A DNA stretch of 64,000 nucleotides from Bacilli bacterium (GCA_017470115.1 JAFUEZ010000002.1:49665-113664); one strand, 5' to 3'; counted from the first letter of the stretch, positions 1 to 64,000 are shown. The notes: a model not told the origin generated them from the sequence alone. Made by a program: numbers and translations.

Positions 1-1860
1 AGCACTTAGAATATTAAAGGATATAGTATGTATACCTGCAGAAAGCTTACTAACATTAGTTTTTGAATCTTTGAAATTATACCAATCGTTTCCGTCAGTT
101 CTTCCTAAAGTTATGTTGTCGTTATCTACGTGTTCACCATCGATTTTAATATCATATGCGCCACCTGTTTGAATAGCTTCATATTTACAAACAGTGGCAA
201 TTGCTTCGAGGTCAAATTCTTCTTTTAAGTCAAAAGTCCAACTCCAACTTGCTTTTAATACTGAATGAAGTGATTTGCCGCCACTAGCGTAAGAATTTGG
301 TTCAACAAGTTTTTCCCAATCTTTATCGCTTTGTTTTTCTTCGATGCCTTCAATTGGAAGATCTTCTGCTTCTAAAGTAATTTCTTTAGCTTCGTCGATA
401 ACATAATCTGGTTCAGGTGCTGGTTCGCTAAATTTGAATAAAACCTTATCTACATTAACGGCACTTAATATATTAAAGGAAATAGTGTGTACTCCAGCAG
501 ACAATTTGCCGATGTTTGTTTTTGAATCTTTGAAATTATACCAATCATTTCCGTCAGTTCTTCCTAAAGTTATGTTGTCGTTATCAAAGTGTACTCCGTC
601 CACTTTAATATCATAGGCTTCACCTGTTTGAATAGCTTCATATTTACAAACTGTAGCAATTGCTTCAAGGTCAAATTCTTCTTTTAAGTCAAAAGTCCAA
701 CTCCAACTTGCTTTAAAAACTGAATGAAGTGATTTGCCGCCACTAGCGTAAGAATTTGGTTCAACAAGTTTTTCCCAATCTTTATCGCTTTGTTTTTCTT
801 CGATGCCTTCAATTGGAAGATCTTCTGCTTCAATTGTAATTTCTTTAGCTTCGTCAACCACATAATCAACGGTATCTTCAGGTTCTTCAACTGGTGCAAA
901 ATCAAAATAATCAATATTTGCAGTGCCACTACCTGTATTACTAACTACAACTATTTTGGCATCGTGTGTACCTTCAGTAAGTGTTGCTTGTTCAAAATGT
1001 AAAGTTTGCCATTGTGTGATATCTTCACGTGCATCAAGGTTGCCTGTTAAAGCAATTTCTTGTGTGTCATCTAAAACTAATTTATAAGTTAATGACATAT
1101 CAACAGTTTTATCTTTTTTGCCCTCAACTTGAGCAAAAGCGCCACTAATATCATATTTTCCTGTTGCTGGAACAACAATTTTGAAATATGCAGGCTTTGC
1201 ATTTGTAACATTTCCTGTAGCAGCAGCCAAGAATTTACCGCCGCTTGCATCAGCTCTTTCAACAATAGGGGTGTCGTTGCCACTGCCAATTACCCAGTCT
1301 TTTGTATCAACTCTTTCGGCCTCAAATCTAACAGTTTCGGTTTCACTTAATTCAACAGTATGATCTTCAACAACTGGTGGTTCTTCTGGTTCTGCATTTG
1401 GATCAGTAAATTTAAGTACGATTTTATCAACATTAATTGCATCTAAAATATTGAAGGAAATCTTGTGTGAGCCAACTGCAACTTTTCCAACTTCAGTTTT
1501 AGAATCTTTGAAGTTGTACCAATCGTTACCATCTGTTCTTCCTAAAGTGATGTTGTCGTTATCGAAATGAACACCATCAAGTTTAATTTCATATTTTGTT
1601 CCTGTTTGAATTGCTTCGTATTTACAAACAACTGCAACAACTTCTAAATTTAATTCTTTTTGAACATCTAAATCCCAGCTCCAGCTTGCTTTAACAACTG
1701 AATGAAGTGATTTGCCGCCACTAGCGTAAGAATTTGCTTCAACAAGTTTTGACCAATCTTTATCGCTTTGTTTTTCTTCGATGCCTTCAAATGGAAGATC
1801 TTCTGCTTCAATTGTAATTTCCTTGACATCATCAATTACATAGTCAACATGTCCTTCAAC
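1..1860 (-). repeat. Intragenic tandem repeats. Two near-identical units of about 459 bp lie at roughly 1-440 and 440-900, and a diverged third copy lies at roughly 1395-1860.
   Basis: Direct comparison shows, for example, 62-130 matching 521-589 almost perfectly at an offset of 459 bp. The region 1500-1800 is a diverged copy of the same unit. Confidence 0.85.
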
Positions 1861-3129
1861 AGTAATTGGGAAGGCAAATTCGTGGCCATCATAAATAGCA
1901 ACTATTTCTGTATCTGTAATTTCAACAACCTCTTTTTTAGCTGTGAAGCCTTCAGTAATATCTTCTGTTGAATCGTCGTTATATTTTGCTGTTAAAACTA
2001 AGCCAGATAAATCAACAGTTTCACCAGCAACATAGTGTGTTTTTGTTGGTGCCGATTTAACTTCATAACCGACCAATTCTTTTTCCATGACTTTGTCACC
2101 GTATTTTGTAACGACAAAATCAAAATAATCCATATTTGGTTTTCCTGAAACACATTTAACTGAGAATGTGTGTTTTCCTTTTGAAATCGAAACGACTCCA
2201 ACAGGGAATTCGCACCAATCCCAATATCCATTTTTGCCAAATTCTTTATCTTGAGCGACTATAACTTGGTCGTCCATTTTAAATTCAAGAGCTTCTGATA
2301 AACTATAATCTTTACCAATATCAGCCATTGCAGCTTTAATAAGGATTGTAGAATCTTCTTTTGCTTCAAAACGGATTTTGAAAATTGAATTCAAATTATA
2401 ACCACAGATTGACTTGCCTCCGCTTGTAACTGAACCATCATTTGGTGATTCAATAAATCCTCTTCCAGCCTGAGCAAAATCTTCTCTTAAAATTGCTTCA
2501 CTGAAATCGAGTTCTTCGGCTTCAAGTCTAATTGTTTTTAAATCATCAATAACTACGTCGACAGGATCTGTGACAGTGATGCTGATTTTTGCTTCAAAAG
2601 TTTTATATCTGACGATCATTTCCTTATCAGATTCTTTTAATTCTCTATCCGCATCAACAATTGTGTAATCTTTAACTTCTAAAGTTGATTCATCTTCATA
2701 GACAGCGTGAACTACTAATCCGGTAGGATCAAATTTTTGATTGATTTTATATTCTAATTTATAAGGTTGCTCTTTGATTATAATTCCCTTAACAGCAACT
2801 TCACGAACTGTGATGTCTAATGTACAAGTAAAATTTTGATAAGTAAATGTGATGACTTTATCTTGTAAAGTCAATGGGTCGTGTTTATCCCAAGTATATC
2901 CACTTACAATCTTTTTTTGTCCGTCTTTCCAAGTAGACTCAATAACGACACCAGTAGGATCAAAAACTTCTCCAACTTTATATGTTGTTTTTGTTGGTGG
3001 TGTTTTAATTGAAATACTTACTATTTCGTTTTTGACATAAATAGGTTCTTCGCTTTCATTACATGCTACTAAAGAGCCAGTTAATAATGCGCAACTTAAT
3101 ACCGCTAATGCGATTCTTCTTTTTTTCAT
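1..3129 (-). CDS. Large cell-surface lipoprotein, 3' end outside the window. It has a signal peptide with a lipobox, three Big_3-like Ig domains, and several galactose-binding-like (CBM6/35-like) modules including tandem repeats.
   Basis: A continuous minus-strand ORF runs from the ATG at about 3129 to the window edge; it is missing from the ORF track because there is no in-window stop. The N-terminus reads MKKRRIALAVLSCALLTGSLVAC (lipobox), with a GGAGG ribosome-binding site upstream. Big_3-like units (YKVGEVFDPTGVV...) occur three times. CBM-like modules end in (M/I)DYFDF and carry DNDNITLGRTDGNDWYNFKDSK motifs. Confidence 0.8.
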   Translation of the reverse strand, partial: MKKRRIALAVLSCALLTGSLVACNESEEPIYVKNEIVSISIKTPPTKTTYKVGEVFDPTGVVIESTWKDGQKKIVSGYTWDKHDPLTLQDKVITFTYQNFTCTLDITVREVAVKGIIIKEQPYKLEYKINQKFDPTGLVVHAVYEDESTLEVKDYTIVDADRELKESDKEMIVRYKTFEAKISITVTDPVDVVIDDLKTIRLEAEELDFSEAILREDFAQAGRGFIESPNDGSVTSGGKSICGYNLNSIFKIRFEAKEDSTILIKAAMADIGKDYSLSEALEFKMDDQVIVAQDKEFGKNGYWDWCEFPVGVVSISKGKHTFSVKCVSGKPNMDYFDFVVTKYGDKVMEKELVGYEVKSAPTKTHYVAGETVDLSGLVLTAKYNDDSTEDITEGFTAKKEVVEITDTEIVAIYDGHEFAFPITVEGHVDYVIDDVKEITIEAEDLPFEGIEEKQSDKDWSKLVEANSYASGGKSLHSVVKASWSWDLDVQKELNLEVVAVVCKYEAIQTGTKYEIKLDGVHFDNDNITLGRTDGNDWYNFKDSKTEVGKVAVGSHKISFNILDAINVDKIVLKFTDPNAEPEEPPVVEDHTVELSETETVRFEAERVDTKDWVIGSGNDTPIVERADASGGKFLAAATGNVTNAKPAYFKIVVPATGKYDISGAFAQVEGKKDKTVDMSLTYKLVLDDTQEIALTGNLDAREDITQWQTLHFEQATLTEGTHDAKIVVVSNTGSGTANIDYFDFAPVEEPEDTVDYVVDEAKEITIEAEDLPIEGIEEKQSDKDWEKLVEPNSYASGGKSLHSVFKASWSWTFDLKEEFDLEAIATVCKYEAIQTGEAYDIKVDGVHFDNDNITLGRTDGNDWYNFKDSKTNIGKLSAGVHTISFNILSAVNVDKVLFKFSEPAPEPDYVIDEAKEITLEAEDLPIEGIEEKQSDKDWEKLVEPNSYASGGKSLHSVLKASWSWTFDLKEEFDLEAIATVCKYEAIQTGGAYDIKIDGEHVDNDNITLGRTDGNDWYNFKDSKTNVSKLSAGIHTISFNILSA

Positions 3130-3284
3130 TATTTTCCTCCTAAAAATTATTGGCTAATATTATCGAAGCCTCAAAATTAATGACAAAACTATTATAAAAT
3201 TACTAATTTTACTTTGTTTCAATTGTGCATAAGTTTCGTTTAAATTGTCGTATTTTTAACTAAATCAAGGAAATTAGGTTTCAA

Positions 3285-3316
3285 AATGTGATTTAAATCA
3301 CACTTTTTTGGTCATC
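3285..3316. terminator. Bidirectional rho-independent terminator: palindrome AAAATGTGATTTAAATCACAC flanked by an A-run and a T-run.
   Basis: A perfect 8-bp stem (TGTGATTT / AAATCACA) is followed by TTTTTTG. It lies just downstream of the stop of the 3377..3823 gene. Confidence 0.6.
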
Positions 3317-3376
3317 TATAGCGCAAATAAAAAGATGGTCGTTTCACCATCTTCTTATTCTTTAAGCAAATTTCAA

Positions 3377-3823
3377 TTAGGCTTCTTTCTTTCTAAGCAT
3401 GAAAACGCCAATAATGTAAAGAATTAAGCCTGCTGCACTTACAAGGGTTGAAGCTAAAGCACCTAAATTTTGGAATGAGTTAATTAAACTTGCAACAACA
3501 CTAATGATGCAAATAATTGACATAACAAATGCCCAAGTTTTTGCTTTGCCTTGAAGTGAATACTTAAATCCTGGAATGACGACAAGTAAGTTAATAACGA
3601 CAGAAATAACAAGAATAACAATTGCTGTTATCATTGCGATTGTTTTTGCCATTTCAACTTCGGCATCAGCTCCACCAGCGTCTCTAACTGCTTTTGCTGC
3701 GGCATCCATAACTACACCTAAACCTAAGGCGGTTGTAATTATAGATAAAACAGCACTAATTGCAATAATGATTGTTCCAATAAATAAAAGTAAAGCACCA
3801 GTATTACCTTTTAAACGGCCCAT
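3377..3823 (-). CDS. Small integral membrane protein of 148 aa with about four predicted TM helices; function unknown.
   Basis: The ORF has a hydrophobic profile and is followed by a terminator. Confidence 0.5.
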   Translation of the reverse strand: MGRLKGNTGALLLFIGTIIIAISAVLSIITTALGLGVVMDAAAKAVRDAGGADAEVEMAKTIAMITAIVILVISVVINLLVVIPGFKYSLQGKAKTWAFVMSIICIISVVASLINSFQNLGALASTLVSAAGLILYIIGVFMLRKKEA

Positions 3824-3882
3824 ATGAAATCCTCCTTAAATTAATTATAAAGTAATATAAATAATATTCGAATAAAAATTAA

Positions 3883-5313
3883 TTAATCTTCTTCTAAATC
3901 AACTAACCAAGACGTCATCAAGCTCTTTTTAAATACACGAATTGTATTGCCATAAGTTACGTCAAAATAATATTTTATAGCCATGTCTTTTTCATCATTA
4001 ATGAAGCATTCAACATATTTACAATCTTCGGTATTAAAGAAATCACTCTTTTCTTTAGGATCATCTAAATTGTATGCAGGAACAAATTTATGGAATCCAT
4101 TATTTTCTAAAATTTGATCATAACCACCAAGTAAATAATATGGACTATCGTCACGTATGTTATAGCATTGATGGTGATAAGATAAGGTTCCATCGAGAAG
4201 ACCAGAATGAGCAAAAGACATTGTAGTTGGAACGTTGTAACGTTTTCCTAAAGGAATAAATGGGATTGCATTTGGATCAATGCCTCCATCATACCATGTA
4301 GCAAATGTTGCTTTATCGCTTTCACTCCAATCGGTTGCGGTTGTGGTTTCTTTTTCACCAAAATAACCTTTTTTCATTTTATAAAACATGATTTCTGTGT
4401 TATTTAAAGGACCATAAGTTTTGCCAAGTGGAGTTGTATAAAGATAATTTTGAAGTCTAATCATGCATTCAATTTCTTCTTTTTCATCAAAACAATACCA
4501 ATATCCACCATTTTTACCATAAAAGCCATAATAAGGATCTTCATATGAACGATTTACAGTAAATCCATTTTTCTTTAATATTTCTACATAATCTACTGGG
4601 TGAACATTTGCTAAATATGCTGTAGTGTGACTTGGTTTTTCTTTGTAATAATCAAGTCCATACCAAATTTCAATATTATCTCCTTCAGGAGCAGGAAGTT
4701 TAATTCTTGTATCCTCTCCAAGTGATGCTAAGGTTTCATTTAAAAGATCTGAATCGGGAATATTTTTTGTTCCTTGATAACCTTTAAAGACTTTAGAATT
4801 ATCTTCGTTAACATAAACAGTTTTAAGGTCGTTTGTGACAAAATACATGAATTTGCCATAAGCGACAACAAGGTAGCCATCATCATATTTTTGAGCTTTT
4901 AGTGGATCTTTAATTCCTCTATAAAGATAGATTCCTTCTTCGTTTTCTCTTAGTTCAGATTCTTTACAAGTAAAACTTAAAACACCATCTTTTCTTTCAA
5001 CATAAACATATTGTCCTTGAGTGTTATATAAAGTTACATATTCTTTAGAATTATAAACGCTAAAAAGTAAAGCTTTACCTGAATAATAGCTTGTTGAAGT
5101 TGATCCTTCATATATTGTCCAAAAATATGCTGACTCATCTAATTTTTTATTAAATGAATCCATATCTGTGAATTTTTCATATTTTAAATCCTGAATAAAG
5201 TAATCTTCGTAGTTGTCATAACCACTTTCTCCAAAAATAAGTGATAAAAAATCACAGGAAGTTAAAGAAATTGCGCTTATAGCTACTAATAAAATTTTGC
5301 CAAAATGTTTCAT
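3883..5313 (-). CDS. Secreted lipoprotein of 476 aa; function unknown.
   Basis: The N-terminus MKHFGKILLVAISAISLTSC is a signal peptide ending in the lipobox LTSC. No catalytic motif was recognised. Confidence 0.6.
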   Translation of the reverse strand: MKHFGKILLVAISAISLTSCDFLSLIFGESGYDNYEDYFIQDLKYEKFTDMDSFNKKLDESAYFWTIYEGSTSTSYYSGKALLFSVYNSKEYVTLYNTQGQYVYVERKDGVLSFTCKESELRENEEGIYLYRGIKDPLKAQKYDDGYLVVAYGKFMYFVTNDLKTVYVNEDNSKVFKGYQGTKNIPDSDLLNETLASLGEDTRIKLPAPEGDNIEIWYGLDYYKEKPSHTTAYLANVHPVDYVEILKKNGFTVNRSYEDPYYGFYGKNGGYWYCFDEKEEIECMIRLQNYLYTTPLGKTYGPLNNTEIMFYKMKKGYFGEKETTTATDWSESDKATFATWYDGGIDPNAIPFIPLGKRYNVPTTMSFAHSGLLDGTLSYHHQCYNIRDDSPYYLLGGYDQILENNGFHKFVPAYNLDDPKEKSDFFNTEDCKYVECFINDEKDMAIKYYFDVTYGNTIRVFKKSLMTSWLVDLEED

Positions 5314-5346
5314 AAAAGCACCTCATAAAATGCTTGGTTTTTATCA

Positions 5347-5400
5347 TTATAATAAAAAAATGACTTGATTACTATTGAACATAATCAAGTCTATTTGTTT
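5347..5400 (-). terminator. Hairpin GACTTGATTA-loop-TAATCAAGTC followed by a T-run on the minus strand. It could be a terminator or an attenuator between the small ORF and the lipoprotein gene.
   Basis: A 10-bp perfect inverted repeat at about 5362-5394 is followed by TTTTTTT on the minus strand. Confidence 0.4.
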
Positions 5401-5419
5401 TTAAGATAAGTTTCTTGGT

Positions 5420-5482
5420 TTATTTACTTTTTAAACCTTTGTAATAACGGATCAAGAAACTTAATGCTTTTACAAATGCCAT
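5420..5482 (-). CDS. Candidate 20-aa small ORF or leader peptide (MAFVKALSFLIRYYKGLKSK).
   Basis: A strong ribosome-binding site (AAGGAG) sits 9 nt upstream of the ATG. A terminator-like hairpin follows, lying between this ORF and the lipoprotein gene. Confidence 0.2.
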   Translation of the reverse strand: MAFVKALSFLIRYYKGLKSK

Positions 5483-5663
5483 ACTTCTCTTTCTCCTTTC
5501 TTCTGGTTTATTTCAACCACTAAAAGAATAAACCCTAAAAATTAATTGTAAAGCAATAGAAAACGCTTTCTTAAAACTGAAAGCGCTATCTTTATGATTT
5601 TATATTTTATAGAATATTTTTATTAAAAATTTTTGTGTTTATTAGTTTAAATATATCTAAATT

Positions 5664-6362
5664 ATGATTGGTTTTATTACGTTAATTATATTCATGTTTG
5701 TTGCCTTTGGGCTCACCACTATATTTAGAAAGTGGCTTGATGTTCCTACTTTAATTGCGGTTGCTATCGGTTCTGCTGTAAATGCGAATTTATTCACTTC
5801 AATTAATAATCCTATTTATTTAGGAGAGCTTGTTTTTTCAATGGAAAACATTTTAAGTGTTTTATTTATGTATACCGTAATTGTGAGAATTTTAGATTAT
5901 GGATATAAACAAGGAAGAAACATGACAATTACCACTATTGCCGCAATTATTATTTCAGCGCTTATCGAGCTTACCGCTAAACTTGCGTATAATGGATATT
6001 CTATAGAAGCACTTAAAAACTTCTTTATCTACCTTTTCTCATGTATTGGATCAATTGCTGGAGTTTGGGTTATGGTTTTAATCACAATTGGCTGTAGAAA
6101 AAAGAATGTTTTATCTTATTTAATAATTCTTTTAGCTTTAATTGCTGGTTTAATTGTCCACTCAGTATTCTATTATGGTGGCGTTGCCCTGATTGAATTT
6201 GATAATATCTTTAATTTCAATAGATTGCTTGGCGCTGTTATTCTTAAACTCACTTGTATTTTATTAGCAATGTTCTGCTACTTTATTAATAAAAAATATT
6301 TAATCCCTAACAATTTAAAAAAGACTAGTGAAGCTAGTCCTGAAAATAAGCAAAACAAATAA
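5664..6362 (+). CDS. Integral membrane protein of 232 aa with about six TM helices. It may be a VUT/YhhQ-like substrate-capture transporter component; function uncertain.
   Basis: The hydrophobic ORF has a short polar C-terminal tail. The family assignment is a weak guess from composition only. Confidence 0.45.
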   Translation: MIGFITLIIFMFVAFGLTTIFRKWLDVPTLIAVAIGSAVNANLFTSINNPIYLGELVFSMENILSVLFMYTVIVRILDYGYKQGRNMTITTIAAIIISALIELTAKLAYNGYSIEALKNFFIYLFSCIGSIAGVWVMVLITIGCRKKNVLSYLIILLALIAGLIVHSVFYYGGVALIEFDNIFNFNRLLGAVILKLTCILLAMFCYFINKKYLIPNNLKKTSEASPENKQNK

Positions 6363-6364
6363 TT

Positions 6365-7480
6365 TTATTTTCTGCGTTCTATTTGAGAGGTTTTATAATA
6401 TTCAGATTTGTCGACATACATCGCTTTTTCTGCTTGTCGAATTAAATCTTGAAGAGAAGTGTTTTTGTCGTTACGGAAAGCTAAACCTATTGAACAAGTA
6501 TATTTAGTTTTGCTCAAATCTTCTTTGATTTCATCGACGATTTCTCTAACTGCATCTTCTTTCATATTGTTAGCAATAACAACAAATTCATCGCCACCTA
6601 ATCGATATGCATACATGTCTCTATTGCATTTATCCACAATTATTCTAGAAATTTCAATTAAGGCTTTGTCACCTTCTTCATGTCCGAAATTATCATTTAA
6701 ATATTTAAGTCCATTCATATCAAACTGAATAACAGCCGATGAACTCGCTTCCATTCTTAATAAATCTTGATAATAAGTGGAACGATTAAATAGATTAGTT
6801 AAAGCGTCTCGTTTTCTTTTTTCCATAAATAGGAATAGATAATAAGACATAACACAAATCATAATTCCTGTATTAAGAATGTGGATGTCACCGTTTTCGT
6901 TAAAGAACGTTTCAATAGATACACATGAAAGAATCAATATTACACAAACTAAAATAATAATCGCATTGGAGATATGTTTGAGTTTTATGCTCATTACGGA
7001 AACATATAAGAAATAAATCAAATATAAAAGACCAACAATATGAGAAGAGAACCTTAGTGGCCCTCCGTCAAATCCGATTTCTTCTCCTTTTATTGAGAAT
7101 TGAAATACATATTGTTTAACTCCTGGGATAAAAGCTAAAAGGAAAATCACAAAGTTAATCATTAATGGAATAGTGAATACAATCGACCATTTTCCTTTTG
7201 GTTGACCTTTACTTAAGAAGATAAATAAAACCACACAAACAGGTCTTAAAACATATTGAAGAAAAGCTACCACTGTCGTCGCTTCAACTGATGCAATATC
7301 TTTAAAATGTTGTTCTAATACTTCTGTGATTGATAGCAAAATCGCAATGCCTGTAATTGCTAACATGAATTCACTTGTTCTTTTATGTTGCTTAAAATTA
7401 AAAATCGAAATGAAAATCATGATTGCACTAATAACAATCAAGAAAATGTTTGATACGAGATAGTTTAAAAAGTGATTCAT
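6365..7480 (-). CDS. Membrane-anchored diguanylate cyclase with an N-terminal multi-TM sensor region and a C-terminal GGDEF domain.
   Basis: It contains the RLGGDEF motif in an FDMNGLKYLNDNFGHEEGD...YRLGGDEFVV context, and about six TM helices in residues 1-200. Confidence 0.8.
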   Translation of the reverse strand: MNHFLNYLVSNIFLIVISAIMIFISIFNFKQHKRTSEFMLAITGIAILLSITEVLEQHFKDIASVEATTVVAFLQYVLRPVCVVLFIFLSKGQPKGKWSIVFTIPLMINFVIFLLAFIPGVKQYVFQFSIKGEEIGFDGGPLRFSSHIVGLLYLIYFLYVSVMSIKLKHISNAIIILVCVILILSCVSIETFFNENGDIHILNTGIMICVMSYYLFLFMEKRKRDALTNLFNRSTYYQDLLRMEASSSAVIQFDMNGLKYLNDNFGHEEGDKALIEISRIIVDKCNRDMYAYRLGGDEFVVIANNMKEDAVREIVDEIKEDLSKTKYTCSIGLAFRNDKNTSLQDLIRQAEKAMYVDKSEYYKTSQIERRK

Positions 7481-7628
7481 ATCTCATATATTTTAAATTA
7501 TTGGATTAATTTAAAAAAGCCTCTAAAAATAAAATAAACAAAAATGAGATATTGCGCATTTTAAAATATCAATAAACTGTCTACTGCTATTTCCTTTTAT
7601 TTCCAACGTGTTTTTTTAAAAATATTGG

Positions 7629-7648
7629 GGTTTTGCAGGGTTTTTGAT
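7629..7648 (+). repeat. Instance of the recurring intergenic motif (GGTTTTGCAGGGTTTTTGAT).
   Basis: It matches the consensus RGTTTTTGCAGGGTTTTT that recurs across the window. Confidence 0.6.
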
Positions 7649-7741
7649 ATTTTTTCATATTCACTATATAACGTGTTTATATATAAAAGCAAAGGGCTTA
7701 GCTTTTGCCATGCCCTTTGTTTTTGAAAGAATATTTTATGA

Positions 7742-10700
7742 TTAATATTCTTCTTCTGGTTCTTTTCTTTCTTTCACATTAATCTTGCCGAGTGCAATAA
7801 GAGCAATGAAAGCTGCATCTACAAGTGCTAAGACACCAGCAACAATCCAACCAGCGATTAAGCCTGATTTCCATGGGGACATTTCATACCAAATGGAAGC
7901 ACTTGGGGAAATACCTTGGACACAGTTACTATTTGCTTTGTTGAATAAAATGTGTTTTGTAGCATCTTTTAAGTGATAGACAGCTGTTGGGGAAGATGTG
8001 TCATATAAACCATCTGTACCATTATTGGTAAGAGTTAAGTGACCACCTCTTCTTAACATGAAGTCAGAAGTCATATAAGTATTCTTTTGACCACCAGCAT
8101 CAGTAATTGCTGTACCTGTGAAGCCAAATTCATCTTCGAGGATGTCATGGATAGAGACGCTTGCACCGCCCCATGTGGCACCGATTCTGTTATAACATGT
8201 CATGATGCCTGTTGCAGCTGACATAGTCTTTTTGGATAAATTGGTATCTAATTCTTCGCCAACTTGTGCATAATATTTAACTTCCATTTTGGCTTCTTTC
8301 ATGTAAAGTTCCCAACCTTTAAGGTAGACTTCACGGAAAGCTTGTTCGTTAACCCATGAACAATAACCATTCTTTTGACGATTTGTTTCTTGATCGTTTA
8401 ATGCATAGTGTTTCATGAAGGTGATTAAACCTTTTTCGGAAGCACCACCTGCTTCAGCAGCAGCCATCTTACCAGCTAAGATACCATCTTCTGAATAATA
8501 TTCATAGTTTCTACCACCGAAGGCGCTTCTATGCATATTGAGACCATAACCATAGATACCAGTGATTAATGTGCCACCTGCTAAGTAGTTAGCATGAGCT
8601 TCTTCACCGAAGGCTTCACCTAGTTCTCTAGCGAGTTTTTCATTGAATGTTGCAGCAACCATTGGATCACCACAGTACCATTTATTGATGTTTTTAATTG
8701 TCAAAGCGTGAGCATAATAACCATATGGGGAGTCAGCATCATAAGATTCTGGAACACCATTTTCGACGTCAGCTTTTTCATTCCAACCACCATTGGTGAC
8801 CATTTCAACCATCTTAGAGAGGGTGAATTGATTCATATAGTCATCCCATTTTGGATCATTGAAGTCAACACCTCTCATACTTGCTAATGTATAGCTTGTA
8901 CCATCGGTATTAACGCTTGGCATTTCTTTGATTGGATTATTTTCTTCTGCCCAAACATCGTATCTGGCAACTTGTTTCAATGCTCTTGCGTCTGTTAATT
9001 CAAAGTCATCTTCTACTGGAGATTGTGGGAAAGAGTCTTTAAAGTTAGTTCTTGTGAAGTTAATAGCATAGCCTTCACCATGATCAGCTTCACCAAAATT
9101 TTTGAAGTGATAATTTAATTCATCATCTTCTTTATTAATAGCAACTGATTTATCTGTGGAACGTTTGCCATCTACGCCATCTTTATAAACAACTTTCTTA
9201 GAAAGATTATCAGTCCATAAGACTTTTTCTTTGCCAGAGGTCATTTCATCGATGTCAGCCCAAGAGTGAGCGTTATCAGATAAATAGAAGTTATAATTAC
9301 CAGCATCTAAAACGTAGGCTTTTTCAACTTGATAATCATAGCTTGTAAAGTAGTCTCTATTGACCTTAATTTCTAAGGTTTCAGAAGCACCAGCCGCTAA
9401 GATTTCGGTTTTTCCAAATCCGCCTAATACGACATGTGATTTTTCGACGTGATTTGCCTTATTTTCGGCTGTGTAAGGAACATTAACATAAATTTGAGCA
9501 ACACCTTTACCAGCAACAGGACCAGTATTAGTGACTTTAACTTTGAATGTGTATTCATTAGAAGCAGCATCAAATGATGGAGTTTCAGCAAATTCTTGTG
9601 CAAATGTTGTATAGCTTAAGCCATAACCGAATGGGAAGACGACTTCTCTAGCATAATCAAAGCCATTATAGTTACCTTCTTTCGCTTCTTTATAAGCTGT
9701 TTCATAATAACGATAACCGACATAGATTCCTTCTTCATAATCAACGAAGAATGTTTCATCTTGATAAGAATTTAATTCATCAGAATTTGAATACACGTAT
9801 GAACCGAAATTCTTATATGTTGGATCTTTTCTTAAATCACGGACATATGTATCAACTAAGTGACCAGATGGGTTAACAGCGCCTTTTAAGATATTAGCTA
9901 ATGCAATTCCACCTTGAGAACCACAGCAACCAGCCCAGATTGCACCATTAACTTTAGAAAAATCATATTTATTACCTGTATATGGATCTGTATAGTTACC
10001 ATCAGAATCCATGTTTGGATCGTTTTCTTGTAACCAACCAAGTTCCATTGCGTTAGCAGAGTTAACGACAATAATAACTTTGTTGAAGTGTTTACAAGCA
10101 TAATCAATGAGCTTTAATTCAGCGTTATTGATAACTAAGCCACTTCTATTTTGTTCACTCATGCCTTGATTTAATGATTGGTCATTACCTTCACCAGAGT
10201 TTCTCTTTAAGGTGATGACGGCTGTTGGATATGAAGCAAATGTAGATTCAGCACTGGCTAAGGCAGTAGCTGGATCAACAAAATCACCATTTGCAGTAGC
10301 ATAAACTTGTTTAGTAGCTTGATTGAATGGGATATCTGTATCTTGTTCAATGCCGTTGGCTAAAGAGACTGCTCCACTTGTGCTTGCTGGGTCTTCACCT
10401 CCAGACATATTGTTGTGCCAAGAATAATAGCCTAACACAGTGACACCTTCATTAGCAGCAAGTGGTAAAGCGTTATTCTTGTTTTTTAACAATGTCATAC
10501 CTTCTTCAGCGGTAAGTTGTGTCATTCTTTGTGCGTTTTTTAAAGCATCGTCTTGATTATCAAATTCAAAATCAATGTAATTGCCATCTAAAGAGCTATT
10601 ATCTTTAGTATGTTGTTTGCCACGTCCAAGTAAGAGATCTAAGTTGTTTTCTTGAACGTTAGCGGCAATTGTGACGCCACCTAATAAAGCCAAGACGGCA

Positions 10701-10753
10701 CCTCCTATGATGGCTAAGTAAGTAATTCTTCTATTTTTAGCTTTCATGTTCAT
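7742..10753 (-). CDS. Glycoside hydrolase family 3 enzyme (beta-glucosidase/xylosidase-like) of 1003 aa. The domain order is circularly permuted, with an N-terminal signal-anchor and a C-terminal TM helix.
   Basis: KHYALNDQETNRQ and GFTGTAITD (the domain-1 KHF and nucleophile-Asp region) lie near the C-terminus. The alpha/beta-sandwich region lies near the N-terminus. Hydrophobic segments occur at both ends. Confidence 0.8.
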   Translation of the reverse strand: MNMKAKNRRITYLAIIGGAVLALLGGVTIAANVQENNLDLLLGRGKQHTKDNSSLDGNYIDFEFDNQDDALKNAQRMTQLTAEEGMTLLKNKNNALPLAANEGVTVLGYYSWHNNMSGGEDPASTSGAVSLANGIEQDTDIPFNQATKQVYATANGDFVDPATALASAESTFASYPTAVITLKRNSGEGNDQSLNQGMSEQNRSGLVINNAELKLIDYACKHFNKVIIVVNSANAMELGWLQENDPNMDSDGNYTDPYTGNKYDFSKVNGAIWAGCCGSQGGIALANILKGAVNPSGHLVDTYVRDLRKDPTYKNFGSYVYSNSDELNSYQDETFFVDYEEGIYVGYRYYETAYKEAKEGNYNGFDYAREVVFPFGYGLSYTTFAQEFAETPSFDAASNEYTFKVKVTNTGPVAGKGVAQIYVNVPYTAENKANHVEKSHVVLGGFGKTEILAAGASETLEIKVNRDYFTSYDYQVEKAYVLDAGNYNFYLSDNAHSWADIDEMTSGKEKVLWTDNLSKKVVYKDGVDGKRSTDKSVAINKEDDELNYHFKNFGEADHGEGYAINFTRTNFKDSFPQSPVEDDFELTDARALKQVARYDVWAEENNPIKEMPSVNTDGTSYTLASMRGVDFNDPKWDDYMNQFTLSKMVEMVTNGGWNEKADVENGVPESYDADSPYGYYAHALTIKNINKWYCGDPMVAATFNEKLARELGEAFGEEAHANYLAGGTLITGIYGYGLNMHRSAFGGRNYEYYSEDGILAGKMAAAEAGGASEKGLITFMKHYALNDQETNRQKNGYCSWVNEQAFREVYLKGWELYMKEAKMEVKYYAQVGEELDTNLSKKTMSAATGIMTCYNRIGATWGGASVSIHDILEDEFGFTGTAITDAGGQKNTYMTSDFMLRRGGHLTLTNNGTDGLYDTSSPTAVYHLKDATKHILFNKANSNCVQGISPSASIWYEMSPWKSGLIAGWIVAGVLALVDAAFIALIALGKINVKERKEPEEEY

Positions 10754-10759
10754 TTCCTC

Positions 10760-11407
10760 CTATTCTTTGACGACTTGAACGTTTTGTTGATTAACTTTAC
10801 GTGCATAGTATTTTTGGAATAATAAGACACCACAGTTAATAGCTTTGAAGATGCCGGTGATTAAGCAGACAACTAAGACCACAGTTGGGTAATAGTCTTT
10901 GCCAAAATATAATTCACCATTCATAGCTGGTAATAAGTATTCTTCATAATAATTGGTGTAAGAACCGGTCACGTGTTTAGCGTTTTCAATCCAAAGTTTG
11001 TCACAGTTGAAGAGAATGATGCCACCAAAGATTAAACAAATGGCAACGATTCCTTCAACGATGGCTTTTTTCTTATTTGTGCCTCTTCTGTTGAAGTTAG
11101 TAGCGAGCATAATGCAAGCAACGATACAACCGATTAATGGTAAGAAACAACCTAAGAATGTCCAGATGTTGAATGTGGCTTCTGTGTAACCTTGAATAAT
11201 CATGTTTCCATAACCAGAGAAGATGGCTTGATAGCCTGGATAACTAAAGCCATTAGCATATTTTGTGCCATCATCTGTAAAGATTGTGAAGACATCTGAG
11301 AAATTAAATAACACTAATATGACAATCGCTAAAATGCCTAAAGCGATAGAGATGAGGGCTAAGATTTTAGCTGTTGGTTTTAAGATCTTTAAAACTTTGT
11401 TTTCCAT
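10760..11407 (-). CDS. Polytopic membrane protein of 215 aa, function unknown, in the same operon as the GH3 gene.
   Basis: It has about five or six TM helices and is tightly linked: a 6-bp gap to the GH3 gene and a 13-bp gap to the upstream lipoprotein gene. Confidence 0.55.
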   Translation of the reverse strand: MENKVLKILKPTAKILALISIALGILAIVILVLFNFSDVFTIFTDDGTKYANGFSYPGYQAIFSGYGNMIIQGYTEATFNIWTFLGCFLPLIGCIVACIMLATNFNRRGTNKKKAIVEGIVAICLIFGGIILFNCDKLWIENAKHVTGSYTNYYEEYLLPAMNGELYFGKDYYPTVVLVVCLITGIFKAINCGVLLFQKYYARKVNQQNVQVVKE

Positions 11408-11420
11408 TATTTAGTCCTCC

Positions 11421-12899
11421 TTATTTAGATTGAGTTAAGACAACATCAATGGTTTGTGTGCCAAAGAAGCTACTCACTTTGATTTGATAGACGAAGCCAT
11501 ATTTACCTTTAGCATCTTTAGCGGACACTAATGGTTCTCTACCTTCTAAGTTAACGTTTAATGTGCTGTCGGCTTCAGACCAAGTTCCTGAAGCTGTTGG
11601 AGCAAAACCGCCTTCATATAAGTTGGCCTTACCATCAACGCCTAAGTTAAGGTTGACAGACTTTGTGCCACCATCTGGACCAGATGTGGTATAGGAGCCA
11701 ACAAATTCATATTTTGATTCACCATCGAAATCAGAAAGAGTCATTTTGTTCCATTTGACTTCTGGGTTTAAGCTGACAAAATAAGCTAAGTTATTATAGA
11801 CGAGTCTATAACCTGGGTGATCTTTATTAACGGAAGCAGTTGTTTCGTAAGTTTGTTCACCATCTTTGATAACGATCTTGCCATTATCTTCAGACCATGT
11901 TGGGCCATAACTAACAGTACGGTTTGCACCACTTGGGCTATTTAAGACGACGGAACCATCGTTATGTAAGTACATATAAGCTGTAGCTTTGCTATTGTTA
12001 TTACCAGTAGCAACTGCCTTGAAGATGTATTTGCTATCTCTTTCATCCCATTTAGCGTAATCTTTCGCTAAAGTTTTATAGAATGTTGGATCTTTAGCTT
12101 GGAATTTAACTAAGGATTCGTGGCCTTCGATGTTGACGTTATAGTAGAATTCATGACGGCCTTCGTATTTATCAAAGTCAGCGTGAATAACTGTTTTGTT
12201 TTCATCATTGAGATTTAAGATATAGCCATATCCTTCTTCTAATTTATAGGTTCCGCTTAATGACCAGTTATGAGCAGCTAAGTCTTCTTTAACGACTGTT
12301 AATTCAGCTGAAGCTGATTTAGTTGGATCACCTTGGCTTGTTGCAGTAATCGTGACTTTACCTTCGGCCTTTGGTGTGATGGTGCCACTGCTGACAGTAG
12401 CAATTTCTTCATTAGAAGAAGACCATGTGACGTTTTTATTTGTAGCGTTTTCTGGAAGAATTGTAGCTGTTGCTTTAACGGTTTGACCGATGAAGGCTTG
12501 TGTCATATCGAGTGAAAGACTGATGCTTTCCACTGCGACTTCTGGTTGTTGTTCACCTCCACCTGGGCCGCCTTGACCACCAGGACCACCGCCTCCACCT
12601 GGGAAGCCGCCTGGGAATCCACCGCCTGGGAATCCGCCACCAGGACCGCCTTGACCACCACTATTACCGGATGAACGACCTTGAACAATACCTTGTAAGG
12701 TGAAATTGTTACTTTTTTGATCAACAACACCTTTAAATTTGTAAGCGTAGTCGCCAATTGTTACTTCTGTATTATAGGCACTAGAAGTTGTAGCGACAAA
12801 TACGACAGGGATTTTTGCATTGCTCTGACAAGCGCCTAAACTAACAATTGATGTTGCTAAGACGATGGAGAGTAAAGCATTTTTCTTAAATACTTTCAT
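11421..12899 (-). CDS. Surface lipoprotein of 492 aa with a Gly/Pro-rich linker, a Big_2 domain and a C-terminal beta-rich domain. It is the first gene of the GH3 operon.
   Basis: The lipobox is SLGAC. The linker reads GGQGGPGGGFPGGGFPGGFPGGGGGPGG. The Big_2 signature is VKATATILPENATNKNVTWSSSNEEIATVS...AEGKVTITATS. A GAGGAGG ribosome-binding site precedes the ATG. Confidence 0.7.
   Translation of the reverse strand: MKVFKKNALLSIVLATSIVSLGACQSNAKIPVVFVATTSSAYNTEVTIGDYAYKFKGVVDQKSNNFTLQGIVQGRSSGNSGGQGGPGGGFPGGGFPGGFPGGGGGPGGQGGPGGGEQQPEVAVESISLSLDMTQAFIGQTVKATATILPENATNKNVTWSSSNEEIATVSSGTITPKAEGKVTITATSQGDPTKSASAELTVVKEDLAAHNWSLSGTYKLEEGYGYILNLNDENKTVIHADFDKYEGRHEFYYNVNIEGHESLVKFQAKDPTFYKTLAKDYAKWDERDSKYIFKAVATGNNNSKATAYMYLHNDGSVVLNSPSGANRTVSYGPTWSEDNGKIVIKDGEQTYETTASVNKDHPGYRLVYNNLAYFVSLNPEVKWNKMTLSDFDGESKYEFVGSYTTSGPDGGTKSVNLNLGVDGKANLYEGGFAPTASGTWSEADSTLNVNLEGREPLVSAKDAKGKYGFVYQIKVSSFFGTQTIDVVLTQSK
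12540..12670 (-). repeat. GC-rich imperfect short repeats (GGxCCnGG-like) encoding the Gly/Pro-rich linker.
   Basis: Reiterated units ccacctggg, ccgcctggg and ccaccagga form a local GC island in an AT-rich genome. Confidence 0.6.
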
Positions 12900-12973
12900 T
12901 GTATTCCTCCTCTACCTCTTTCGAGTTTTTCATGACTATATCCTATAAGAAAAAAAGTAAAGAAAAACCATTT

Positions 12974-13042
12974 GGGAAAAGCTCCCGTTATTAAGGGACA
13001 TAAATAATTTAAATGGGACAAAAGTCAAATTTATTGGGACGA
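12974..13042 (-). promoter_or_regulatory. Four direct repeats of TGGGA(C/A)A (TGTCCCA on the transcribed strand) at 21-bp spacing upstream of the GH3 operon; putative LytTR response-regulator boxes.
   Basis: GGGAMA occurs at about 12974, 12995, 13015 and 13036. A -10-like TATAGT lies downstream, nearer the ATG. VirR and AgrA-type boxes are direct repeats with the same periodicity. Confidence 0.5.
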
Positions 13043-13090
13043 AAAAAGACAATCAATAGATTGCCTTAATTCACATAAGTGTGACTTATT

Positions 13091-13825
13091 TTATAAATAA
13101 ATAGATTTATTTTTACGCGTAACAGAAAGGTATTCTTCCATGATTTCATCTTTTCTTTTACTAGAAAGAGGGAGAACTTTATTATTAGTTAATTTAACCT
13201 CATTTGTACCAATCATTCTAATAAATAGATAATTAACTAAATACCCTTTGTGTACACGTATGAAACCATTTTCTTTTAATTTGCTTTCTAATTCACCCAT
13301 TAGTACACGGGCATCGAATTTAGAACCATCTTTTAAATAAAAAGTTTGATAGTTTCGATTACCTTCGATATACATTACTTGATCAATATCCGCGGAAATC
13401 GTTTCGGTTTTACAAGAAATAGTAATCTTTTTATTTTCTCTATTAGTATTGAGCGCTGTATTAACAAATAGTTCCAAAACACTAGCGAAGTCCTGAATAA
13501 TTCTTGATTTACGGATAAAACCAAATGGATGGAGTTGTAATGTATCAAATACTAAATCTTCTCTTTGAGAAAGATAGATAATATCAGTTTGAGGATTGAA
13601 ACCTTTTAATTTTTTACCAACTTCTAAGCCGTTAATTTCTGGCATATCAATATCAAGGAAGACAAGACGATAATTTTTTTCCTCGGCCATCGCTAAAAAG
13701 TTAATAGGAGAAGAAAAAGCATCTAAAGAGATAGCAATATTCTTTTCTTGAAAGAAAGATTCTATAGCGCCTTTAGAAATGAGTAAGGCAGTCTTATCAT
13801 CATCAAGCAAAGCAATCTTAAGCAT
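13091..13825 (-). CDS. Response regulator with a receiver (REC) domain and a LytTR DNA-binding domain (AgrA/VirR-like).
   Basis: The receiver motifs are LLDDD and FLDIDMP. The C-terminal LytTR region reads YIEGNRNYQTFYLKDGSKFDARVLMGELESKL...FIRVHKGYLVN. Confidence 0.85.
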   Translation of the reverse strand: MLKIALLDDDKTALLISKGAIESFFQEKNIAISLDAFSSPINFLAMAEEKNYRLVFLDIDMPEINGLEVGKKLKGFNPQTDIIYLSQREDLVFDTLQLHPFGFIRKSRIIQDFASVLELFVNTALNTNRENKKITISCKTETISADIDQVMYIEGNRNYQTFYLKDGSKFDARVLMGELESKLKENGFIRVHKGYLVNYLFIRMIGTNEVKLTNNKVLPLSSKRKDEIMEEYLSVTRKNKSIYL

Positions 13826-15173
13826 TGTTAACTCCCTTATGGTTCATATTTAATAAACAATCACAGACGAACTTGTCATCTTCAAAAGCAAACGAGACAT
13901 AACCTTCATATTTCTTAGCGATATTTTTAATAATTTTAGTGCCATATCCGTGTGCTTTACCATTTTTTGTCGTTCTTAGTGATGGCTTACCTTTAACTTG
14001 ATTTGTTTCCACACTATTAAAAGCGGTAATTCGCAAATAATCTTGTTGGGTAACAATAGCGACATTAATAAAATCTTCTTCATTTTTTGGCACAAAATTT
14101 TCTAATGAATTATCAACAATATTAGTGATTAAAGATAATAAATCACTGTCCTCAAAAGGAAGATGAGGAGGAACCACTACTTTGAATTTGATTTTTTTAT
14201 TATCAATCTTAGCTTTAGTTAATTCTAAATTAACAATGCCAGAGACCACCAAGTTAGAACACGAAAAACTATATAAATATTCTTCTTTTTGGTTAATCAA
14301 AGATTGAATATAATTGTTTGCTTCTTCATATTTACCATCATTTAATAAAACTTGTGTATAGCTGAGTTGATTTCTTAAATCATGACGTATCTTCATTAAT
14401 TCTTCACGGTTATTCATATCAATTTCTAAAGCATCTTTTTCCATTTCCATAACGCTATTAGAAACTTCAAGTTCTGTCACTTTGTGACGATAATCAATCA
14501 AAGAATAAATGGAATAATAAATACCTGTTAAAACACCAAGTTCTACGACTGAAACAAAAATTAATAAGGCGCGACCACCTGAATCACTAACGTTTAAGAA
14601 GTTTTGCCAAACCGCACTGACACTAAGAAGAGCGGCTAAAGACAAAAGAATAGCAACATGGGTAATTGGTAATCTTTTAAATCTCATAATGTCAAATTTA
14701 TAAATTACCATAGCAATAAATGGCAAAAGAATAATTGGTATGCTTCTTGCTAAGACAACAAAGAAAGTAATACCTGTTAATTCACCAACCGCCATACCTA
14801 ATGTACGACCAATCTCTTCTGTAATTAATGTCGAAGCCACTACTACAGCAATTTTAATAATTTTATGTAATGGACGATCTTTAAGAAAGAAAACAATAAA
14901 AAGTGTTGGAATGACCGCAAAGGAAGCGGTAAATAACATACCACCAATTTGTAGGCTAATCATATTAGCCAATGCAAAGAAGATTGATTCTAATCCCACA
15001 AAGCAACAATATATGATAACAAACGTCACTGCTGACCAGAGAACACTCTTTTTAGTAAGCGTTTTAGGGGCAGTAATAATAATTAAAGAAAACGACATGA
15101 AAAAGTATTGAATATACATCGTCGCATCTAAAACACGTGTAAAATAAGTCGCCAAAAAATCTATGAAATTCAT
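13818..15173 (-). CDS. Sensor histidine kinase of the HPK10 (AgrC/ComD/VirS-like) class, with a 6-TM N-terminus and no HAMP domain.
   Basis: The H-box is IRHDLRNQL, the N-box is NIVDNSLENF and the G-box is KNGKAHGYGTKII. It overlaps the response-regulator gene by 8 nt. Confidence 0.8.
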   Translation of the reverse strand: MNFIDFLATYFTRVLDATMYIQYFFMSFSLIIITAPKTLTKKSVLWSAVTFVIIYCCFVGLESIFFALANMISLQIGGMLFTASFAVIPTLFIVFFLKDRPLHKIIKIAVVVASTLITEEIGRTLGMAVGELTGITFFVVLARSIPIILLPFIAMVIYKFDIMRFKRLPITHVAILLSLAALLSVSAVWQNFLNVSDSGGRALLIFVSVVELGVLTGIYYSIYSLIDYRHKVTELEVSNSVMEMEKDALEIDMNNREELMKIRHDLRNQLSYTQVLLNDGKYEEANNYIQSLINQKEEYLYSFSCSNLVVSGIVNLELTKAKIDNKKIKFKVVVPPHLPFEDSDLLSLITNIVDNSLENFVPKNEEDFINVAIVTQQDYLRITAFNSVETNQVKGKPSLRTTKNGKAHGYGTKIIKNIAKKYEGYVSFAFEDDKFVCDCLLNMNHKGVNNA

Positions 15174-15215
15174 ACTTAACTATATTAACATAGTTACCTC
15201 TATTTTGATATCACA

Positions 15216-15242
15216 GGGACAAAAAGTGCCCCTTTTGGGACA
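15216..15242 (-). promoter_or_regulatory. Two GGGACA direct repeats 21 bp apart upstream of the kinase/regulator operon; a putative autoregulatory LytTR site.
   Basis: The sequence tcacaGGGACAaaaagtgccccttttGGGACAaac lies 45-70 bp upstream of the kinase start. Confidence 0.45.
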
Positions 15243-15398
15243 AACAAAATGTTTTTGTATTGACAAGTTCATATGCAAAACTCGTTTTATTTATTTTGTT
15301 ATAAATCTCTCGTACTTCGTTCAACAATTTGAAGAATTATAAGAAAGAAAAAGATGCCATTATAGACTAAATGGGTTCACTTCAAATGCTAATCTTTT

Positions 15399-15674
15399 TT
15401 AATTGTCATCATAATGAGACCACATTGAATGTATTACGACTGTGTTAATATCTTTGTGAACTTTATAAACTAGACGATGTTGAAGATTAATTCTTCTAGA
15501 ATAATAACCTTGTAAATCACCAACCAGTTTTTCATAGTTAGGTGGGTTTTGAAAAGGATTTTTTGCGATAAGGTTTAATAATTTCTTTACTTTGTCTTCT
15601 AATCCAGCGTTTTTAAGTAGTTTTTTATCTTTTTCAGCGTTTTTGGTGAATTTAATAATCCACATAACTACCAC
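15399..15674 (-). CDS. yoeB: YoeB/Txe-family type II toxin (mRNA interferase).
   Basis: KLVGDLQGYYSRRINLQHRLVYKV...SMWSHY matches the YoeB family signature. The gene overlaps the upstream antitoxin gene. Confidence 0.8.
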   Translation of the reverse strand: MVVMWIIKFTKNAEKDKKLLKNAGLEDKVKKLLNLIAKNPFQNPPNYEKLVGDLQGYYSRRINLQHRLVYKVHKDINTVVIHSMWSHYDDN

Positions 15675-15919
15675 TCTTCATTTGGATTATAAGTAGACAT
15701 TTTAGAAATATCTTCTTTTTCGCCACTTTTAATCTTCTCAACAAGTCCTTTTTGAGAAACTAAATAAATAGTTTCTAGCATCGCATTATATTCAGCTTCA
15801 GATATAATAACTGCGTTTCCGTTTTTGGTGCTCACAGTGATAGAGTCATTGTACTCAATGACATTATCAATAGAACTAAAGAGATTCTTTCTCAAAACAG
15901 AAATATTAGTAACTGCCAT
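15668..15919 (-). CDS. yefM: YefM/Phd-family antitoxin.
   Basis: It is an 83-aa protein with a Phd/YefM-like N-terminus (VLRKNLFSSIDNV...AVIISEAEYNAMLETIYL). It overlaps the toxin gene by 7 nt. Confidence 0.7.
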   Translation of the reverse strand: MAVTNISVLRKNLFSSIDNVIEYNDSITVSTKNGNAVIISEAEYNAMLETIYLVSQKGLVEKIKSGEKEDISKMSTYNPNEEW

Positions 15920-16398
15920 AAGTCTTTCCTCCTAATTATATTATATAACAAGTATGTACGTAATCAAGTACAATAGCGCATTTTTCTGTACAATAGATAA
16001 TAAGAAAAATAACACTTTGGATGTCTTATATTACGTAACTATAATGCCGAGTAATTCTCTTAAATAAGCTTCTGTCGCAGCGAACAAGCGTGCTGACCAA
16101 GAAAAAGAATAAATAATTTAATTATTTTAAGGCAAAGCGAAACGGTGAAATTTAAAATACAACCCATTTAATGAGTCTTTTTGGTTTACGATTTTTTATC
16201 ATTTTTGCCTTCAAATTGTTAAAAAATCACATATTTTGTATTATTAGCCTCACCAAAAAGTTAAATTATTCTTACAGAAGTTAATTTCTTTTATATTTCA
16301 AAGACTTGGTGCAATTTAAATTACAATTAATCATCTTTATTTTCAATGTTTTATAATATCTATAAATAATATATACGCAGAAAAGAAGGTAACTGATT

Positions 16399-19300
16399 AT
16401 GTTTAAAAGATATTTTGGTAATGCAACAAAAAAGCAAATTAAAACAAAAATAGTGTTAATTGCGGCCTTTTTGCCATTAATTATAGCAACTTTTATCGGT
16501 CTTGGAATTGGAAACCATTTTGCTTTCAATGTCTATGACTCAAACATAACTGCTTATCTTTGTAATCCTGTCGCTGGTAACAATGAAAGTATTATTGCCA
16601 CCAAAAAAAGCGGCAATGAATTATCTAGAGAAATTGAAAGAGAGGGTGCGGTTTTAGTTAAAAACGATGGAACCTTACCTTTGGATAAAAGCATTAATAA
16701 AGTTAATGTTTTTGGACATTCTTCTATAGACTGGTATTATTCAGGCGGCGGTTCAGGTGCGGTTAACGCAAATGGGGAAATTCAATATAATGTCCCAACA
16801 GCTTTAATGAATAATGGTGTTGAATATAACCATGATTTATATAACTTTTACACTAATTTTAGAGGTCCATTAGGAGGGAATAATCCTAACTTAGGTGGCG
16901 CGAGAGCGGAAACCATCTGTGTTCTTGCAGAACCCACACTAAGTTCGTATGGAAATCTTTTAAATAGTGCCAAGTCATTCTCTAACACCGCAATAATGTG
17001 CATTTCAAGAAAAGCGGGTGAAACCGAAGATATTCCTCATGCTCAATATAAATATAATGCGGATACCGATTTTACTAGGGGTTATTTAACCATCTCCACC
17101 GAGGAAGAAGCGTTACTTGAATGGATTTGTGATAATTTTGAAAATGTTATCGTTTTAATTAATTCCACAAATCTGATGCAATTAGACTTCCTTGATAGAA
17201 TTGAAAAAATTGATGCTTGCTTAATATGTGGCTGTACTGGAAACTATGGGGCTAATGGAATTGTTGATATTATTTATGGTGAAGTATCTCCAAGCGGAAA
17301 AACAACGGATACATATCCATATAAATTAGAATATGAACCATCCTATTATCGTGGTGGTTATGAATATATCAATAACTATGAAGGAGCCCCTTCAAGCGCA
17401 TGGCCATATAACCGTAATTATAAAGATAGAAATGAAAGAAAGGTTTTCTATGTCGATTATATTGAAGGTATTTATGTTGGCTATAAATGGTATGAAACTG
17501 CTGACGTAGAGGGTTTCTGGGATGGCGAGCCATATAATGGGTATGAAAATGTTGTTCAGTTCCCCTTTGGTTTTGGAATGTCGTATACCACCTTTAGTTG
17601 GGAATTAGAGGAAACATCATTAGCAAATGGTGGTCGAATCACCTCTAATAAGGATGAAATCACTGTCAAAGTTAAAGTCACAAATACGGGAAATTTCAAA
17701 GGTAAAGATGTCGTTGAAATCTATATGACTCCACCATATTATAATGGGCAAATCGAAAAGGCTCATGTTAACCTTGTAGGCTTTATGAAATCACCAGAAC
17801 TTGAAAGTGGGCAAAGTGTTTCTCTTACATACACGATTAGGGTGTCTGATTTTGAAAGCTATGATTGTTACGATAAAAACAATAACGGACATGTTGGTTA
17901 TGAACTCGATCAAGGTGAATACATAATTAAATTTATGGAAGATTCACACACTCTAAAAGAGATGAATACCAACACCTTAACTTATCATATCGATAACACG
18001 ATTAACGTTGATGTTGATGAAGTTACTGGTCAAAAAGTCACAAATATCTTTACTGGCGAAAAAGCGATTGATGGTGGAAGTTCGGATGGGAGCACTCTTA
18101 ATCAAAATGTTGATTTTATGACAAGAGAGAATTTTGTTCTTCCAACCACCACACAAACAAATCGTAACTGGAACATGGCTCTAGAAGTGTCTCCTACTTC
18201 TGCTTGTATTAATACATATTCCACCACCATTAGAGACGCTTGGGATAATAAGACGGGAAATGATGGTTTTGGAAATCAAATACCAACCACTAATCCATCA
18301 TGGGGCAGCGGCTCTGGTTCAAACAAAGTTATTACTGGCGGGCAATTAACAGAATTAGGACGTATACTTGCCGATCCAGAAAATTGGAATGATGATGAAA
18401 ATTGGAATAAGATTTTAGATCAAATTTCCTGGGATGAAGCTATCGATGTCATTAATACCAATTCATTAAGTAATGATAAAGGCATTCCAAGCGCAGGTAG
18501 ACCAGATGGAAATGATGCGGATGGTCCACAACAAATTGGCGCTATTGCTGGTATTGGTTCAGTTAGAGGAACAGCTTACCCTTGCATTACTGTCACCGGT
18601 CAAACATGGTCAACATCTTTAGCATATCAAATGGGGAAATCATATGGTAAAGATATGCAGGCTGTTGGAAGAAGCGGCGCTTACGCCTTTGGGGCGAACA
18701 TCCACCGTTCTGCCTATACAGGAAGAAATTTTGAATACTTCTCAGAAGACGGATTCCTTTCAGGAAAAATGGCTTCAAACGCTTCTAAGGGTGTCGCGGT
18801 TACTGGTAAATATTGCTTTATGAAGCACTTCGCGGTTAACGACCAAGAATATCACCGCGTTGGTTTATATACTTGGGTTAGTGAACAAGCAATTAGAGAA
18901 ATCTATTTAAAGCCTTTTAAAGAATGTGTTCTATATGGTGAATTAAGTGCCTTAATGACCTCCTTTAATAGAATTGGCAGTATTTGGGCTGGAGGAAGTG
19001 AAGCCTTGATTACCGGTGTTTTAAGAAACGAACGGCAATTCCATGGAATGATTGTTACCGACTACTGTGAATCATCTCAATTAATGGATCAGGCTCAAGC
19101 AGTTAGAGCGGGTTCTGATTATGGAATGAATATGCATTACACTAGTGGTGTATCTTCGTCTTTACCAAATAGAAGTTCTGCTACTCCTAGATTTCAGTGG
19201 AGAATGAAAGATGTTTGTAAAGAAATTATTTACGGGTACATTCATCCACTGCTTGTGAATTTTAACTACAACGAAAGCGCCGATGAAGAAGAATATATTA

Positions 19301-19452
19301 TTGTTACTAGTAGTAAAAATCCTTGGGAATGGTGGCGTCCAACATTAGTCAGTATTGATGTCGCTATTGGAGGAGGACTCTTATTCTGCCTCTACTTGCT
19401 TTTAAGACCAATTGTGGAACCAGAAGAAAATGGAAAGGAGGGTGTAGAATAA
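16399..19452 (+). CDS. Second GH3-family glycosidase of 1017 aa, a paralog of 7742..10753 with the same permuted domain order and both N- and C-terminal TM anchors.
   Basis: KHFAVNDQEYHRVG and GMIVTDYCES lie at the C-terminal end. AVLVKNDGTLPL...GGGSGAVN lies at the N-terminal end. The C-terminal TM helix is LVSIDVAIGGGLLFCLYLLL. Confidence 0.8.
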   Translation: MFKRYFGNATKKQIKTKIVLIAAFLPLIIATFIGLGIGNHFAFNVYDSNITAYLCNPVAGNNESIIATKKSGNELSREIEREGAVLVKNDGTLPLDKSINKVNVFGHSSIDWYYSGGGSGAVNANGEIQYNVPTALMNNGVEYNHDLYNFYTNFRGPLGGNNPNLGGARAETICVLAEPTLSSYGNLLNSAKSFSNTAIMCISRKAGETEDIPHAQYKYNADTDFTRGYLTISTEEEALLEWICDNFENVIVLINSTNLMQLDFLDRIEKIDACLICGCTGNYGANGIVDIIYGEVSPSGKTTDTYPYKLEYEPSYYRGGYEYINNYEGAPSSAWPYNRNYKDRNERKVFYVDYIEGIYVGYKWYETADVEGFWDGEPYNGYENVVQFPFGFGMSYTTFSWELEETSLANGGRITSNKDEITVKVKVTNTGNFKGKDVVEIYMTPPYYNGQIEKAHVNLVGFMKSPELESGQSVSLTYTIRVSDFESYDCYDKNNNGHVGYELDQGEYIIKFMEDSHTLKEMNTNTLTYHIDNTINVDVDEVTGQKVTNIFTGEKAIDGGSSDGSTLNQNVDFMTRENFVLPTTTQTNRNWNMALEVSPTSACINTYSTTIRDAWDNKTGNDGFGNQIPTTNPSWGSGSGSNKVITGGQLTELGRILADPENWNDDENWNKILDQISWDEAIDVINTNSLSNDKGIPSAGRPDGNDADGPQQIGAIAGIGSVRGTAYPCITVTGQTWSTSLAYQMGKSYGKDMQAVGRSGAYAFGANIHRSAYTGRNFEYFSEDGFLSGKMASNASKGVAVTGKYCFMKHFAVNDQEYHRVGLYTWVSEQAIREIYLKPFKECVLYGELSALMTSFNRIGSIWAGGSEALITGVLRNERQFHGMIVTDYCESSQLMDQAQAVRAGSDYGMNMHYTSGVSSSLPNRSSATPRFQWRMKDVCKEIIYGYIHPLLVNFNYNESADEEEYIIVTSSKNPWEWWRPTLVSIDVAIGGGLLFCLYLLLRPIVEPEENGKEGVE

Positions 19453-19453
19453 T

Positions 19454-20602
19454 ATGAAACGCAAACTTGCAAAGAAAATGTCTTTAATCCTTGGTATTAG
19501 TATTGCCTCCTTTGTAGTGGGTTTCAGTGCTATTACAATATTGGTGTCTAGAATTAACTACGCTAATTATGAAAAAGAATATGATGACGAAGTCAAAGAG
19601 GTTGAAAACGCAAAACCAAAAGGGCCACTTTATGTCGATATTGATAATGAATTTGTGACCTATGACAGCACTGGCGCTTTCATTCAAAAAACAAAATCTA
19701 TTTATCCCTATATTTACACTTGTAGAAGCACGGAAGCTGAATCCCGCGCATACGCTGCAGGAAAAAATGGCTACATAAACGTTGAAATCTATGATAACAC
19801 TTCATTTTTTGGACAGAGTATCGGTAATATTGCCCCAAACGGCGGAGGATATCTCTCCTTTATAGTTGATGTCACAGAACCTGCAGATGCGGATATTGAT
19901 TTTGTTTGTTCTTCTACTATTTATAATCCTGAAACTGGATCTGCTACAGATATGAAAGGATTAACAAAATTCGTTAAATGGACGATAAACAATATTCAAA
20001 TTGATGCTGACGATATCAATCTTCCTGCCGATAGAGATTGGTTTAATATGCAACATGTCATCCTTCATAAGGTTCATTTAAAAGCAGGGATTAATGTAAT
20101 TAAAATGGAAACCGAAAATCCAAACCCACTTAATCCTTCCGACATCCCGATTCCAAACATTTCTCATATCCATGTATTTAGTGAAAAACCATACAACAAA
20201 CAATTTGTCGTTGATGGTGATAGTGTCCACCTTGTTCAAAGAGCAAACAAAATTTATTATATGTTATCTGGCTCTTGTGTTGGTTATGAAGCAGATGATT
20301 TCTTTGTCGATATGTGCTTAGATGGTCAAAGCCTAAATCAAATCAACAAAAATGCATATGATTGCGTGGTAAGAGATGGTTATTTCTTAATCACTATTGA
20401 TACTTCGTGGTTTGCACCAAATCTATATCTCCCACACTTCTGGCTCGAAGGTTCTTTATATAACACTGGCAGAGAACAAGGTGATGTTATGACCTCAATT
20501 GACGCTGGTAGATATAATTGGGACAATCCTCACACCAAGCAAACACTTGGAAACGCTAGAATTGATATTAAGAATTCAATTATGGCATTAGTCATTAGCT
20601 AA
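19454..20602 (+). CDS. Membrane-anchored protein of 382 aa with a beta-rich extracellular domain, possibly a carbohydrate-binding module. It is translationally coupled to the GH3 gene.
   Basis: Its start lies 2 nt after the GH3 stop and an AAGGAGGG ribosome-binding site sits inside the GH3 3' end. It has an N-terminal TM helix. No catalytic motif was recognised. Confidence 0.5.
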   Translation: MKRKLAKKMSLILGISIASFVVGFSAITILVSRINYANYEKEYDDEVKEVENAKPKGPLYVDIDNEFVTYDSTGAFIQKTKSIYPYIYTCRSTEAESRAYAAGKNGYINVEIYDNTSFFGQSIGNIAPNGGGYLSFIVDVTEPADADIDFVCSSTIYNPETGSATDMKGLTKFVKWTINNIQIDADDINLPADRDWFNMQHVILHKVHLKAGINVIKMETENPNPLNPSDIPIPNISHIHVFSEKPYNKQFVVDGDSVHLVQRANKIYYMLSGSCVGYEADDFFVDMCLDGQSLNQINKNAYDCVVRDGYFLITIDTSWFAPNLYLPHFWLEGSLYNTGREQGDVMTSIDAGRYNWDNPHTKQTLGNARIDIKNSIMALVIS

Positions 20603-20621
20603 ATTATAAATAGTTTGATAT

Positions 20622-20651
20622 GAAAAAAGCCCTCTTTCGAGGACTTTTTTT
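20622..20651 (+). terminator. Rho-independent terminator after the GH3 / CBM-like operon.
   Basis: AAAAAAGCCCTCTTTCGAGGACTTTTTTTG forms a short GC stem followed by a T-run. Confidence 0.5.
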
Positions 20652-20720
20652 GTGTTTAGCGAACAAATCATTTCGTCCAACTTTGGATAAATGAATTTGT
20701 CCAACAACATAATTCTTCAA

Positions 20721-20948
20721 TTAGTCTTGAATGTATGGAAGTAAAGCCATATATCTTGCGTTTTTAATAGCTTTTGCTAATTGACGTTGATACTTTGCGC
20801 TTGTTCCTGTCATTCTTCTAGCACTGATTTTTCCACTTGGAGTAATGAACTTCTTTAATAATTCAATATCTTTATAATCAATAAATTTGATTTTATTCTT
20901 TGTGAAATAACAGGCTTTCTTCTTTGGTTTTTTCTTAAAAGCTGGCAT
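20721..20948 (-). CDS. rpsR: 30S ribosomal protein S18.
   Basis: The 75-aa protein has a conserved S18 core (...[31 protein letters not shown]). Confidence 0.9.
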
Positions 20949-20974
20949 TTTCTTAATCCTTTCTTGATTGATAC

Positions 20975-21409
20975 CTAAAATGGTATATCATCATCTGCAA
21001 AATCTTCGCCGCCTAATAAATCATCATCATTTGGCTCGACATCTTGCACATAACTGTTGTTAGCAGCGTTTTCTTGAGCTTGTGATGCAGGTTTAGATCC
21101 TAACAATGTGACACTATCAACTTGGATTTCCATTGTACTGGCATTTGTACCATCTCTTCTTTGGAATCTTCTCTCTTGCAAGCTTCCATCGACACCAACT
21201 TGAGTTCCTTTCTTGCAATATTTTGAAATAAACTCTGCTTGTTGTCTCCAGGCTGTACAATTAATAAAGCTGGTTCCTGTTGTGCCATCAGCATTTCTTG
21301 TTTTGTTATCAAATGCTAGCGAAAATGTGATAACGGAAACTCCTGATGGAGTTGTTCTAAGTTCTGGGTCTCTTGTTAATCTTCCTACGATTACTACTCT
21401 GTTAATCAT
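20975..21409 (-). CDS. ssb: Single-stranded DNA-binding protein.
   Basis: It has an OB-fold N-terminus ([23 protein letters not shown]), an acidic C-terminal tail ending DDDIPF, and the classic rpsF-ssb-rpsR gene order. Confidence 0.9.
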
Positions 21410-21421
21410 TCTTCAATCTCC

Positions 21422-21709
21422 TTATTCGTGATCGACAGTAACTAATGTTCTAAGTACATTGTTGTCGAATTTTTGAACACGGTCAAATTCTTGAAGAGCA
21501 ACATTTTCTGCTTCAACTTTAATAACGACATAATATCCTTTAATTTCTTTTTTAATAGGATATGCAAGATCTCTTAAACCCCATTCATTAACGTTGTTAA
21601 TTTTAGCACCGTTATTTGTAAGGGCATCGTGAAGCTTTTTAATTTCTCCACTTCTTGCTGCGTCATCAAGGCTGGATTTTAAAATGTACATGATTTCGTA
21701 CTTTTTCAT
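21422..21709 (-). CDS. rpsF: 30S ribosomal protein S6. The start has been moved to the internal ATG, which has a GGAGG ribosome-binding site.
   Basis: MKKYEIMYILKSSLDD... is typical of S6. The ORF-track start (21742) adds 11 residues that have no ribosome-binding site. Confidence 0.85.
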   Translation of the reverse strand: MKKYEIMYILKSSLDDAARSGEIKKLHDALTNNGAKINNVNEWGLRDLAYPIKKEIKGYYVVIKVEAENVALQEFDRVQKFDNNVLRTLVTVDHE

Positions 21710-21895
21710 ACCTTTTACCTCCCTTTGGACATCTGGCTCCAATCATCGCTATTGTTGGAGCAGAGAAGAGCATTTATAAAAAATGCTTTAATATTCTATT
21801 AAAAATTCTTTACTAAGTAAAGCAGAAAGAAAAATTTCAAGAATGCCTGTTCATATAATATAACGTATTTGAAAACGGTTTTTTTCCGAAAAATT

Positions 21896-22405
21896 TTAAT
21901 ATTTTTCAAAAATCATTACAAAATCTATGTTTTGAAGTCCGCTACCCAACTCTATAATTTCTTCTTTTTCGATTGTAAAACCAATCGCTTTATAAGCATT
22001 TATAGCATCAATGTTTTTTTGATTAACATTGAGTTTTGCAGGCTTTTTGTATAATTCGATCAATAATTTAATGAAACGTTTTGCTATTCCTTTTCTTCTA
22101 AAATTTTCAATGAAATAGATTTTATCAATATAGAAATAGTTTACTTTTTCTACATAAGAAGCAAAACCAATAAAATTATCCATATATTTAAATAAGACGT
22201 ATTCATAACCGTCGTTTATATAATTTCTTATAGAATTGATTTCAAAATATTTAGTTAAAAGTAAATTTATTTGCTCGTCAGGCAATATATCTTTATAAAC
22301 TTCGTTCCATATCAAAATAGCTAGTTTTTTAATTGCGAGAAGCTCTTCTTCGTTTTTAGCTTTACCAACATTAATTTCGATGTTTCCGGTCCCTATAATT
22401 TTCAT
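21896..22405 (-). CDS. GNAT-family N-acetyltransferase.
   Basis: The acetyl-CoA-binding motif RRKGIAKRF (R-x-x-G-x-A) is present in a 169-aa protein. Confidence 0.7.
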   Translation of the reverse strand: MKIIGTGNIEINVGKAKNEEELLAIKKLAILIWNEVYKDILPDEQINLLLTKYFEINSIRNYINDGYEYVLFKYMDNFIGFASYVEKVNYFYIDKIYFIENFRRKGIAKRFIKLLIELYKKPAKLNVNQKNIDAINAYKAIGFTIEKEEIIELGSGLQNIDFVMIFEKY

Positions 22406-22478
22406 AATATGTTTATATCTTAAAATATTAATTAGAATATATTAAAATAATACTATCTAATTTAATAGGGATTTAATT

Positions 22479-22946
22479 ATGGAAACAAAAGCAGAAAAGT
22501 ACGAAAGAATCGTTAAATTTATAGATCAATACCTTGAGTCAGGTGACTTTTTCAACACAACTTTAATATCGCATACACTTAATTTATTAAAAAGCGAATT
22601 TGAGTATATGGATTGGGTAGGAATATATGAAAAAACACCTAAAGAAAGGACTCTATTCTTGAGTTATTATGTTGGTGGTCTAGGTTGCGATTTAATTAGA
22701 TTTGAAAAAGGTGTTTGTGGTAGATGCGCAAGAACAAGAAAGACGCAATTATGTCCAGATATCTCTAAAGTTCCTTATCACATCGCATGTTCTGATAGCA
22801 CAAAATCCGAAATCGTTCTCCCAATCATTTCAAATAAAAAATTGCTTGCAGTTCTTGATCTTGATTCAGATTCACTCAATGCATTTGATGAAATTGATCA
22901 AAAATATTTAGAAGAAATTTGTTCACGTCTATCGCTTGTTTTATAA
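22479..22946 (+). CDS. GAF-domain protein of the free methionine-(R)-sulfoxide reductase (fRMsr/YtsP) family.
   Basis: It contains DWVGIY, a paired Cys motif (GVCGRCA) and the typical length of 155 aa. Confidence 0.65.
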   Translation: METKAEKYERIVKFIDQYLESGDFFNTTLISHTLNLLKSEFEYMDWVGIYEKTPKERTLFLSYYVGGLGCDLIRFEKGVCGRCARTRKTQLCPDISKVPYHIACSDSTKSEIVLPIISNKKLLAVLDLDSDSLNAFDEIDQKYLEEICSRLSLVL

Positions 22947-22954
22947 AAATAATT

Positions 22955-22975
22955 GAGTTTTGCAGGGTTTTTGCG
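22955..22975 (+). repeat. Instance of the recurring intergenic motif (GAGTTTTGCAGGGTTTTTGCG).
   Basis: It lies directly after the GAF gene stop and before the next ATG. Confidence 0.6.
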
Positions 22976-22979
22976 TTAT

Positions 22980-23708
22980 ATGTCAGGTTTAAATAATAAA
23001 AGATTGATCAAAATTGTTAAGTTTAAATCAAAATTCTCATCGAAACGATTAGTATCTTCTTTTGAAAGAGCTAAAAACGATGAAACAGATTTTTTAATCT
23101 TTTTTGATATTTTCAAATGTGACATTAACGCAGAAAACAAATTCAATCTTTTCCAGCAAGAGACAATTGATAACTCATTTTTAACTGAGTTTGTAAATTT
23201 AAAGAAGCAGGCGAGTACTGCAAAAATTAAACTTGGTTTTGGTTTCGACTTGCTTTCATCTTTTTCTGCCAAAGAGATTCGAAATAATAGAGAATACTTA
23301 GTAGCTTTCTTTAATTTTTTAATTCAGCATTTAGGTATTTCGGCTTTCTACTTTGAAAAAGCAAATGAATTACCTAAAGAGTTTCTACTTGAATTCTTTT
23401 CAAAAATAAAAGGTGTTTGCACATTTGGATCTACTACTTCTTCACTCTCTAATTCATTATCTGATTTTGAATTATATTCACTCGGTTTTAACGCCTTACA
23501 ATCGTCTTTTTTAGAAAATCAAATTGAACAATTGATAAAGTCCAATAGTAAGATTTCTCTTGATAAATTAGCTTCATTGCTAAGTTGGGAATCCCATTAC
23601 TTTAACAATTATTATCGAATTTTTAGAATCTATAAAAATGAAAAGATATCTTCTTTGTTAAATAAAGAGAAAAGTTTTCTTGTTTCATACGACATAATTA
23701 AAAGGTAA
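22980..23708 (+). CDS. Hypothetical protein. The start has been moved to the first ATG; the ORF track began at a TTG inside the motif.
   Basis: It is an ORF with no recognisable motifs. Its stop lies 5 nt before the start of the next gene. Confidence 0.4.
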   Translation: MSGLNNKRLIKIVKFKSKFSSKRLVSSFERAKNDETDFLIFFDIFKCDINAENKFNLFQQETIDNSFLTEFVNLKKQASTAKIKLGFGFDLLSSFSAKEIRNNREYLVAFFNFLIQHLGISAFYFEKANELPKEFLLEFFSKIKGVCTFGSTTSSLSNSLSDFELYSLGFNALQSSFLENQIEQLIKSNSKISLDKLASLLSWESHYFNNYYRIFRIYKNEKISSLLNKEKSFLVSYDIIKR

Positions 23709-23712
23709 GTTC

Positions 23713-24969
23713 ATGTTAGACGAATTTGAAAAATCTATTACGGTCAAATATAGAGCAAAAATTTGGTCACGTTTTGTAAAAGCACTTAAAGAGTACGAAC
23801 TTCTTTCTCCTGGAGATAAAGTTTGTGTTTGTATTTCTGGTGGAAAAGACTCAATGTTAATGGCTAGATTATTCATGCAGCTTAAAAAACACTCTGATTT
23901 TGATTTTGATGTTGAATATCTTGTCATGAATCCCGGATATAACAAACCCAATCAAGAAGTTATTGATAGAAACCTCAAACTTCTTGGCATTGATGCCAAA
24001 ATTGTAAAAACTAATATTTTTGATGTTGCAAATCTGCAGCAAGGCAGATCTCCTTGCTTCCTTTGTGCAAAAATGAGACGAGGAGCTCTTTATAATACCG
24101 CAAAGAAATTGGGGTGTAACAAAATTGCACTTGGCCACCACTATGATGATGTCATCGAAACCACTTTAATGAATATGCTAAATTCGGGTTCTTTCCAAAC
24201 CATGTTGCCAAAACTTCATAGCACGAATTTCCCCGGAATGGAATTAATTAGACCAATGTACTTTATTAGAGAAAAAGACATAATTTCTTGGAAAAATTAC
24301 CATAATTTAGAATTTATTCAATGTGCATGTAAATTAACAGAAAGTTTACATCATGCTGAGGATGGTTCAACAATATCTCAAAGATATAATACAAAGCAAT
24401 TAATAAAAGAATTAAAAGAAACATATAACGACCAAGTTGAAAAAAACATATTTATGGCCGGATCAAACGTAACACTTGATATGGTCGGTGGTTATAGAGA
24501 AGGTGGAAAATATCATTCTTTTTTAGATTTATATGATTCAAGAATTGTTCATAAGAAAACTTACAATTCATTTAGAGAACTCTTACTTAATTCTGCTCCT
24601 TTTTTGATTGATTTTTCCAAGACAAACAACGTATTTGTTAAATTTGTAGATTCAAATAAAGAAAATCACAATTATGGTTCAGAAATTTCCTTAGCTTTGG
24701 ATGATAAATTTAATCTGGTTGTCTTGCCTCTTGAAAACAAGAATTTAAACAGCACCATCGAATATTTAAAACAAAAAAACGAAAGTGTAATCTTTTTGCA
24801 AACTCAAGAATTTGATTCTAATAGCTTAAAATCTATAAAAGCAAAAATTCAAAAAACTATGAACATAAAATTGAATAGTAAGGATGCTTCTCAATTTGAA
24901 ACTCTTAAGCAATATATAAAAGAAAAACATGTTAAAAATCAGAACATTATTGTGTTCATTAACCTTTAA
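23713..24969 (+). CDS. PP-loop ATPase of the TtcA/tRNA-thiolation family (about 250 aa) with an uncharacterised C-terminal extension of about 170 aa.
   Basis: It contains the SGGKDS PP-loop, CFLCAKMRRGALY (the TtcA-type Cys pair) and LGHHYDD. Confidence 0.65.
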   Translation: MLDEFEKSITVKYRAKIWSRFVKALKEYELLSPGDKVCVCISGGKDSMLMARLFMQLKKHSDFDFDVEYLVMNPGYNKPNQEVIDRNLKLLGIDAKIVKTNIFDVANLQQGRSPCFLCAKMRRGALYNTAKKLGCNKIALGHHYDDVIETTLMNMLNSGSFQTMLPKLHSTNFPGMELIRPMYFIREKDIISWKNYHNLEFIQCACKLTESLHHAEDGSTISQRYNTKQLIKELKETYNDQVEKNIFMAGSNVTLDMVGGYREGGKYHSFLDLYDSRIVHKKTYNSFRELLLNSAPFLIDFSKTNNVFVKFVDSNKENHNYGSEISLALDDKFNLVVLPLENKNLNSTIEYLKQKNESVIFLQTQEFDSNSLKSIKAKIQKTMNIKLNSKDASQFETLKQYIKEKHVKNQNIIVFINL

Positions 24970-24987
24970 AAACCTGCAAAACTCCAT
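24968..24987 (-). repeat. Instance of the recurring motif in minus orientation (ATGGAGTTTTGCAGGTTTTT).
   Basis: It directly abuts the stop of the 23713..24969 gene and precedes the terminator hairpin. Confidence 0.6.
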
Positions 24988-24999
24988 TATTTTTATTAA

Positions 25000-25027
25000 A
25001 AATGTGATTTGAATCACATTTTTTTAT
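25000..25027 (+). terminator. Rho-independent terminator AAATGTGATTTGAATCACATTTTTTT, nearly identical to the terminator at 3285-3316.
   Basis: A perfect 9-bp stem is followed by a T-run. Confidence 0.7.
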
Positions 25028-25090
25028 TATTTAATAATAAAGGTTTTAAATATTCATTGTTGCATATCAATATTAAGTTTGACATAATTA

Positions 25091-25120
25091 AGGAAACCCA
25101 AATAAAAAATCGGGTTTCCT
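25091..25120 (+). promoter_or_regulatory. Perfect 8-bp inverted repeat GGAAACCC-N12-GGGTTTCC immediately upstream of the TetR gene start. It could be an operator or an RNA hairpin.
   Basis: The sequence is aGGAAACCCaaataaaaaatcGGGTTTCCtataATG. Confidence 0.35.
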
Positions 25121-25123
25121 ATA

Positions 25124-25696
25124 ATGAAACAACAATCGACAACAAAAGAAGAAATCTTAAACACTTTTATTGACCTATTTAACTTTTTAGGCCCTTCTTT
25201 GACGTTGTCGCAAGTTTCAAAAGAATTACATATTTCTAAAAAAACTATTTATAAATATTTCTCATCAAAAAACGAAATCTACGAAGCTATTCTTGACAAC
25301 GTTGTTGAGGAAATATCAATTGCCCAAAAGCAAATATATGAAGACTCATCGCTTTCATTAGAAAAGAAAATATACAAATTATTAACTATCGAAACTACTG
25401 AAGAAAAAAGAATTAACATGTCTAAAATGTCAGCCCTTGCTGATACAGAGCCTAAATTCTTCAAAAGATTAATGGATGAATATGAAGTTAGATGGGATTA
25501 TTTTGCAAAATTAGTAAACGAAGGTAAACAACAAGGAATTATTAAAAAGGATACAAATGTTTATCTAGTAATCCGTGTTCTAGAATCTTCATTACAATCA
25601 TTCTATCGAAAGGATTTCTTCAAATTTACAGGTCTCACCTATACAAATGCAGTAAAACAGCTAGTAAATACCATCATTGAAGGAATCAAAGTCTAA
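25124..25696 (+). CDS. TetR/AcrR-family transcriptional regulator.
   Basis: The N-terminal helix-turn-helix reads LSQVSKELHISKKTIYKYFSSKNEIY. Confidence 0.8.
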   Translation: MKQQSTTKEEILNTFIDLFNFLGPSLTLSQVSKELHISKKTIYKYFSSKNEIYEAILDNVVEEISIAQKQIYEDSSLSLEKKIYKLLTIETTEEKRINMSKMSALADTEPKFFKRLMDEYEVRWDYFAKLVNEGKQQGIIKKDTNVYLVIRVLESSLQSFYRKDFFKFTGLTYTNAVKQLVNTIIEGIKV

Positions 25697-26613
25697 TGGA
25701 GCGGTATTACATCTTACTTATAATATTAGGATCAATAGTAATATTGTTCTTGGTATCGTCACTTCTTATCTCGATATTTCTTGCGCTATTCCTATGTAAC
25801 CCCTATAGATGGACACGTAAAAAAGCGTTTGATTGGGATTTTAATAAAGGTTGGATAAACGGAATCGAGAAAGTTAAATTAAATGAAGAAGTTTCAAAAT
25901 TATCCGATGGTTATGAGTTACATTGGAATTACGCGATGAATTCAGATTCAAACAAATTCGTAATTCTAATTCATGGATATGGTTGGACAAGAGAAGGCAT
26001 GTATAAATATGGCCTTCAATATATGAAACTTGACTTCAACATCATCACTTATGATTTAAGAGGTCATGGTGATAACAAAAGGTGTCCTATAACAATGGGA
26101 TATAAAGATGCAAAGGATCTTCACGAATTAATTTCTATCGTTAGAGAAAAATTCGGTAAAGATATATACCTTGGTATCCAAGGCGAATCTATGGGTGCTT
26201 CTACTGCTCTCATGGAAATGAAATATGATGATGAACTTAGGTTCGTTGTCGAAGATTGTGGGTATGCAACTTTAAAAGATGTTGTATATCACAAAACGAA
26301 GCAAGTCTTCCATTTACCAAAATTTTATGCAGATTTTGCAGGGTTATTTGTCAAAATGTTCTACAAATTCAGCTTTAATGAAGTTGAGCCAATGGAAGAT
26401 TGCAAAAATTCAAAGACACCTTTATTGATTATTCATGGCGATGCTGATGACTTTGTTCCTGTATCTTCTGCTTACAAGATTAAAGAAGCAAGAAACAAAG
26501 ATTCTTTAACTGAGTTGGTGATTGTCAAAGGTGCTGGGCATGCTAAAAGTTTGTCGCTTGATAACAATGCCTACTTAAATTACTTACAATATTTTTTAAA
26601 TAAGATAGCTTGA
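25696..26613 (+). CDS. Alpha/beta-hydrolase-fold protein (esterase/lipase-like) with an N-terminal TM anchor.
   Basis: It has the GESMG nucleophile elbow (G-x-S-x-G), a HGDADDFVP region containing the putative catalytic Asp, and a HAK histidine. Its start overlaps the TetR stop (TAATG). Confidence 0.7.
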   Translation: MERYYILLIILGSIVILFLVSSLLISIFLALFLCNPYRWTRKKAFDWDFNKGWINGIEKVKLNEEVSKLSDGYELHWNYAMNSDSNKFVILIHGYGWTREGMYKYGLQYMKLDFNIITYDLRGHGDNKRCPITMGYKDAKDLHELISIVREKFGKDIYLGIQGESMGASTALMEMKYDDELRFVVEDCGYATLKDVVYHKTKQVFHLPKFYADFAGLFVKMFYKFSFNEVEPMEDCKNSKTPLLIIHGDADDFVPVSSAYKIKEARNKDSLTELVIVKGAGHAKSLSLDNNAYLNYLQYFLNKIA

Positions 26614-26627
26614 AAGGAGGTTTATTT

Positions 26628-28118
26628 ATGGATGGAGAAATTCAAGCAAACAATTCCTCACCTAAATTAGTTGAACCTAAAGTAAAAACTAGTGCTGCTG
26701 TCTGGCTTGGTGTTGCTAATGCATCAACAGGTTTACTTTGTGCTTTTGCAGAAGGAACAGCATTAACTTATTTTTACCACAACTTCTTAGGTCTCAATGA
26801 GTGGGTATCAGGATTGATTTGGATCTTATTTGGTATTTGGAACGCAGTTAATGATCCACTTTATGGTTTCTTGGCCGACAGAACAAAATCAAAACTCGGA
26901 AGAAGAAGACCATGGATTAGATATGGTGCTCCAATAATGGCAGTATTATTTGCTATTACTTGGATATCATTCCCTGCAATGAAAGGAAATCAATGGTTCT
27001 TAGGTTTCCAAATGGGTATATCCTTATTCTTATATGATATCGTTTACACCGCTATTGCATCTGCAATTTACGTCATGCCTTATGAAATGGCCGTTACTGA
27101 TAATGCAAGATCACCAATTTTTGTTTGGAACGTAGCGTTCTCGCTTGTTTCATTTGGTGCTCCAATGGTTTTAAATGGAATGTTAACAACATTAATTGAA
27201 ACTCATGCTGACATTTTCCCTTGGGCAATGGCCGCCGCTGGTTTAGTCGCTGGTGCTTTAGTTTTTGTTTCTACATTCTTCTACAAAGAAAACGGTTATC
27301 ACAGAGAAGAACCTCAACCAAAGTTCTTAGAAGGTTTAAAACAATGTGTTAAAAATAAATCTTTCTTAATCTTTGAAGTTTTATCATGGACAGTTATTTT
27401 TGCACAAAACGCATTAATGTTAGGTCTTACTTACTATGCAGGAATGTGGCCAGAAAATAACATGATTATTTTATATGCTGCCCTTGCTGTTGGTGCTTTA
27501 CTCTCAATTCTCTTCTATATCTTTATGAGAAATAAACTTGGCAATAAGATTGAAGCATTGATTATGTGTGGTTCATTTGGAGCTGGTTGTTTACTTGCTT
27601 CATTCTTAGGACAATACTTCTGGGTATTAGTTTTAGGATTCTTCCTTGTTGGTATTGGATTCTCGGGTGGTCTTTACCTTGTTCCATTAGTTAATGGTGA
27701 CGTTATTGATAAAGATGAAGTCGACAATGGTTCACGTAGAGAAGGTGTTTATGCAGGTATCAACTCACTTATTACAAAACCAGCAGGCGCTATCGCACAA
27801 GCCATTTTCCCAATTTTCATGAGCTGGGCAGGTTTCAATGCACAATTAAAAACAACCGATGAAAAAGGAAACGAAATTACCGATTGGGCAAGTCAACCTG
27901 ATTCAGCAAAAACTGGTTTATTCCCATCATGGTTCTTAGTCACAGGTATCTTACTTGCTTTATCATTCTTAGCAATGTGGTTCTTCCCTCTTCACGGCAA
28001 AGCTTGGGAAGACACTAAAAAAGAGCTTGCTATTGAACATCAAAAGAAAGAAGAAGCTTACGAGCAAAAGATCCTTGCTGAAATGCAAGCAAATCAAGCC
28101 ACAGGTGAAATTAAATAA
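26628..28118 (+). CDS. MFS-type transporter (glycoside-pentoside-hexuronide:cation symporter-like). The start has been moved to the ATG that follows a GGAGG ribosome-binding site.
   Basis: It has twelve predicted TM segments and the LGRRRPW motif typical of GPH/MFS_2 transporters. Confidence 0.7.
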   Translation: MDGEIQANNSSPKLVEPKVKTSAAVWLGVANASTGLLCAFAEGTALTYFYHNFLGLNEWVSGLIWILFGIWNAVNDPLYGFLADRTKSKLGRRRPWIRYGAPIMAVLFAITWISFPAMKGNQWFLGFQMGISLFLYDIVYTAIASAIYVMPYEMAVTDNARSPIFVWNVAFSLVSFGAPMVLNGMLTTLIETHADIFPWAMAAAGLVAGALVFVSTFFYKENGYHREEPQPKFLEGLKQCVKNKSFLIFEVLSWTVIFAQNALMLGLTYYAGMWPENNMIILYAALAVGALLSILFYIFMRNKLGNKIEALIMCGSFGAGCLLASFLGQYFWVLVLGFFLVGIGFSGGLYLVPLVNGDVIDKDEVDNGSRREGVYAGINSLITKPAGAIAQAIFPIFMSWAGFNAQLKTTDEKGNEITDWASQPDSAKTGLFPSWFLVTGILLALSFLAMWFFPLHGKAWEDTKKELAIEHQKKEEAYEQKILAEMQANQATGEIK

Positions 28119-28143
28119 TAATTTCTAAACTTTAAAAAAGACA

Positions 28144-28192
28144 AAATCTCTGCAAAAATGTTAAATTTTAACAAAAACAGAGATTTTTCTTT
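28144..28192 (+). terminator. Long imperfect hairpin (AAATCTCTG...CAGAGATTT) followed by a T-run.
   Basis: A 9-bp stem encloses an AT-rich loop and is followed by TTTTCTTTTG. Confidence 0.45.
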
Positions 28193-28249
28193 TGAAAAAT
28201 CTTTAATTTTTGTTTCTACTCTTTTAATATTTATAAAGAGGTACTCAAA

Positions 28250-29545
28250 ATGGCAAAACATAAATTAACCATGCAAGAGAAACTTGATAAAAGAAAATAC
28301 AAAAAACCAAATCGCTTTTTATGGTGGTTTTTTTATCATCTAGTTATCAAACCATTTCTTTCGCCAATGCATAAAGTTGAAGTCGAGATTAAAGATAGCA
28401 TAAAGGATACTAAAGGTGCTGCATTTATTATCTATAATCATCAGTCAAGAACAGATTTTATTTGGCAAACTCAATGTGCTCAAGGTAGACCATTAAATTT
28501 CATGGTCGGTTATAACGAATTTTTTAGATCGCATTTAAAATTTATTGCTCATCTTCTTCATTTTATCCCTAAAAAGAACTTCACTCTTGATATGGGTTCT
28601 ATGAGAGCCGTAAGAACTATTATTAAAGATGGCGGAGTTGTTTGCTTTGCTCCTGAAGGAATGTCTTCTATTAACGGACACAACCAGCCAATAGTTGTCG
28701 GGACAGGAAAAATGCTCAAAAAATATGGTGTTCCAGTTTATTGTGCAAAAGCAAAAGGCGCTTTCTTATCAAATACCAAAGTATGTTTAGACGAAAGAAA
28801 AGGTAAAACAGTAGCTACAATGTCACTTCTTTTCTCTCCTGAAGATTTGAAAGTTTTATCTCCAGAAGAAATTGATGCAAAAATTAATGAAGCAATCTGG
28901 CAAGACGACTATGCTTACAATAAAGAAGCTCATATAAAATACGATGGTAAGGGCAATATTTGTTCACATCTACATGATTTATTGTATCGCTGTCCAAAAT
29001 GTGGTCATGAATTTGAGATGATTGGCGAAGGCAACGAAATTAAATGTCTAAATTGTGGAAACGGCGCAACAATGGATGACTATTATGATTTCCATCCATT
29101 TGAAGGCTCTATTATTCCAAGTGATCCAGCAAGATGGCACGATGAAGAGCGTAAAATTGTCTATCACGAAATAAAAGATAATCCTAACTTTGAATTTATA
29201 GAAAAAGTTAAGGTTGGTTATTTGCCTCCTTATCACTCTCCAAAAAATAAAGCTACTTCAGAAGTTTGTGGCGAAGGAGTCATGAAATTTACTCATGAAG
29301 GTATATTTTTTGAAGGAACTAAACTCGGAAAACCATTTAATTTTACTCTTGACTATCAAACCTATAATACTTTAGTCATTACAGTTGATTGTACCTATTT
29401 TGCTTTCTATATAAATGGAGAATATTTTGACTTCTTCCCAGAAAGACCAACGGTTGGTAAAATTTTGTTAATTGTTGAAGAGATGCATAGACTTCATGGA
29501 GGCAGGCGGAAAAACTTACCACAACTTGATTGGGTATATGAATAA
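28250..29545 (+). CDS. PlsC-type acyltransferase fused to a C-terminal region that contains a four-Cys zinc-ribbon.
   Basis: The acyltransferase motif I is NHQSRTDF (H-x4-D) and PEG is present. The zinc ribbon reads CPKCGHEFEMIGEGNEIKCLNCG. Confidence 0.6.
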   Translation: MAKHKLTMQEKLDKRKYKKPNRFLWWFFYHLVIKPFLSPMHKVEVEIKDSIKDTKGAAFIIYNHQSRTDFIWQTQCAQGRPLNFMVGYNEFFRSHLKFIAHLLHFIPKKNFTLDMGSMRAVRTIIKDGGVVCFAPEGMSSINGHNQPIVVGTGKMLKKYGVPVYCAKAKGAFLSNTKVCLDERKGKTVATMSLLFSPEDLKVLSPEEIDAKINEAIWQDDYAYNKEAHIKYDGKGNICSHLHDLLYRCPKCGHEFEMIGEGNEIKCLNCGNGATMDDYYDFHPFEGSIIPSDPARWHDEERKIVYHEIKDNPNFEFIEKVKVGYLPPYHSPKNKATSEVCGEGVMKFTHEGIFFEGTKLGKPFNFTLDYQTYNTLVITVDCTYFAFYINGEYFDFFPERPTVGKILLIVEEMHRLHGGRRKNLPQLDWVYE

Positions 29546-29575
29546 AAAAAGCAGACAGAAATGTCTGTTTTTTTA
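29541..29575. terminator. Bidirectional terminator between convergent genes (AAAAAAAGCAGACAGAAATGTCTGTTTTTTT).
   Basis: A 6-7 bp stem is flanked by an A-run and a T-run. Confidence 0.65.
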
Positions 29576-29580
29576 AAAAT

Positions 29581-29606
29581 AGTCAGTTTTTGCAAGGTTA
29601 TTTACG
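29581..29606 (+). repeat. Variant instance of the recurring motif (AGTCAGTTTTTGCAAGGTTATTTACG).
   Basis: It is near-identical to the copy at 35581-35606. Confidence 0.6.
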
Positions 29607-30392
29607 AATTTGTGGCGTCCCGTTCAATTTTTGTTGACGCATCCAAGTACCCATAACCATCTTTTTAGGAAGTAATCTAACAAGAATTCTTTGGGCATTA
29701 TTTTTAAAACCATAGCATGAAATTTCTTTCTTTTTATATAAATCTTTTATGGCTTTTTTCATAACTTTATGTGGGTCATACATTGCAGCATATTTTATAA
29801 CAACCGGTTTTTTATCCGTATCTACAGCTCTATCAAAAAAAGCTGTTTTTGTCCAAAACGGAGTTACAGTTAATACATGAATTTTTCTATATTTAAGTTC
29901 AACGTTTAATGCTCTTCCATAACTTAAAACAAATGCTTTAGTTGCTCCATAACACGCAATATAAGGAATTGGTTGGAAGCCTGCACAACTTGCAATATTC
30001 ATAATTTTTCCACCTTCTTCTATATAAGGTAAAGAAATCGAAATTGTATTAACGTAACTTGAACAGTTCAAATCCACCATTTCATTTAAAACTTTATAAT
30101 CGATATTTTCTGTATGATCAAAAATGCCAAAACCAGCGCAGTTAGCTAAAATTCTGATTTTTACTTCTTCTGCTTCGATTATCTTTTTATATTCTTCAAA
30201 GCTTTCTTTTTTAGCTAAATCAAGTGGAATTATTTTAACAGGTGTTTTTATTTCCTCTTTTAATTCTTCTAATTTTTTGACACTTCTAGCAATTGCCCAA
30301 ATCTCATCAACTTTTTCTATTTCTTCGATTTGCTTGATAAAATCTCTTCCCATACCGCTTGAAGCACCAGTTACAACTATAATTTTCTTCAT
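29598..30392 (-). CDS. Short-chain dehydrogenase/reductase (SDR) family oxidoreductase.
   Basis: It has the VTGASSGMG cofactor-binding motif (TGxxxGxG) and the YGATKAF catalytic motif (YxxxK). Confidence 0.8.
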   Translation of the reverse strand: MKKIIVVTGASSGMGRDFIKQIEEIEKVDEIWAIARSVKKLEELKEEIKTPVKIIPLDLAKKESFEEYKKIIEAEEVKIRILANCAGFGIFDHTENIDYKVLNEMVDLNCSSYVNTISISLPYIEEGGKIMNIASCAGFQPIPYIACYGATKAFVLSYGRALNVELKYRKIHVLTVTPFWTKTAFFDRAVDTDKKPVVIKYAAMYDPHKVMKKAIKDLYKKKEISCYGFKNNAQRILVRLLPKKMVMGTWMRQQKLNGTPQIRK

Positions 30393-30499
30393 ATTTTCTC
30401 CAAAAAATTCTAATTTCTTTAATTTTATAATTTAATAATATTAAATTAATAGTTAAAATATATAAAAAAGTTTAAAATATACAAAACGAGGAATAAGTT

Positions 30500-31663
30500 A
30501 TGGAATTAAAATTTGAAAAAGTAAATGGTGAACTAATCATCTATTTCCCCGATAGAGTTGATACACAAAATGCGGCAGATTTTGAAGAATCAATTTTTAA
30601 AATTTTGGGTAATCAACGCGCTGAAAAAATCGTTTTAAACCTTCAAGACCTTGATTATATTTCTTCTGTTGGTCTTAGAATTGTCCTTAAAATTAAAAAA
30701 CAATTTAATGAACTTTCAATTATTGAAGTCAGCTCAGAAGTTTATGAAATTTTCTCAATGACTGGTTTTACAGATATTATTGATATCAAAAAAGCTCTTA
30801 GAGTAGTTTCAATTGAAGGATGCAAAATTATTGGTGAAGGTTTCTATGGAAAAGTTTATAGAATTTCTCCAGATACAATCCTTAAACATTTTTTCAAAGG
30901 TAATCCTGTTGAAGACATCGAAAGAGAAAGACAAAACGCTAAAAACGCCTTTGTTCTAGGTGTTCCAACTGCTATTTCTTATGACGTTGTTAGAGTTAAA
31001 GAAGGTGGTTATGGCGCTATTTATGAACTTATTGATGCAAAATCATTAAAAACTTATCTTTTAGATTTAGGTGATCAAATTGATGCAGCAGTAAAACTTT
31101 CTGCAAGACTTTTAAGAAAACTTAATACCACAGAATGTATATCAACCGCTTTACCAAGAGCAACAGATATTGCAAATAAATGGTTAAAAAAAATTAAACC
31201 TCTCTTTAATGATGAAGATAACGCTAAAATTAAGAGTTTATTTGATACTATTCCTGATGAAGATTTCTTGATTCATGGTGATTGCCATGTTAAAAACGTT
31301 TTCATTCAAGAAAGTGAGCCAATTTTAATTGATATGGATTCAATGCAAATCGGTTCGAACATTTTTGAATATGCAGATTTATATATTCCATATATTGCCT
31401 ATGCATTAGATGATCCTGAAAACCAAGAAAAATTCTTTGGTATTCCTGCAAAGACTTGCAAAGATTTGTTCTATGGAATCTTAAATGAAATTTATGGCGA
31501 TAGACCAGACTATGAAGAAATTGTCCAAAAAATTCAATTTGTTGGTGATGTCCACTTCTTAAGTAAAATTCAAACGACTGGGCAAAATTTCCCTGAAAGA
31601 CAGAATAACGCTATAGCCAGAATTAAAGAAGGTTTAAGCAAATTAACAACCTTGAAATACTAA
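30500..31663 (+). CDS. Fusion protein of 387 aa: an N-terminal STAS (anti-sigma-factor-antagonist-like) domain joined to a C-terminal eukaryote-like/APH-type phosphotransferase (kinase) domain.
   Basis: The STAS region DLDYISSVGLRIVL carries the DxSG phospho-Ser context. The kinase has a Gly-loop IGEGFYGKVYR, a catalytic loop IHGDCHVKNVF and the metal-binding motif IDMDS. Confidence 0.6.
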   Translation: MELKFEKVNGELIIYFPDRVDTQNAADFEESIFKILGNQRAEKIVLNLQDLDYISSVGLRIVLKIKKQFNELSIIEVSSEVYEIFSMTGFTDIIDIKKALRVVSIEGCKIIGEGFYGKVYRISPDTILKHFFKGNPVEDIERERQNAKNAFVLGVPTAISYDVVRVKEGGYGAIYELIDAKSLKTYLLDLGDQIDAAVKLSARLLRKLNTTECISTALPRATDIANKWLKKIKPLFNDEDNAKIKSLFDTIPDEDFLIHGDCHVKNVFIQESEPILIDMDSMQIGSNIFEYADLYIPYIAYALDDPENQEKFFGIPAKTCKDLFYGILNEIYGDRPDYEEIVQKIQFVGDVHFLSKIQTTGQNFPERQNNAIARIKEGLSKLTTLKY

Positions 31664-31672
31664 TTAATTGAA

Positions 31673-31714
31673 ATAAAAAATAACCCTGTTAAATTTATAA
31701 AACAGGGTTTTTTA
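31673..31714 (+). terminator. Rho-independent terminator AACCCTGTT-loop-AACAGGGTTTTTT.
   Basis: A 9-bp perfect stem is followed by a T-run. Confidence 0.7.
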
Positions 31715-31727
31715 ATATAAATATTTA

Positions 31728-31746
31728 GGTTTTGCGGGGTTTTTAC
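31728..31746 (+). repeat. Instance of the recurring motif (GGTTTTGCGGGGTTTTTAC).
   Basis: It lies between the convergent gene ends, after the terminator. Confidence 0.55.
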
Positions 31747-32903
31747 AATAATTTAAATTCTAAAAGTGATGGGTCGTGGTCCGAAAAAGCAAACCCATCA
31801 AGACCTTTATTTCCGTTTTTTGTTTGAATGTTTTCGTGAGAAACAACTTCAATGTTTTCCGAAACTATAAAACCGTCAATTGCTGTTGTATAAGTTTTCC
31901 CAGGGATATATTCAATATCATTATTTCTAGATGTTGGATAGTTGTCGCTTGCAACAACTTTAAAGCCTTCGATTACAGGAGATTTTCCTTCTTCATCAAA
32001 GAACTTGCTAACCCAATCTGGATCTTTTTTGGTTTCTCCAAATGGTCTATGGTCTGTTGTGTTATAAGTAAAATCAGGATTGTTAGTTAATAAATCGTTG
32101 TTCCAATCTCCAGCAAAAACAACATAGTCTCCATTATCTTTTCTTTCTTTTAAGAAAGCATTAAGTTCTTCAACTTGTTTTGCTCTAATAACGCCGCCTT
32201 CATCGTAAGCAGACATGTGGGAATTACAAATATATAATTTCCTCCCGTTAGAAACGTCGATTACAGAGGAAGAAAAGCATCTATCTAAATCAAAGAATTT
32301 TGAAAAACCAGTTGATACAGTGTATTCGTGTCTTTTTGCTTCTTGAATTTTATATTTTGATATAGTTGTTAGTCCACCTTTAACTGCTCCGTGCATATCA
32401 TAAAGTGGATAAGGTAAAAATGCGCTATGAAAATTTATTGCATGAACATGATCATAAGCAGGGTATTTTTCTTGAATTTTACTATCTTGATTAATGTGAT
32501 AGCTTCTTGTTGAATCCGTATCTACTTCTTGAAAACAAACAAAATCAGGATTTTGCTCCAAAGTTGTACTAATAGCCCCATTAGTATTAAAAATTACTTC
32601 ATCTTTTGATTTTGCAGTAGAGTGGTGGCCACAAGTTTCTTTTCCTTCTTCATCATATCCAGTATCTAAGAAGAAATCGAAGTCTTGAGAATAAGCACCA
32701 AAACCAATGTTATAAGTTAAAACTTTATAAGTGTCTCCAACTGCAACTTTTTCAAGCTCAGATTTTGAGTCTACTTTTAAGTCGCAATCCCCAATTCTAT
32801 TATAAGAAAGGATAACATAACCAACATATCCACCAGCACCTAAAACAACGACACCAACAAAAATTCCAGCGCCTATTAAAACTCTCTTTAAAATCTTATT
32901 CAT
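31743..32903 (-). CDS. Membrane-anchored endonuclease/exonuclease/phosphatase (EEP) family protein. The start has been moved to the internal ATG, because the track start is a TTG.
   Basis: The C-terminal FSDHDP motif and an N-terminal TM helix are present. It shows an overall EEP pattern (FQEV...D...N...SDHxP). Confidence 0.6.
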   Translation of the reverse strand: MNKILKRVLIGAGIFVGVVVLGAGGYVGYVILSYNRIGDCDLKVDSKSELEKVAVGDTYKVLTYNIGFGAYSQDFDFFLDTGYDEEGKETCGHHSTAKSKDEVIFNTNGAISTTLEQNPDFVCFQEVDTDSTRSYHINQDSKIQEKYPAYDHVHAINFHSAFLPYPLYDMHGAVKGGLTTISKYKIQEAKRHEYTVSTGFSKFFDLDRCFSSSVIDVSNGRKLYICNSHMSAYDEGGVIRAKQVEELNAFLKERKDNGDYVVFAGDWNNDLLTNNPDFTYNTTDHRPFGETKKDPDWVSKFFDEEGKSPVIEGFKVVASDNYPTSRNNDIEYIPGKTYTTAIDGFIVSENIEVVSHENIQTKNGNKGLDGFAFSDHDPSLLEFKLL

Positions 32904-32954
32904 GTTTTTTTTCTCTAACGTTTTAGCAAAATAAAAGAAAAGCAATTCTAAGAA

Positions 32955-33134
32955 TTAAATCTTTTTTGAAATTGCTTCTTTAACGTCTTCTTCTAATTCT
33001 TTTTCCTTTTGCTCTGTTTGAGCTTCTTCCTTTTCTTTCTTTCTATCAGCTATTTCTTTTTTTAGCATAAAAACACAAAGGACGACGAGCCCTGCAGTAA
33101 CTAAAGCAAATAAAATATATATCAATACACCCAT
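32955..33134 (-). CDS. Possible 59-aa single-TM membrane protein with a Lys/Glu-rich tail (below the ORF-track cutoff).
   Basis: The ATG at about 33134 opens an ORF beginning MGVLIYILFALVTAGLVVLCVFML followed by a charged tail. Confidence 0.25.
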   Translation of the reverse strand: MGVLIYILFALVTAGLVVLCVFMLKKEIADRKKEKEEAQTEQKEKELEEDVKEAISKKI

Positions 33135-33230
33135 GTTATTATTCTATCATAATTTCATTGAAATGAATTAATAAAAGAAAAGAAGATTTTTAATTAACTC
33201 TTTGGCTTAAAGCATCTTGTTTAAACGTTA

Positions 33231-33253
33231 AAAAAACCTGCAAAACCTCATTC
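33231..33253 (-). repeat. Instance of the recurring motif in minus orientation (GAATGAGGTTTTGCAGGTTTTTT).
   Basis: It lies in the divergent intergenic region upstream of the sensor gene. Confidence 0.55.
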
Positions 33254-33352
33254 TTTATTACTTATTTTCATTTTTTTGACATATAGTTTTATATTTTTAA
33301 TTATTTGCTAACAAATAATTGATATAATAATTAACAATTAGAGGGCGTGATT

Positions 33353-35482
33353 ATGGCTGAGAAAAAAGTTAAAGTTAAATTTTCTATTAGGTGGAAGTTA
33401 TTTCTTTCTTTCGTTGTCTTCGCTCTCCTCTTATCAAACATAACTTTAACAATCTCTTATTTTGTCTATAGAAAGACTTCAGAAGAAGGTTATGGTGCAA
33501 CCGCTCTTAACCTTGCAAAGACTCAAGCATCTTCTGTTGATACTGCAGCTTTAAAAGAAGTTAAGGAATTAGTTTTAACAAAATTTGATGAAGTTATTGA
33601 GGAAAACAATAACGAACTTCCTGATTTAGATGATGAAACACAAAAAACTACATTTTTAGCAAACTTTGATAGCGTTAGTTCTAATTCTTCGTTTATTAAA
33701 ATTCAATCTTATCTTGATAGTATTTTTGAAGACAATACTGTTGCTTCAACTTATTTTGCAGTAATCAGTTCAAAATATGATGCATTAATTGTTTTAGCAG
33801 ATTCAAAACATTCAAATAATTACTCGGCACCAGGTTATTTTGATTATCCTTTATCAAAAGAACAAAAAGACCAAATTAAAGATCTTCCTGCAAAAGATCA
33901 AATTATTAAACCTTATCTTGACGAGTCACTAAATTATGGCGCAATTTTATGTACAGCTGTCCCTATTCTTGATAGCGATGAATCATTAATTTGCCACTCA
34001 TACGTTGATATAGGTTTTGCTAAAGTTATGAGTGGAATCCAAAACTTTTTAACTAGTTTAGGTGTATTTGTTGGCATATTCGCACTTGCTTTCACAGTTT
34101 TAGCTGTTTTCTTATTTAATTTAACAATTGTTAAACCTATTAAAAAGCTTGATGAAGCAACTACTTCTTATTTAGAAGAAGGAAATGAAAATAACACGCA
34201 AGAATCACAAATTTCAAAATTGAAAATTAATACAAAAGATGAGGTTGAACATTTAACTCATTCTATTCAAACCTTGGAAAAAAGCATTGCTGGTTATATT
34301 GCTTCAATTAAAAACATTTCTGCTCAACAAGAACGTTATAGTACTGAGCTTGATATCGCTGAAAAAATTCAAAGAGGTTTGCTTCCAAACAACTTCCCAA
34401 ATAACGATAACTTTCAAATAACCGCTTATATCGATCCAGCAAAAGAAGTTGGCGGCGATTTTTATGATTTCTTTATGGTTGATGAAACACATTTGGCTTT
34501 AGTTATCGCTGATGTTTCTGGTAAAGGCATTCCTGCAGCACTTTTCATGGCCATTGGTAAAACTTTATTAATGGACCACACAATTAATTCTAAAAACTTA
34601 TCTCAAACATTTACTCTTGTTAATAACCTTTTATCTAGAGGCAATTCATCCGATATGTTTATCACTGCTTATGAAGGTTTGCTCGATTTAGAAACTGGAG
34701 AATATAAGTTCGTAAACGCTGGGCACGAAATGCCATTTATATATAAAGAAAAGAACAATACATTTGAATCATATAGATGTAAACCAGGTTTTGTCCTAGC
34801 TGGTATGCCAGAAGTTAAATACCAAGAAGGACAATTAAAATTAGAACCAGGCGATAAGATTTTCCTTTATACTGATGGTATTCCTGAAGCTTCAAACGAC
34901 GCTAAAAACAGATTTGGCATGGAGAAATTACAAAGAGTCTTAAGAGAAAATAGACGCGAAGATACAGAAACAATTATTGATTCTGTTAAACGTGAAGTCG
35001 ATAGATTTGTTAATGGAGCTCCTCAGTTTGATGATATAACAATGCTTTGCTTTGAATTTAAGCAAAAAATTGAAGGAAGAACTAGAAAACTTGAGGTAGG
35101 TGCAAATCTTTCTAATTTTGTAAAGGTTCTTGATTTTATCAACAACCATCTTGAACTTAACTATGTTGAAAAGAAAACAATTAACAAAATCGATATTGCT
35201 CTTGATGAACTTTTCTCAAATATTTGTAATTACGCATATGATGATGGCTTAGGAAAGGTAACTGTTACGGTCTCTGTCACTTCTACTAATATTAAAATTT
35301 CTTTAATTGATGATGGAAAACCATATAATCCTCTTGAACATGATGATCCTGACATTACTCAATCTGTTAAGGAAAGACAAATTGGTGGTTTAGGAATTAT
35401 GATGGTCAAGAAGACAATGGATGATGTTAAATACGAATACAAGCACAAACAAAACATTATCACCATTATTAAGAATCTTTAG
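33353..35482 (+). CDS. Transmembrane sensor with an extracytoplasmic domain and a HAMP-like linker, fused to a PP2C/SpoIIE-family phosphatase and a C-terminal GHKL anti-sigma-factor-type Ser kinase (RsbU-like joined to RsbW-like).
   Basis: There are two TM segments. The PP2C motifs are GGDFYDF, DVSGKGIPAALFMA and YTDGIPEA. The C-terminal region IALDELFSNICNYAYDDG...GGLGIMMVKKTMDDV matches RsbW/SpoIIAB. The start has been moved to the ATG after a GAGGG ribosome-binding site. Confidence 0.7.
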   Translation: MAEKKVKVKFSIRWKLFLSFVVFALLLSNITLTISYFVYRKTSEEGYGATALNLAKTQASSVDTAALKEVKELVLTKFDEVIEENNNELPDLDDETQKTTFLANFDSVSSNSSFIKIQSYLDSIFEDNTVASTYFAVISSKYDALIVLADSKHSNNYSAPGYFDYPLSKEQKDQIKDLPAKDQIIKPYLDESLNYGAILCTAVPILDSDESLICHSYVDIGFAKVMSGIQNFLTSLGVFVGIFALAFTVLAVFLFNLTIVKPIKKLDEATTSYLEEGNENNTQESQISKLKINTKDEVEHLTHSIQTLEKSIAGYIASIKNISAQQERYSTELDIAEKIQRGLLPNNFPNNDNFQITAYIDPAKEVGGDFYDFFMVDETHLALVIADVSGKGIPAALFMAIGKTLLMDHTINSKNLSQTFTLVNNLLSRGNSSDMFITAYEGLLDLETGEYKFVNAGHEMPFIYKEKNNTFESYRCKPGFVLAGMPEVKYQEGQLKLEPGDKIFLYTDGIPEASNDAKNRFGMEKLQRVLRENRREDTETIIDSVKREVDRFVNGAPQFDDITMLCFEFKQKIEGRTRKLEVGANLSNFVKVLDFINNHLELNYVEKKTINKIDIALDELFSNICNYAYDDGLGKVTVTVSVTSTNIKISLIDDGKPYNPLEHDDPDITQSVKERQIGGLGIMMVKKTMDDVKYEYKHKQNIITIIKNL

Positions 35483-35580
35483 TCCAAAATATATTTGCTA
35501 ACAAAAACAATCCAACTTAAATTCATAAGTGGGTTTTTGTTATATCATATTAATGCATGTAAATTACATTATTTTAAAAT

Positions 35581-35606
35581 AGTCAATTTCTGCAAGGTTT
35601 TTTCTA
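35581..35606 (+). repeat. Variant instance of the recurring motif (AGTCAATTTCTGCAAGGTTTTTTCTA).
   Basis: The flanking context (ttttaaaatagtca...) is shared with the copy at 29575-29606. Confidence 0.6.
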
Positions 35607-35633
35607 GCAGAAAGGATTCTATAAATAAAAAAA

Positions 35634-35720
35634 TGGTGCTCCCGACCGGAATCGAACCGGTACGTTATCGCTAACACTAGATTTTGAGTCTAGCGCGTCT
35701 ACCAATTCCGCCACGGGAGC
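35634..35720 (-). tRNA. tRNA-Leu with anticodon CAA (type II, long variable arm), ending in an encoded CCA.
   Basis: The reverse complement reads GCTCCCGTGGCGGAATTGGTAGACGCGCTAGACTCAAAATCTAGTGTTAGCGATAACGTACCGGTTCGATTCCGGTCGGGAGCACCA. The acceptor stem, D-arm (GG), anticodon loop CUCAAAA and TPsiC-arm GGTTCGATTCC are all present. Confidence 0.85.
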
Positions 35721-35815
35721 AACATTGATATTTTATCAAAAATAAAAATAAAATCGAGTAATTATTATAAAAAAGCGAACCGTACTAGATTCGCCTTAAA
35801 TTTAAATTCTTTTAA

Positions 35816-37300
35816 CTACTTTTGATCTTTCATACATGGGAACAAGATTACTTCTCTTATATTTGCTTGATTTGTAAGCAACATAATGAATCTATCTATA
35901 CCCATTCCGATTCCACCAGTTGGAGCCATTCCATACTCAAGAGCTTCTAAGAAGTCTTCATCTAACTCGTTAGCTTCATCATCACCTAATTCTTTTGCTT
36001 TAAGTTGGGCGATAAATCTTTCTTTTTGATCGATTGGATCGTTAAGTTCTGAATAAGCATTTGAGAATTCGGTTCCATTAATATAAAGTTCAAATCTTTC
36101 AACAAATCTTGGATCTTTAGATTTTTTTGTTAATGGAGATATTTCAATTGGATGTCCATGGACAAATGTAGGTTGAATAAGGTCTGCTTCACAGAATTCT
36201 TCAAATAAAGCATTTAAAATATATCCGTTACTTGTCCAGTGTGGTTCAATCTTGATTCCTTTTGATTTTGCAAAAGCTACTGCTTCTTCAAATGATAAAT
36301 CAGATTCAAAATCTAAACCTGTTTTTTCTTTAACAAGTTCAGCCATTGATACCCATTTGAATTCTTGACCTAAGTCAATTTCTAAACCTTGATAATTGAT
36401 TTTAGTTGTACCTAAGACTTGTTCTGCACAATATCTAACTAATCCTTCATTTAATCTTCTCATTGATTGAAGGTCGCCATAAGCTTCATAAAGTTCGATT
36501 GTTGTGAATTCTGGGTTATGTTTTGCGTCCATTCCTTCGTTTCTGAATAATCTACCGATTTCATAAACCTTTTCTAATCCACCAACAATTAATCTCTTTA
36601 AATTAAGTTCGGTTGCGATTCTTAAATAAAAATCTTTATTTAATGTGTTGTGATGTGTAATAAATGGTTTTGCTGATGCTCCACCTAAAATTGGTGATAA
36701 AACACTGGTTTCAACTTCAACAAAGCCTTGAGAATCACAATAACGTTGAATTGCTCTAATAATTTGAGGTCTTAAAAGAGCTGTTCTCTTTGATTCTTCG
36801 TTCATAATAAGATCAACGTATCTGTGTCTTGATCTTTCTTCAATATCAACAAGACCATGGAATTTTTCTGGTAATGGTCTTAATGATTTTGTTAAGAATG
36901 TATATTTTTCAGCCTTAATTGTTAGTTCGCCAGTTCTTGTGAACATTAACTTTCCATAAACGCCAACAATATCACCAATATCGGTAAGTTTTAATACGTT
37001 GTAGCTTTCTTCTCCAACCGAATCAATTGAAATGTAAACTTGGACTTTACCAAATTTATCTTGCATGTTGAAAAATGATGCTTTACCCATTTTTCTCATA
37101 AACATGATTCTTCCAGCTACATTTACATATATTGGATTGACTTCTAAAGATTCGTTTGTTTGGCCTTCTGCTTTTTCTCTACAAGTTTTTGATGTGTCCG
37201 TTCTTTCATAGGCCTCGCCATAAGGATCAACTCCTAATTCTTTTAACTTTTGTAATTTCTCTCTTCTAGCAATCTCTTGATCATTTAATTTTTCTTCCAT
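35816..37300 (-). CDS. lysS: Lysyl-tRNA synthetase, class II.
   Basis: It has an N-terminal OB anticodon-binding region and class II motifs (FRNEGMDAKHNPEFTTIELY, GGIGMGIDR). The position, just upstream of dus as in Bacillus, agrees. Confidence 0.95.
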   Translation of the reverse strand: MEEKLNDQEIARREKLQKLKELGVDPYGEAYERTDTSKTCREKAEGQTNESLEVNPIYVNVAGRIMFMRKMGKASFFNMQDKFGKVQVYISIDSVGEESYNVLKLTDIGDIVGVYGKLMFTRTGELTIKAEKYTFLTKSLRPLPEKFHGLVDIEERSRHRYVDLIMNEESKRTALLRPQIIRAIQRYCDSQGFVEVETSVLSPILGGASAKPFITHHNTLNKDFYLRIATELNLKRLIVGGLEKVYEIGRLFRNEGMDAKHNPEFTTIELYEAYGDLQSMRRLNEGLVRYCAEQVLGTTKINYQGLEIDLGQEFKWVSMAELVKEKTGLDFESDLSFEEAVAFAKSKGIKIEPHWTSNGYILNALFEEFCEADLIQPTFVHGHPIEISPLTKKSKDPRFVERFELYINGTEFSNAYSELNDPIDQKERFIAQLKAKELGDDEANELDEDFLEALEYGMAPTGGIGMGIDRFIMLLTNQANIREVILFPCMKDQK

Positions 37301-37356
37301 AATACTTGCCTCTTTCGATGTTAAATTATATACAAATTTATAGAGTAATTCACTAA

Positions 37357-38337
37357 TTACTCTAAATTATCATAATGAAATTCATTAATAAGCTTTTTAA
37401 TCTCTTCCGTTGAAGAGCAATTTTCTGTTATTTGTTGTTTAAGTTTTCTTATTTCTGCACCTGGAAACATATTGAAAAATTTTGGAGCCTCACCTTTTAA
37501 AATTGGTAATGCGTGTTTTTCTTCTTTTTCTTTTACAAGCAAATCCATAAAATCAAAGAGGAATTTCTTTTGTTTCTCGAATGTTGTTTGCTCATATTCT
37601 TCACCATTAAGTGCTGCATTAATATTTTTAATTAATAGTGGGTTCCCTTCTCCGCCTCTAGCAACAAGAACAGCGTCTGCTTTTGTAATTTCAAGAGCCT
37701 TCATCGCGTCGTGAACTGTATAAATATTTCCACTTACTCCAAAAGGAATTTTAATTATATTTTTTAAATCTTTTATTTCTTCAAATCGAGGTGTCCCGGA
37801 GTATAATTCTTTCTTTGTTCTTGCATGAACCATAATGAAGCTTACTCCAGCTTTTTCTAACGTTTTGCATGTATCATAAACGTTTACTTCGTCATATCCT
37901 AATCTGATCTTTGCTGAGACCGGTTTTTTAGACTTTTTAACCACAGCAGAAACCATGTCAAAAAGTTCGTTTTGATCCAATAACCGCCTAGAACCCCCAT
38001 TATTTTTTGTAACTTTAGGTACTGGGCATGCCAAATTCAAATCTAAAATATCGTAATTAATCTTATGTTCCTCAAGTACATCAATTGCTTTTAAAAGTGT
38101 CTCTTTTGTTCCTCCGAAAAGTTGCAAACCAAGAGGTGCATCATCTCTGTTTGAATAACACATTTCTAAAGTTCTTTTGTTTCCGTAATTTAGTCCACAA
38201 TCGCTTATCATTTCTGTGTATGTTAAAGCACACCCAAAAGGCTTCATGAATTTTCTATAAGAAAAAGAAGTTACCCCAGCCATTGGGGCCAAGATAACTC
38301 TTCCTTTTATTTCGATGTTTCCGATGTAGAAACTCAT
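37357..38337 (-). CDS. dus: tRNA-dihydrouridine synthase.
   Basis: The N-terminus (LAPMAGVTSFSYRKF...) is typical of Dus and of the TIM-barrel flavoenzyme fold. Confidence 0.85.
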   Translation of the reverse strand: MSFYIGNIEIKGRVILAPMAGVTSFSYRKFMKPFGCALTYTEMISDCGLNYGNKRTLEMCYSNRDDAPLGLQLFGGTKETLLKAIDVLEEHKINYDILDLNLACPVPKVTKNNGGSRRLLDQNELFDMVSAVVKKSKKPVSAKIRLGYDEVNVYDTCKTLEKAGVSFIMVHARTKKELYSGTPRFEEIKDLKNIIKIPFGVSGNIYTVHDAMKALEITKADAVLVARGGEGNPLLIKNINAALNGEEYEQTTFEKQKKFLFDFMDLLVKEKEEKHALPILKGEAPKFFNMFPGAEIRKLKQQITENCSSTEEIKKLINEFHYDNLE

Positions 38338-40430
38338 TCTTCTGCTTTAACTTCCTCTTTAGAAACTGAAGATTCTTCTTTCTTTTCTTCAGTATTTTCT
38401 GCTTTAGTCTCGTTGCCGTTTAAAATTGTTTGAGAACTTCCGGCGGATTCTTTTTGAGATACTGATTCTTCAGGAAGTTTTCTATGTTCTAATAAGTAAC
38501 CGATTTCTTCTTCGGTAATTGTATCGTGTTCAAGTAATGTTTCAGCAATTAAAATAACGTCGTCTTTTCTCTCATTAACAATTTTTAAAGCTTGTTCGTG
38601 AGCGGCTTCAATAATTTTCTTAATTTCTTTATCGATTTCGTCTTGAACTCCAACTGAGAATGTCTTTTGAGAAGTATAGTCTCTTCCAAGGAAGACGCTT
38701 CCTGAATTTTTCTCGTATTGGATAGGGCCTAGTGAACTCATACCCCATTCAACAACCATTCTTCTTGCGATAACTGTCGCTCTTTCAATGTCGTTGCTTG
38801 CTCCGGTTGAAACATCTTTAAAGAAGACTTCTTCACTTGCTCTACCGCCTAATAAACCACAAATTTCAGCTTCTAGTTCACTCTTTGTGATTAAGAATCT
38901 GTCGTTTTCTGGTCCCATTAAGACGTGACCACCAGTTTGTCCTCTTGGAATAATAGTAATCTTTCTAACTTTTTCTGCGTGTTCAAGTGTTAGTCCGATT
39001 ATTGCGTGGCCAGATTCGTGATAAGCAATTTGTTTTCTTTCTTTTTCGACTAAATTCTTATTTGATTTTGCTGGACCTGCAATTCTTCTATCAACGGCTT
39101 CATCAATATCTGCCATTGAAATAAGTTCACGGTTTCCTCTAACAGCTAAAATTGCTGCTTCATTTAAGATGTTAGAAATATCAGCTCCACTGAAACCAAC
39201 TGTTCTTTTTGCTAATTGACCAAAATCAATATTGTCTTCGAATTTCTTGTTTCTAGCATGGATCTTAAATATAGCTTCTCTACCGGCTTTATCTGGTAAA
39301 TTAACAGTGATTTGTCTATCGAAACGACCTGCTCTTAATAAAGCTGGGTCGAGAACATCAGCTCTATTTGTTGCTGCGATAATTATTACACCAGAGTTTT
39401 CTTCAAAACCATCAAGCTCAACAAGTAATTGGTTAAGTGTTTGTTCTCTTTCGTCGTTTCCACCACCTAAACCAGCGCCTCTTTGTCTACCAACTGCATC
39501 AATTTCATCGATGAAAACAACACAAGGTGCATTTTGTTTGGCGTTTTTAAATAAGTCTCTAACTCTTCCTGCACCAGCTCCAACGAACATTTCAACGAAA
39601 TCAGATCCTGAAATTGAGAAGAAAGGAACTCCAACTTCTCCAGCAACCGCTTTTGCTAATAGCGTTTTACCTGTTCCTGGAGGGCCAACAAGCAAGAAAC
39701 CCTTTGGTAATTTAGCACCACATTTTGTATATTTCTTTGGATTCTTTAAATAATCACAAAGCTCCATCATTTCGGCTTTTTCTTCATCACAACCAGCAAC
39801 ATCTGCAAATTTGACCTTTGAATCATCAATTCTTCTTGCTTTTGATTTTGTAAAATCAAGTGCTGCTTGATTTCCGCCGGCAGTATTCATCAACATTCTA
39901 AATAAGAAGATTGCGATAACTACAGTGACACCAACAGTAATAATTGTAGGCAACCATGATAAGAATGCGTTTTCTTGATATTCTTTTGAATCAAAACCAA
40001 TGTTATCTTTATATTTTACGTAATCAGACTTAGTTGCTGAATTTGCGATTTGATTAATGATAGCTTCAGCAATGGTATATTCGCCTGTTGATGTATGAAT
40101 TGGAATGTTGTTATAGTCTTCAAGAATAAAAGTTGTATAGAAACTTTCAATTTTGATTGTTCCGCTAGAATTGTTAGCGACATTCATATATAGGGTAACT
40201 TGATTACCTCTTAAATTTGCCTCAGCAGCAAGGATGTCTTTTTCTGCGTTTGCGTCATCGACATCGCTTTGAATAAGTTGAACAGCCTCAGAAGTTGATA
40301 TTTGTTTATATCTTTGGTTGGCTTGATTAAAAATAAAGTAAACTAAAAAGCCTAAAAGTACGGCTATAATCACATAGACAAAATAACCATATATTCGTGA
40401 ACCTTTTCTTTTTCCATTTTTGTTGTCCAT
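38334..40430 (-). CDS. ftsH: ATP-dependent zinc metalloprotease FtsH.
   Basis: The Walker A motif is GPPGTGKT, the second region of homology (SRH) is present, and the zinc-binding motif is HESGHA. Confidence 0.95.
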
Positions 40431-40564
40431 GTTTTCTCCTTTCTTCTCCTTTTGTGGGTTTTAGAGAGTTAATATAATTTTATATTAATAGATAAAATAA
40501 ACAATGAAATTTGCTCAAAAATCGTCTTTTTTTGATAAACTTTAATTTTTATTTAATTTAAAAA

Positions 40565-41791
40565 TTACTTTTCAAGTTTTCCTAAATCAAATTGAATCAG
40601 TCCTTTCGATTTTTCTTTGCCGCTTTCGTAGCGAGGAACATATAAAAGTTTTCCATTTTTTCCATATATGCCTGGCCGGACTTTTCTGATTGAAAGAGGC
40701 ACTTTCCAAGAAATAAATTGGCGATTAACTGAAAGTGTCTTGCCGTTCATTTCATATTTCTCTTTAGTGTTAACTGGTTTAATGGTTAGTGGAAATTTGC
40801 CCTTAAATAGATATGCATTTTTATTTGAAAGGTCGATTTTAAAAATTGGGTTTACATTTCTAAGATCGATTGTCTCTAAATAGTTTTGTGCTTTTTTCTT
40901 GATTGAAATTTCTCCGTATTCAATATAAAGACTAAAATCATCGTTCAAAACTTTTTCCCAATTTTTAGTCTTTGACTCACAAACTTTCTTAATCTCGTTA
41001 GATTCTTTTAAAGAAATTTCATGAAAAACAAAAGAGCGATTCAATAATTGAATTAGCATCAAATAGAAACTTTGCTCATCATTAAATTGGCTTGAAAAAT
41101 CGTAATAATTAACTGTTCCATTAATGATAAAACTATCAATTTTAGTCAAAAAAGCCTGCAAATCTTGATTCTTTTTCAAAATTTCTTTGATTAAAATAGA
41201 TTTTTCTTCTCTTGTCATTTTATTAATTTTTTCAATTCTGATCTTGTTGCGTTTAAATACAGGGACTAAATTTGATGGGTCAATTGAATAAGGAATATTG
41301 TGCTCTTCTACATATTTAAGAAGTTCGTCTTTAGTATATAAAGTTGCAAAAGGCCTGATGATAATTGCTCCTTTATATTCGTTTCTTTCTTTAATTCCAT
41401 AATAATTAACATATCCTCTTTCTACTTGTAAGTAATATGTTTCGATGAAGTCATCAATGTGTTGAGCAATAAGGACGTTTTTAATGCCTGTTTCTTTTGC
41501 TACATTAGCAAAATAATCATAGCGAACTGTTCTTGCCCAATCTTCTTCATTTACTTTCTTTGGCATATGAGTTTCTAGAACGTGTAACTTAACGTTGTGA
41601 TTCTTGCAGAACTCTCTAATTCCATTTTCATCATCATTTGCCTGTTCTAAAATATGGTAGTTCACGTGAACAACTTCAAAATAAATATTTTCTTCTAAAA
41701 GCATGTGAAACAAAGCCATTGAATCTGGCCCATAACTACAAGCTAATAGATATTTTTCTTTATTCGTCAAGTTTGTCTGCATCTTTATCAA
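40565..41791 (-). CDS. tilS: tRNA(Ile)-lysidine synthetase.
   Basis: It carries an SYGPDSMAL PP-loop (SGGxDS variant), and its position between mfd / the S4 protein and ftsH matches Bacillus synteny. Confidence 0.8.
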   Translation of the reverse strand: MIKMQTNLTNKEKYLLACSYGPDSMALFHMLLEENIYFEVVHVNYHILEQANDDENGIREFCKNHNVKLHVLETHMPKKVNEEDWARTVRYDYFANVAKETGIKNVLIAQHIDDFIETYYLQVERGYVNYYGIKERNEYKGAIIIRPFATLYTKDELLKYVEEHNIPYSIDPSNLVPVFKRNKIRIEKINKMTREEKSILIKEILKKNQDLQAFLTKIDSFIINGTVNYYDFSSQFNDEQSFYLMLIQLLNRSFVFHEISLKESNEIKKVCESKTKNWEKVLNDDFSLYIEYGEISIKKKAQNYLETIDLRNVNPIFKIDLSNKNAYLFKGKFPLTIKPVNTKEKYEMNGKTLSVNRQFISWKVPLSIRKVRPGIYGKNGKLLYVPRYESGKEKSKGLIQFDLGKLEK

Positions 41792-42041
41792 TAATTTTAT
41801 CTTCTAATATTTCGTATAAGTCGTGGCTTTCTTCTTTTTTTACAACATTAGCAATTCTTAAGACTTTTACCGTAAGTTCGTGCCTTCCTAAAGGCAAAAC
41901 AATAATATCGTTTTCATTAATTTCACTCGATGGTTTAGCTACTTTTCCGTTAATTGTAAAAATTCCTCTATCCAAGAGTCCCTTGGCTACAGTTCTTCTT
42001 TTAATTAGCCTTGTTAATTTTAAATATTTATCAATCCTCAT
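41760..42041 (-). CDS. S4-domain RNA-binding protein (YabO/Hsp15-like).
   Basis: The S4 motif is MRIDKYLKLTRLIKRRTVAKGLLDRGIFTINGKVAKPS. It overlaps both flanking genes, as yabO does. Confidence 0.75.
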   Translation of the reverse strand: MRIDKYLKLTRLIKRRTVAKGLLDRGIFTINGKVAKPSSEINENDIIVLPLGRHELTVKVLRIANVVKKEESHDLYEILEDKIIDKDADKLDE

Positions 42042-45000
42042 TTATATGTGTTGCCTTTCTTTTTGACATGTAAACTTTATGAACGATTCTTAAAACGCTA
42101 GTAAGGGTTTGGATCCACTCTTCATCCTTATTTATAGAAATATGGATTAAATGATTTCTATAAGCCATTTTAATTCTATTTGTATATTGAATTAAAGCGG
42201 TAAACAAAGCTGTGCCGATGCCATTTAATTCAGAGAAACAATCTGCGAGAATTATCTCTACAAACTTATTGTAATCTAAAAATTCTTTAAATTCTTCAAA
42301 TGTGAGATAAATATCGATGGCGCGTTTAACAAAAATTCCTTTTGTGCTTTCTGGTAAATTACCAAATTGATCTTTTAAGTCTCTTTCTAAAACAGCAAGC
42401 TGATCAAGCGTTGTCGTAGATACAATTTTTTGGTAAATTTCGATTTTTTCTTCGGAATTAGCAAAGTTTTTTGGAATAAATGCAGTAATTTGCGAAACTT
42501 GATTTGTCTTTTTTGCAACTTCTTTTGCTTTACCCTCTTGCTTTTCTTTTATGGTTTCATTGAGTAATCTGATATACATATCAATACCAACAGAATCTAT
42601 AAATCCAGCTTGCTCAGGACCTAAAATGTCACCAGCTCCTCTAATCAAAAGATCTCTTTGCGCGATTTTATATCCACTTCCTAGTTCGGTGAAATCTTGA
42701 ATTGCTTTTAATCTCTTTTTTGCCTCTTCATTTAACTTTTTATTTTCTTTAATAGTTAAATAAGCAAAAGCAATTCTATCTCCTCTACCAACTCTACCCT
42801 TAATTTGATAAAGTTGCGATAGACCGAACTTGTCAGCGTTTTCTACAATTAACAAATTTGCATTTCTAACATCAATTCCGTTCTCGATTATTGTTGTAGC
42901 AAGCAATATATCAACATTGCCTTCATAGAAATCATTCATGACATTATCAATGTCTTCTTTATCCATTTTTGCGTGAATAATCGCGATTTTTGCGTTTGGT
43001 AACAAGCGTTGTAATTTCAATGCTTTGTTATAAATAGTTGCAATTTCATTATAAACATAGAAAACTTGACCTTGTCTTCCTAATTCCCTGCTAATTATTT
43101 CTTTTATTGCGTTCTCATCATAGTTAATAACATATGTTTGAACTGGCATTCTGCCTTCTGGAGCAGTTTCAATTGTAGAGATGTTTTTAAGGCCAATTAA
43201 TGAACTTTGAAGTGTTCTAGGAATAGGTGTTGCGCTTAAAGTCAAAACATCAATATTAGTATAAAGTTCTTTGATTTTTTCTTTTTGTTCAACACCAAAT
43301 CTTTGCTCTTCATCTATAATCAAAAGACCTAAATTTTTAAACTGAATAGTCTTAGATAAAAGCTTGTGTGTTCCTATCAAAATGTCCGTTTTCCCTGCAG
43401 AAACCAACTCTTTTATTTGTTTTTCATCTGAAGGAGTGTTCATTCTTGTAAGAATTTTAATGCTTACTGGGAAGTCTTTAAATCTCTCTAAAGCGACTTT
43501 GTAATGTTGATTTGCAAGGATAGTTGTTGGACACAAGAAACAAACTTGTTTGCCACTCAAAACTGCCTTCATTGCTGCTTCCAATGCGACTTCGGTTTTT
43601 CCAAATCCAACATCTCCACAGAGCAATCTATCCATTGGAGCAGACGATTCCATATCGCTTTTGATTTCGTTCAAAGACTTTTCTTGATCTTTTGTTAATG
43701 TGTGTTCAAAACTTATTTCAAATTCTTTTTGAAGATCGTCGTCTTTTGAAAAAGCAAAGCCTTGGACTTTGGCTCTTTCTTGATAAAGACTCAATAATCT
43801 ATCTGCAAGATCATTTATTCTTTCTTTAATCTTCTTTTTGGTTTTTTCCCATTGTTTTGAATTTAAATTATTAAGTCTTGGGCTCGCTCCTTCTTTACCT
43901 GCATATTTTCTTATTAAATTGAATTGATATAAAGGAACATATAATTTATCGTCATTAGCGTAAATTATCTCGATATAATCGTTTTTTACACCATTTAAAT
44001 CGACTGTCTCAATTTTAGAGAATTTGCCTATTCCGTATTTTTCATGAACAACATACTCTCCAGGCTCCAATTCTTCGTAAGATTCAATAATTTTGCCTTC
44101 TTTAAATTTAGTTGAGTAAGTTGAAAGATGATTTTTCTCTTTAAAAATGTCTTTTGAAGAAAGTACGACCAATTTTTCTTTAGTAAATTCGTAAGAAAAG
44201 GCAAAATCTTTTACCATCAAAGAAACTCTGGTGTTTTCGCTGATGTTGAAGTCATCAGTAAGTGTATATTCTTCTTTAATTTCTTCAAGTATTCGAGTGA
44301 TTTTGGTTTTTTGTGTATCGTCCTGTGCAACAAGCAGAATTTTATATCCTTGTACCAAATAATATTCGATCAAATTTCTTGCATTCTCAGTTTTGAAATT
44401 AAAATCGCTAATTGCTCTTAATGGTATTGATGTATCGTTTTTATCTAAATAGAAAGAGTTCAAAATATAAAGCTTGTTTTGCTTTGTAAATAGGTCGGCT
44501 CTTTCGTTAAAGTATTCAAGATGAGATATGCATTTATTATCAGCTTGAAGTTCTAGAAGGAATTTTCTAGATTCGTTTAATAGTGCTTCTTTTGATTTTT
44601 CAAAATCGTCTTTTGAAGAAATAATTATTGAATAATTCTCTAAAAAATCAACTAAATTTGTGTGAAAACCCTGCAAAAACCCAATATATTTATAGTTTTT
44701 GAAAGAAATTACGCCTTGTTCTATTTGCTCTAAATCTAGATTTACGTTAGCTTGAAGCTCTTCTTTTTGTGCATCATTTTTATTAATTAAATCTTTTTTG
44801 AGCTGGTTTATAATTCTGTTTTTAGCGCCTTCAATTTCTTCCTTTGAAAGGACGTCGATTGTTGCTGGAATGATTTTACATTCTTTTATTTTTTCAGTAC
44901 TAATTTGTGTTTCAATATCAAACAATCTGATTGACTCAATCTCGTTATCAAAGAATTCAATACGTAATGGCTTGTCATAATTTAAAGAAAATACGTCTAT

Positions 45001-45519
45001 AATTTCACCACGAGAAGCATATTCTAATGATTGATCGATTTTTGAGACCTTAATATAGCCGAGACTAGCCAATTTTCTTCTTAAATCTTCAATTTCAATG
45101 ATGTCACCCACTTTTAAATTGATAAAAAGTGAGTCAAAATTTTCAATTGAAGGATAAAATCTTAATAGACTTGATGGGGTCAAAATTATTATCAAATGTT
45201 TGGCGTGTCTTAACCTATAAAGCCCATAAATTAATTCGCTTTTCAACTCTTTTGATTCACTTAAATATTCGACTCTAACAAAATCATTTCCAGGGAGTAA
45301 AACTATATTTTCCTTATCAATTACAGACGATAATTTTTGATATAAAATATTTGCAAAATAAGTATTTTGTGTGTAAATAGCAAGGTTTTCGGTTGAATTT
45401 TGCCGTTTTTTTAATGTTAAAAGCACTGTCCCTACAATAGGATCAACTACATATTTTTCTATTTTTGAATTATTGTTTTCCTTAAAAAATTCTAGTGCTT
45501 TTGTATATAAATTTTGCAC
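42031..45519 (-). CDS. mfd: Transcription-repair coupling factor Mfd.
   Basis: It is 1162 aa with a UvrB-homology N-terminus, an RNA-polymerase-interacting domain, superfamily-2 helicase motifs (GDVGFGKTEVA, DEEQRFGV) and a TRG motif. Confidence 0.95.
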   Translation of the reverse strand: MQNLYTKALEFFKENNNSKIEKYVVDPIVGTVLLTLKKRQNSTENLAIYTQNTYFANILYQKLSSVIDKENIVLLPGNDFVRVEYLSESKELKSELIYGLYRLRHAKHLIIILTPSSLLRFYPSIENFDSLFINLKVGDIIEIEDLRRKLASLGYIKVSKIDQSLEYASRGEIIDVFSLNYDKPLRIEFFDNEIESIRLFDIETQISTEKIKECKIIPATIDVLSKEEIEGAKNRIINQLKKDLINKNDAQKEELQANVNLDLEQIEQGVISFKNYKYIGFLQGFHTNLVDFLENYSIIISSKDDFEKSKEALLNESRKFLLELQADNKCISHLEYFNERADLFTKQNKLYILNSFYLDKNDTSIPLRAISDFNFKTENARNLIEYYLVQGYKILLVAQDDTQKTKITRILEEIKEEYTLTDDFNISENTRVSLMVKDFAFSYEFTKEKLVVLSSKDIFKEKNHLSTYSTKFKEGKIIESYEELEPGEYVVHEKYGIGKFSKIETVDLNGVKNDYIEIIYANDDKLYVPLYQFNLIRKYAGKEGASPRLNNLNSKQWEKTKKKIKERINDLADRLLSLYQERAKVQGFAFSKDDDLQKEFEISFEHTLTKDQEKSLNEIKSDMESSAPMDRLLCGDVGFGKTEVALEAAMKAVLSGKQVCFLCPTTILANQHYKVALERFKDFPVSIKILTRMNTPSDEKQIKELVSAGKTDILIGTHKLLSKTIQFKNLGLLIIDEEQRFGVEQKEKIKELYTNIDVLTLSATPIPRTLQSSLIGLKNISTIETAPEGRMPVQTYVINYDENAIKEIISRELGRQGQVFYVYNEIATIYNKALKLQRLLPNAKIAIIHAKMDKEDIDNVMNDFYEGNVDILLATTIIENGIDVRNANLLIVENADKFGLSQLYQIKGRVGRGDRIAFAYLTIKENKKLNEEAKKRLKAIQDFTELGSGYKIAQRDLLIRGAGDILGPEQAGFIDSVGIDMYIRLLNETIKEKQEGKAKEVAKKTNQVSQITAFIPKNFANSEEKIEIYQKIVSTTTLDQLAVLERDLKDQFGNLPESTKGIFVKRAIDIYLTFEEFKEFLDYNKFVEIILADCFSELNGIGTALFTALIQYTNRIKMAYRNHLIHISINKDEEWIQTLTSVLRIVHKVYMSKRKATHINED
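44663..44686 (-). repeat. Copy of the recurring motif inside the mfd coding sequence (ATTGGGTTTTTGCAGGGTTTTCAC, encoding IGFLQGFH).
   Basis: It matches the intergenic consensus exactly but lies inside a gene. Confidence 0.4.
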
Positions 45520-45528
45520 ATTTATTCC

Positions 45529-46083
45529 TCATTTATTATAAATTGTCATTGCTTTATTAAAACTTTCTTTAATTGCGATTTTTAATGCATCGACTGCGTT
45601 GTTTTGTGCTTCTTGTAAGAAGGCTTCATCTTCTTTAGATGGCTTTGTTAAGACATAATCGATGACGTCGTGTTCTGCTTTTCCTATTCCTACCTTTATT
45701 CGTTTAAACTCATCTGTTCCAATTGAATTTATAATTGATTTTATTCCGTTGTGTCCGCCGCTTGACCCTTTAATTTTTAATTTCAAATGGCCGACAGGTA
45801 TGTCCATATCATCAAACACTACTATCATGTCATCAATTGATATCTTGAAAAAATTCAAAACTTGGACTACAGATTCTCCACTTAAATTCATATAAGTTTG
45901 TGGTTTTAAAATAATTATGTCGTGATCAAAATATTTCGCTTTTGCATATATCCCCTTGAATCCTTCTCGATCAAAAGAGACTCCTAACGAATCTGCGAAC
46001 TTATCTACTACATCAAACCCCATGTTATGGTGGGTATGTGCGTATTCTCTTCCTGGATTTCCTAAACCAACAACTAAAATCAT
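45529..46083 (-). CDS. pth: Peptidyl-tRNA hydrolase.
   Basis: The N-terminus MILVVGLGNPGREYAHTHHNMGF and a length of 184 aa are typical. Confidence 0.9.
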   Translation of the reverse strand: MILVVGLGNPGREYAHTHHNMGFDVVDKFADSLGVSFDREGFKGIYAKAKYFDHDIIILKPQTYMNLSGESVVQVLNFFKISIDDMIVVFDDMDIPVGHLKLKIKGSSGGHNGIKSIINSIGTDEFKRIKVGIGKAEHDVIDYVLTKPSKEDEAFLQEAQNNAVDALKIAIKESFNKAMTIYNK

Positions 46084-46295
46084 ATAAATAATTATAAATG
46101 ATTATTCTTCGTTTTTCTTTTAAAATTCTCATTTTTTGCCGCCTTCATATAATATAAAGAGTTTGACAAGGCAATTTTTCCGAAAAATTTGATATTTAGA
46201 TTGAAATTACAATGTTTATTTAAGAATATTGCACAAATCGATAACCTTACTAAAAGTCAAAGAAATATAAACTTATTTAAATTCATATTCTTTTT

Positions 46296-46316
46296 TGATT
46301 GACAATTTTGTCAACC
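46296..46316 (+). promoter_or_regulatory. Sigma-A-like promoter with a perfect palindrome TTGACAATTTTGTCAA overlapping the -35 element; putative TetR operator.
   Basis: TTGACA, then 17 nt, then TACTAT, then the ATG of the TetR gene. The palindrome is 7+7 bp with a 2-3 nt centre. Coordinates are accurate to about 2 nt. Confidence 0.5.
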
Positions 46317-46333
46317 AAAAATACTATATTTCT

Positions 46334-46945
46334 ATGCCTAGAACTTTTAAAGAAAACGAAAAAATTAAAGAAGAACGTAGAAACAGGATTTTAGATATCA
46401 GCCTAAAGCTTTTTGCTAATTTAGGTTATGAAAACGTTTCTATGGATATGATTGCTAAAAAAGCTAAGTGCTCACACGGCTTAATGTATCATTATTTTAA
46501 GGACAAAAACGAGATAATAATCGCACATTACGAAACTATTAAAGACATTCTTTGTAAAGATGTTCATGAAATAATGGACAATAATGAACCAGGAAAAGAT
46601 TTCATTTTAAGTATTTTTAAGCTTTTAATAAATTACATTAATAAGAATACGCAATCAGCTTATTATATTTATCTATTTTCTGATCGTGTTTTGGATAATT
46701 TCACTAATGATATTTTTAAAATTACATTTGATAAAGAAGTGGATAGATATTTTAAAGATTCTCTTAAAAAAGAATATGGCATCGTAGATATAACTAGAAA
46801 TAAACATTTAGTTCAATCTTTCTTGCTTTATGTTTCTTTTGTTAAGTCGCTTGCAGAAGATAAAATTAAGTATTCTAAGGTTCTTTCTAAGGATTATGAT
46901 TATACTCCAATTCTCCTTACTTTCTTAGAGAAAGGAGATAAATAA
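46334..46945 (+). CDS. TetR-family transcriptional regulator. The start has been moved to the first ATG; the track start is a TTG lying inside the promoter palindrome.
   Basis: The helix-turn-helix reads MDMIAKKAKCSHGLMYHYFKDKNEI. Confidence 0.75.
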   Translation: MPRTFKENEKIKEERRNRILDISLKLFANLGYENVSMDMIAKKAKCSHGLMYHYFKDKNEIIIAHYETIKDILCKDVHEIMDNNEPGKDFILSIFKLLINYINKNTQSAYYIYLFSDRVLDNFTNDIFKITFDKEVDRYFKDSLKKEYGIVDITRNKHLVQSFLLYVSFVKSLAEDKIKYSKVLSKDYDYTPILLTFLEKGDK

Positions 46946-46947
46946 AT

Positions 46948-48771
46948 ATGTTAAAATTACTTAAATTTGTATTTAATAAATGGTATTTTTTACTCCTTAC
47001 AGCCATATCTATTATAGGTCAATGTTACTTACAGCTTATGCTTCCTGAATATATGGGTAAAATTACTTCCCTTATAATGTCAGATGCAGAAGATAAAATA
47101 ACTCAAATTTGGATCAATGGTGGGTGGATGATGCTCATCTCTGTTGGGGTAATCATATGTTGTATTTCTCAACATTTTTTCGGTGCTAGAGTCTCTTCAT
47201 ATGTTGGTAAAACTTTAAGAGAAAGAGTCTTTAAAAAGGTAAATTCTTTATCAATTACTCAATTTGATAGCTTTGGAACGGCTACCTTAATTACTAGAAC
47301 AACCAACGATATCGAGCAAGTTAAAATGTATGTTTTGATGTCTTTAAGAATCGTTTTTATGTCTCCTACATACATGATAATCGGCTTAATTAAGACTCTT
47401 ACAGCTGATGCAAAACTAGCTATTGTTTTAGCAATTACTATTCCAATTATCCTTGTTGGAGTTATCATAATGGTTGCTGTGACAACCCCAATGTTTAAAA
47501 AGATTCAAACCAAAACTGACAATTTAACCGTAGTTCTGCGAGGTAATTTAACAGGAATCAGGGTTATTCGTGCTTACAACCAACAAGAAAAAGAAGTGAA
47601 TAAATTTGATTTTGCAAATAAAGATCTTACAAAGACACACGCAAAGGTTTCGCGTTTCCTTTCTTTTTTAAATCCTATTACTAATATAATTTTTAACCTT
47701 GCTTATATAGGAATATTTGCTCTAGGTTTTTCAATTATCGATGGCAGTAATTTAATAACTAACGGCACTGTAATTCAAGAAACAATCACTAACGTTTCTG
47801 TTACAGCTCAATATTCAACTCAAATTATGTCTTCCTTCTTAATGTTAGCGATGATTATAATTATGCTTCCTCAAGCCCTTGCTTCATCAAATCGTATCAA
47901 CGAAGTTTTAAATCTTGAAGATCCAATTAATGATAACGAATTAGATAAAGAAATTAACGAAGAATTTATCGCCAGAAAGGCGAAAGGCGTATTAAAATTC
48001 GATAATGTAAGTTTTACATATCCTGGAAGCAGTGTTCCAGCTATCTCAAACATCAGTTTTGAAACAAAACCTGGCAAAACTGTTGCTATTATTGGCTCTA
48101 CTGGTTCTGGAAAATCGACTGTTGTAAATCTTATTCCTAGACTTTATGACGTTAGCGAAGGTGAAATCACACTTGATGGTTTTAATATTAAAAATATTTC
48201 TACTAAAGAATTAAGAGAGGCAATCGGTTTTACCCCTCAAAAAGCACTGCTATTTAACGGAACAATTAGATCAAATATTCAATTTGGTAAAAAAGATGCT
48301 ACTGATGAAGAAATTAATAAAGCACTTGAAATTGCTCAAGCACAACACTTCATTTCAAAACTTCCTGAAGGATTAGATGCTCCTGTATCTCAAGGTGGTA
48401 AAAATTTCTCTGGTGGTCAAAAACAAAGACTCACCATCGCTAGATCAATTATTAAACAACCTGAAATTTTAATTTTTGATGATTCATTTAGCGCTTTAGA
48501 TTTCTCAACAGATGCGAAATTAAGATATGCATTAAAGCAAAATATTAAAGAATCTGCGATGGTTATCGTCGCTCAGAGGGTATCTTCTATTTTAGATGCA
48601 GATACAATTGTCGTTTTAAATGATGGGCAAATGGTTGGAAAAGGAACTCATGCGCAGCTTTTAAAATCTTGCCCTGTTTATCAAGACATAGTTAAATCTC
48701 AACTCGATCCTGAAGAAGTAGAGAAAACTATTCAAATGATGAAAGAAGCAACAAGAGAGGAGGTAAACTAA
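46948..48771 (+). CDS. ABC exporter half-transporter (TMD-NBD) with a degenerate Walker B; one subunit of a heterodimeric multidrug-type exporter.
   Basis: The Walker A is GSTGSGKST and the signature is FSGGQKQRL. The Walker B reads IFDDSFSALD, with the catalytic Glu not conserved, as in LmrC/BmrC-type degenerate sites. Confidence 0.85.
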   Translation: MLKLLKFVFNKWYFLLLTAISIIGQCYLQLMLPEYMGKITSLIMSDAEDKITQIWINGGWMMLISVGVIICCISQHFFGARVSSYVGKTLRERVFKKVNSLSITQFDSFGTATLITRTTNDIEQVKMYVLMSLRIVFMSPTYMIIGLIKTLTADAKLAIVLAITIPIILVGVIIMVAVTTPMFKKIQTKTDNLTVVLRGNLTGIRVIRAYNQQEKEVNKFDFANKDLTKTHAKVSRFLSFLNPITNIIFNLAYIGIFALGFSIIDGSNLITNGTVIQETITNVSVTAQYSTQIMSSFLMLAMIIIMLPQALASSNRINEVLNLEDPINDNELDKEINEEFIARKAKGVLKFDNVSFTYPGSSVPAISNISFETKPGKTVAIIGSTGSGKSTVVNLIPRLYDVSEGEITLDGFNIKNISTKELREAIGFTPQKALLFNGTIRSNIQFGKKDATDEEINKALEIAQAQHFISKLPEGLDAPVSQGGKNFSGGQKQRLTIARSIIKQPEILIFDDSFSALDFSTDAKLRYALKQNIKESAMVIVAQRVSSILDADTIVVLNDGQMVGKGTHAQLLKSCPVYQDIVKSQLDPEEVEKTIQMMKEATREEVN

Positions 48772-48772
48772 T

Positions 48773-50884
48773 ATGCCAGGTCCAGGTAGTAGACGTAGAA
48801 TGATTGAAAAACCTAAAGATGGCAAAAAAGTTCTTTCTCGAATGATTAAAGATTTCAAAAATGAGAAATTCCTGCTTTTAATTGTTGTTTTAGCTTGTAC
48901 GTCGTCTTCTGTTTTAGCTGTTTTATCACCAATTTTCTTAGGTAATTTCTTAAATGAAATCATTCCTACAAGCTCAACAGATTTATCAACTAGTCCATTA
49001 TTTGATGTTACAGCTTCATATGATTTGATTGTAAAATGGGATTTCTTCTTCTCAAGATTTGGCGTCTTGATGGCTTTCTATGTAATGAGCGCATTATTCT
49101 CATGGTTATCGGAATTTATTGCTGTTGGTATTTCAACAAAATATGCATATATCTTTAGAGATAGAATCATTAAAAAGTTAGATAAATTACCTCTTTCTTA
49201 TTTTGATAGGGTGCCTTACGGAGATACTCTTTCTGTAGGAACAAATGATGTTGATAATATTTCTAGAAATTTACAATCAATCGTTACTCAAATTGCCTCA
49301 GGAATCTCATTATTCTTTGCAACATTAATTGGTATGTTTATCTATGAATGGCGCCTTGCTTTAATAGCTTTGGCTGTTCTTCCGATTACATTAATAGGCG
49401 TTATGAGAATTTCAAAAGCTTCTCAAAAACAATTTAAAATTTACCGTCATGAATTAGGTGTATTAAACGGAAAAATTGAAGAAAATTACGCTGGTTTTGA
49501 GGTTATTAAACTCTTTAACAAACAAAATGATGTTGAAGAAGAATTTGATGAAATTAACATTAAAATGGCAAAAAGCGACAGAACTTCTCAATTTTTAAGC
49601 GGTTTAATTTGGCCTGTTACTATCTTTATTAATAATATAGCTTATGTTGGTATTGCGGTCGTTGGTGGTGTAATTGGCGAACTTGGAACTATGATTACAT
49701 TCTTTACCTTACTCAATTTATTTACTAGACCATTCCAACAAGTTGGCCAAATCATCAACGTAATTCAATCAGTTTTAGCAGCAGGAGAAAGAGTCTATGC
49801 TCTTCTTGATGAGGAAGAAGAAGTTCCAGATAAAGAGACCGCTATTGCTAGTGATGAAGATATAAAAGGCGAATTTTATTTTGATGATGTTTATTTCTCA
49901 TATCTTAAAAATAAACCATTAATTGAAAACTTCACACTTCATGTTAATGCTGGCGATACAATTGCAATTGTTGGTCCAACAGGAGCAGGAAAAACAACGA
50001 TGGTTAACCTTATTATGAGGTTCTACGATATTACAAATATTGCTAACGAAAACGATTTAATCGCTAAGGGCAAAAAGGAAATTAGTGAAATAAATAAATT
50101 CTATGAAGTCACTGGAGATTTTGAATATGACTTTAACGGGTTAAATTCTATTCAAGAAAAAACTCAAAGCGTTAAAGCTTTCGTCCTTAATTATTTGGCT
50201 AATGCTAGAAGCAGAAGCACTAAGACTTTAAACGAAGACGAAAAGAAGATTGATGCAATTTATGATCAAATAATTCTTAATGTTTTCAATAATGGGAATA
50301 TTAAATTAGATAACAAAACTATCTTTAACTACACACGTAAATGTCTTAGAGGAACTATTGGAATGGTTTTACAAGATACTTGGTTATTTAAAGGAACAAT
50401 TAAAGAGAATTTACTTTATGGCGATCAAAATGCGACCGATGAAGAAATTGAACAAGCATGTAGACAAGCTCATGCATGGCATTTCATTCAAGCTTTACCA
50501 GGTGGCCTTGATTTTGTTTTAAATGAAGATGGTGATAATATTTCTCAAGGTCAAAGACAACTTTTAACAATTGCAAGAGCAATTATCTCAAAACCAAAAA
50601 TTATGATTCTTGATGAAGCGACCTCCTCAGTTGATACAAGAACAGAACAAAAAATTCAAGACGCTTTAGATAAAATTATGGTTGGTAGAACTTCATTTGT
50701 TATCGCTCATAGATTATCAACAATTAAGAATGCAAAACTTATTATTGTTATGAAAAAAGGACACATCATTGAAACAGGTAATCATAAAGAACTGCTAGCT
50801 AAAAACGGGTTCTATGCAGACCTATATAACTCACAATTTAGTGGTGTTAACCCAATGCAAAAAAGAGAGGTTTTAGAAAGTTAA
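48773..50884 (+). CDS. ABC exporter half-transporter (TMD-NBD), the catalytically canonical partner, with an insertion of about 90 aa in the nucleotide-binding domain (NBD) after Walker A.
   Basis: The Walker A is GPTGAGKTT, the signature is ISQGQRQLL and the Walker B is ILDEATSSVD. The stretch RFYDITNIANEND...TRKCLRGTIGMV is longer than usual between the Walker A region and the Q-loop. Confidence 0.85.
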   Translation: MPGPGSRRRMIEKPKDGKKVLSRMIKDFKNEKFLLLIVVLACTSSSVLAVLSPIFLGNFLNEIIPTSSTDLSTSPLFDVTASYDLIVKWDFFFSRFGVLMAFYVMSALFSWLSEFIAVGISTKYAYIFRDRIIKKLDKLPLSYFDRVPYGDTLSVGTNDVDNISRNLQSIVTQIASGISLFFATLIGMFIYEWRLALIALAVLPITLIGVMRISKASQKQFKIYRHELGVLNGKIEENYAGFEVIKLFNKQNDVEEEFDEINIKMAKSDRTSQFLSGLIWPVTIFINNIAYVGIAVVGGVIGELGTMITFFTLLNLFTRPFQQVGQIINVIQSVLAAGERVYALLDEEEEVPDKETAIASDEDIKGEFYFDDVYFSYLKNKPLIENFTLHVNAGDTIAIVGPTGAGKTTMVNLIMRFYDITNIANENDLIAKGKKEISEINKFYEVTGDFEYDFNGLNSIQEKTQSVKAFVLNYLANARSRSTKTLNEDEKKIDAIYDQIILNVFNNGNIKLDNKTIFNYTRKCLRGTIGMVLQDTWLFKGTIKENLLYGDQNATDEEIEQACRQAHAWHFIQALPGGLDFVLNEDGDNISQGQRQLLTIARAIISKPKIMILDEATSSVDTRTEQKIQDALDKIMVGRTSFVIAHRLSTIKNAKLIIVMKKGHIIETGNHKELLAKNGFYADLYNSQFSGVNPMQKREVLES

Positions 50885-50900
50885 AACCTCTTTTATTTTT

Positions 50901-52463
50901 CTATTTTTCTTTGTTCTTTTTGTTCTTTAAATCAGTTAAATTTTTATAAATATTTTTAAGTGCAGGATACATTTCTAAATACGCTTTTTCAAATAAATAT
51001 TTGTATTCTGCAGCGATTTTTGGATTTGGAGTGAAAGTTTTTACATATCTAACCATATTCTTTTTTGCTTCATCAGCACTCTTATAAGTGCCATCTGCAA
51101 TGAATTGAGCCATAGCACATCCAAGACTAGAATTTTCATAAGTTTCACTCTTTAAAACAGGTAAATCGAATAAGTCAGCGGTGATTTGACAAATCGCATC
51201 ACTTTTTGATCCTCCACCTGCAACAGTAATATATTTAGCTTTTAATTTTCCTCTATTTTCGATGCTCATTAATCCTTCTTTTAGCCCATATCCAATACCT
51301 TCAACAATGGCTCTATAGATATGATATTTTGTGTGAACATCATAAAACCCAACGATCCCGCCTTTTGCTAAAGGTCTACTTAAACCTGGTCCCCAATATG
51401 GTTGAAGAATAAGTCCATCGCTTCCTGCTGGAATATTTAAAATCTTTTCATTTAATACTTCTTCAGTAGCTTTGTTTTCTATTTCTGCTTCTAAGTTTTC
51501 TGATCCACCAAATTCATTAATGAACCATTTTAACATCCAATAACCTCTATAGATTTGGACTTCGCCCGTATATGTTCCTTTAAAACATGTCGAATATGAA
51601 GGAAGGAATTTTTCAGGTTCAAAATATGAATGTTTTACGATAGCAATCGAAGAACTTGTTCCATAAGAAACGTGTGCACAGTTTTCATCGATCGCTCCAC
51701 AACCTAAGGCTTCACAAGATTTATCGTTTCCAGTAGCAATATAAGGAATTCCTGCAGGAATGCCAGTTTCTTCATAACATTTTTGAGTTGTATGTCCAAT
51801 TACTGAGCCTACTTCAACAATTGGAGGCATAAGTTTTGGATCAATTTGGAATAAATCTCCTTTCATTGCTCCTTTTTTATACCATCTTCTATTTTTATAA
51901 TCGATTGGGAAGTGACCAGTCATATTTGATGCGCTATCAGCTAAAACTCCTAACATTCTATAATTAAAATAAGAATTTAAAGGTGCATAATATTTTATTT
52001 TTTTCCAGTTTTCTGGTTCATTTTCTTGTAACCAAATAGCTGGGGTTCTTTTCCTATTTAAAACAATCGTTTGTTCCATGCCAACTAATTTAAAAGCAAG
52101 AGCATGGATAAATTTTAATTTCTTTTTTAAATCGGCTTGACGTTGATCTAACCAAATAATTGATGGTCTAATTGATTTATAATCTTTATCTAAATAAGCA
52201 GCACTATCTCTAAAACATGTTGATGAAATCGATTTTATAGAATCTAAAAGTTCAGGATGTGATGCGGTGAGTCTCTTTGCCGCTTTACACATGCAATCAT
52301 AATAATAATCTGGTTCTTGTTCGGCATAGCCAGGTTTTGGTGAAAAGTAAGGCTCACCATATTTTTCTTGTTCAAAAGCTAAAAATTTACCTGTTTTATC
52401 AACAATCGAGACTCTAACAGATTGGGTTCCATAGTCAATAGCAATAACGTTTTCCTTTTCCAT
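50901..52463 (-). CDS. FGGY-family carbohydrate kinase (glycerol/xylulose/rhamnulose-kinase-like). The start has been moved to the internal ATG that has an AAGGA ribosome-binding site.
   Basis: The N-terminal motif is AIDYGTQSVR, the second motif is VAGGGSKS, and the two-domain length fits the family. Confidence 0.75.
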   Translation of the reverse strand: MEKENVIAIDYGTQSVRVSIVDKTGKFLAFEQEKYGEPYFSPKPGYAEQEPDYYYDCMCKAAKRLTASHPELLDSIKSISSTCFRDSAAYLDKDYKSIRPSIIWLDQRQADLKKKLKFIHALAFKLVGMEQTIVLNRKRTPAIWLQENEPENWKKIKYYAPLNSYFNYRMLGVLADSASNMTGHFPIDYKNRRWYKKGAMKGDLFQIDPKLMPPIVEVGSVIGHTTQKCYEETGIPAGIPYIATGNDKSCEALGCGAIDENCAHVSYGTSSSIAIVKHSYFEPEKFLPSYSTCFKGTYTGEVQIYRGYWMLKWFINEFGGSENLEAEIENKATEEVLNEKILNIPAGSDGLILQPYWGPGLSRPLAKGGIVGFYDVHTKYHIYRAIVEGIGYGLKEGLMSIENRGKLKAKYITVAGGGSKSDAICQITADLFDLPVLKSETYENSSLGCAMAQFIADGTYKSADEAKKNMVRYVKTFTPNPKIAAEYKYLFEKAYLEMYPALKNIYKNLTDLKNKKNKEK

Positions 52464-52689
52464 AACTAAATCCTTATAAAATACTTTCATATTTTACCAT
52501 TTATTGCTTAATGACAAAAAAACAATTTTTCTAATCACTAAATTGCAAAAACGTTTGTCTAGCTTGCTCCTTTATTAAGCAAAAATTATTTTTTATATAT
52601 TTTTATATATAAAAACTTTTAAGACGTTTTGAAATCGTTTATAATATGCCTTGGTTGAAAACAACTGCCTATTTAGGAGGTATTTATTA

Positions 52690-55353
52690 ATGGCAAAACA
52701 ATATGTTTTCCTTTTCAAAGATGCATATGGCTTAGGAAAACCATTACTCGGAGGAAAAGGTGCTGGTTTAGCAGAAATGACACACATTGGTGTCCCAATC
52801 CCACAAGGATTCACAGTTACAACAGAAGCTTGTACCAGCTATTACGACAACGGAAAGAAAATGTCAGCAGAAATCGTTGCTCAAATTGATGCAGCAATTA
52901 AAGAAGTCGAAAATCAATCCAGAAAATCATTTGGTGGTATCGATCCAACAAAAACTCCATTATTAGTCTCAGTCAGATCAGGTGCTAGAGTCTCAATGCC
53001 TGGTATGATGGATACAATTTTAAATCTTGGTTTAAATGATGAATCAGTAAAAGTTTTAGCAAAAGTTTCAGGAAATGAAAGATTTGCTTATGACTCATAT
53101 CGTAGATTTATCCTTATGTTCACCAACATTGCAAAAGGTTGGCCAAGAACAGATATGGATAGAATGCTCGACAAAATCAAAGAAGACAATGGTTATAAAG
53201 TCGATACAGAAGTCAATACACAACAATTAAAAGACTTAGTTAAAGCTTATAAAGCTTACTATAAAGAAAAATTTGGTGAAGATTTCCCAGCAGATCCATA
53301 CATCCAATTACACGAAGCTGTCGAAGCAGTCTTCAGATCATGGGATAATCCAAGAGCTAACGTCTATAGACAAATGAACTCAATTCCTTATTCGTGGGGA
53401 ACAGCTGTCAACGTTCAATCAATGGTCTTTGGTAACTTAAACGAAAATTCAGGTACTGGTGTTGCTTTCTCAAGAGACCCATCAACCGGTAAAAAAGAAG
53501 TTTACGCAGAATATTTACCACAAGCACAAGGTGAAGACGTCGTCGCAGGTATTAGAACACCATTCCACATCAATTATTTAAAGGAACAAATGCCAGACGT
53601 TTATGATCAATTTGCTAAAACAATTAAAGCCATGGAAGCACATTATAAAGATATGCAAGATATGGAATATACTGTTGAAAACGGCAAATTATTCTTCTTA
53701 CAAACAAGAAATGGTAAGAGAACAGCTGCTGCAGCTTTACAAATCGCTCTTGATTTATTAGATGAAGGCGTTATTACAGAAGATGAAGCAGTCTTAAGAG
53801 TTGAACCAAAATTATTAGACTCATTATTACACCCAACATTCGATCCAAAAGCTTTAAAAGAAGCAAAACCAATCGCTTCAGGTAACCCAGCTTCCCCAGG
53901 TGCAGGTTGTGGACACTTATCATTTGAAGCAAGTGATGCAAAAGCAAGAAAAGAAAAGGGTGAAAAAGTTATCCTTGTCAGAGCTGAAACATCACCAGAA
54001 GATATCGAAGGTATGGTCAGTGCTGAAGCAATTCTCACAATGCGTGGTGGTATGACATCACACGCAGCCGTCGTCGCTCGTGGTATGGGTAAATGCTGTG
54101 TCACAGGTTGTGGTGCTGCTAAAGTTGATGAAGAAGCAAGAACAGTTACAATCAACGGTAAAGTTTATGGCGAAGGCGATACATTATCAGTTGATGGTTC
54201 AACAGGAAACATCTACGAAGGCCCATTAGCAATGGTTCCAGCAGATACAAAAGCTGGTAACTTCGGAAGAATGATGAAACTTGCTGATAAATATAGAAGA
54301 TTAAAAATCAGAACAAATGCTGATACTCCAAAAGATGCTCAACAAGCTGCTGAATTTGGTGCTGAAGGTATTGGCTTATGTAGAACAGAACATATGTTCT
54401 TCAGTGGCGAAAGAATTTTCCACATGAGAAAGATGATTCTTTCTGATACAAAAGAACAAAGAGAAGCAGCACTTGCTGAATTACTCCCATATCAAAGAGA
54501 TGACTTCTATGGTTTATATATGTCAATGTCAAAACTTGATCAAATCAAGGTTAACGTTAGATTATTAGACCCACCTCTACACGAATTTGTCCCACAAGAA
54601 GAAGACAAGATTGCTGAATTAGCAGTAGCTCTTGGCAAATCAGTTGCTGAAATCAAAGAAAGATGTGAATATCTCCATGAATTCAACCCAATGATGGGCC
54701 ACAGAGGATGTAGACTTGATGTTACATATCCAGAAATTGGTCGTATGCAAGCAAGAGCAATCATCGAAGCAGCTATCAAAGCAAGTAAAGAATTAGGTAG
54801 AAAAATCGAACCAGAAATCATGATTCCATTAACACTCGACCTCAAAGAATTCAAGTTTGTTAAGAAAATCATCACTGATGAAGCAGATAAAGTCATCGCT
54901 GAAAACGGTGTTAATATGAAATACCACGTTGGTACAATGATTGAAATCCCAAGAGCAGCATTACTCTCTGGTGAAATTGCAACAGAAGCAGAATTCTATT
55001 CATTTGGTACAAACGACTTAACACAAATGACATTTGGTTTCTCAAGAGACGATGCTTCAAAATTCTTAGGCGACTACTATGCAACAAAGATTTTTGAAGA
55101 AGATCCATTCCAACATGTCGACCAAAAAGGTGTTGGCAAACTTATTAAGATGGCAGTCAAAGATGGTAAAGAAGCAAACCCAGCATTACATTGTGGTGTC
55201 TGTGGCGAACACGGTGGCGATCCAGAATCAATCGAATTCTTCAACAGAGTTGGATTAGATTATGTATCATGTTCACCATTCAGAGTCCCAATCGCAAGAC
55301 TTGCAGCTGCACAAGCTGAAATCCTCTTAAAAAGAGAAAAAGAAGGAAAATAA
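52690..55353 (+). CDS. ppdK: Pyruvate, phosphate dikinase.
   Basis: The N-terminus after a GGAGG ribosome-binding site is MAKQYVFLFKD. The phospho-histidine region is GGMTSHAAVVARGMG and the PEP-utilising C-terminus is RTEHMF...GICGE. Confidence 0.95.
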   Translation: MAKQYVFLFKDAYGLGKPLLGGKGAGLAEMTHIGVPIPQGFTVTTEACTSYYDNGKKMSAEIVAQIDAAIKEVENQSRKSFGGIDPTKTPLLVSVRSGARVSMPGMMDTILNLGLNDESVKVLAKVSGNERFAYDSYRRFILMFTNIAKGWPRTDMDRMLDKIKEDNGYKVDTEVNTQQLKDLVKAYKAYYKEKFGEDFPADPYIQLHEAVEAVFRSWDNPRANVYRQMNSIPYSWGTAVNVQSMVFGNLNENSGTGVAFSRDPSTGKKEVYAEYLPQAQGEDVVAGIRTPFHINYLKEQMPDVYDQFAKTIKAMEAHYKDMQDMEYTVENGKLFFLQTRNGKRTAAAALQIALDLLDEGVITEDEAVLRVEPKLLDSLLHPTFDPKALKEAKPIASGNPASPGAGCGHLSFEASDAKARKEKGEKVILVRAETSPEDIEGMVSAEAILTMRGGMTSHAAVVARGMGKCCVTGCGAAKVDEEARTVTINGKVYGEGDTLSVDGSTGNIYEGPLAMVPADTKAGNFGRMMKLADKYRRLKIRTNADTPKDAQQAAEFGAEGIGLCRTEHMFFSGERIFHMRKMILSDTKEQREAALAELLPYQRDDFYGLYMSMSKLDQIKVNVRLLDPPLHEFVPQEEDKIAELAVALGKSVAEIKERCEYLHEFNPMMGHRGCRLDVTYPEIGRMQARAIIEAAIKASKELGRKIEPEIMIPLTLDLKEFKFVKKIITDEADKVIAENGVNMKYHVGTMIEIPRAALLSGEIATEAEFYSFGTNDLTQMTFGFSRDDASKFLGDYYATKIFEEDPFQHVDQKGVGKLIKMAVKDGKEANPALHCGVCGEHGGDPESIEFFNRVGLDYVSCSPFRVPIARLAAAQAEILLKREKEGK

Positions 55354-55370
55354 TTAATTTACTTCATACA

Positions 55371-55402
55371 TTAAGACCAGTTTAAAACTGGTCTTTTTTT
55401 AT
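55371..55402 (+). terminator. Rho-independent terminator GACCAGTTTAAAACTGGTCTTTTTTT after ppdK.
   Basis: An 8-bp stem is followed by a T-run. Confidence 0.75.
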
Positions 55403-55409
55403 ATTTAAA

Positions 55410-55448
55410 AAGCCTGTACAGTATTTTTACTTGACAGGCTGTTTTTGT
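55410..55448. terminator. Second, bidirectional hairpin AAAAAGCCTGT-loop-ACAGGCTGTTTTTG.
   Basis: A 7-bp stem is flanked by an A-run and a T-run. Confidence 0.5.
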
Positions 55449-55458
55449 ATAAATATAT

Positions 55459-55478
55459 AGTTTTTGCAGGGTTTTTGG
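55459..55478 (+). repeat. Instance of the recurring motif (AGTTTTTGCAGGGTTTTTGG) abutting the stop of the small minus-strand gene.
   Basis: It matches the consensus exactly. Confidence 0.6.
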
Positions 55479-55479
55479 T

Positions 55480-55734
55480 TTAACCTAACGCTTTTTTTGA
55501 GAAATATAAGTCATTATTTGCTTTTAAAATTCCAACTTTTTTATTATTCAAATAAATATCACCAGCTTCATCAATATATCCAGCTAGATATGTTCCTTCT
55601 AGATATATTTCTCCTTCGGCTGTAAGTTCAGCAAATCTCTTTCCATTAATATAAATAACCCCTTTATGGTTTATATAACCGACAAGGTCTTCTCCAATAT
55701 ATACGTTTTTGTTATAGCAATCTACAAATATCAT
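55480..55734 (-). CDS. Small 84-aa protein built from internal repeats of about 20 aa (GYI-x3-G-x-IYLN-x-K); function unknown.
   Basis: VGYINHKGVIYINGKRFAEL and AGYIDEAGDIYLNNKKVGIL are clear repeats. The gene lies between ispE and the convergent terminators. Confidence 0.45.
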   Translation of the reverse strand: MIFVDCYNKNVYIGEDLVGYINHKGVIYINGKRFAELTAEGEIYLEGTYLAGYIDEAGDIYLNNKKVGILKANNDLYFSKKALG

Positions 55735-55735
55735 A

Positions 55736-56590
55736 TTAGTTTAAAATGTCACATTCACAGGTTTGATAACCTAATTTTTCATATTTTATTAGTAATTTTT
55801 TAAAGTCGTTTTTATTCTTTGAAAGAGCGAAAACAGTAGAACCTGAACCAGACATCATTACACATCTAAGTCCATTGGCTTTAAAATCGTCGATAATGTT
55901 TTGAATCTCTGGAACAACTGAAATTGCGGGTTCTTGAAGAGAATTAGACATACATTCTTCAATAGCATCTAAATCATCTTTTATAAAAGCTTCTTTAACT
56001 TTTTGAATATCACAATGTTTTAAAGATGGATAACTATCGGCTAAATTAAATATTTCTCCAGTTGAACACCCTTCAATTGGTTTTACTAACAAAACTTTTA
56101 AAGGGGATCTATGATTAATTTCTTCCAAAACTTCTCCTTTGTTTAAAAGAAGAGCTGGTTTAGAAAAATAGGACCAAGGGACATCAGATCCAACCTTAAT
56201 AGAAATATTAATTATTTGTTCTCTTGTTGGTTTCAATTTAAGCAATTTAACTATTGCTCTTAAAACTCCTCCTGCATCAGCTGAACTGCCACCAAGACCA
56301 GCTTGCAAGAATATGTTTTTGTGAATTTTCACATTAAGCCTTTCTTTAAAACCAAATTCTTCTCTCGCTGCAGCAATCATTTTACGTACAGAATTATATT
56401 TAGAAATATGTATTGAAGTTTCATCACAAGTGACAAAGTCATCGTCTTTTTCATATTTATTTATTGAGACTTCTAACGAATCATGAAGAGAAATAGGAAG
56501 CATTATTGATTCCAAATTGTGATAACCATCGTCTCTTTTATTTAAACAATTTAATGCGAGGTTTATTTTTGCATAAGCTTTTTCTATCAT
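55736..56590 (-). CDS. ispE: 4-diphosphocytidyl-2-C-methyl-D-erythritol kinase (MEP pathway).
   Basis: The N-terminus MIEKAYAKINLALNCLNKRDDGYHNL and the GHMP-kinase motif GLGGSSADAGG are present. Confidence 0.85.
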   Translation of the reverse strand: MIEKAYAKINLALNCLNKRDDGYHNLESIMLPISLHDSLEVSINKYEKDDDFVTCDETSIHISKYNSVRKMIAAAREEFGFKERLNVKIHKNIFLQAGLGGSSADAGGVLRAIVKLLKLKPTREQIINISIKVGSDVPWSYFSKPALLLNKGEVLEEINHRSPLKVLLVKPIEGCSTGEIFNLADSYPSLKHCDIQKVKEAFIKDDLDAIEECMSNSLQEPAISVVPEIQNIIDDFKANGLRCVMMSGSGSTVFALSKNKNDFKKLLIKYEKLGYQTCECDILN

Positions 56591-56609
56591 AAAAATTACC
56601 TTTAATAGA

Positions 56610-57425
56610 TTAAAATATTTTATTGCTTATTAATGTTTCAGTCAATAAGACAAACTGATCAATTGAAAGTTCTTCGGCACGAGAAGTAGGGCTTAATTTT
56701 GCTTCTTCAAGCAATTCCTGAGTTTTGTTCTTATCTCTAACAACCGATGACAAATTATTCAATAATGTTTTTCTTCTATTTGAAAAACATATTTTACTTG
56801 TTTTGTACAATATTTTTGCAAAATCTAGGCTTTTTGCAGGCTTTTTGGTGATTTCAAATACTAAACTATCTACTTTTGGTGTTGGAAAGAAATTTACCTT
56901 TGATACATTTAAACAAGGTTTAATTTCATACATATAAAGTAATAAAACATTTAAAGCGTTATAGTCTTTTCCGCTAGAAGAAGTGAAACGATCATAACAT
57001 TCTTTTTGAACCATAAATACGCCTTTTTCAAGATTAACATAATTTAAACAAATGCTCTCAATAATGTCTGAAGAAATGTAGTAAGGGAGGTTCCCAATCA
57101 CTTTATTAAATGTAAAATCTTTGTATTTTATAATATTGTTTTTAACTATTTCAATGTTTTGTCCTTCATAGTTTTTAGACAAAAAATTCACAAATTTTTG
57201 ATCATACTCAACGACAGTAAATCTCGATGTTTGTCCAATAATATAACCTGTTAAAGCTCCGAGTCCAGGTCCGATTTCAAGTACACTATCAGATTGTTGA
57301 ATATCTAAAAGATCAACAATGCTTTTGCATGTCTTGCTATTAATCAAAAAATTCTGACCAAGTTCTTTTTTGGCGTGTGAATTTTCTAATTTAAAGAAAT
57401 CTATAATCTCTTCAACACTAAGCAT
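56610..57425 (-). CDS. rsmA: 16S rRNA (adenine1518/1519-N6)-dimethyltransferase.
   Basis: The motifs GQNFL, LEIGPGLGALT and NLPY are present. Confidence 0.9.
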   Translation of the reverse strand: MLSVEEIIDFFKLENSHAKKELGQNFLINSKTCKSIVDLLDIQQSDSVLEIGPGLGALTGYIIGQTSRFTVVEYDQKFVNFLSKNYEGQNIEIVKNNIIKYKDFTFNKVIGNLPYYISSDIIESICLNYVNLEKGVFMVQKECYDRFTSSSGKDYNALNVLLLYMYEIKPCLNVSKVNFFPTPKVDSLVFEITKKPAKSLDFAKILYKTSKICFSNRRKTLLNNLSSVVRDKNKTQELLEEAKLSPTSRAEELSIDQFVLLTETLISNKIF

Positions 57426-57954
57426 TTAACAGTTTCTCCAATTCTTCCTTTTTAACACTTAAATAATTTAACTTTTTTAATAAGGCTTTACCATTAGATT
57501 TTCCTGTATGATAGTAATCATCAACGATTTTTCTTAATTCTTTTGAATTTTTAGCACCTACAAGCTCTAATTCATATAAATCCATATAAGTTAAATAATT
57601 GTTTTTCTTTCCTTTATTATATATAACAACATTTTTCAAAGCGTTTAAGACCTCATCTTTTGTTGATTCAGCCACACCGACTTTATGGTTTTTAATAGAA
57701 TTTTCTTTTTTAACATATGCGTTTTTCAAATTCGGAATATTTTCGTTTAAAAAATTTCTTATTTTTTCTCCAGGATAATCTGGATCAGTAAGAACAATTA
57801 TTCCTCTTTGTTTAGATATATTCTTTAAAAAAATTAAATCTTTTTCGTTAACAGCAGAACCATTAACACTATAAAAATCTGCATCAATAAATGATGATAA
57901 AAAATCTATATCAGTTTTTCCTTCAACAACTATTAAATCTTCTATTCTATTCAT
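57418..57954 (-). CDS. rnmV: Ribonuclease M5 (Toprim domain).
   Basis: The Toprim motifs are VVEGKTD and VLTDPDYPGEKIR. Its position between tatD and rsmA matches Bacillus. Confidence 0.8.
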   Translation of the reverse strand: MNRIEDLIVVEGKTDIDFLSSFIDADFYSVNGSAVNEKDLIFLKNISKQRGIIVLTDPDYPGEKIRNFLNENIPNLKNAYVKKENSIKNHKVGVAESTKDEVLNALKNVVIYNKGKKNNYLTYMDLYELELVGAKNSKELRKIVDDYYHTGKSNGKALLKKLNYLSVKKEELEKLLNA

Positions 57955-58744
57955 ATTTAATGTTTAAAATCTCTAATGAGTTTTTAAAAGAAATATTTTG
58001 CATTTCTTCATAAGTTAAATTTAACATTTCAGCAGCATATTTGATTGTTTCACATATATATTTTGGCTCATTCATTTTTCCTCTATAAGGAGTAGGGGCT
58101 AAATAAGGGGCATCTGTTTCAAATACAATGCTTTCTTTTTTTATATTTAATAAGGTTTCTTTACTATCTTTAGAATTCTTAAAAGTCAAAACTCCGCCAA
58201 AAGCGATCTTGTAACCAAGCTTTTCAAACTCTTTTGCCATTTCTTTGCTGCCTGAATAACAGTGCATAATTCCGGTTTTTTTAACTTTGTTTTCTTTTAA
58301 AACATTGTAACAATCTTGAATTGCGTTTCTACAATGTATAGAAATAGGTAAATTTAGTTCGTTTGCAAGCTCAATTTGCTCCTTAAACATGATTTTTTGC
58401 TTTTCTTTTATCTCTGGAGCGTTCTCCCAATAATAATCAAGTCCGATTTCTCCGATAGAAATCACCTTTTTTGATGTTTTAGCAAGGGAGCGAATTTCAT
58501 CAATAGTTGATGTTTTTCCTTCCTCTTTTAAGACGTATTGCTTATGTTCTGTAGGAATTACACCTATTGCAGCGTATATTTCTTTATGTTTTTCAGCTAA
58601 ATTAATAGCTAATTTGCTACTTTCTAAATCATATCCTATACATAAAAACCTATTTACGCCTAATTTTATTGCTTCAGAAAAATATTTATCAAAATCTTGA
58701 TAAATTCTTTCGTCATTAAAATGTATGTGTGTATCAAAAATCAT
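57947..58744 (-). CDS. tatD: TatD-family metal-dependent DNase/hydrolase.
   Basis: The N-terminus is MIFDTHIHFN, with HCYSG and ETDAPYL motifs. Confidence 0.85.
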   Translation of the reverse strand: MIFDTHIHFNDERIYQDFDKYFSEAIKLGVNRFLCIGYDLESSKLAINLAEKHKEIYAAIGVIPTEHKQYVLKEEGKTSTIDEIRSLAKTSKKVISIGEIGLDYYWENAPEIKEKQKIMFKEQIELANELNLPISIHCRNAIQDCYNVLKENKVKKTGIMHCYSGSKEMAKEFEKLGYKIAFGGVLTFKNSKDSKETLLNIKKESIVFETDAPYLAPTPYRGKMNEPKYICETIKYAAEMLNLTYEEMQNISFKNSLEILNIKYE

Positions 58745-58745
58745 T

Positions 58746-60071
58746 TTATTTCCCTACACAAAATCTTGAAAAGATTTCTGCAGCAATATCAAAATCGTTA
58801 TCTTCTCCAGTTAAAGACAAAACTTTAAGATATGCATCATGAATTTCGCTGTTAATAATATCAACAGGAACATTGGCCATATTATCTAACTTAATTCTTA
58901 TTAATTGGCTCTTTAAATTTTCTAAAATTCCTAATTCTCTTGTATTCGCAACAGAAGGGTTGGAGTAGTTGCTCTTTGATAAGCCGAGATGTTTAATAAT
59001 TTCTTCTTTTAACGGATTAATATCATCTTTTAAAGCAGAAACAAACAAATTATTTTTCCCATCATTATCGTATAAATCTGCTTTATTATAAACAGTGATA
59101 TATTCTTTATCTTTAACGAATTCTAAGATCTTTTTATCTTCATCGTCTAATTTCAGCGAATCAAAAATTACTAAAACTAAATCAGCTTCGTTTAGTTTAT
59201 CTATACTCTTTTTAATACCTATTCCTTCAACTAAATCATTACTTTCTCTAATTCCGGCTGTGTCATATAAGTTAATAACGATGCCGTTTAAATTAATCTT
59301 TCCTTCGACGACGTCTCTAGTAGTTCCTTTAACATCAGTGACAATCGCTTTTTCTTCTTGCAATAATGCATTTAAAATTGATGATTTACCAACATTAGGT
59401 TTTCCTACTAAGGCGACTTTTATGCCATCTTTAATAATTTTTCCTTTGTTTCCGCTTTCTATTAAATTCTCTATATATTTAATGTTTTCCGTGCAAAATT
59501 CATTTATTTTTTCAAAATTTGCCTCTTCGATATCAGTGTATTCAGGATAATCAATGTTTACTTCAATCAAACTTAATATGTCACCAAAACTCTTTTTTAG
59601 TGGCTCTATGAGTTTTGAGGTTTTTCCTGTTAAGGCCATCATTGATATCTTTTTACTTTCTTCGCTTTCTGCATTAATTAAATCATTAATGGATTCAGCT
59701 TGAATCAAATCCATTTTATTATGCATATAACTTCTTGAAGAAAATTCTCCACCTAAAGCAAGTCGAGCACCATATTTAACTGCAACTTCAACAATCTTAT
59801 TAAAAATAAGAGGTGACCCATGGCAAATAATTTCAACGCTATCTTCACCAGTAAATGAGTGTGGACCTTTATAAGTTAGTAAAACTACTTCATCGATAAT
59901 TTCATCATTATCTTTTATAAATCCGTGGTGAATTGTTGATTTAGTAGTAGTGGTTAAATCTTTAGAGAAAAATTTGCTCACTACAAAAAAACAATCATCA
60001 CCGCTTAATCTAATGATTGCAAGGGCACTTTTAATAGGTGCGGTAGCAAGGGCAACAATTGTTTCGTACAT
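58746..60071 (-). CDS. mnmE: tRNA modification GTPase MnmE.
   Basis: The G-domain motifs are GKPNVGKSS, DTAG and NKAD. The C-terminus is CVGK. Confidence 0.95.
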   Translation of the reverse strand: MYETIVALATAPIKSALAIIRLSGDDCFFVVSKFFSKDLTTTTKSTIHHGFIKDNDEIIDEVVLLTYKGPHSFTGEDSVEIICHGSPLIFNKIVEVAVKYGARLALGGEFSSRSYMHNKMDLIQAESINDLINAESEESKKISMMALTGKTSKLIEPLKKSFGDILSLIEVNIDYPEYTDIEEANFEKINEFCTENIKYIENLIESGNKGKIIKDGIKVALVGKPNVGKSSILNALLQEEKAIVTDVKGTTRDVVEGKINLNGIVINLYDTAGIRESNDLVEGIGIKKSIDKLNEADLVLVIFDSLKLDDEDKKILEFVKDKEYITVYNKADLYDNDGKNNLFVSALKDDINPLKEEIIKHLGLSKSNYSNPSVANTRELGILENLKSQLIRIKLDNMANVPVDIINSEIHDAYLKVLSLTGEDNDFDIAAEIFSRFCVGK

Positions 60072-60073
60072 TT

Positions 60074-60718
60074 TTATTCTTCAGTTTCAACCTCTTCTTG
60101 AGGTTCTTCATTTCCTTCTTGAGGAGCGTATTTAATAACGATAGCTCTTAATTTTCCATCTCCAACAGATTCTGTTTTAATGTTCTTCCAAGTACTAAGA
60201 GCATTATGAATTTTCTTTCTTTCATCTGGTGTCATAGGATCTAATTTGACATCGATGTGTGTTTTTAATACTTCTTTTGCACAACGTTTTGCAATTGAAA
60301 TAACTTTGAAATATTTTTTGTCTTTGTAGCCGCCAACATCAAGTAAAATCTTATATTTCTTTGAGAAGTTGCTTGAAACAGCAAGTTTTGTTAATTCGTT
60401 TAATGATTGTAAACAAGCACCGTTTTTACCAATTAAAACTGAATTTTTGTTTGTTTCAAGTAAAACTTTGATAACGTCATCTCTATAGAATGTTTTGACA
60501 CTACAATCCATACCTAAATTGCGACATATATCTTTAATATATTCTTCTATAAATTCGATAACGTCCGATGTTTCTTCAACAGCGATAGTGACTTTTTTAA
60601 CGAAGAGACCTTTTTTCTCTTCTTCAATTACATATTTAATATCTTTTTCTTCGACTTGAAGATCGGCAGCAGCCTCTTTAAGACATTCTTCAAGTGTCTT
60701 AGCTGTATATTTTCTCAT
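60074..60718 (-). CDS. khpB: Jag/KhpB RNA-binding protein (KH and R3H domains).
   Basis: The R3H motif is KKIHNALS in a DPMTPDERKKIH context. It sits in the conserved position between yidC and mnmE. Confidence 0.8.
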   Translation of the reverse strand: MRKYTAKTLEECLKEAAADLQVEEKDIKYVIEEEKKGLFVKKVTIAVEETSDVIEFIEEYIKDICRNLGMDCSVKTFYRDDVIKVLLETNKNSVLIGKNGACLQSLNELTKLAVSSNFSKKYKILLDVGGYKDKKYFKVISIAKRCAKEVLKTHIDVKLDPMTPDERKKIHNALSTWKNIKTESVGDGKLRAIVIKYAPQEGNEEPQEEVETEE

Positions 60719-60721
60719 GAA

Positions 60722-62551
60722 TTATCTCCCTTTTTCTAATCGTTTAAGCAATACAAAGTGCATAATTATTGATTGAATGATGTTAAATAAAGCACCTGCA
60801 AACCAATAAACACCCATTGCTGATGGTAAACTGAAGCCCATAATGATAATGAAGATTGTCATAATCCATTGAGTCATCTTCATAGTCTTGTTTTGATCTT
60901 GTTGTGTATTAGATTTACCAAGTTTTTGAATTGTACTGTTTCTCTTTTTGTTTAACCATTGTGGTACAAACATTGCGCAAACTTGTCCGGCACTCATAAG
61001 TAAAATAAGAATAAGTGCTGTCCACCAGCCACCATTTCCTGGCCATCCAGTGAAGTTACTTAAAACTCCCCAAATAGTATCTGATAATCTTAAGCCTAAG
61101 AATGCGTCGCTTGAAAGAGAAGCACATCCTTGTAATGCGTTCCAAACACTAATAAAAACTGGGAATTGAACAATTAATGTTAAGAATGTCAATGCAGGTC
61201 TAACTTTATACTTCTTATATAAAGCCATTTGCGCTTGAGTCATTTTTTGTTTTTCATAGTTATTTGAATTTGCGTTTGGATATTTTTGTTGCAATTTAGC
61301 AATTTCAGGTTGTAACATTTGCATCTTTTGTTGTGAAAGTGTTGATGGAAGTGTAACTAACATGAATAAAAGTCTAATAATTACTGTTGTAAGTAAAACG
61401 GCTAAAATTTGACCGCCACCATTCATTCCAAATGCGTGAGCAAAGTTTTCTGTCATAGTAGCAATTGGATAAACAAATAAGCCTTCCAAGAATCCGTGTT
61501 TTGCAAAAGCCTCACCCCATCCTTGATAGAAATCGTATCCTTTTCCTTCGATAAAGACAGAATCGTTTAAAGGATCGTTGCTTGTATGACCATAGAAACC
61601 ATCTTCAACAGTAATACATGTTTTTAATGTACTAACTTTACTTGCAAGAGTGTTCTTATAAGTATTTAAAAAGTTGGCGCTCATTGCTTCATCAGCATCA
61701 ATAATACCGTTTGAAACTAAATCATCATTCCATTTTTCTAGATGAGCATAATAATTAGGTTTGTTTTTAGCGTCTAATGAATCTTTTTCATTGAAAAATT
61801 TATTGTGACCTAATGTGGTTAAAAATGAATAATACCTTCCTGGTAAGGTACTTGATTTTGCCTCTTCTGTAGAATCACCATTGAGAAGTTTGTTTAGCTT
61901 TTCTTGTGTTGGTTCGGTTCTATATGAATCAAGCGCTTCATAAGTATAGCCATTCATTTGAGCATAAGTGATATTGCTTAAAGATACATCTTTTAACCAA
62001 TCGTAAGCTTTATCGGCTGTATTTTGTTCATCAATATATGACAAAAAGACATCGTCAAGTTCTTGCCAAAATCTTAAATTTGGTGTCATTATCCCGTTCT
62101 TTTTACATGCTTCAATTAAAGAAGATGTAAAAGAATTGAGACCAAATGTGACAGTTATATCGTTTCTTTTTGAATTCTTATCTAAAAGAGTTGCATTAGG
62201 TGCAGTAATTTCAATCGCATTCAATGCATAAAGGTCTGTATTTATTTGTCTAAAAACTAAGTCAGATGAATAATCTTTAATTTCGTATTTTCTTGTTGCT
62301 TGATCATAAACTTTGACTTTAAAAGTTGATTTATCTAATTGACTTAGATCTACATCCTTTTGTTTTTGGAAAGTTTCAAAAACAAAGTCGTCGCCTTGTT
62401 CAGTTGTTTCAAAGAAAGTAGTATTTATTGGATCGTAATTGTATAAATAATTACTGATATCGTTTTCAGAACAAAAAGAATTACAAGCCGTAAGTAGAAG
62501 TGCTCCACCAACAAGCCCAGCTAATCCGATAATTTTTCCTTTTTTGTTCAT
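60722..62551 (-). CDS. yidC: YidC/Oxa1-family membrane protein insertase. It is a lipoprotein with an unusually large N-terminal extracytoplasmic domain of about 350 aa.
   Basis: The lipobox is LLLTAC. The C-terminal 5-TM insertase core spans ILAVLLTTVIIRLLF...QQKMQ...KYKVRP. Its position downstream of rnpA agrees. Confidence 0.85.
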   Translation of the reverse strand: MNKKGKIIGLAGLVGGALLLTACNSFCSENDISNYLYNYDPINTTFFETTEQGDDFVFETFQKQKDVDLSQLDKSTFKVKVYDQATRKYEIKDYSSDLVFRQINTDLYALNAIEITAPNATLLDKNSKRNDITVTFGLNSFTSSLIEACKKNGIMTPNLRFWQELDDVFLSYIDEQNTADKAYDWLKDVSLSNITYAQMNGYTYEALDSYRTEPTQEKLNKLLNGDSTEEAKSSTLPGRYYSFLTTLGHNKFFNEKDSLDAKNKPNYYAHLEKWNDDLVSNGIIDADEAMSANFLNTYKNTLASKVSTLKTCITVEDGFYGHTSNDPLNDSVFIEGKGYDFYQGWGEAFAKHGFLEGLFVYPIATMTENFAHAFGMNGGGQILAVLLTTVIIRLLFMLVTLPSTLSQQKMQMLQPEIAKLQQKYPNANSNNYEKQKMTQAQMALYKKYKVRPALTFLTLIVQFPVFISVWNALQGCASLSSDAFLGLRLSDTIWGVLSNFTGWPGNGGWWTALILILLMSAGQVCAMFVPQWLNKKRNSTIQKLGKSNTQQDQNKTMKMTQWIMTIFIIIMGFSLPSAMGVYWFAGALFNIIQSIIMHFVLLKRLEKGR

Positions 62552-62884
62552 TTATCTCTCCTTAATAGTATTGAGTAACGAAACGAGTAAAGTTTCAGCT
62601 TTAGTAAAATCGTTTTTATCATAGTTTTTGCTAATTACAACGACCAAATCTTTATTTAATTCTTTTAAATCAAGAGTATTGTCGATAATTGATCTAACTT
62701 GTCTTTTGATTTTAACTCTTGTAACAGCTATGCCATTCTTTTTAGTAACTAGCAATCCAATGCGTCCGTGTTCTTGTGTTTTTTCGCGATAATAAATAGT
62801 AAAGTATTCGTTTCTTACAAATTTACGCAAGTTGATGATTTCTTGGAATTCGCGAAATTTCTTTACTCGATTAATCTTTTTCAT
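62552..62884 (-). CDS. rnpA: Ribonuclease P protein component.
   Basis: It is a 110-aa basic protein with the RNR-like motif and lies immediately downstream of rpmH, overlapping it in a TAATG arrangement. Confidence 0.85.
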   Translation of the reverse strand: MKKINRVKKFREFQEIINLRKFVRNEYFTIYYREKTQEHGRIGLLVTKKNGIAVTRVKIKRQVRSIIDNTLDLKELNKDLVVVISKNYDKNDFTKAETLLVSLLNTIKER

Positions 62885-63024
62885 TATTTAGAAACAGTTA
62901 AGACTTTTCTTCCTTTCTTTCTTCTTAAAGCTAAAACTTTTCTTCCGTGGCTTGTAGCCATTCTTGCTCTGAAGCCATGAACTCTCATTTTATGGAGTTT
63001 ACTTGGTTGGTAAGTTCTTTTCAT
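62884..63024 (-). CDS. rpmH: 50S ribosomal protein L34 (46 aa). It is not in the ORF track because it is under 60 aa.
   Basis: The sequence is [46 protein letters not shown]. Confidence 0.9.
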
Positions 63025-63452
63025 AATATTAAATCCTCCTAATATGCACTGAAAATTATATATGTATTAATACATATAAGTCAAACAAAATTGGTTTTAA
63101 AATTATTAAAAAAATCCTTAATTTTCATCTTTTTTCCACACTTCATTTTCTAATTAACATGCATGTGGATTTCCTTTAATTTTTATGTAGAAAAGTTCAT
63201 TTTATACGAATATCTTGAACTATTTTGATTGTGGATTATTTTACCTTTGGTGGAGACTTTTCCTACTTTTCAACAGAAATTTACTTTTCCACTTTTTCCA
63301 CACAGTTTTCCACATCGAAAAGTTGTGGAAATTTTATAAGTGCGATTACTGTCGATATTTTTAAATTTGTGCTATGTGGAAAACTCAAAAAACGCCTATT
63401 TTTCGCTACTTTTTATTCTTGCTTTGATATAAAATTTTTGCAGGAGAAAAAC
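63025..63452. other. Chromosomal replication origin region (oriC): an AT-rich segment with at least six DnaA boxes of TTTTCCACA / TGTGGAAAA type.
   Basis: Boxes occur at about 63131 (TTTTCCACA), 63163 (TGTGGATTT), 63277 (TTTTCCACT), 63289 and 63306 (TTTTCCACA), 63333 (TGTGGAAAT) and 63375 (TGTGGAAAA). The region is flanked by rpmH and dnaA. Confidence 0.85.
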
Positions 63453-64000
63453 ATGAAAACTTTTACCATTAGTGAAATAAATGAGTGTCGGAACCATATT
63501 TCAACGACTTTAGCACGTGAATATGACAAACCATTATATGATGCATTTTTTAAAAAAATAAGAGTTTATAGTGTCGCTTCAGATAAAATTGTCCTTGTCG
63601 CAGATGGTGCTCTTTCTAAAACAATTTTAGAGCAAAAATATGCTAGAGAATTAGAAGACAGATTCTATGATCTCACTATGACCAGATTTACTGTCGCTTT
63701 TATTCAAGAGAGTCAAATTTCAGAAGCCACAGAAGAACAAAATGACTTAGCTCAATATGGAGACTTTTTTAAGGGGTCGTTTGTTGATCCAAATTATACT
63801 TTTGACAACTTTGTTGTCGGACAAAATAACCAAGAAGCTCAAAAGGCTAGCTTGATTGTCGCAGAAACACCAGGGAATATTTTCCAGACTTTATTCATTT
63901 ATGGTGGAAGTGGTTTAGGAAAAACTCACCTTTTAAACGCAATTGGAAATTATATTAAAAATTCTAATCCTGAAAAGAAAATTCTTTATACATCTAGCCA
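63453..64000 (+). CDS. dnaA: Chromosomal replication initiator protein DnaA; N-terminal part only, since the 3' end lies outside the window.
   Basis: An AGGAG ribosome-binding site precedes the start. The N-terminus is MKTF...; the AAA+ Walker A is GGSGLGKTHLL. Confidence 0.95.
   Translation, partial: MKTFTISEINECRNHISTTLAREYDKPLYDAFFKKIRVYSVASDKIVLVADGALSKTILEQKYARELEDRFYDLTMTRFTVAFIQESQISEATEEQNDLAQYGDFFKGSFVDPNYTFDNFVVGQNNQEAQKASLIVAETPGNIFQTLFIYGGSGLGKTHLLNAIGNYIKNSNPEKKILYTSS

Follow-up and report, generated by a model that had tools for sequence, protein, structure and literature searches.

What does a partner-switching-type locus control when no sigma factor accompanies it? The question is raised by two plus-strand genes in the 64-kb stretch of DNA analysed here (the window), one encoding a STAS domain fused to an APH/choline-kinase-like domain (STAS-APH) and the other a membrane sensor that carries a PP2C phosphatase and a GHKL kinase on one chain. 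A sequence-only reading had proposed a self-contained phospho-switch without a sigma factor, whose output is the fused kinase. Our analysis supports the core of this proposal, and we lean, with somewhat better than even confidence, towards the window holding a minimal two-gene form of a conserved, sigma-independent partner-switching-type phospho-switch with the STAS-fused kinase as its output. The features on which the argument rests are as follows.

30500..31663, + strand: STAS-APH gene (387 aa), N-terminal STAS joined to an APH/choline-kinase-fold kinase; putative switch client and output
30500..30799, + strand: STAS domain of the RsbV/SpoIIAA type (aa 1-100)
30665..30667, + strand: Ser56 codon in DYISSVGLR, the predicted phospho-acceptor
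30812..31660, + strand: kinase domain (aa 105-387), with G112xG114, K129, E143, H259GDxHxKN266 and ID278M
31743..32945, - strand: membrane-anchored EEP-family hydrolase, probable start ATG 32903 (386 aa), with an N-terminal TM helix (Exo_endo_phos, E 3.4e-10)
32955..33134, - strand: 59-aa peptide with one TM helix (aa 1-29) and a Lys/Glu-rich tail
33353..35482, + strand: membrane sensor (709 aa), comprising TM1, ectodomain, TM2, HAMP-like linker with signalling helix, PP2C and GHKL
33476..34048, + strand: extracytoplasmic alpha+beta domain (~aa 42-232), PDC/Cache-like in its secondary-structure pattern
34484..35059, + strand: PP2C/SpoIIE phosphatase domain (aa 378-569), with GGDxYD, DVSGKG, TDG and DDxT (SpoIIE, E 5e-44)
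35105..35473, + strand: RsbW/SpoIIAB-type GHKL serine-kinase domain (aa 585-707), with N-box ExxxN, G1 Asp and GGLG (HATPase_c_2, E 1.3e-21)

Domains of the STAS-kinase fusion and the sensor

Every feature first described lies at its given position or no more than a few bases from it, and all four Pfam profiles corresponding to the domains first read from the sequence (STAS, APH, SpoIIE and HATPase_c_2) gave matches. In STAS-APH, those to STAS (aa 5-99, E 1.8e-14) and APH (PF01636; aa 109-295, E 1.5e-8) both exceed gathering thresholds, and the 60.8 bits obtained with NCBIfam ant_ant_sig exceed its cutoff of 53.45. The serine context DYISSVGL is intact, as had been claimed; its S56 aligns with Ser58 of SpoIIAA and is 100 % conserved across 82 sequences. 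The Gly-loop, HGD loop and metal-binding Asp are equally real, G112/G114, K129, E143, H259-G-D261, N266 and D278 being essentially invariant among the 82 family members. Since these catalytic residues (94-100 % conserved) are maintained alongside Ser56, the same selection acts on the enzymatic half and on the switch. The AF2 model (pLDDT 91.7, pTM 0.79) shows a bilobal kinase fold, and its pTM suggests that the STAS domain is packed against the kinase.

The kinase first labelled ‘eukaryote-like’ is of the APH/choline-kinase class. A Hanks-type Ser/Thr protein kinase was rejected: Pkinase gave no match, the loop reads HGDCHVKN, and the closest structural matches are small-molecule kinases, namely the choline/ethanolamine kinase family, APH(2''), APH(4) and Rv3168. 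Identity to solved APH/choline-kinase members is just 9-19 %. Among curated families, NCBIfam TIGR02172 (Fibrobacter paralogous kinase-like; 87.4 bits, E 1.2e-24) scored highest for the kinase half; it was also rejected, its curated cutoff being 228.2. A weak NCBIfam match was obtained to the Ser/Thr kinase PRK11768. Curated aminoglycoside-resistance families fared worse, with 16.9 bits for APH_6 (cutoff 325) and, in STAS-APH relatives, 22 bits for APH_3p (cutoff 205). Across all curated APH resistance families the scores were 17-22 bits against cutoffs of 205-400, which counts against an ordinary antibiotic phosphotransferase.

The sensor begins where originally placed, at ATG 33353, with a ribosome-binding site (AGAGGG) 7 nt upstream; the mechanical ORF begins at GTG 33347. 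Hydropathy places the two expected TM helices at about aa 16-41 and 233-266, and the AF2 model (pLDDT 84.5) has an alpha+beta ectodomain between them, with helices at 64-127 followed by strands at 132-221. In a Pfam search, no family matched this ectodomain even at E 10, and dCache_1 matched weakly in one sensor homolog. For the HAMP-like linker the signals are mixed: the window sensor has no match to HAMP (PF00672) even at E 10, but 11 of 33 aligned full-length homologs have one at the corresponding position (best E 1e-7), and the model shows a helix-connector-helix arrangement (helices 223-275 and 297-343). Both catalytic assignments hold. Among 34 aligned sensors, GGD371, D389-x-SGKG, TD510G and D562-D563 of the PP2C domain are invariant, as are E621, N625, D655 and G680-G683 of the GHKL domain, which matches NCBIfam RsbW and SpoIIAB below cutoff.

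The EEP hydrolase and the 59-aa membrane peptide described between the two genes are both present and both lineage-specific. Synteny of the EEP gene is confined to the same lineage (L003 and the P0267 contig), making it no conserved part of the module, and the peptide was found in L001-L003 only. With the orientation + - - +, the four genes do not form one operon, and STAS-APH and the sensor are here separate transcription units with two opposite-strand genes between them. Same-lineage relatives retain the STAS-APH/EEP/sensor layout, at identities from 67 % (sensor) to 79 % (STAS-APH). As first reported, no sigma or anti-sigma factor was found by Pfam searches of every ORF of at least 90 aa in the 64-kb window, including two running off its ends; tblastn revealed no second STAS, PP2C, GHKL or HD_4 in the window, which also contains no RiPP-type genes.

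Gene linkage across STAS-APH relatives

At least 575 species genomes, most of them from rumen and gut Firmicutes, contain relatives of STAS-APH. Linkage was counted at 52 informative loci, each flanked on either side by 2.5 kb of sequence or more. At 41 of these, STAS-APH has a same-strand PP2C and/or GHKL gene no more than 4 kb away, in 27 cases as the fused PP2C-GHKL form; roughly one in five STAS-APH genes has neither neighbour. Within 4 kb of STAS-APH there are 8.5 PP2C genes per 100 kb, versus 0.4 beyond, and 8.9 GHKL genes versus 0. All near copies share the strand of STAS-APH, and compared with the outer flanks of these loci the enrichment is about 20-fold. Module genes mostly abut, STAS-APH > PP2C-GHKL and PP2C-GHKL > STAS-APH being among the orders seen, and the GHKL domain may be fused outright, either as STAS-APH-GHKL (L075, L077, L079, P0142, P0220) or in the opposite order (GHKL-STAS-APH, P0173). 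Given this linkage and the fusions in both orders, the pairing of STAS-APH with the sensor is not a matter of chance.

Gene order also bears on the output. In L038, L052 and L062 the arrangement is STAS > GHKL > STAS-APH, which puts STAS-APH at the sigF/sigB slot of canonical operons and mirrors the order antagonist > anti-sigma > sigma, as in spoIIAA-spoIIAB-sigF. The conserved neighbour clusters of 80 STAS-APH loci include no sigma factor. The single sigma gene seen is of ECF type; it is found at L083, the locus of one of eight sensor homologs examined, two genes downstream of the sensor, and this locus has no STAS-APH.

Whether the switch is self-contained, as had been proposed, is uncertain. 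At many loci STAS-APH is accompanied by a free STAS paralog that shares the YISSAGL motif and could there be the true phosphorylation target. The sensor family also serves other clients: STAS-APH adjoins 2 of the 8 sensor homologs examined, and 5 of the 8 belong to another module composed of a free STAS, LPG_synthase_C and MatE(-GHKL).

The wider surroundings vary. A RelA/SpoT-type HD_4 hydrolase lies inside the operon at about a quarter of loci, and at 8 of 80 loci, as well as at L086, the module is embedded in clusters that also contain radical-SAM enzymes, small ORFs and C39-peptidase ABC exporters. Rare STAS-APH fusions carry PHP 3',5'-bisphosphate-phosphatase-like, HD-CE or CCA/poly(A)-type nucleotidyltransferase domains; another rare form, a K+/H+ antiporter-STAS-APH fusion, resembles the transporter-STAS architecture.

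Proposed output and competing explanations

Most likely, the PP2C/GHKL sensor switches the attached kinase via STAS instead of controlling a sigma factor. A signal, extracytoplasmic or from the membrane, would reach the sensor by way of its ectodomain and HAMP-like linker and would shift the balance between the opposing RsbW-type GHKL serine kinase and PP2C phosphatase activities, whose common substrate would be Ser56 of STAS-APH. The phosphorylation state of STAS, its capture by the GHKL domain, or both, may then turn the APH/choline-kinase-fold kinase on or off. The output would be phosphorylation of a substrate by the APH half, most likely a small molecule, and not release of a sigma factor. 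The action of GHKL and PP2C on Ser56 is inferred, and so are the gating of the kinase, the sense in which it would work and the nature of the substrate. A sigma-less switch with a fused-kinase output is supported by the same-strand adjacency and its enrichment, the fusions, the sigma-like slot, the invariant residues, the lack of a sigma factor in the window and among conserved neighbours, the layout retained in same-lineage relatives and the precedents discussed below. Against it count the separate transcription units in the window, a sensor family not dedicated to STAS-APH, the STAS-APH genes that lack a PP2C or GHKL neighbour, the free STAS paralogs as possible substrates at many loci, and a view of the genome that spans 64 kb.

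The same switch might instead drive a protein or peptide kinase, either in a two-tier kinase cascade or as a regulated RiPP/bacteriocin-modifying or immunity kinase. We regard this as an unlikely variant, though the strongest of the alternatives. The PRK11768 match and the exporter-containing clusters speak for it; the small-molecule kinases at the head of the structural matches, the failure of Pkinase to match and the window's lack of RiPP-type genes speak against it.

A little less probable again is that STAS-APH acts mainly as an RsbV-like decoy that titrates the sensor's GHKL domain, the true GHKL target being a sigma factor or other effector encoded elsewhere and the APH activity accessory rather than regulated. 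NCBI names the family ‘anti-sigma factor antagonist’, the visible genome amounts to 64 kb, and in other modules the sensor family is paired with free STAS proteins. Moreover, the RpoS that the fused PP2C-GHKL proteins CrsR and HsbR sequester is encoded elsewhere (PMC6482189). A sigma factor for the GHKL domain to sequester was found neither in the 64 kb nor among the conserved neighbours of the 80 loci, and a sigma target could lie elsewhere in the genome, beyond the 64 kb seen. This reading sits poorly, however, with the ECF-type gene being the lone sigma gene and at a locus without STAS-APH, with the joint conservation of the catalytic residues and Ser56, with the free STAS already available for the antagonist role at many loci, and with the target slot that STAS-APH occupies in V-W-X operons.

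That the neighbourhood is coincidental, and STAS-APH an ordinary antibiotic or metabolite phosphotransferase whose unphosphorylated STAS serves for ligand binding, like that of SulP/SLC26 transporters, is very improbable: the two separate transcription units and the unrelated genes that intervene, the antibiotic kinases among the nearest folds and the antiporter fusion would fit, but the roughly 20-fold same-strand linkage extends across distant taxa, GHKL is fused in both orders, the SSxGLR acceptor motif, of RsbV type, does not vary, and the resistance families score far below their cutoffs.

Within the preferred reading, in which the sensor gates the STAS-fused kinase, one speculative extension seems to us a long shot. 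Under the gate of the signal, the APH half might phosphorylate a small molecule of ribose or nucleotide type and, with the HD_4 hydrolase, form a writer-eraser pair for an undescribed phosphorylated signalling nucleotide under partner-switch control; the PHP, HD-CE and nucleotidyltransferase fusions point the same way.

Relation to known partner switches

The RsbU-RsbV-RsbW/SigB and SpoIIE-SpoIIAA-SpoIIAB/SigF modules of Bacillus contain the same three parts with intact motifs (STAS acceptor Ser, GHKL Ser kinase and PP2C), and some STAS-APH relatives retain even their V > W > X gene order. They differ from the present locus, where no sigma factor was found, where PP2C and GHKL share one membrane-bound chain, and where STAS is covalently joined to an enzyme in the sigma slot. 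Fusion of switch components into multidomain proteins is shared with Mycobacterium tuberculosis Rv1364c, reportedly a PAS-PP2C-GHKL-STAS chain that still feeds SigF and has no enzymatic output domain.

Of the architecture described as non-canonical, the sensor's domain pairing is not new. A PP2C and an RsbW-type kinase on a single chain are already known from HsbR of Pseudomonas and CrsR of Shewanella (PMC6482189) and from SypE of Vibrio fischeri (PMC10120452), which set the phosphorylation of the STAS partners HsbA, CrsA and SypA. Outputs other than sigma factors are known there too, HsbA acting on the diguanylate cyclase HsbD and SypA on biofilm formation (PMC6482189, PMC10120452). Those proteins are cytoplasmic with receiver-domain input and single-domain STAS partners, whereas the window sensor has two TM helices and an ectodomain, and its STAS partner is fused to a kinase.

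For the STAS-APH fusion, no description had been known at the outset. Our literature search found no paper describing it, and none mentioning TIGR02172; the APH/choline-kinase (PF01636) and TIGR02172 families share fold and catalytic motifs with the kinase half, but none is described with a STAS domain. The fusion is nonetheless abundant in databases, where NCBI names it ‘anti-sigma factor antagonist’ or ‘phosphotransferase’.

Phospho-controlled STAS-effector fusions do have precedents. Anabaena All4160, an N-terminal STAS-glycosyltransferase, is directly controlled by STAS phosphorylation without a sigma factor, through the PP2C HenR and the kinases Alr3423 and All2284 (PMC13555669; architecture also mentioned in PMC8256260). 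It shares with STAS-APH the N-terminal STAS on an enzyme, for which we propose similar control, and differs in its glycosyltransferase output, its separate kinase and phosphatase proteins and its cyanobacterial host. In the second precedent, the RsbW-like GHKL kinase CapK phosphorylates the conserved STAS Ser of the STAS-wHTH repressor CapS and so directly changes effector activity (PMC13373217); the pairing of a GHKL kinase with a STAS-fused effector is common to both systems, but CapS binds DNA, no PP2C is involved, and the input is ssDNA instead of a membrane sensor. Set beside these systems, the locus would represent a variant of partner switching in which a fused enzyme takes the place of the sigma factor as output.

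The STAS-APH and sensor genes of the window

The STAS-APH and sensor open reading frames were called at the coordinates proposed by the sequence-only reading, and Pfam searches matched all four domains it had named (STAS, APH, SpoIIE/PP2C and HATPase_c_2). The membrane-anchored hydrolase and the 59-aa membrane peptide that it had described between the two genes were also located:

30500-31663, plus strand: STAS-APH gene, 387 aa (ORF call, Pfam)
31743-32945, minus strand: membrane-anchored Exo_endo_phos (EEP) family hydrolase (Pfam and TM helix)
32955-33134, minus strand: 59-aa peptide with one TM helix
33353-35482, plus strand: sensor gene, 709 aa (best start ATG at 33353)

STAS-APH carries a STAS domain at aa 5-99 (E 1.8e-14) and an APH domain (PF01636) at aa 109-295 (E 1.5e-8), both above the Pfam gathering threshold. 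In NCBIfam, ant_ant_sig scored above its family cutoff, and the best kinase-side family, TIGR02172 (E 1.2e-24), lay far under its own. On these profile matches the kinase half is placed in the APH superfamily but in no curated subfamily. Ser56 of the STAS domain aligns with Ser58 of SpoIIAA, the phospho-acceptor of that protein. A PDB sequence search with the family profile returned STAS matches and only marginal kinase matches. The AF2 model of STAS-APH was confident (pLDDT 91.7, pTM 0.79). No Hanks-type kinase stood at the head of its structural matches, and the peptide kinases LxmK and TvaE and the protein kinase YihE ranked lower; the kinase therefore belongs, as a divergent member, among the small-molecule kinases, though the fold itself does not give the substrate.

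The sensor start is preceded by an AGAGGG ribosome-binding site 7 nt 5' of the ATG. The protein matches SpoIIE/PP2C (E 5e-44) and HATPase_c_2 (E 1.3e-21), and hydropathy gives two TM helices at about aa 16-41 and 233-266. In the AF2 model (pLDDT 84.5), TM1 runs into a long helix, followed by an α+β ectodomain with a five-stranded sheet and TM2, after which come a helix-connector-helix, a long signalling helix, PP2C and GHKL. A HAMP-like linker had been proposed by the earlier reading. The window's own sensor fell under every HAMP threshold, with no HAMP or Cache match in Pfam even at E 10, while HAMP was matched at the aligned position in 11 of 33 full-length homologs; these homologs and the modelled helix-connector-helix are what would make the linker HAMP-like. 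In 34 sensors the catalytic motifs of both PP2C and GHKL are unchanged throughout; the N-terminal input regions vary, comprising two TM helices with an ectodomain, 6-8 TM helices, 5TMR-LYT or dCache-HAMP.

As the earlier reading had stated, no sigma or anti-sigma factor lies nearby: Pfam found none in any other window ORF of at least 90 aa, the two truncated by the window ends among them. Nor did tblastn detect a second STAS, PP2C, GHKL or HD_4 gene in the window, from which a free STAS companion is absent.

The four genes are oriented + - - +, and STAS-APH and the sensor are therefore separate transcription units in the window. A promoter and terminator scan of the locus gave nothing above shuffled expectation. 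This arrangement, including the EEP gene, is kept exactly in the related locus L003 (STAS-APH 79 % identical) and on the contig of the homolog P0267 (sensor 67 % identical). The EEP gene and peptide are absent from more distant relatives and therefore represent a lineage-specific insertion between two module genes; the sole further EEP homolog among the related loci lies 6.5 kb off (L069). We accordingly rejected both as parts of the module, their synteny being confined to the same lineage. Upstream of STAS-APH, 25124-30392 holds a TetR > alpha/beta-hydrolase > MFS_2 transporter > PlsC-type acyltransferase operon, its acyltransferase bearing a zinc ribbon, with an SDR gene divergent from it. 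Together with the sphingomyelinase-like EEP gene, this gives the neighbourhood a lipid-remodelling flavour, conserved only in that lineage (L003 and the P0267 contig).

Within its 180-kb metagenomic scaffold, the window takes up the origin-proximal part. The chromosomal origin region occupies 55736-64000, with mnmE, jag, yidC and rnpA on the minus strand (58746-62884) and the dnaA start at about 63219 (plus strand), which puts the signalling locus some 28-33 kb from oriC. A tRNA-Leu(CAA) gene (35634-35720, minus strand) directly follows the sensor gene, and a terminator-like hairpin lies at 35772-35797 (minus strand). Elsewhere, two GH3-like proteins of about 1,000 aa each (7742-10753, minus; 16399-19452, plus) are permuted, the GH3 C-terminal domain preceding the N-terminal one, and stand beside genes for Big_2, Big_3 and CBM6 surface proteins (1-3153, 11421-12899). 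In the stretch 13091-15674 (minus), a LytTR response regulator is paired with a HATPase_c_5 (AgrC/LytS-like) histidine kinase, beside a YoeB/ParE-type toxin gene (15399-15674); a GGDEF protein is encoded at 6365-7480. Five ORFs of 215-476 aa had no Pfam match at E 0.01 (3883-5313, 5664-6362, 10760-11407, 19454-20602, 22953-23708).

Distribution and gene linkage of the STAS-APH family

A search over 5.8 billion proteins returned 4,586 matches to STAS-APH. Among the best 120, nearly all were about 385-395 aa long with both domains, and the source names were 'anti-sigma factor antagonist' and 'phosphotransferase' only. When the kinase half alone was searched against 1.84 billion cluster representatives, 192 clusters matched at E ≤ 1e-30; in the top 150, about 128 had an N-terminal extension of roughly 105 aa and about 20 were stand-alone kinases. 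Scanning one genome per GTDB species yielded at least 575 genomes with a relative, from which 80 loci were kept. Most come from rumen or gut MAGs (Bacilli, Erysipelotrichaceae, Lachnospiraceae, Oscillospiraceae), with a few Spirochaetales and one cultured isolate, Butyrivibrio sp. MB2005. Across 82 STAS-APH sequences, S56, G58-L59-R60, G112, G114, K129, E143, H259, D261, N266 and D278 are 100 % conserved, and S55, G260, H263 and K265 are 94-99 % conserved.

A PP2C and/or GHKL gene lies within 4 kb of STAS-APH in 54 of the 80 loci, and in 41 of the 52 whose flanks reach at least 2.5 kb on each side, the two domains being fused in 27 of those 41. As an internal control, densities within 4 kb were compared with those beyond: 8.5 versus 0.4 per 100 kb for PP2C, and 8.9 versus 0.0 for GHKL. 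Every near copy is on the STAS-APH strand (PP2C 44/44, GHKL 46/46), and the module genes mostly abut. The commonest orders are STAS-APH > PP2C-GHKL (11 loci), STAS > STAS-APH > PP2C-GHKL (7) and PP2C-GHKL > HD_4 > STAS-APH (5). Three loci show STAS > GHKL > STAS-APH, which mirrors the antagonist > anti-sigma > sigma order of the spoIIA and sigB operons, STAS-APH taking the place of the sigma factor gene. GHKL is also fused directly to STAS-APH, C-terminally in L075, L077, L079, P0142 and P0220 and N-terminally in P0173. These observations support a functional link between STAS-APH and the sensor.

Paralogs are common, often several per genome (RGIG4442: L004, L046; RUI057: L010, L061; RUI408: L019, L082), and L007 carries a tandem duplicate (816-3253). 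Paralogy may explain 'solo' STAS-APH copies that have no adjacent sensor. Divergent sensors hidden beside these copies were sought and rejected, the large downstream ORFs being unrelated (including peptidase S41, carboxylesterases, EAL and cation efflux proteins).

The reciprocal test began from the sensor family, which has at least 7,920 protein matches. Of eight sensor homologs whose neighbourhoods were read, STAS-APH adjoins two: the same-lineage P0267 and the dCache-HAMP-type P0304 in L086. Five others (38-41 % identical, same ectodomain type) belong to a sister module without STAS-APH, ordered [HD_4] > STAS > LPG_synthase_C > MatE(-GHKL) > PP2C-GHKL, and the last (L085) has a free STAS, MatE, a methyltransferase and a GNAT protein as companions. 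The sister module (L083, L084, L087, L088, L089; e.g. L088 3364-8136, L089 2375-8103) encodes a 98-aa STAS, an LPG_synthase_C protein of about 292 aa and a MatE/MurJ-like membrane protein of about 570-580 aa, in many cases with a C-terminal HATPase_c_2 domain. ABC exporters carrying a C39 peptidase domain are frequent neighbours of this module, which resembles a partner switch joined to a split, MprF-like system for envelope modification. The picture is of a general-purpose PP2C-GHKL switch whose STAS-domain clients are interchangeable, rather than a sensor dedicated to STAS-APH; STAS-APH depends on such a sensor, and the reverse is untrue.

In 30 of the 80 STAS-APH loci there is also a free STAS of about 98 aa with a YISSAGL motif, sharing 34-55 % identity with the fused STAS of its own locus. 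Such a protein may compete with STAS-APH for GHKL, and loci that have it would then be true partner switches.

The sequence-only reading had proposed a phospho-relay in which an extracellular signal would set the phosphorylation of the STAS domain and thereby perhaps gate the fused kinase. The comparative evidence strongly supports this as a sigma-less switch; phosphorylation, gating and substrate are what we infer.

Candidate outputs of the fused kinase

An HD_4 protein (RelA/SpoT-type, about 190 aa) occurs in 19 of the 80 loci, on the STAS-APH strand in 18 of these 19 and directly upstream of STAS-APH wherever gene order was assigned. With Lmo0812, the Rel hydrolase domain and Mesh1 as the best solved relatives, and with an HDVVEDT motif, it resembles a small alarmone hydrolase. 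It lies between the sensor or GHKL gene and STAS-APH in L032, L048, L050, L055, L056, L060, L063, L072, L073, L078 and L080, and is also found in L007, L022, L036, L045, L054, L065 and L066. Rare fusions join STAS-APH to a PHP domain resembling 3',5'-nucleoside-bisphosphate phosphatase, HD-CE, a PcnB/CCA-type nucleotidyltransferase or a K+/H+ antiporter. The extended architectures (P0177, P0205, P0234, P0247, P0173, P0142, P0220) include STAS-APH-PHP, HD-CE-STAS-APH, K+/H+ antiporter-STAS-APH and STAS-APH-PcnB/CCA, with GHKL on either end. The HD_4 neighbour and these fusions suggest nucleotide or ribose chemistry for the output. However, each fusion is a single cluster representative, and HD_4 also occurs in the APH-less sister module (L089), which weakens it as a specific partner of the APH kinase; we regard this chemistry as an unlikely reading.

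Since some modules are embedded among radical-SAM enzymes, small ORFs and exporters of the C39-ABC type, the kinase may alternatively be directed at a peptide or antimicrobial. RiPP/bacteriocin-like clusters with the order STAS > STAS-APH > PP2C-GHKL were seen in Erysipelotrichaceae-type genomes (L009, L011-L013, L020, L026, L032, L046, L086; e.g. L086 2373-12559). Alongside a radical-SAM enzyme, they encode two ABC exporters (about 725 aa), one of them bearing a C39 peptidase domain, together with a conserved protein of unknown function (about 157 aa) and several small ORFs (76-92 aa). The window holds no HD_4 gene, no PHP, HD-CE, nucleotidyltransferase or K+/H+ antiporter fusion and no radical-SAM or C39-ABC gene.

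Significance and comparison with known systems

STAS-APH adds a large (at least 575 species genomes), taxonomically broad and entirely unstudied family whose output would be a kinase fused to STAS. Its members are found chiefly in Firmicutes of the rumen and gut, a group with poorly understood signalling. If the sigma-less switch model is true, a membrane signal would be linked post-translationally to the phosphorylation of a metabolite, antimicrobial or nucleotide, with one PP2C-GHKL membrane sensor family re-used with interchangeable STAS clients. The model would also give a more specific meaning to hundreds of 'anti-sigma factor antagonist' or 'phosphotransferase' annotations, and make Butyrivibrio sp. 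MB2005 a cultured entry point for experiments.

Partner switching is the textbook Gram-positive control of alternative sigma factors. Sigma-independent outputs of STAS switches are established, and cases in which the phospho-switch acts directly on an enzyme or repressor are only recent. The present locus would work like a canonical partner switch, yet without its defining feature, the sequestered sigma factor. The sequence-only reading knew of no described STAS-APH fusion, and our literature search likewise found no relevant paper on a STAS-APH (STAS-kinase) fusion, on TIGR02172 or on STAS with a small alarmone hydrolase. Single chains that combine PP2C with an RsbW-type kinase are already well documented, namely HsbR and CrsR (PMC6482189) and SypE (PMC10120452). 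The closest precedents for a STAS-effector fusion are Anabaena All4160, a STAS-glycosyltransferase under HenR control (PMC13555669, PMC8256260), and CapS, a STAS-wHTH protein phosphorylated by CapK (PMC13373217).
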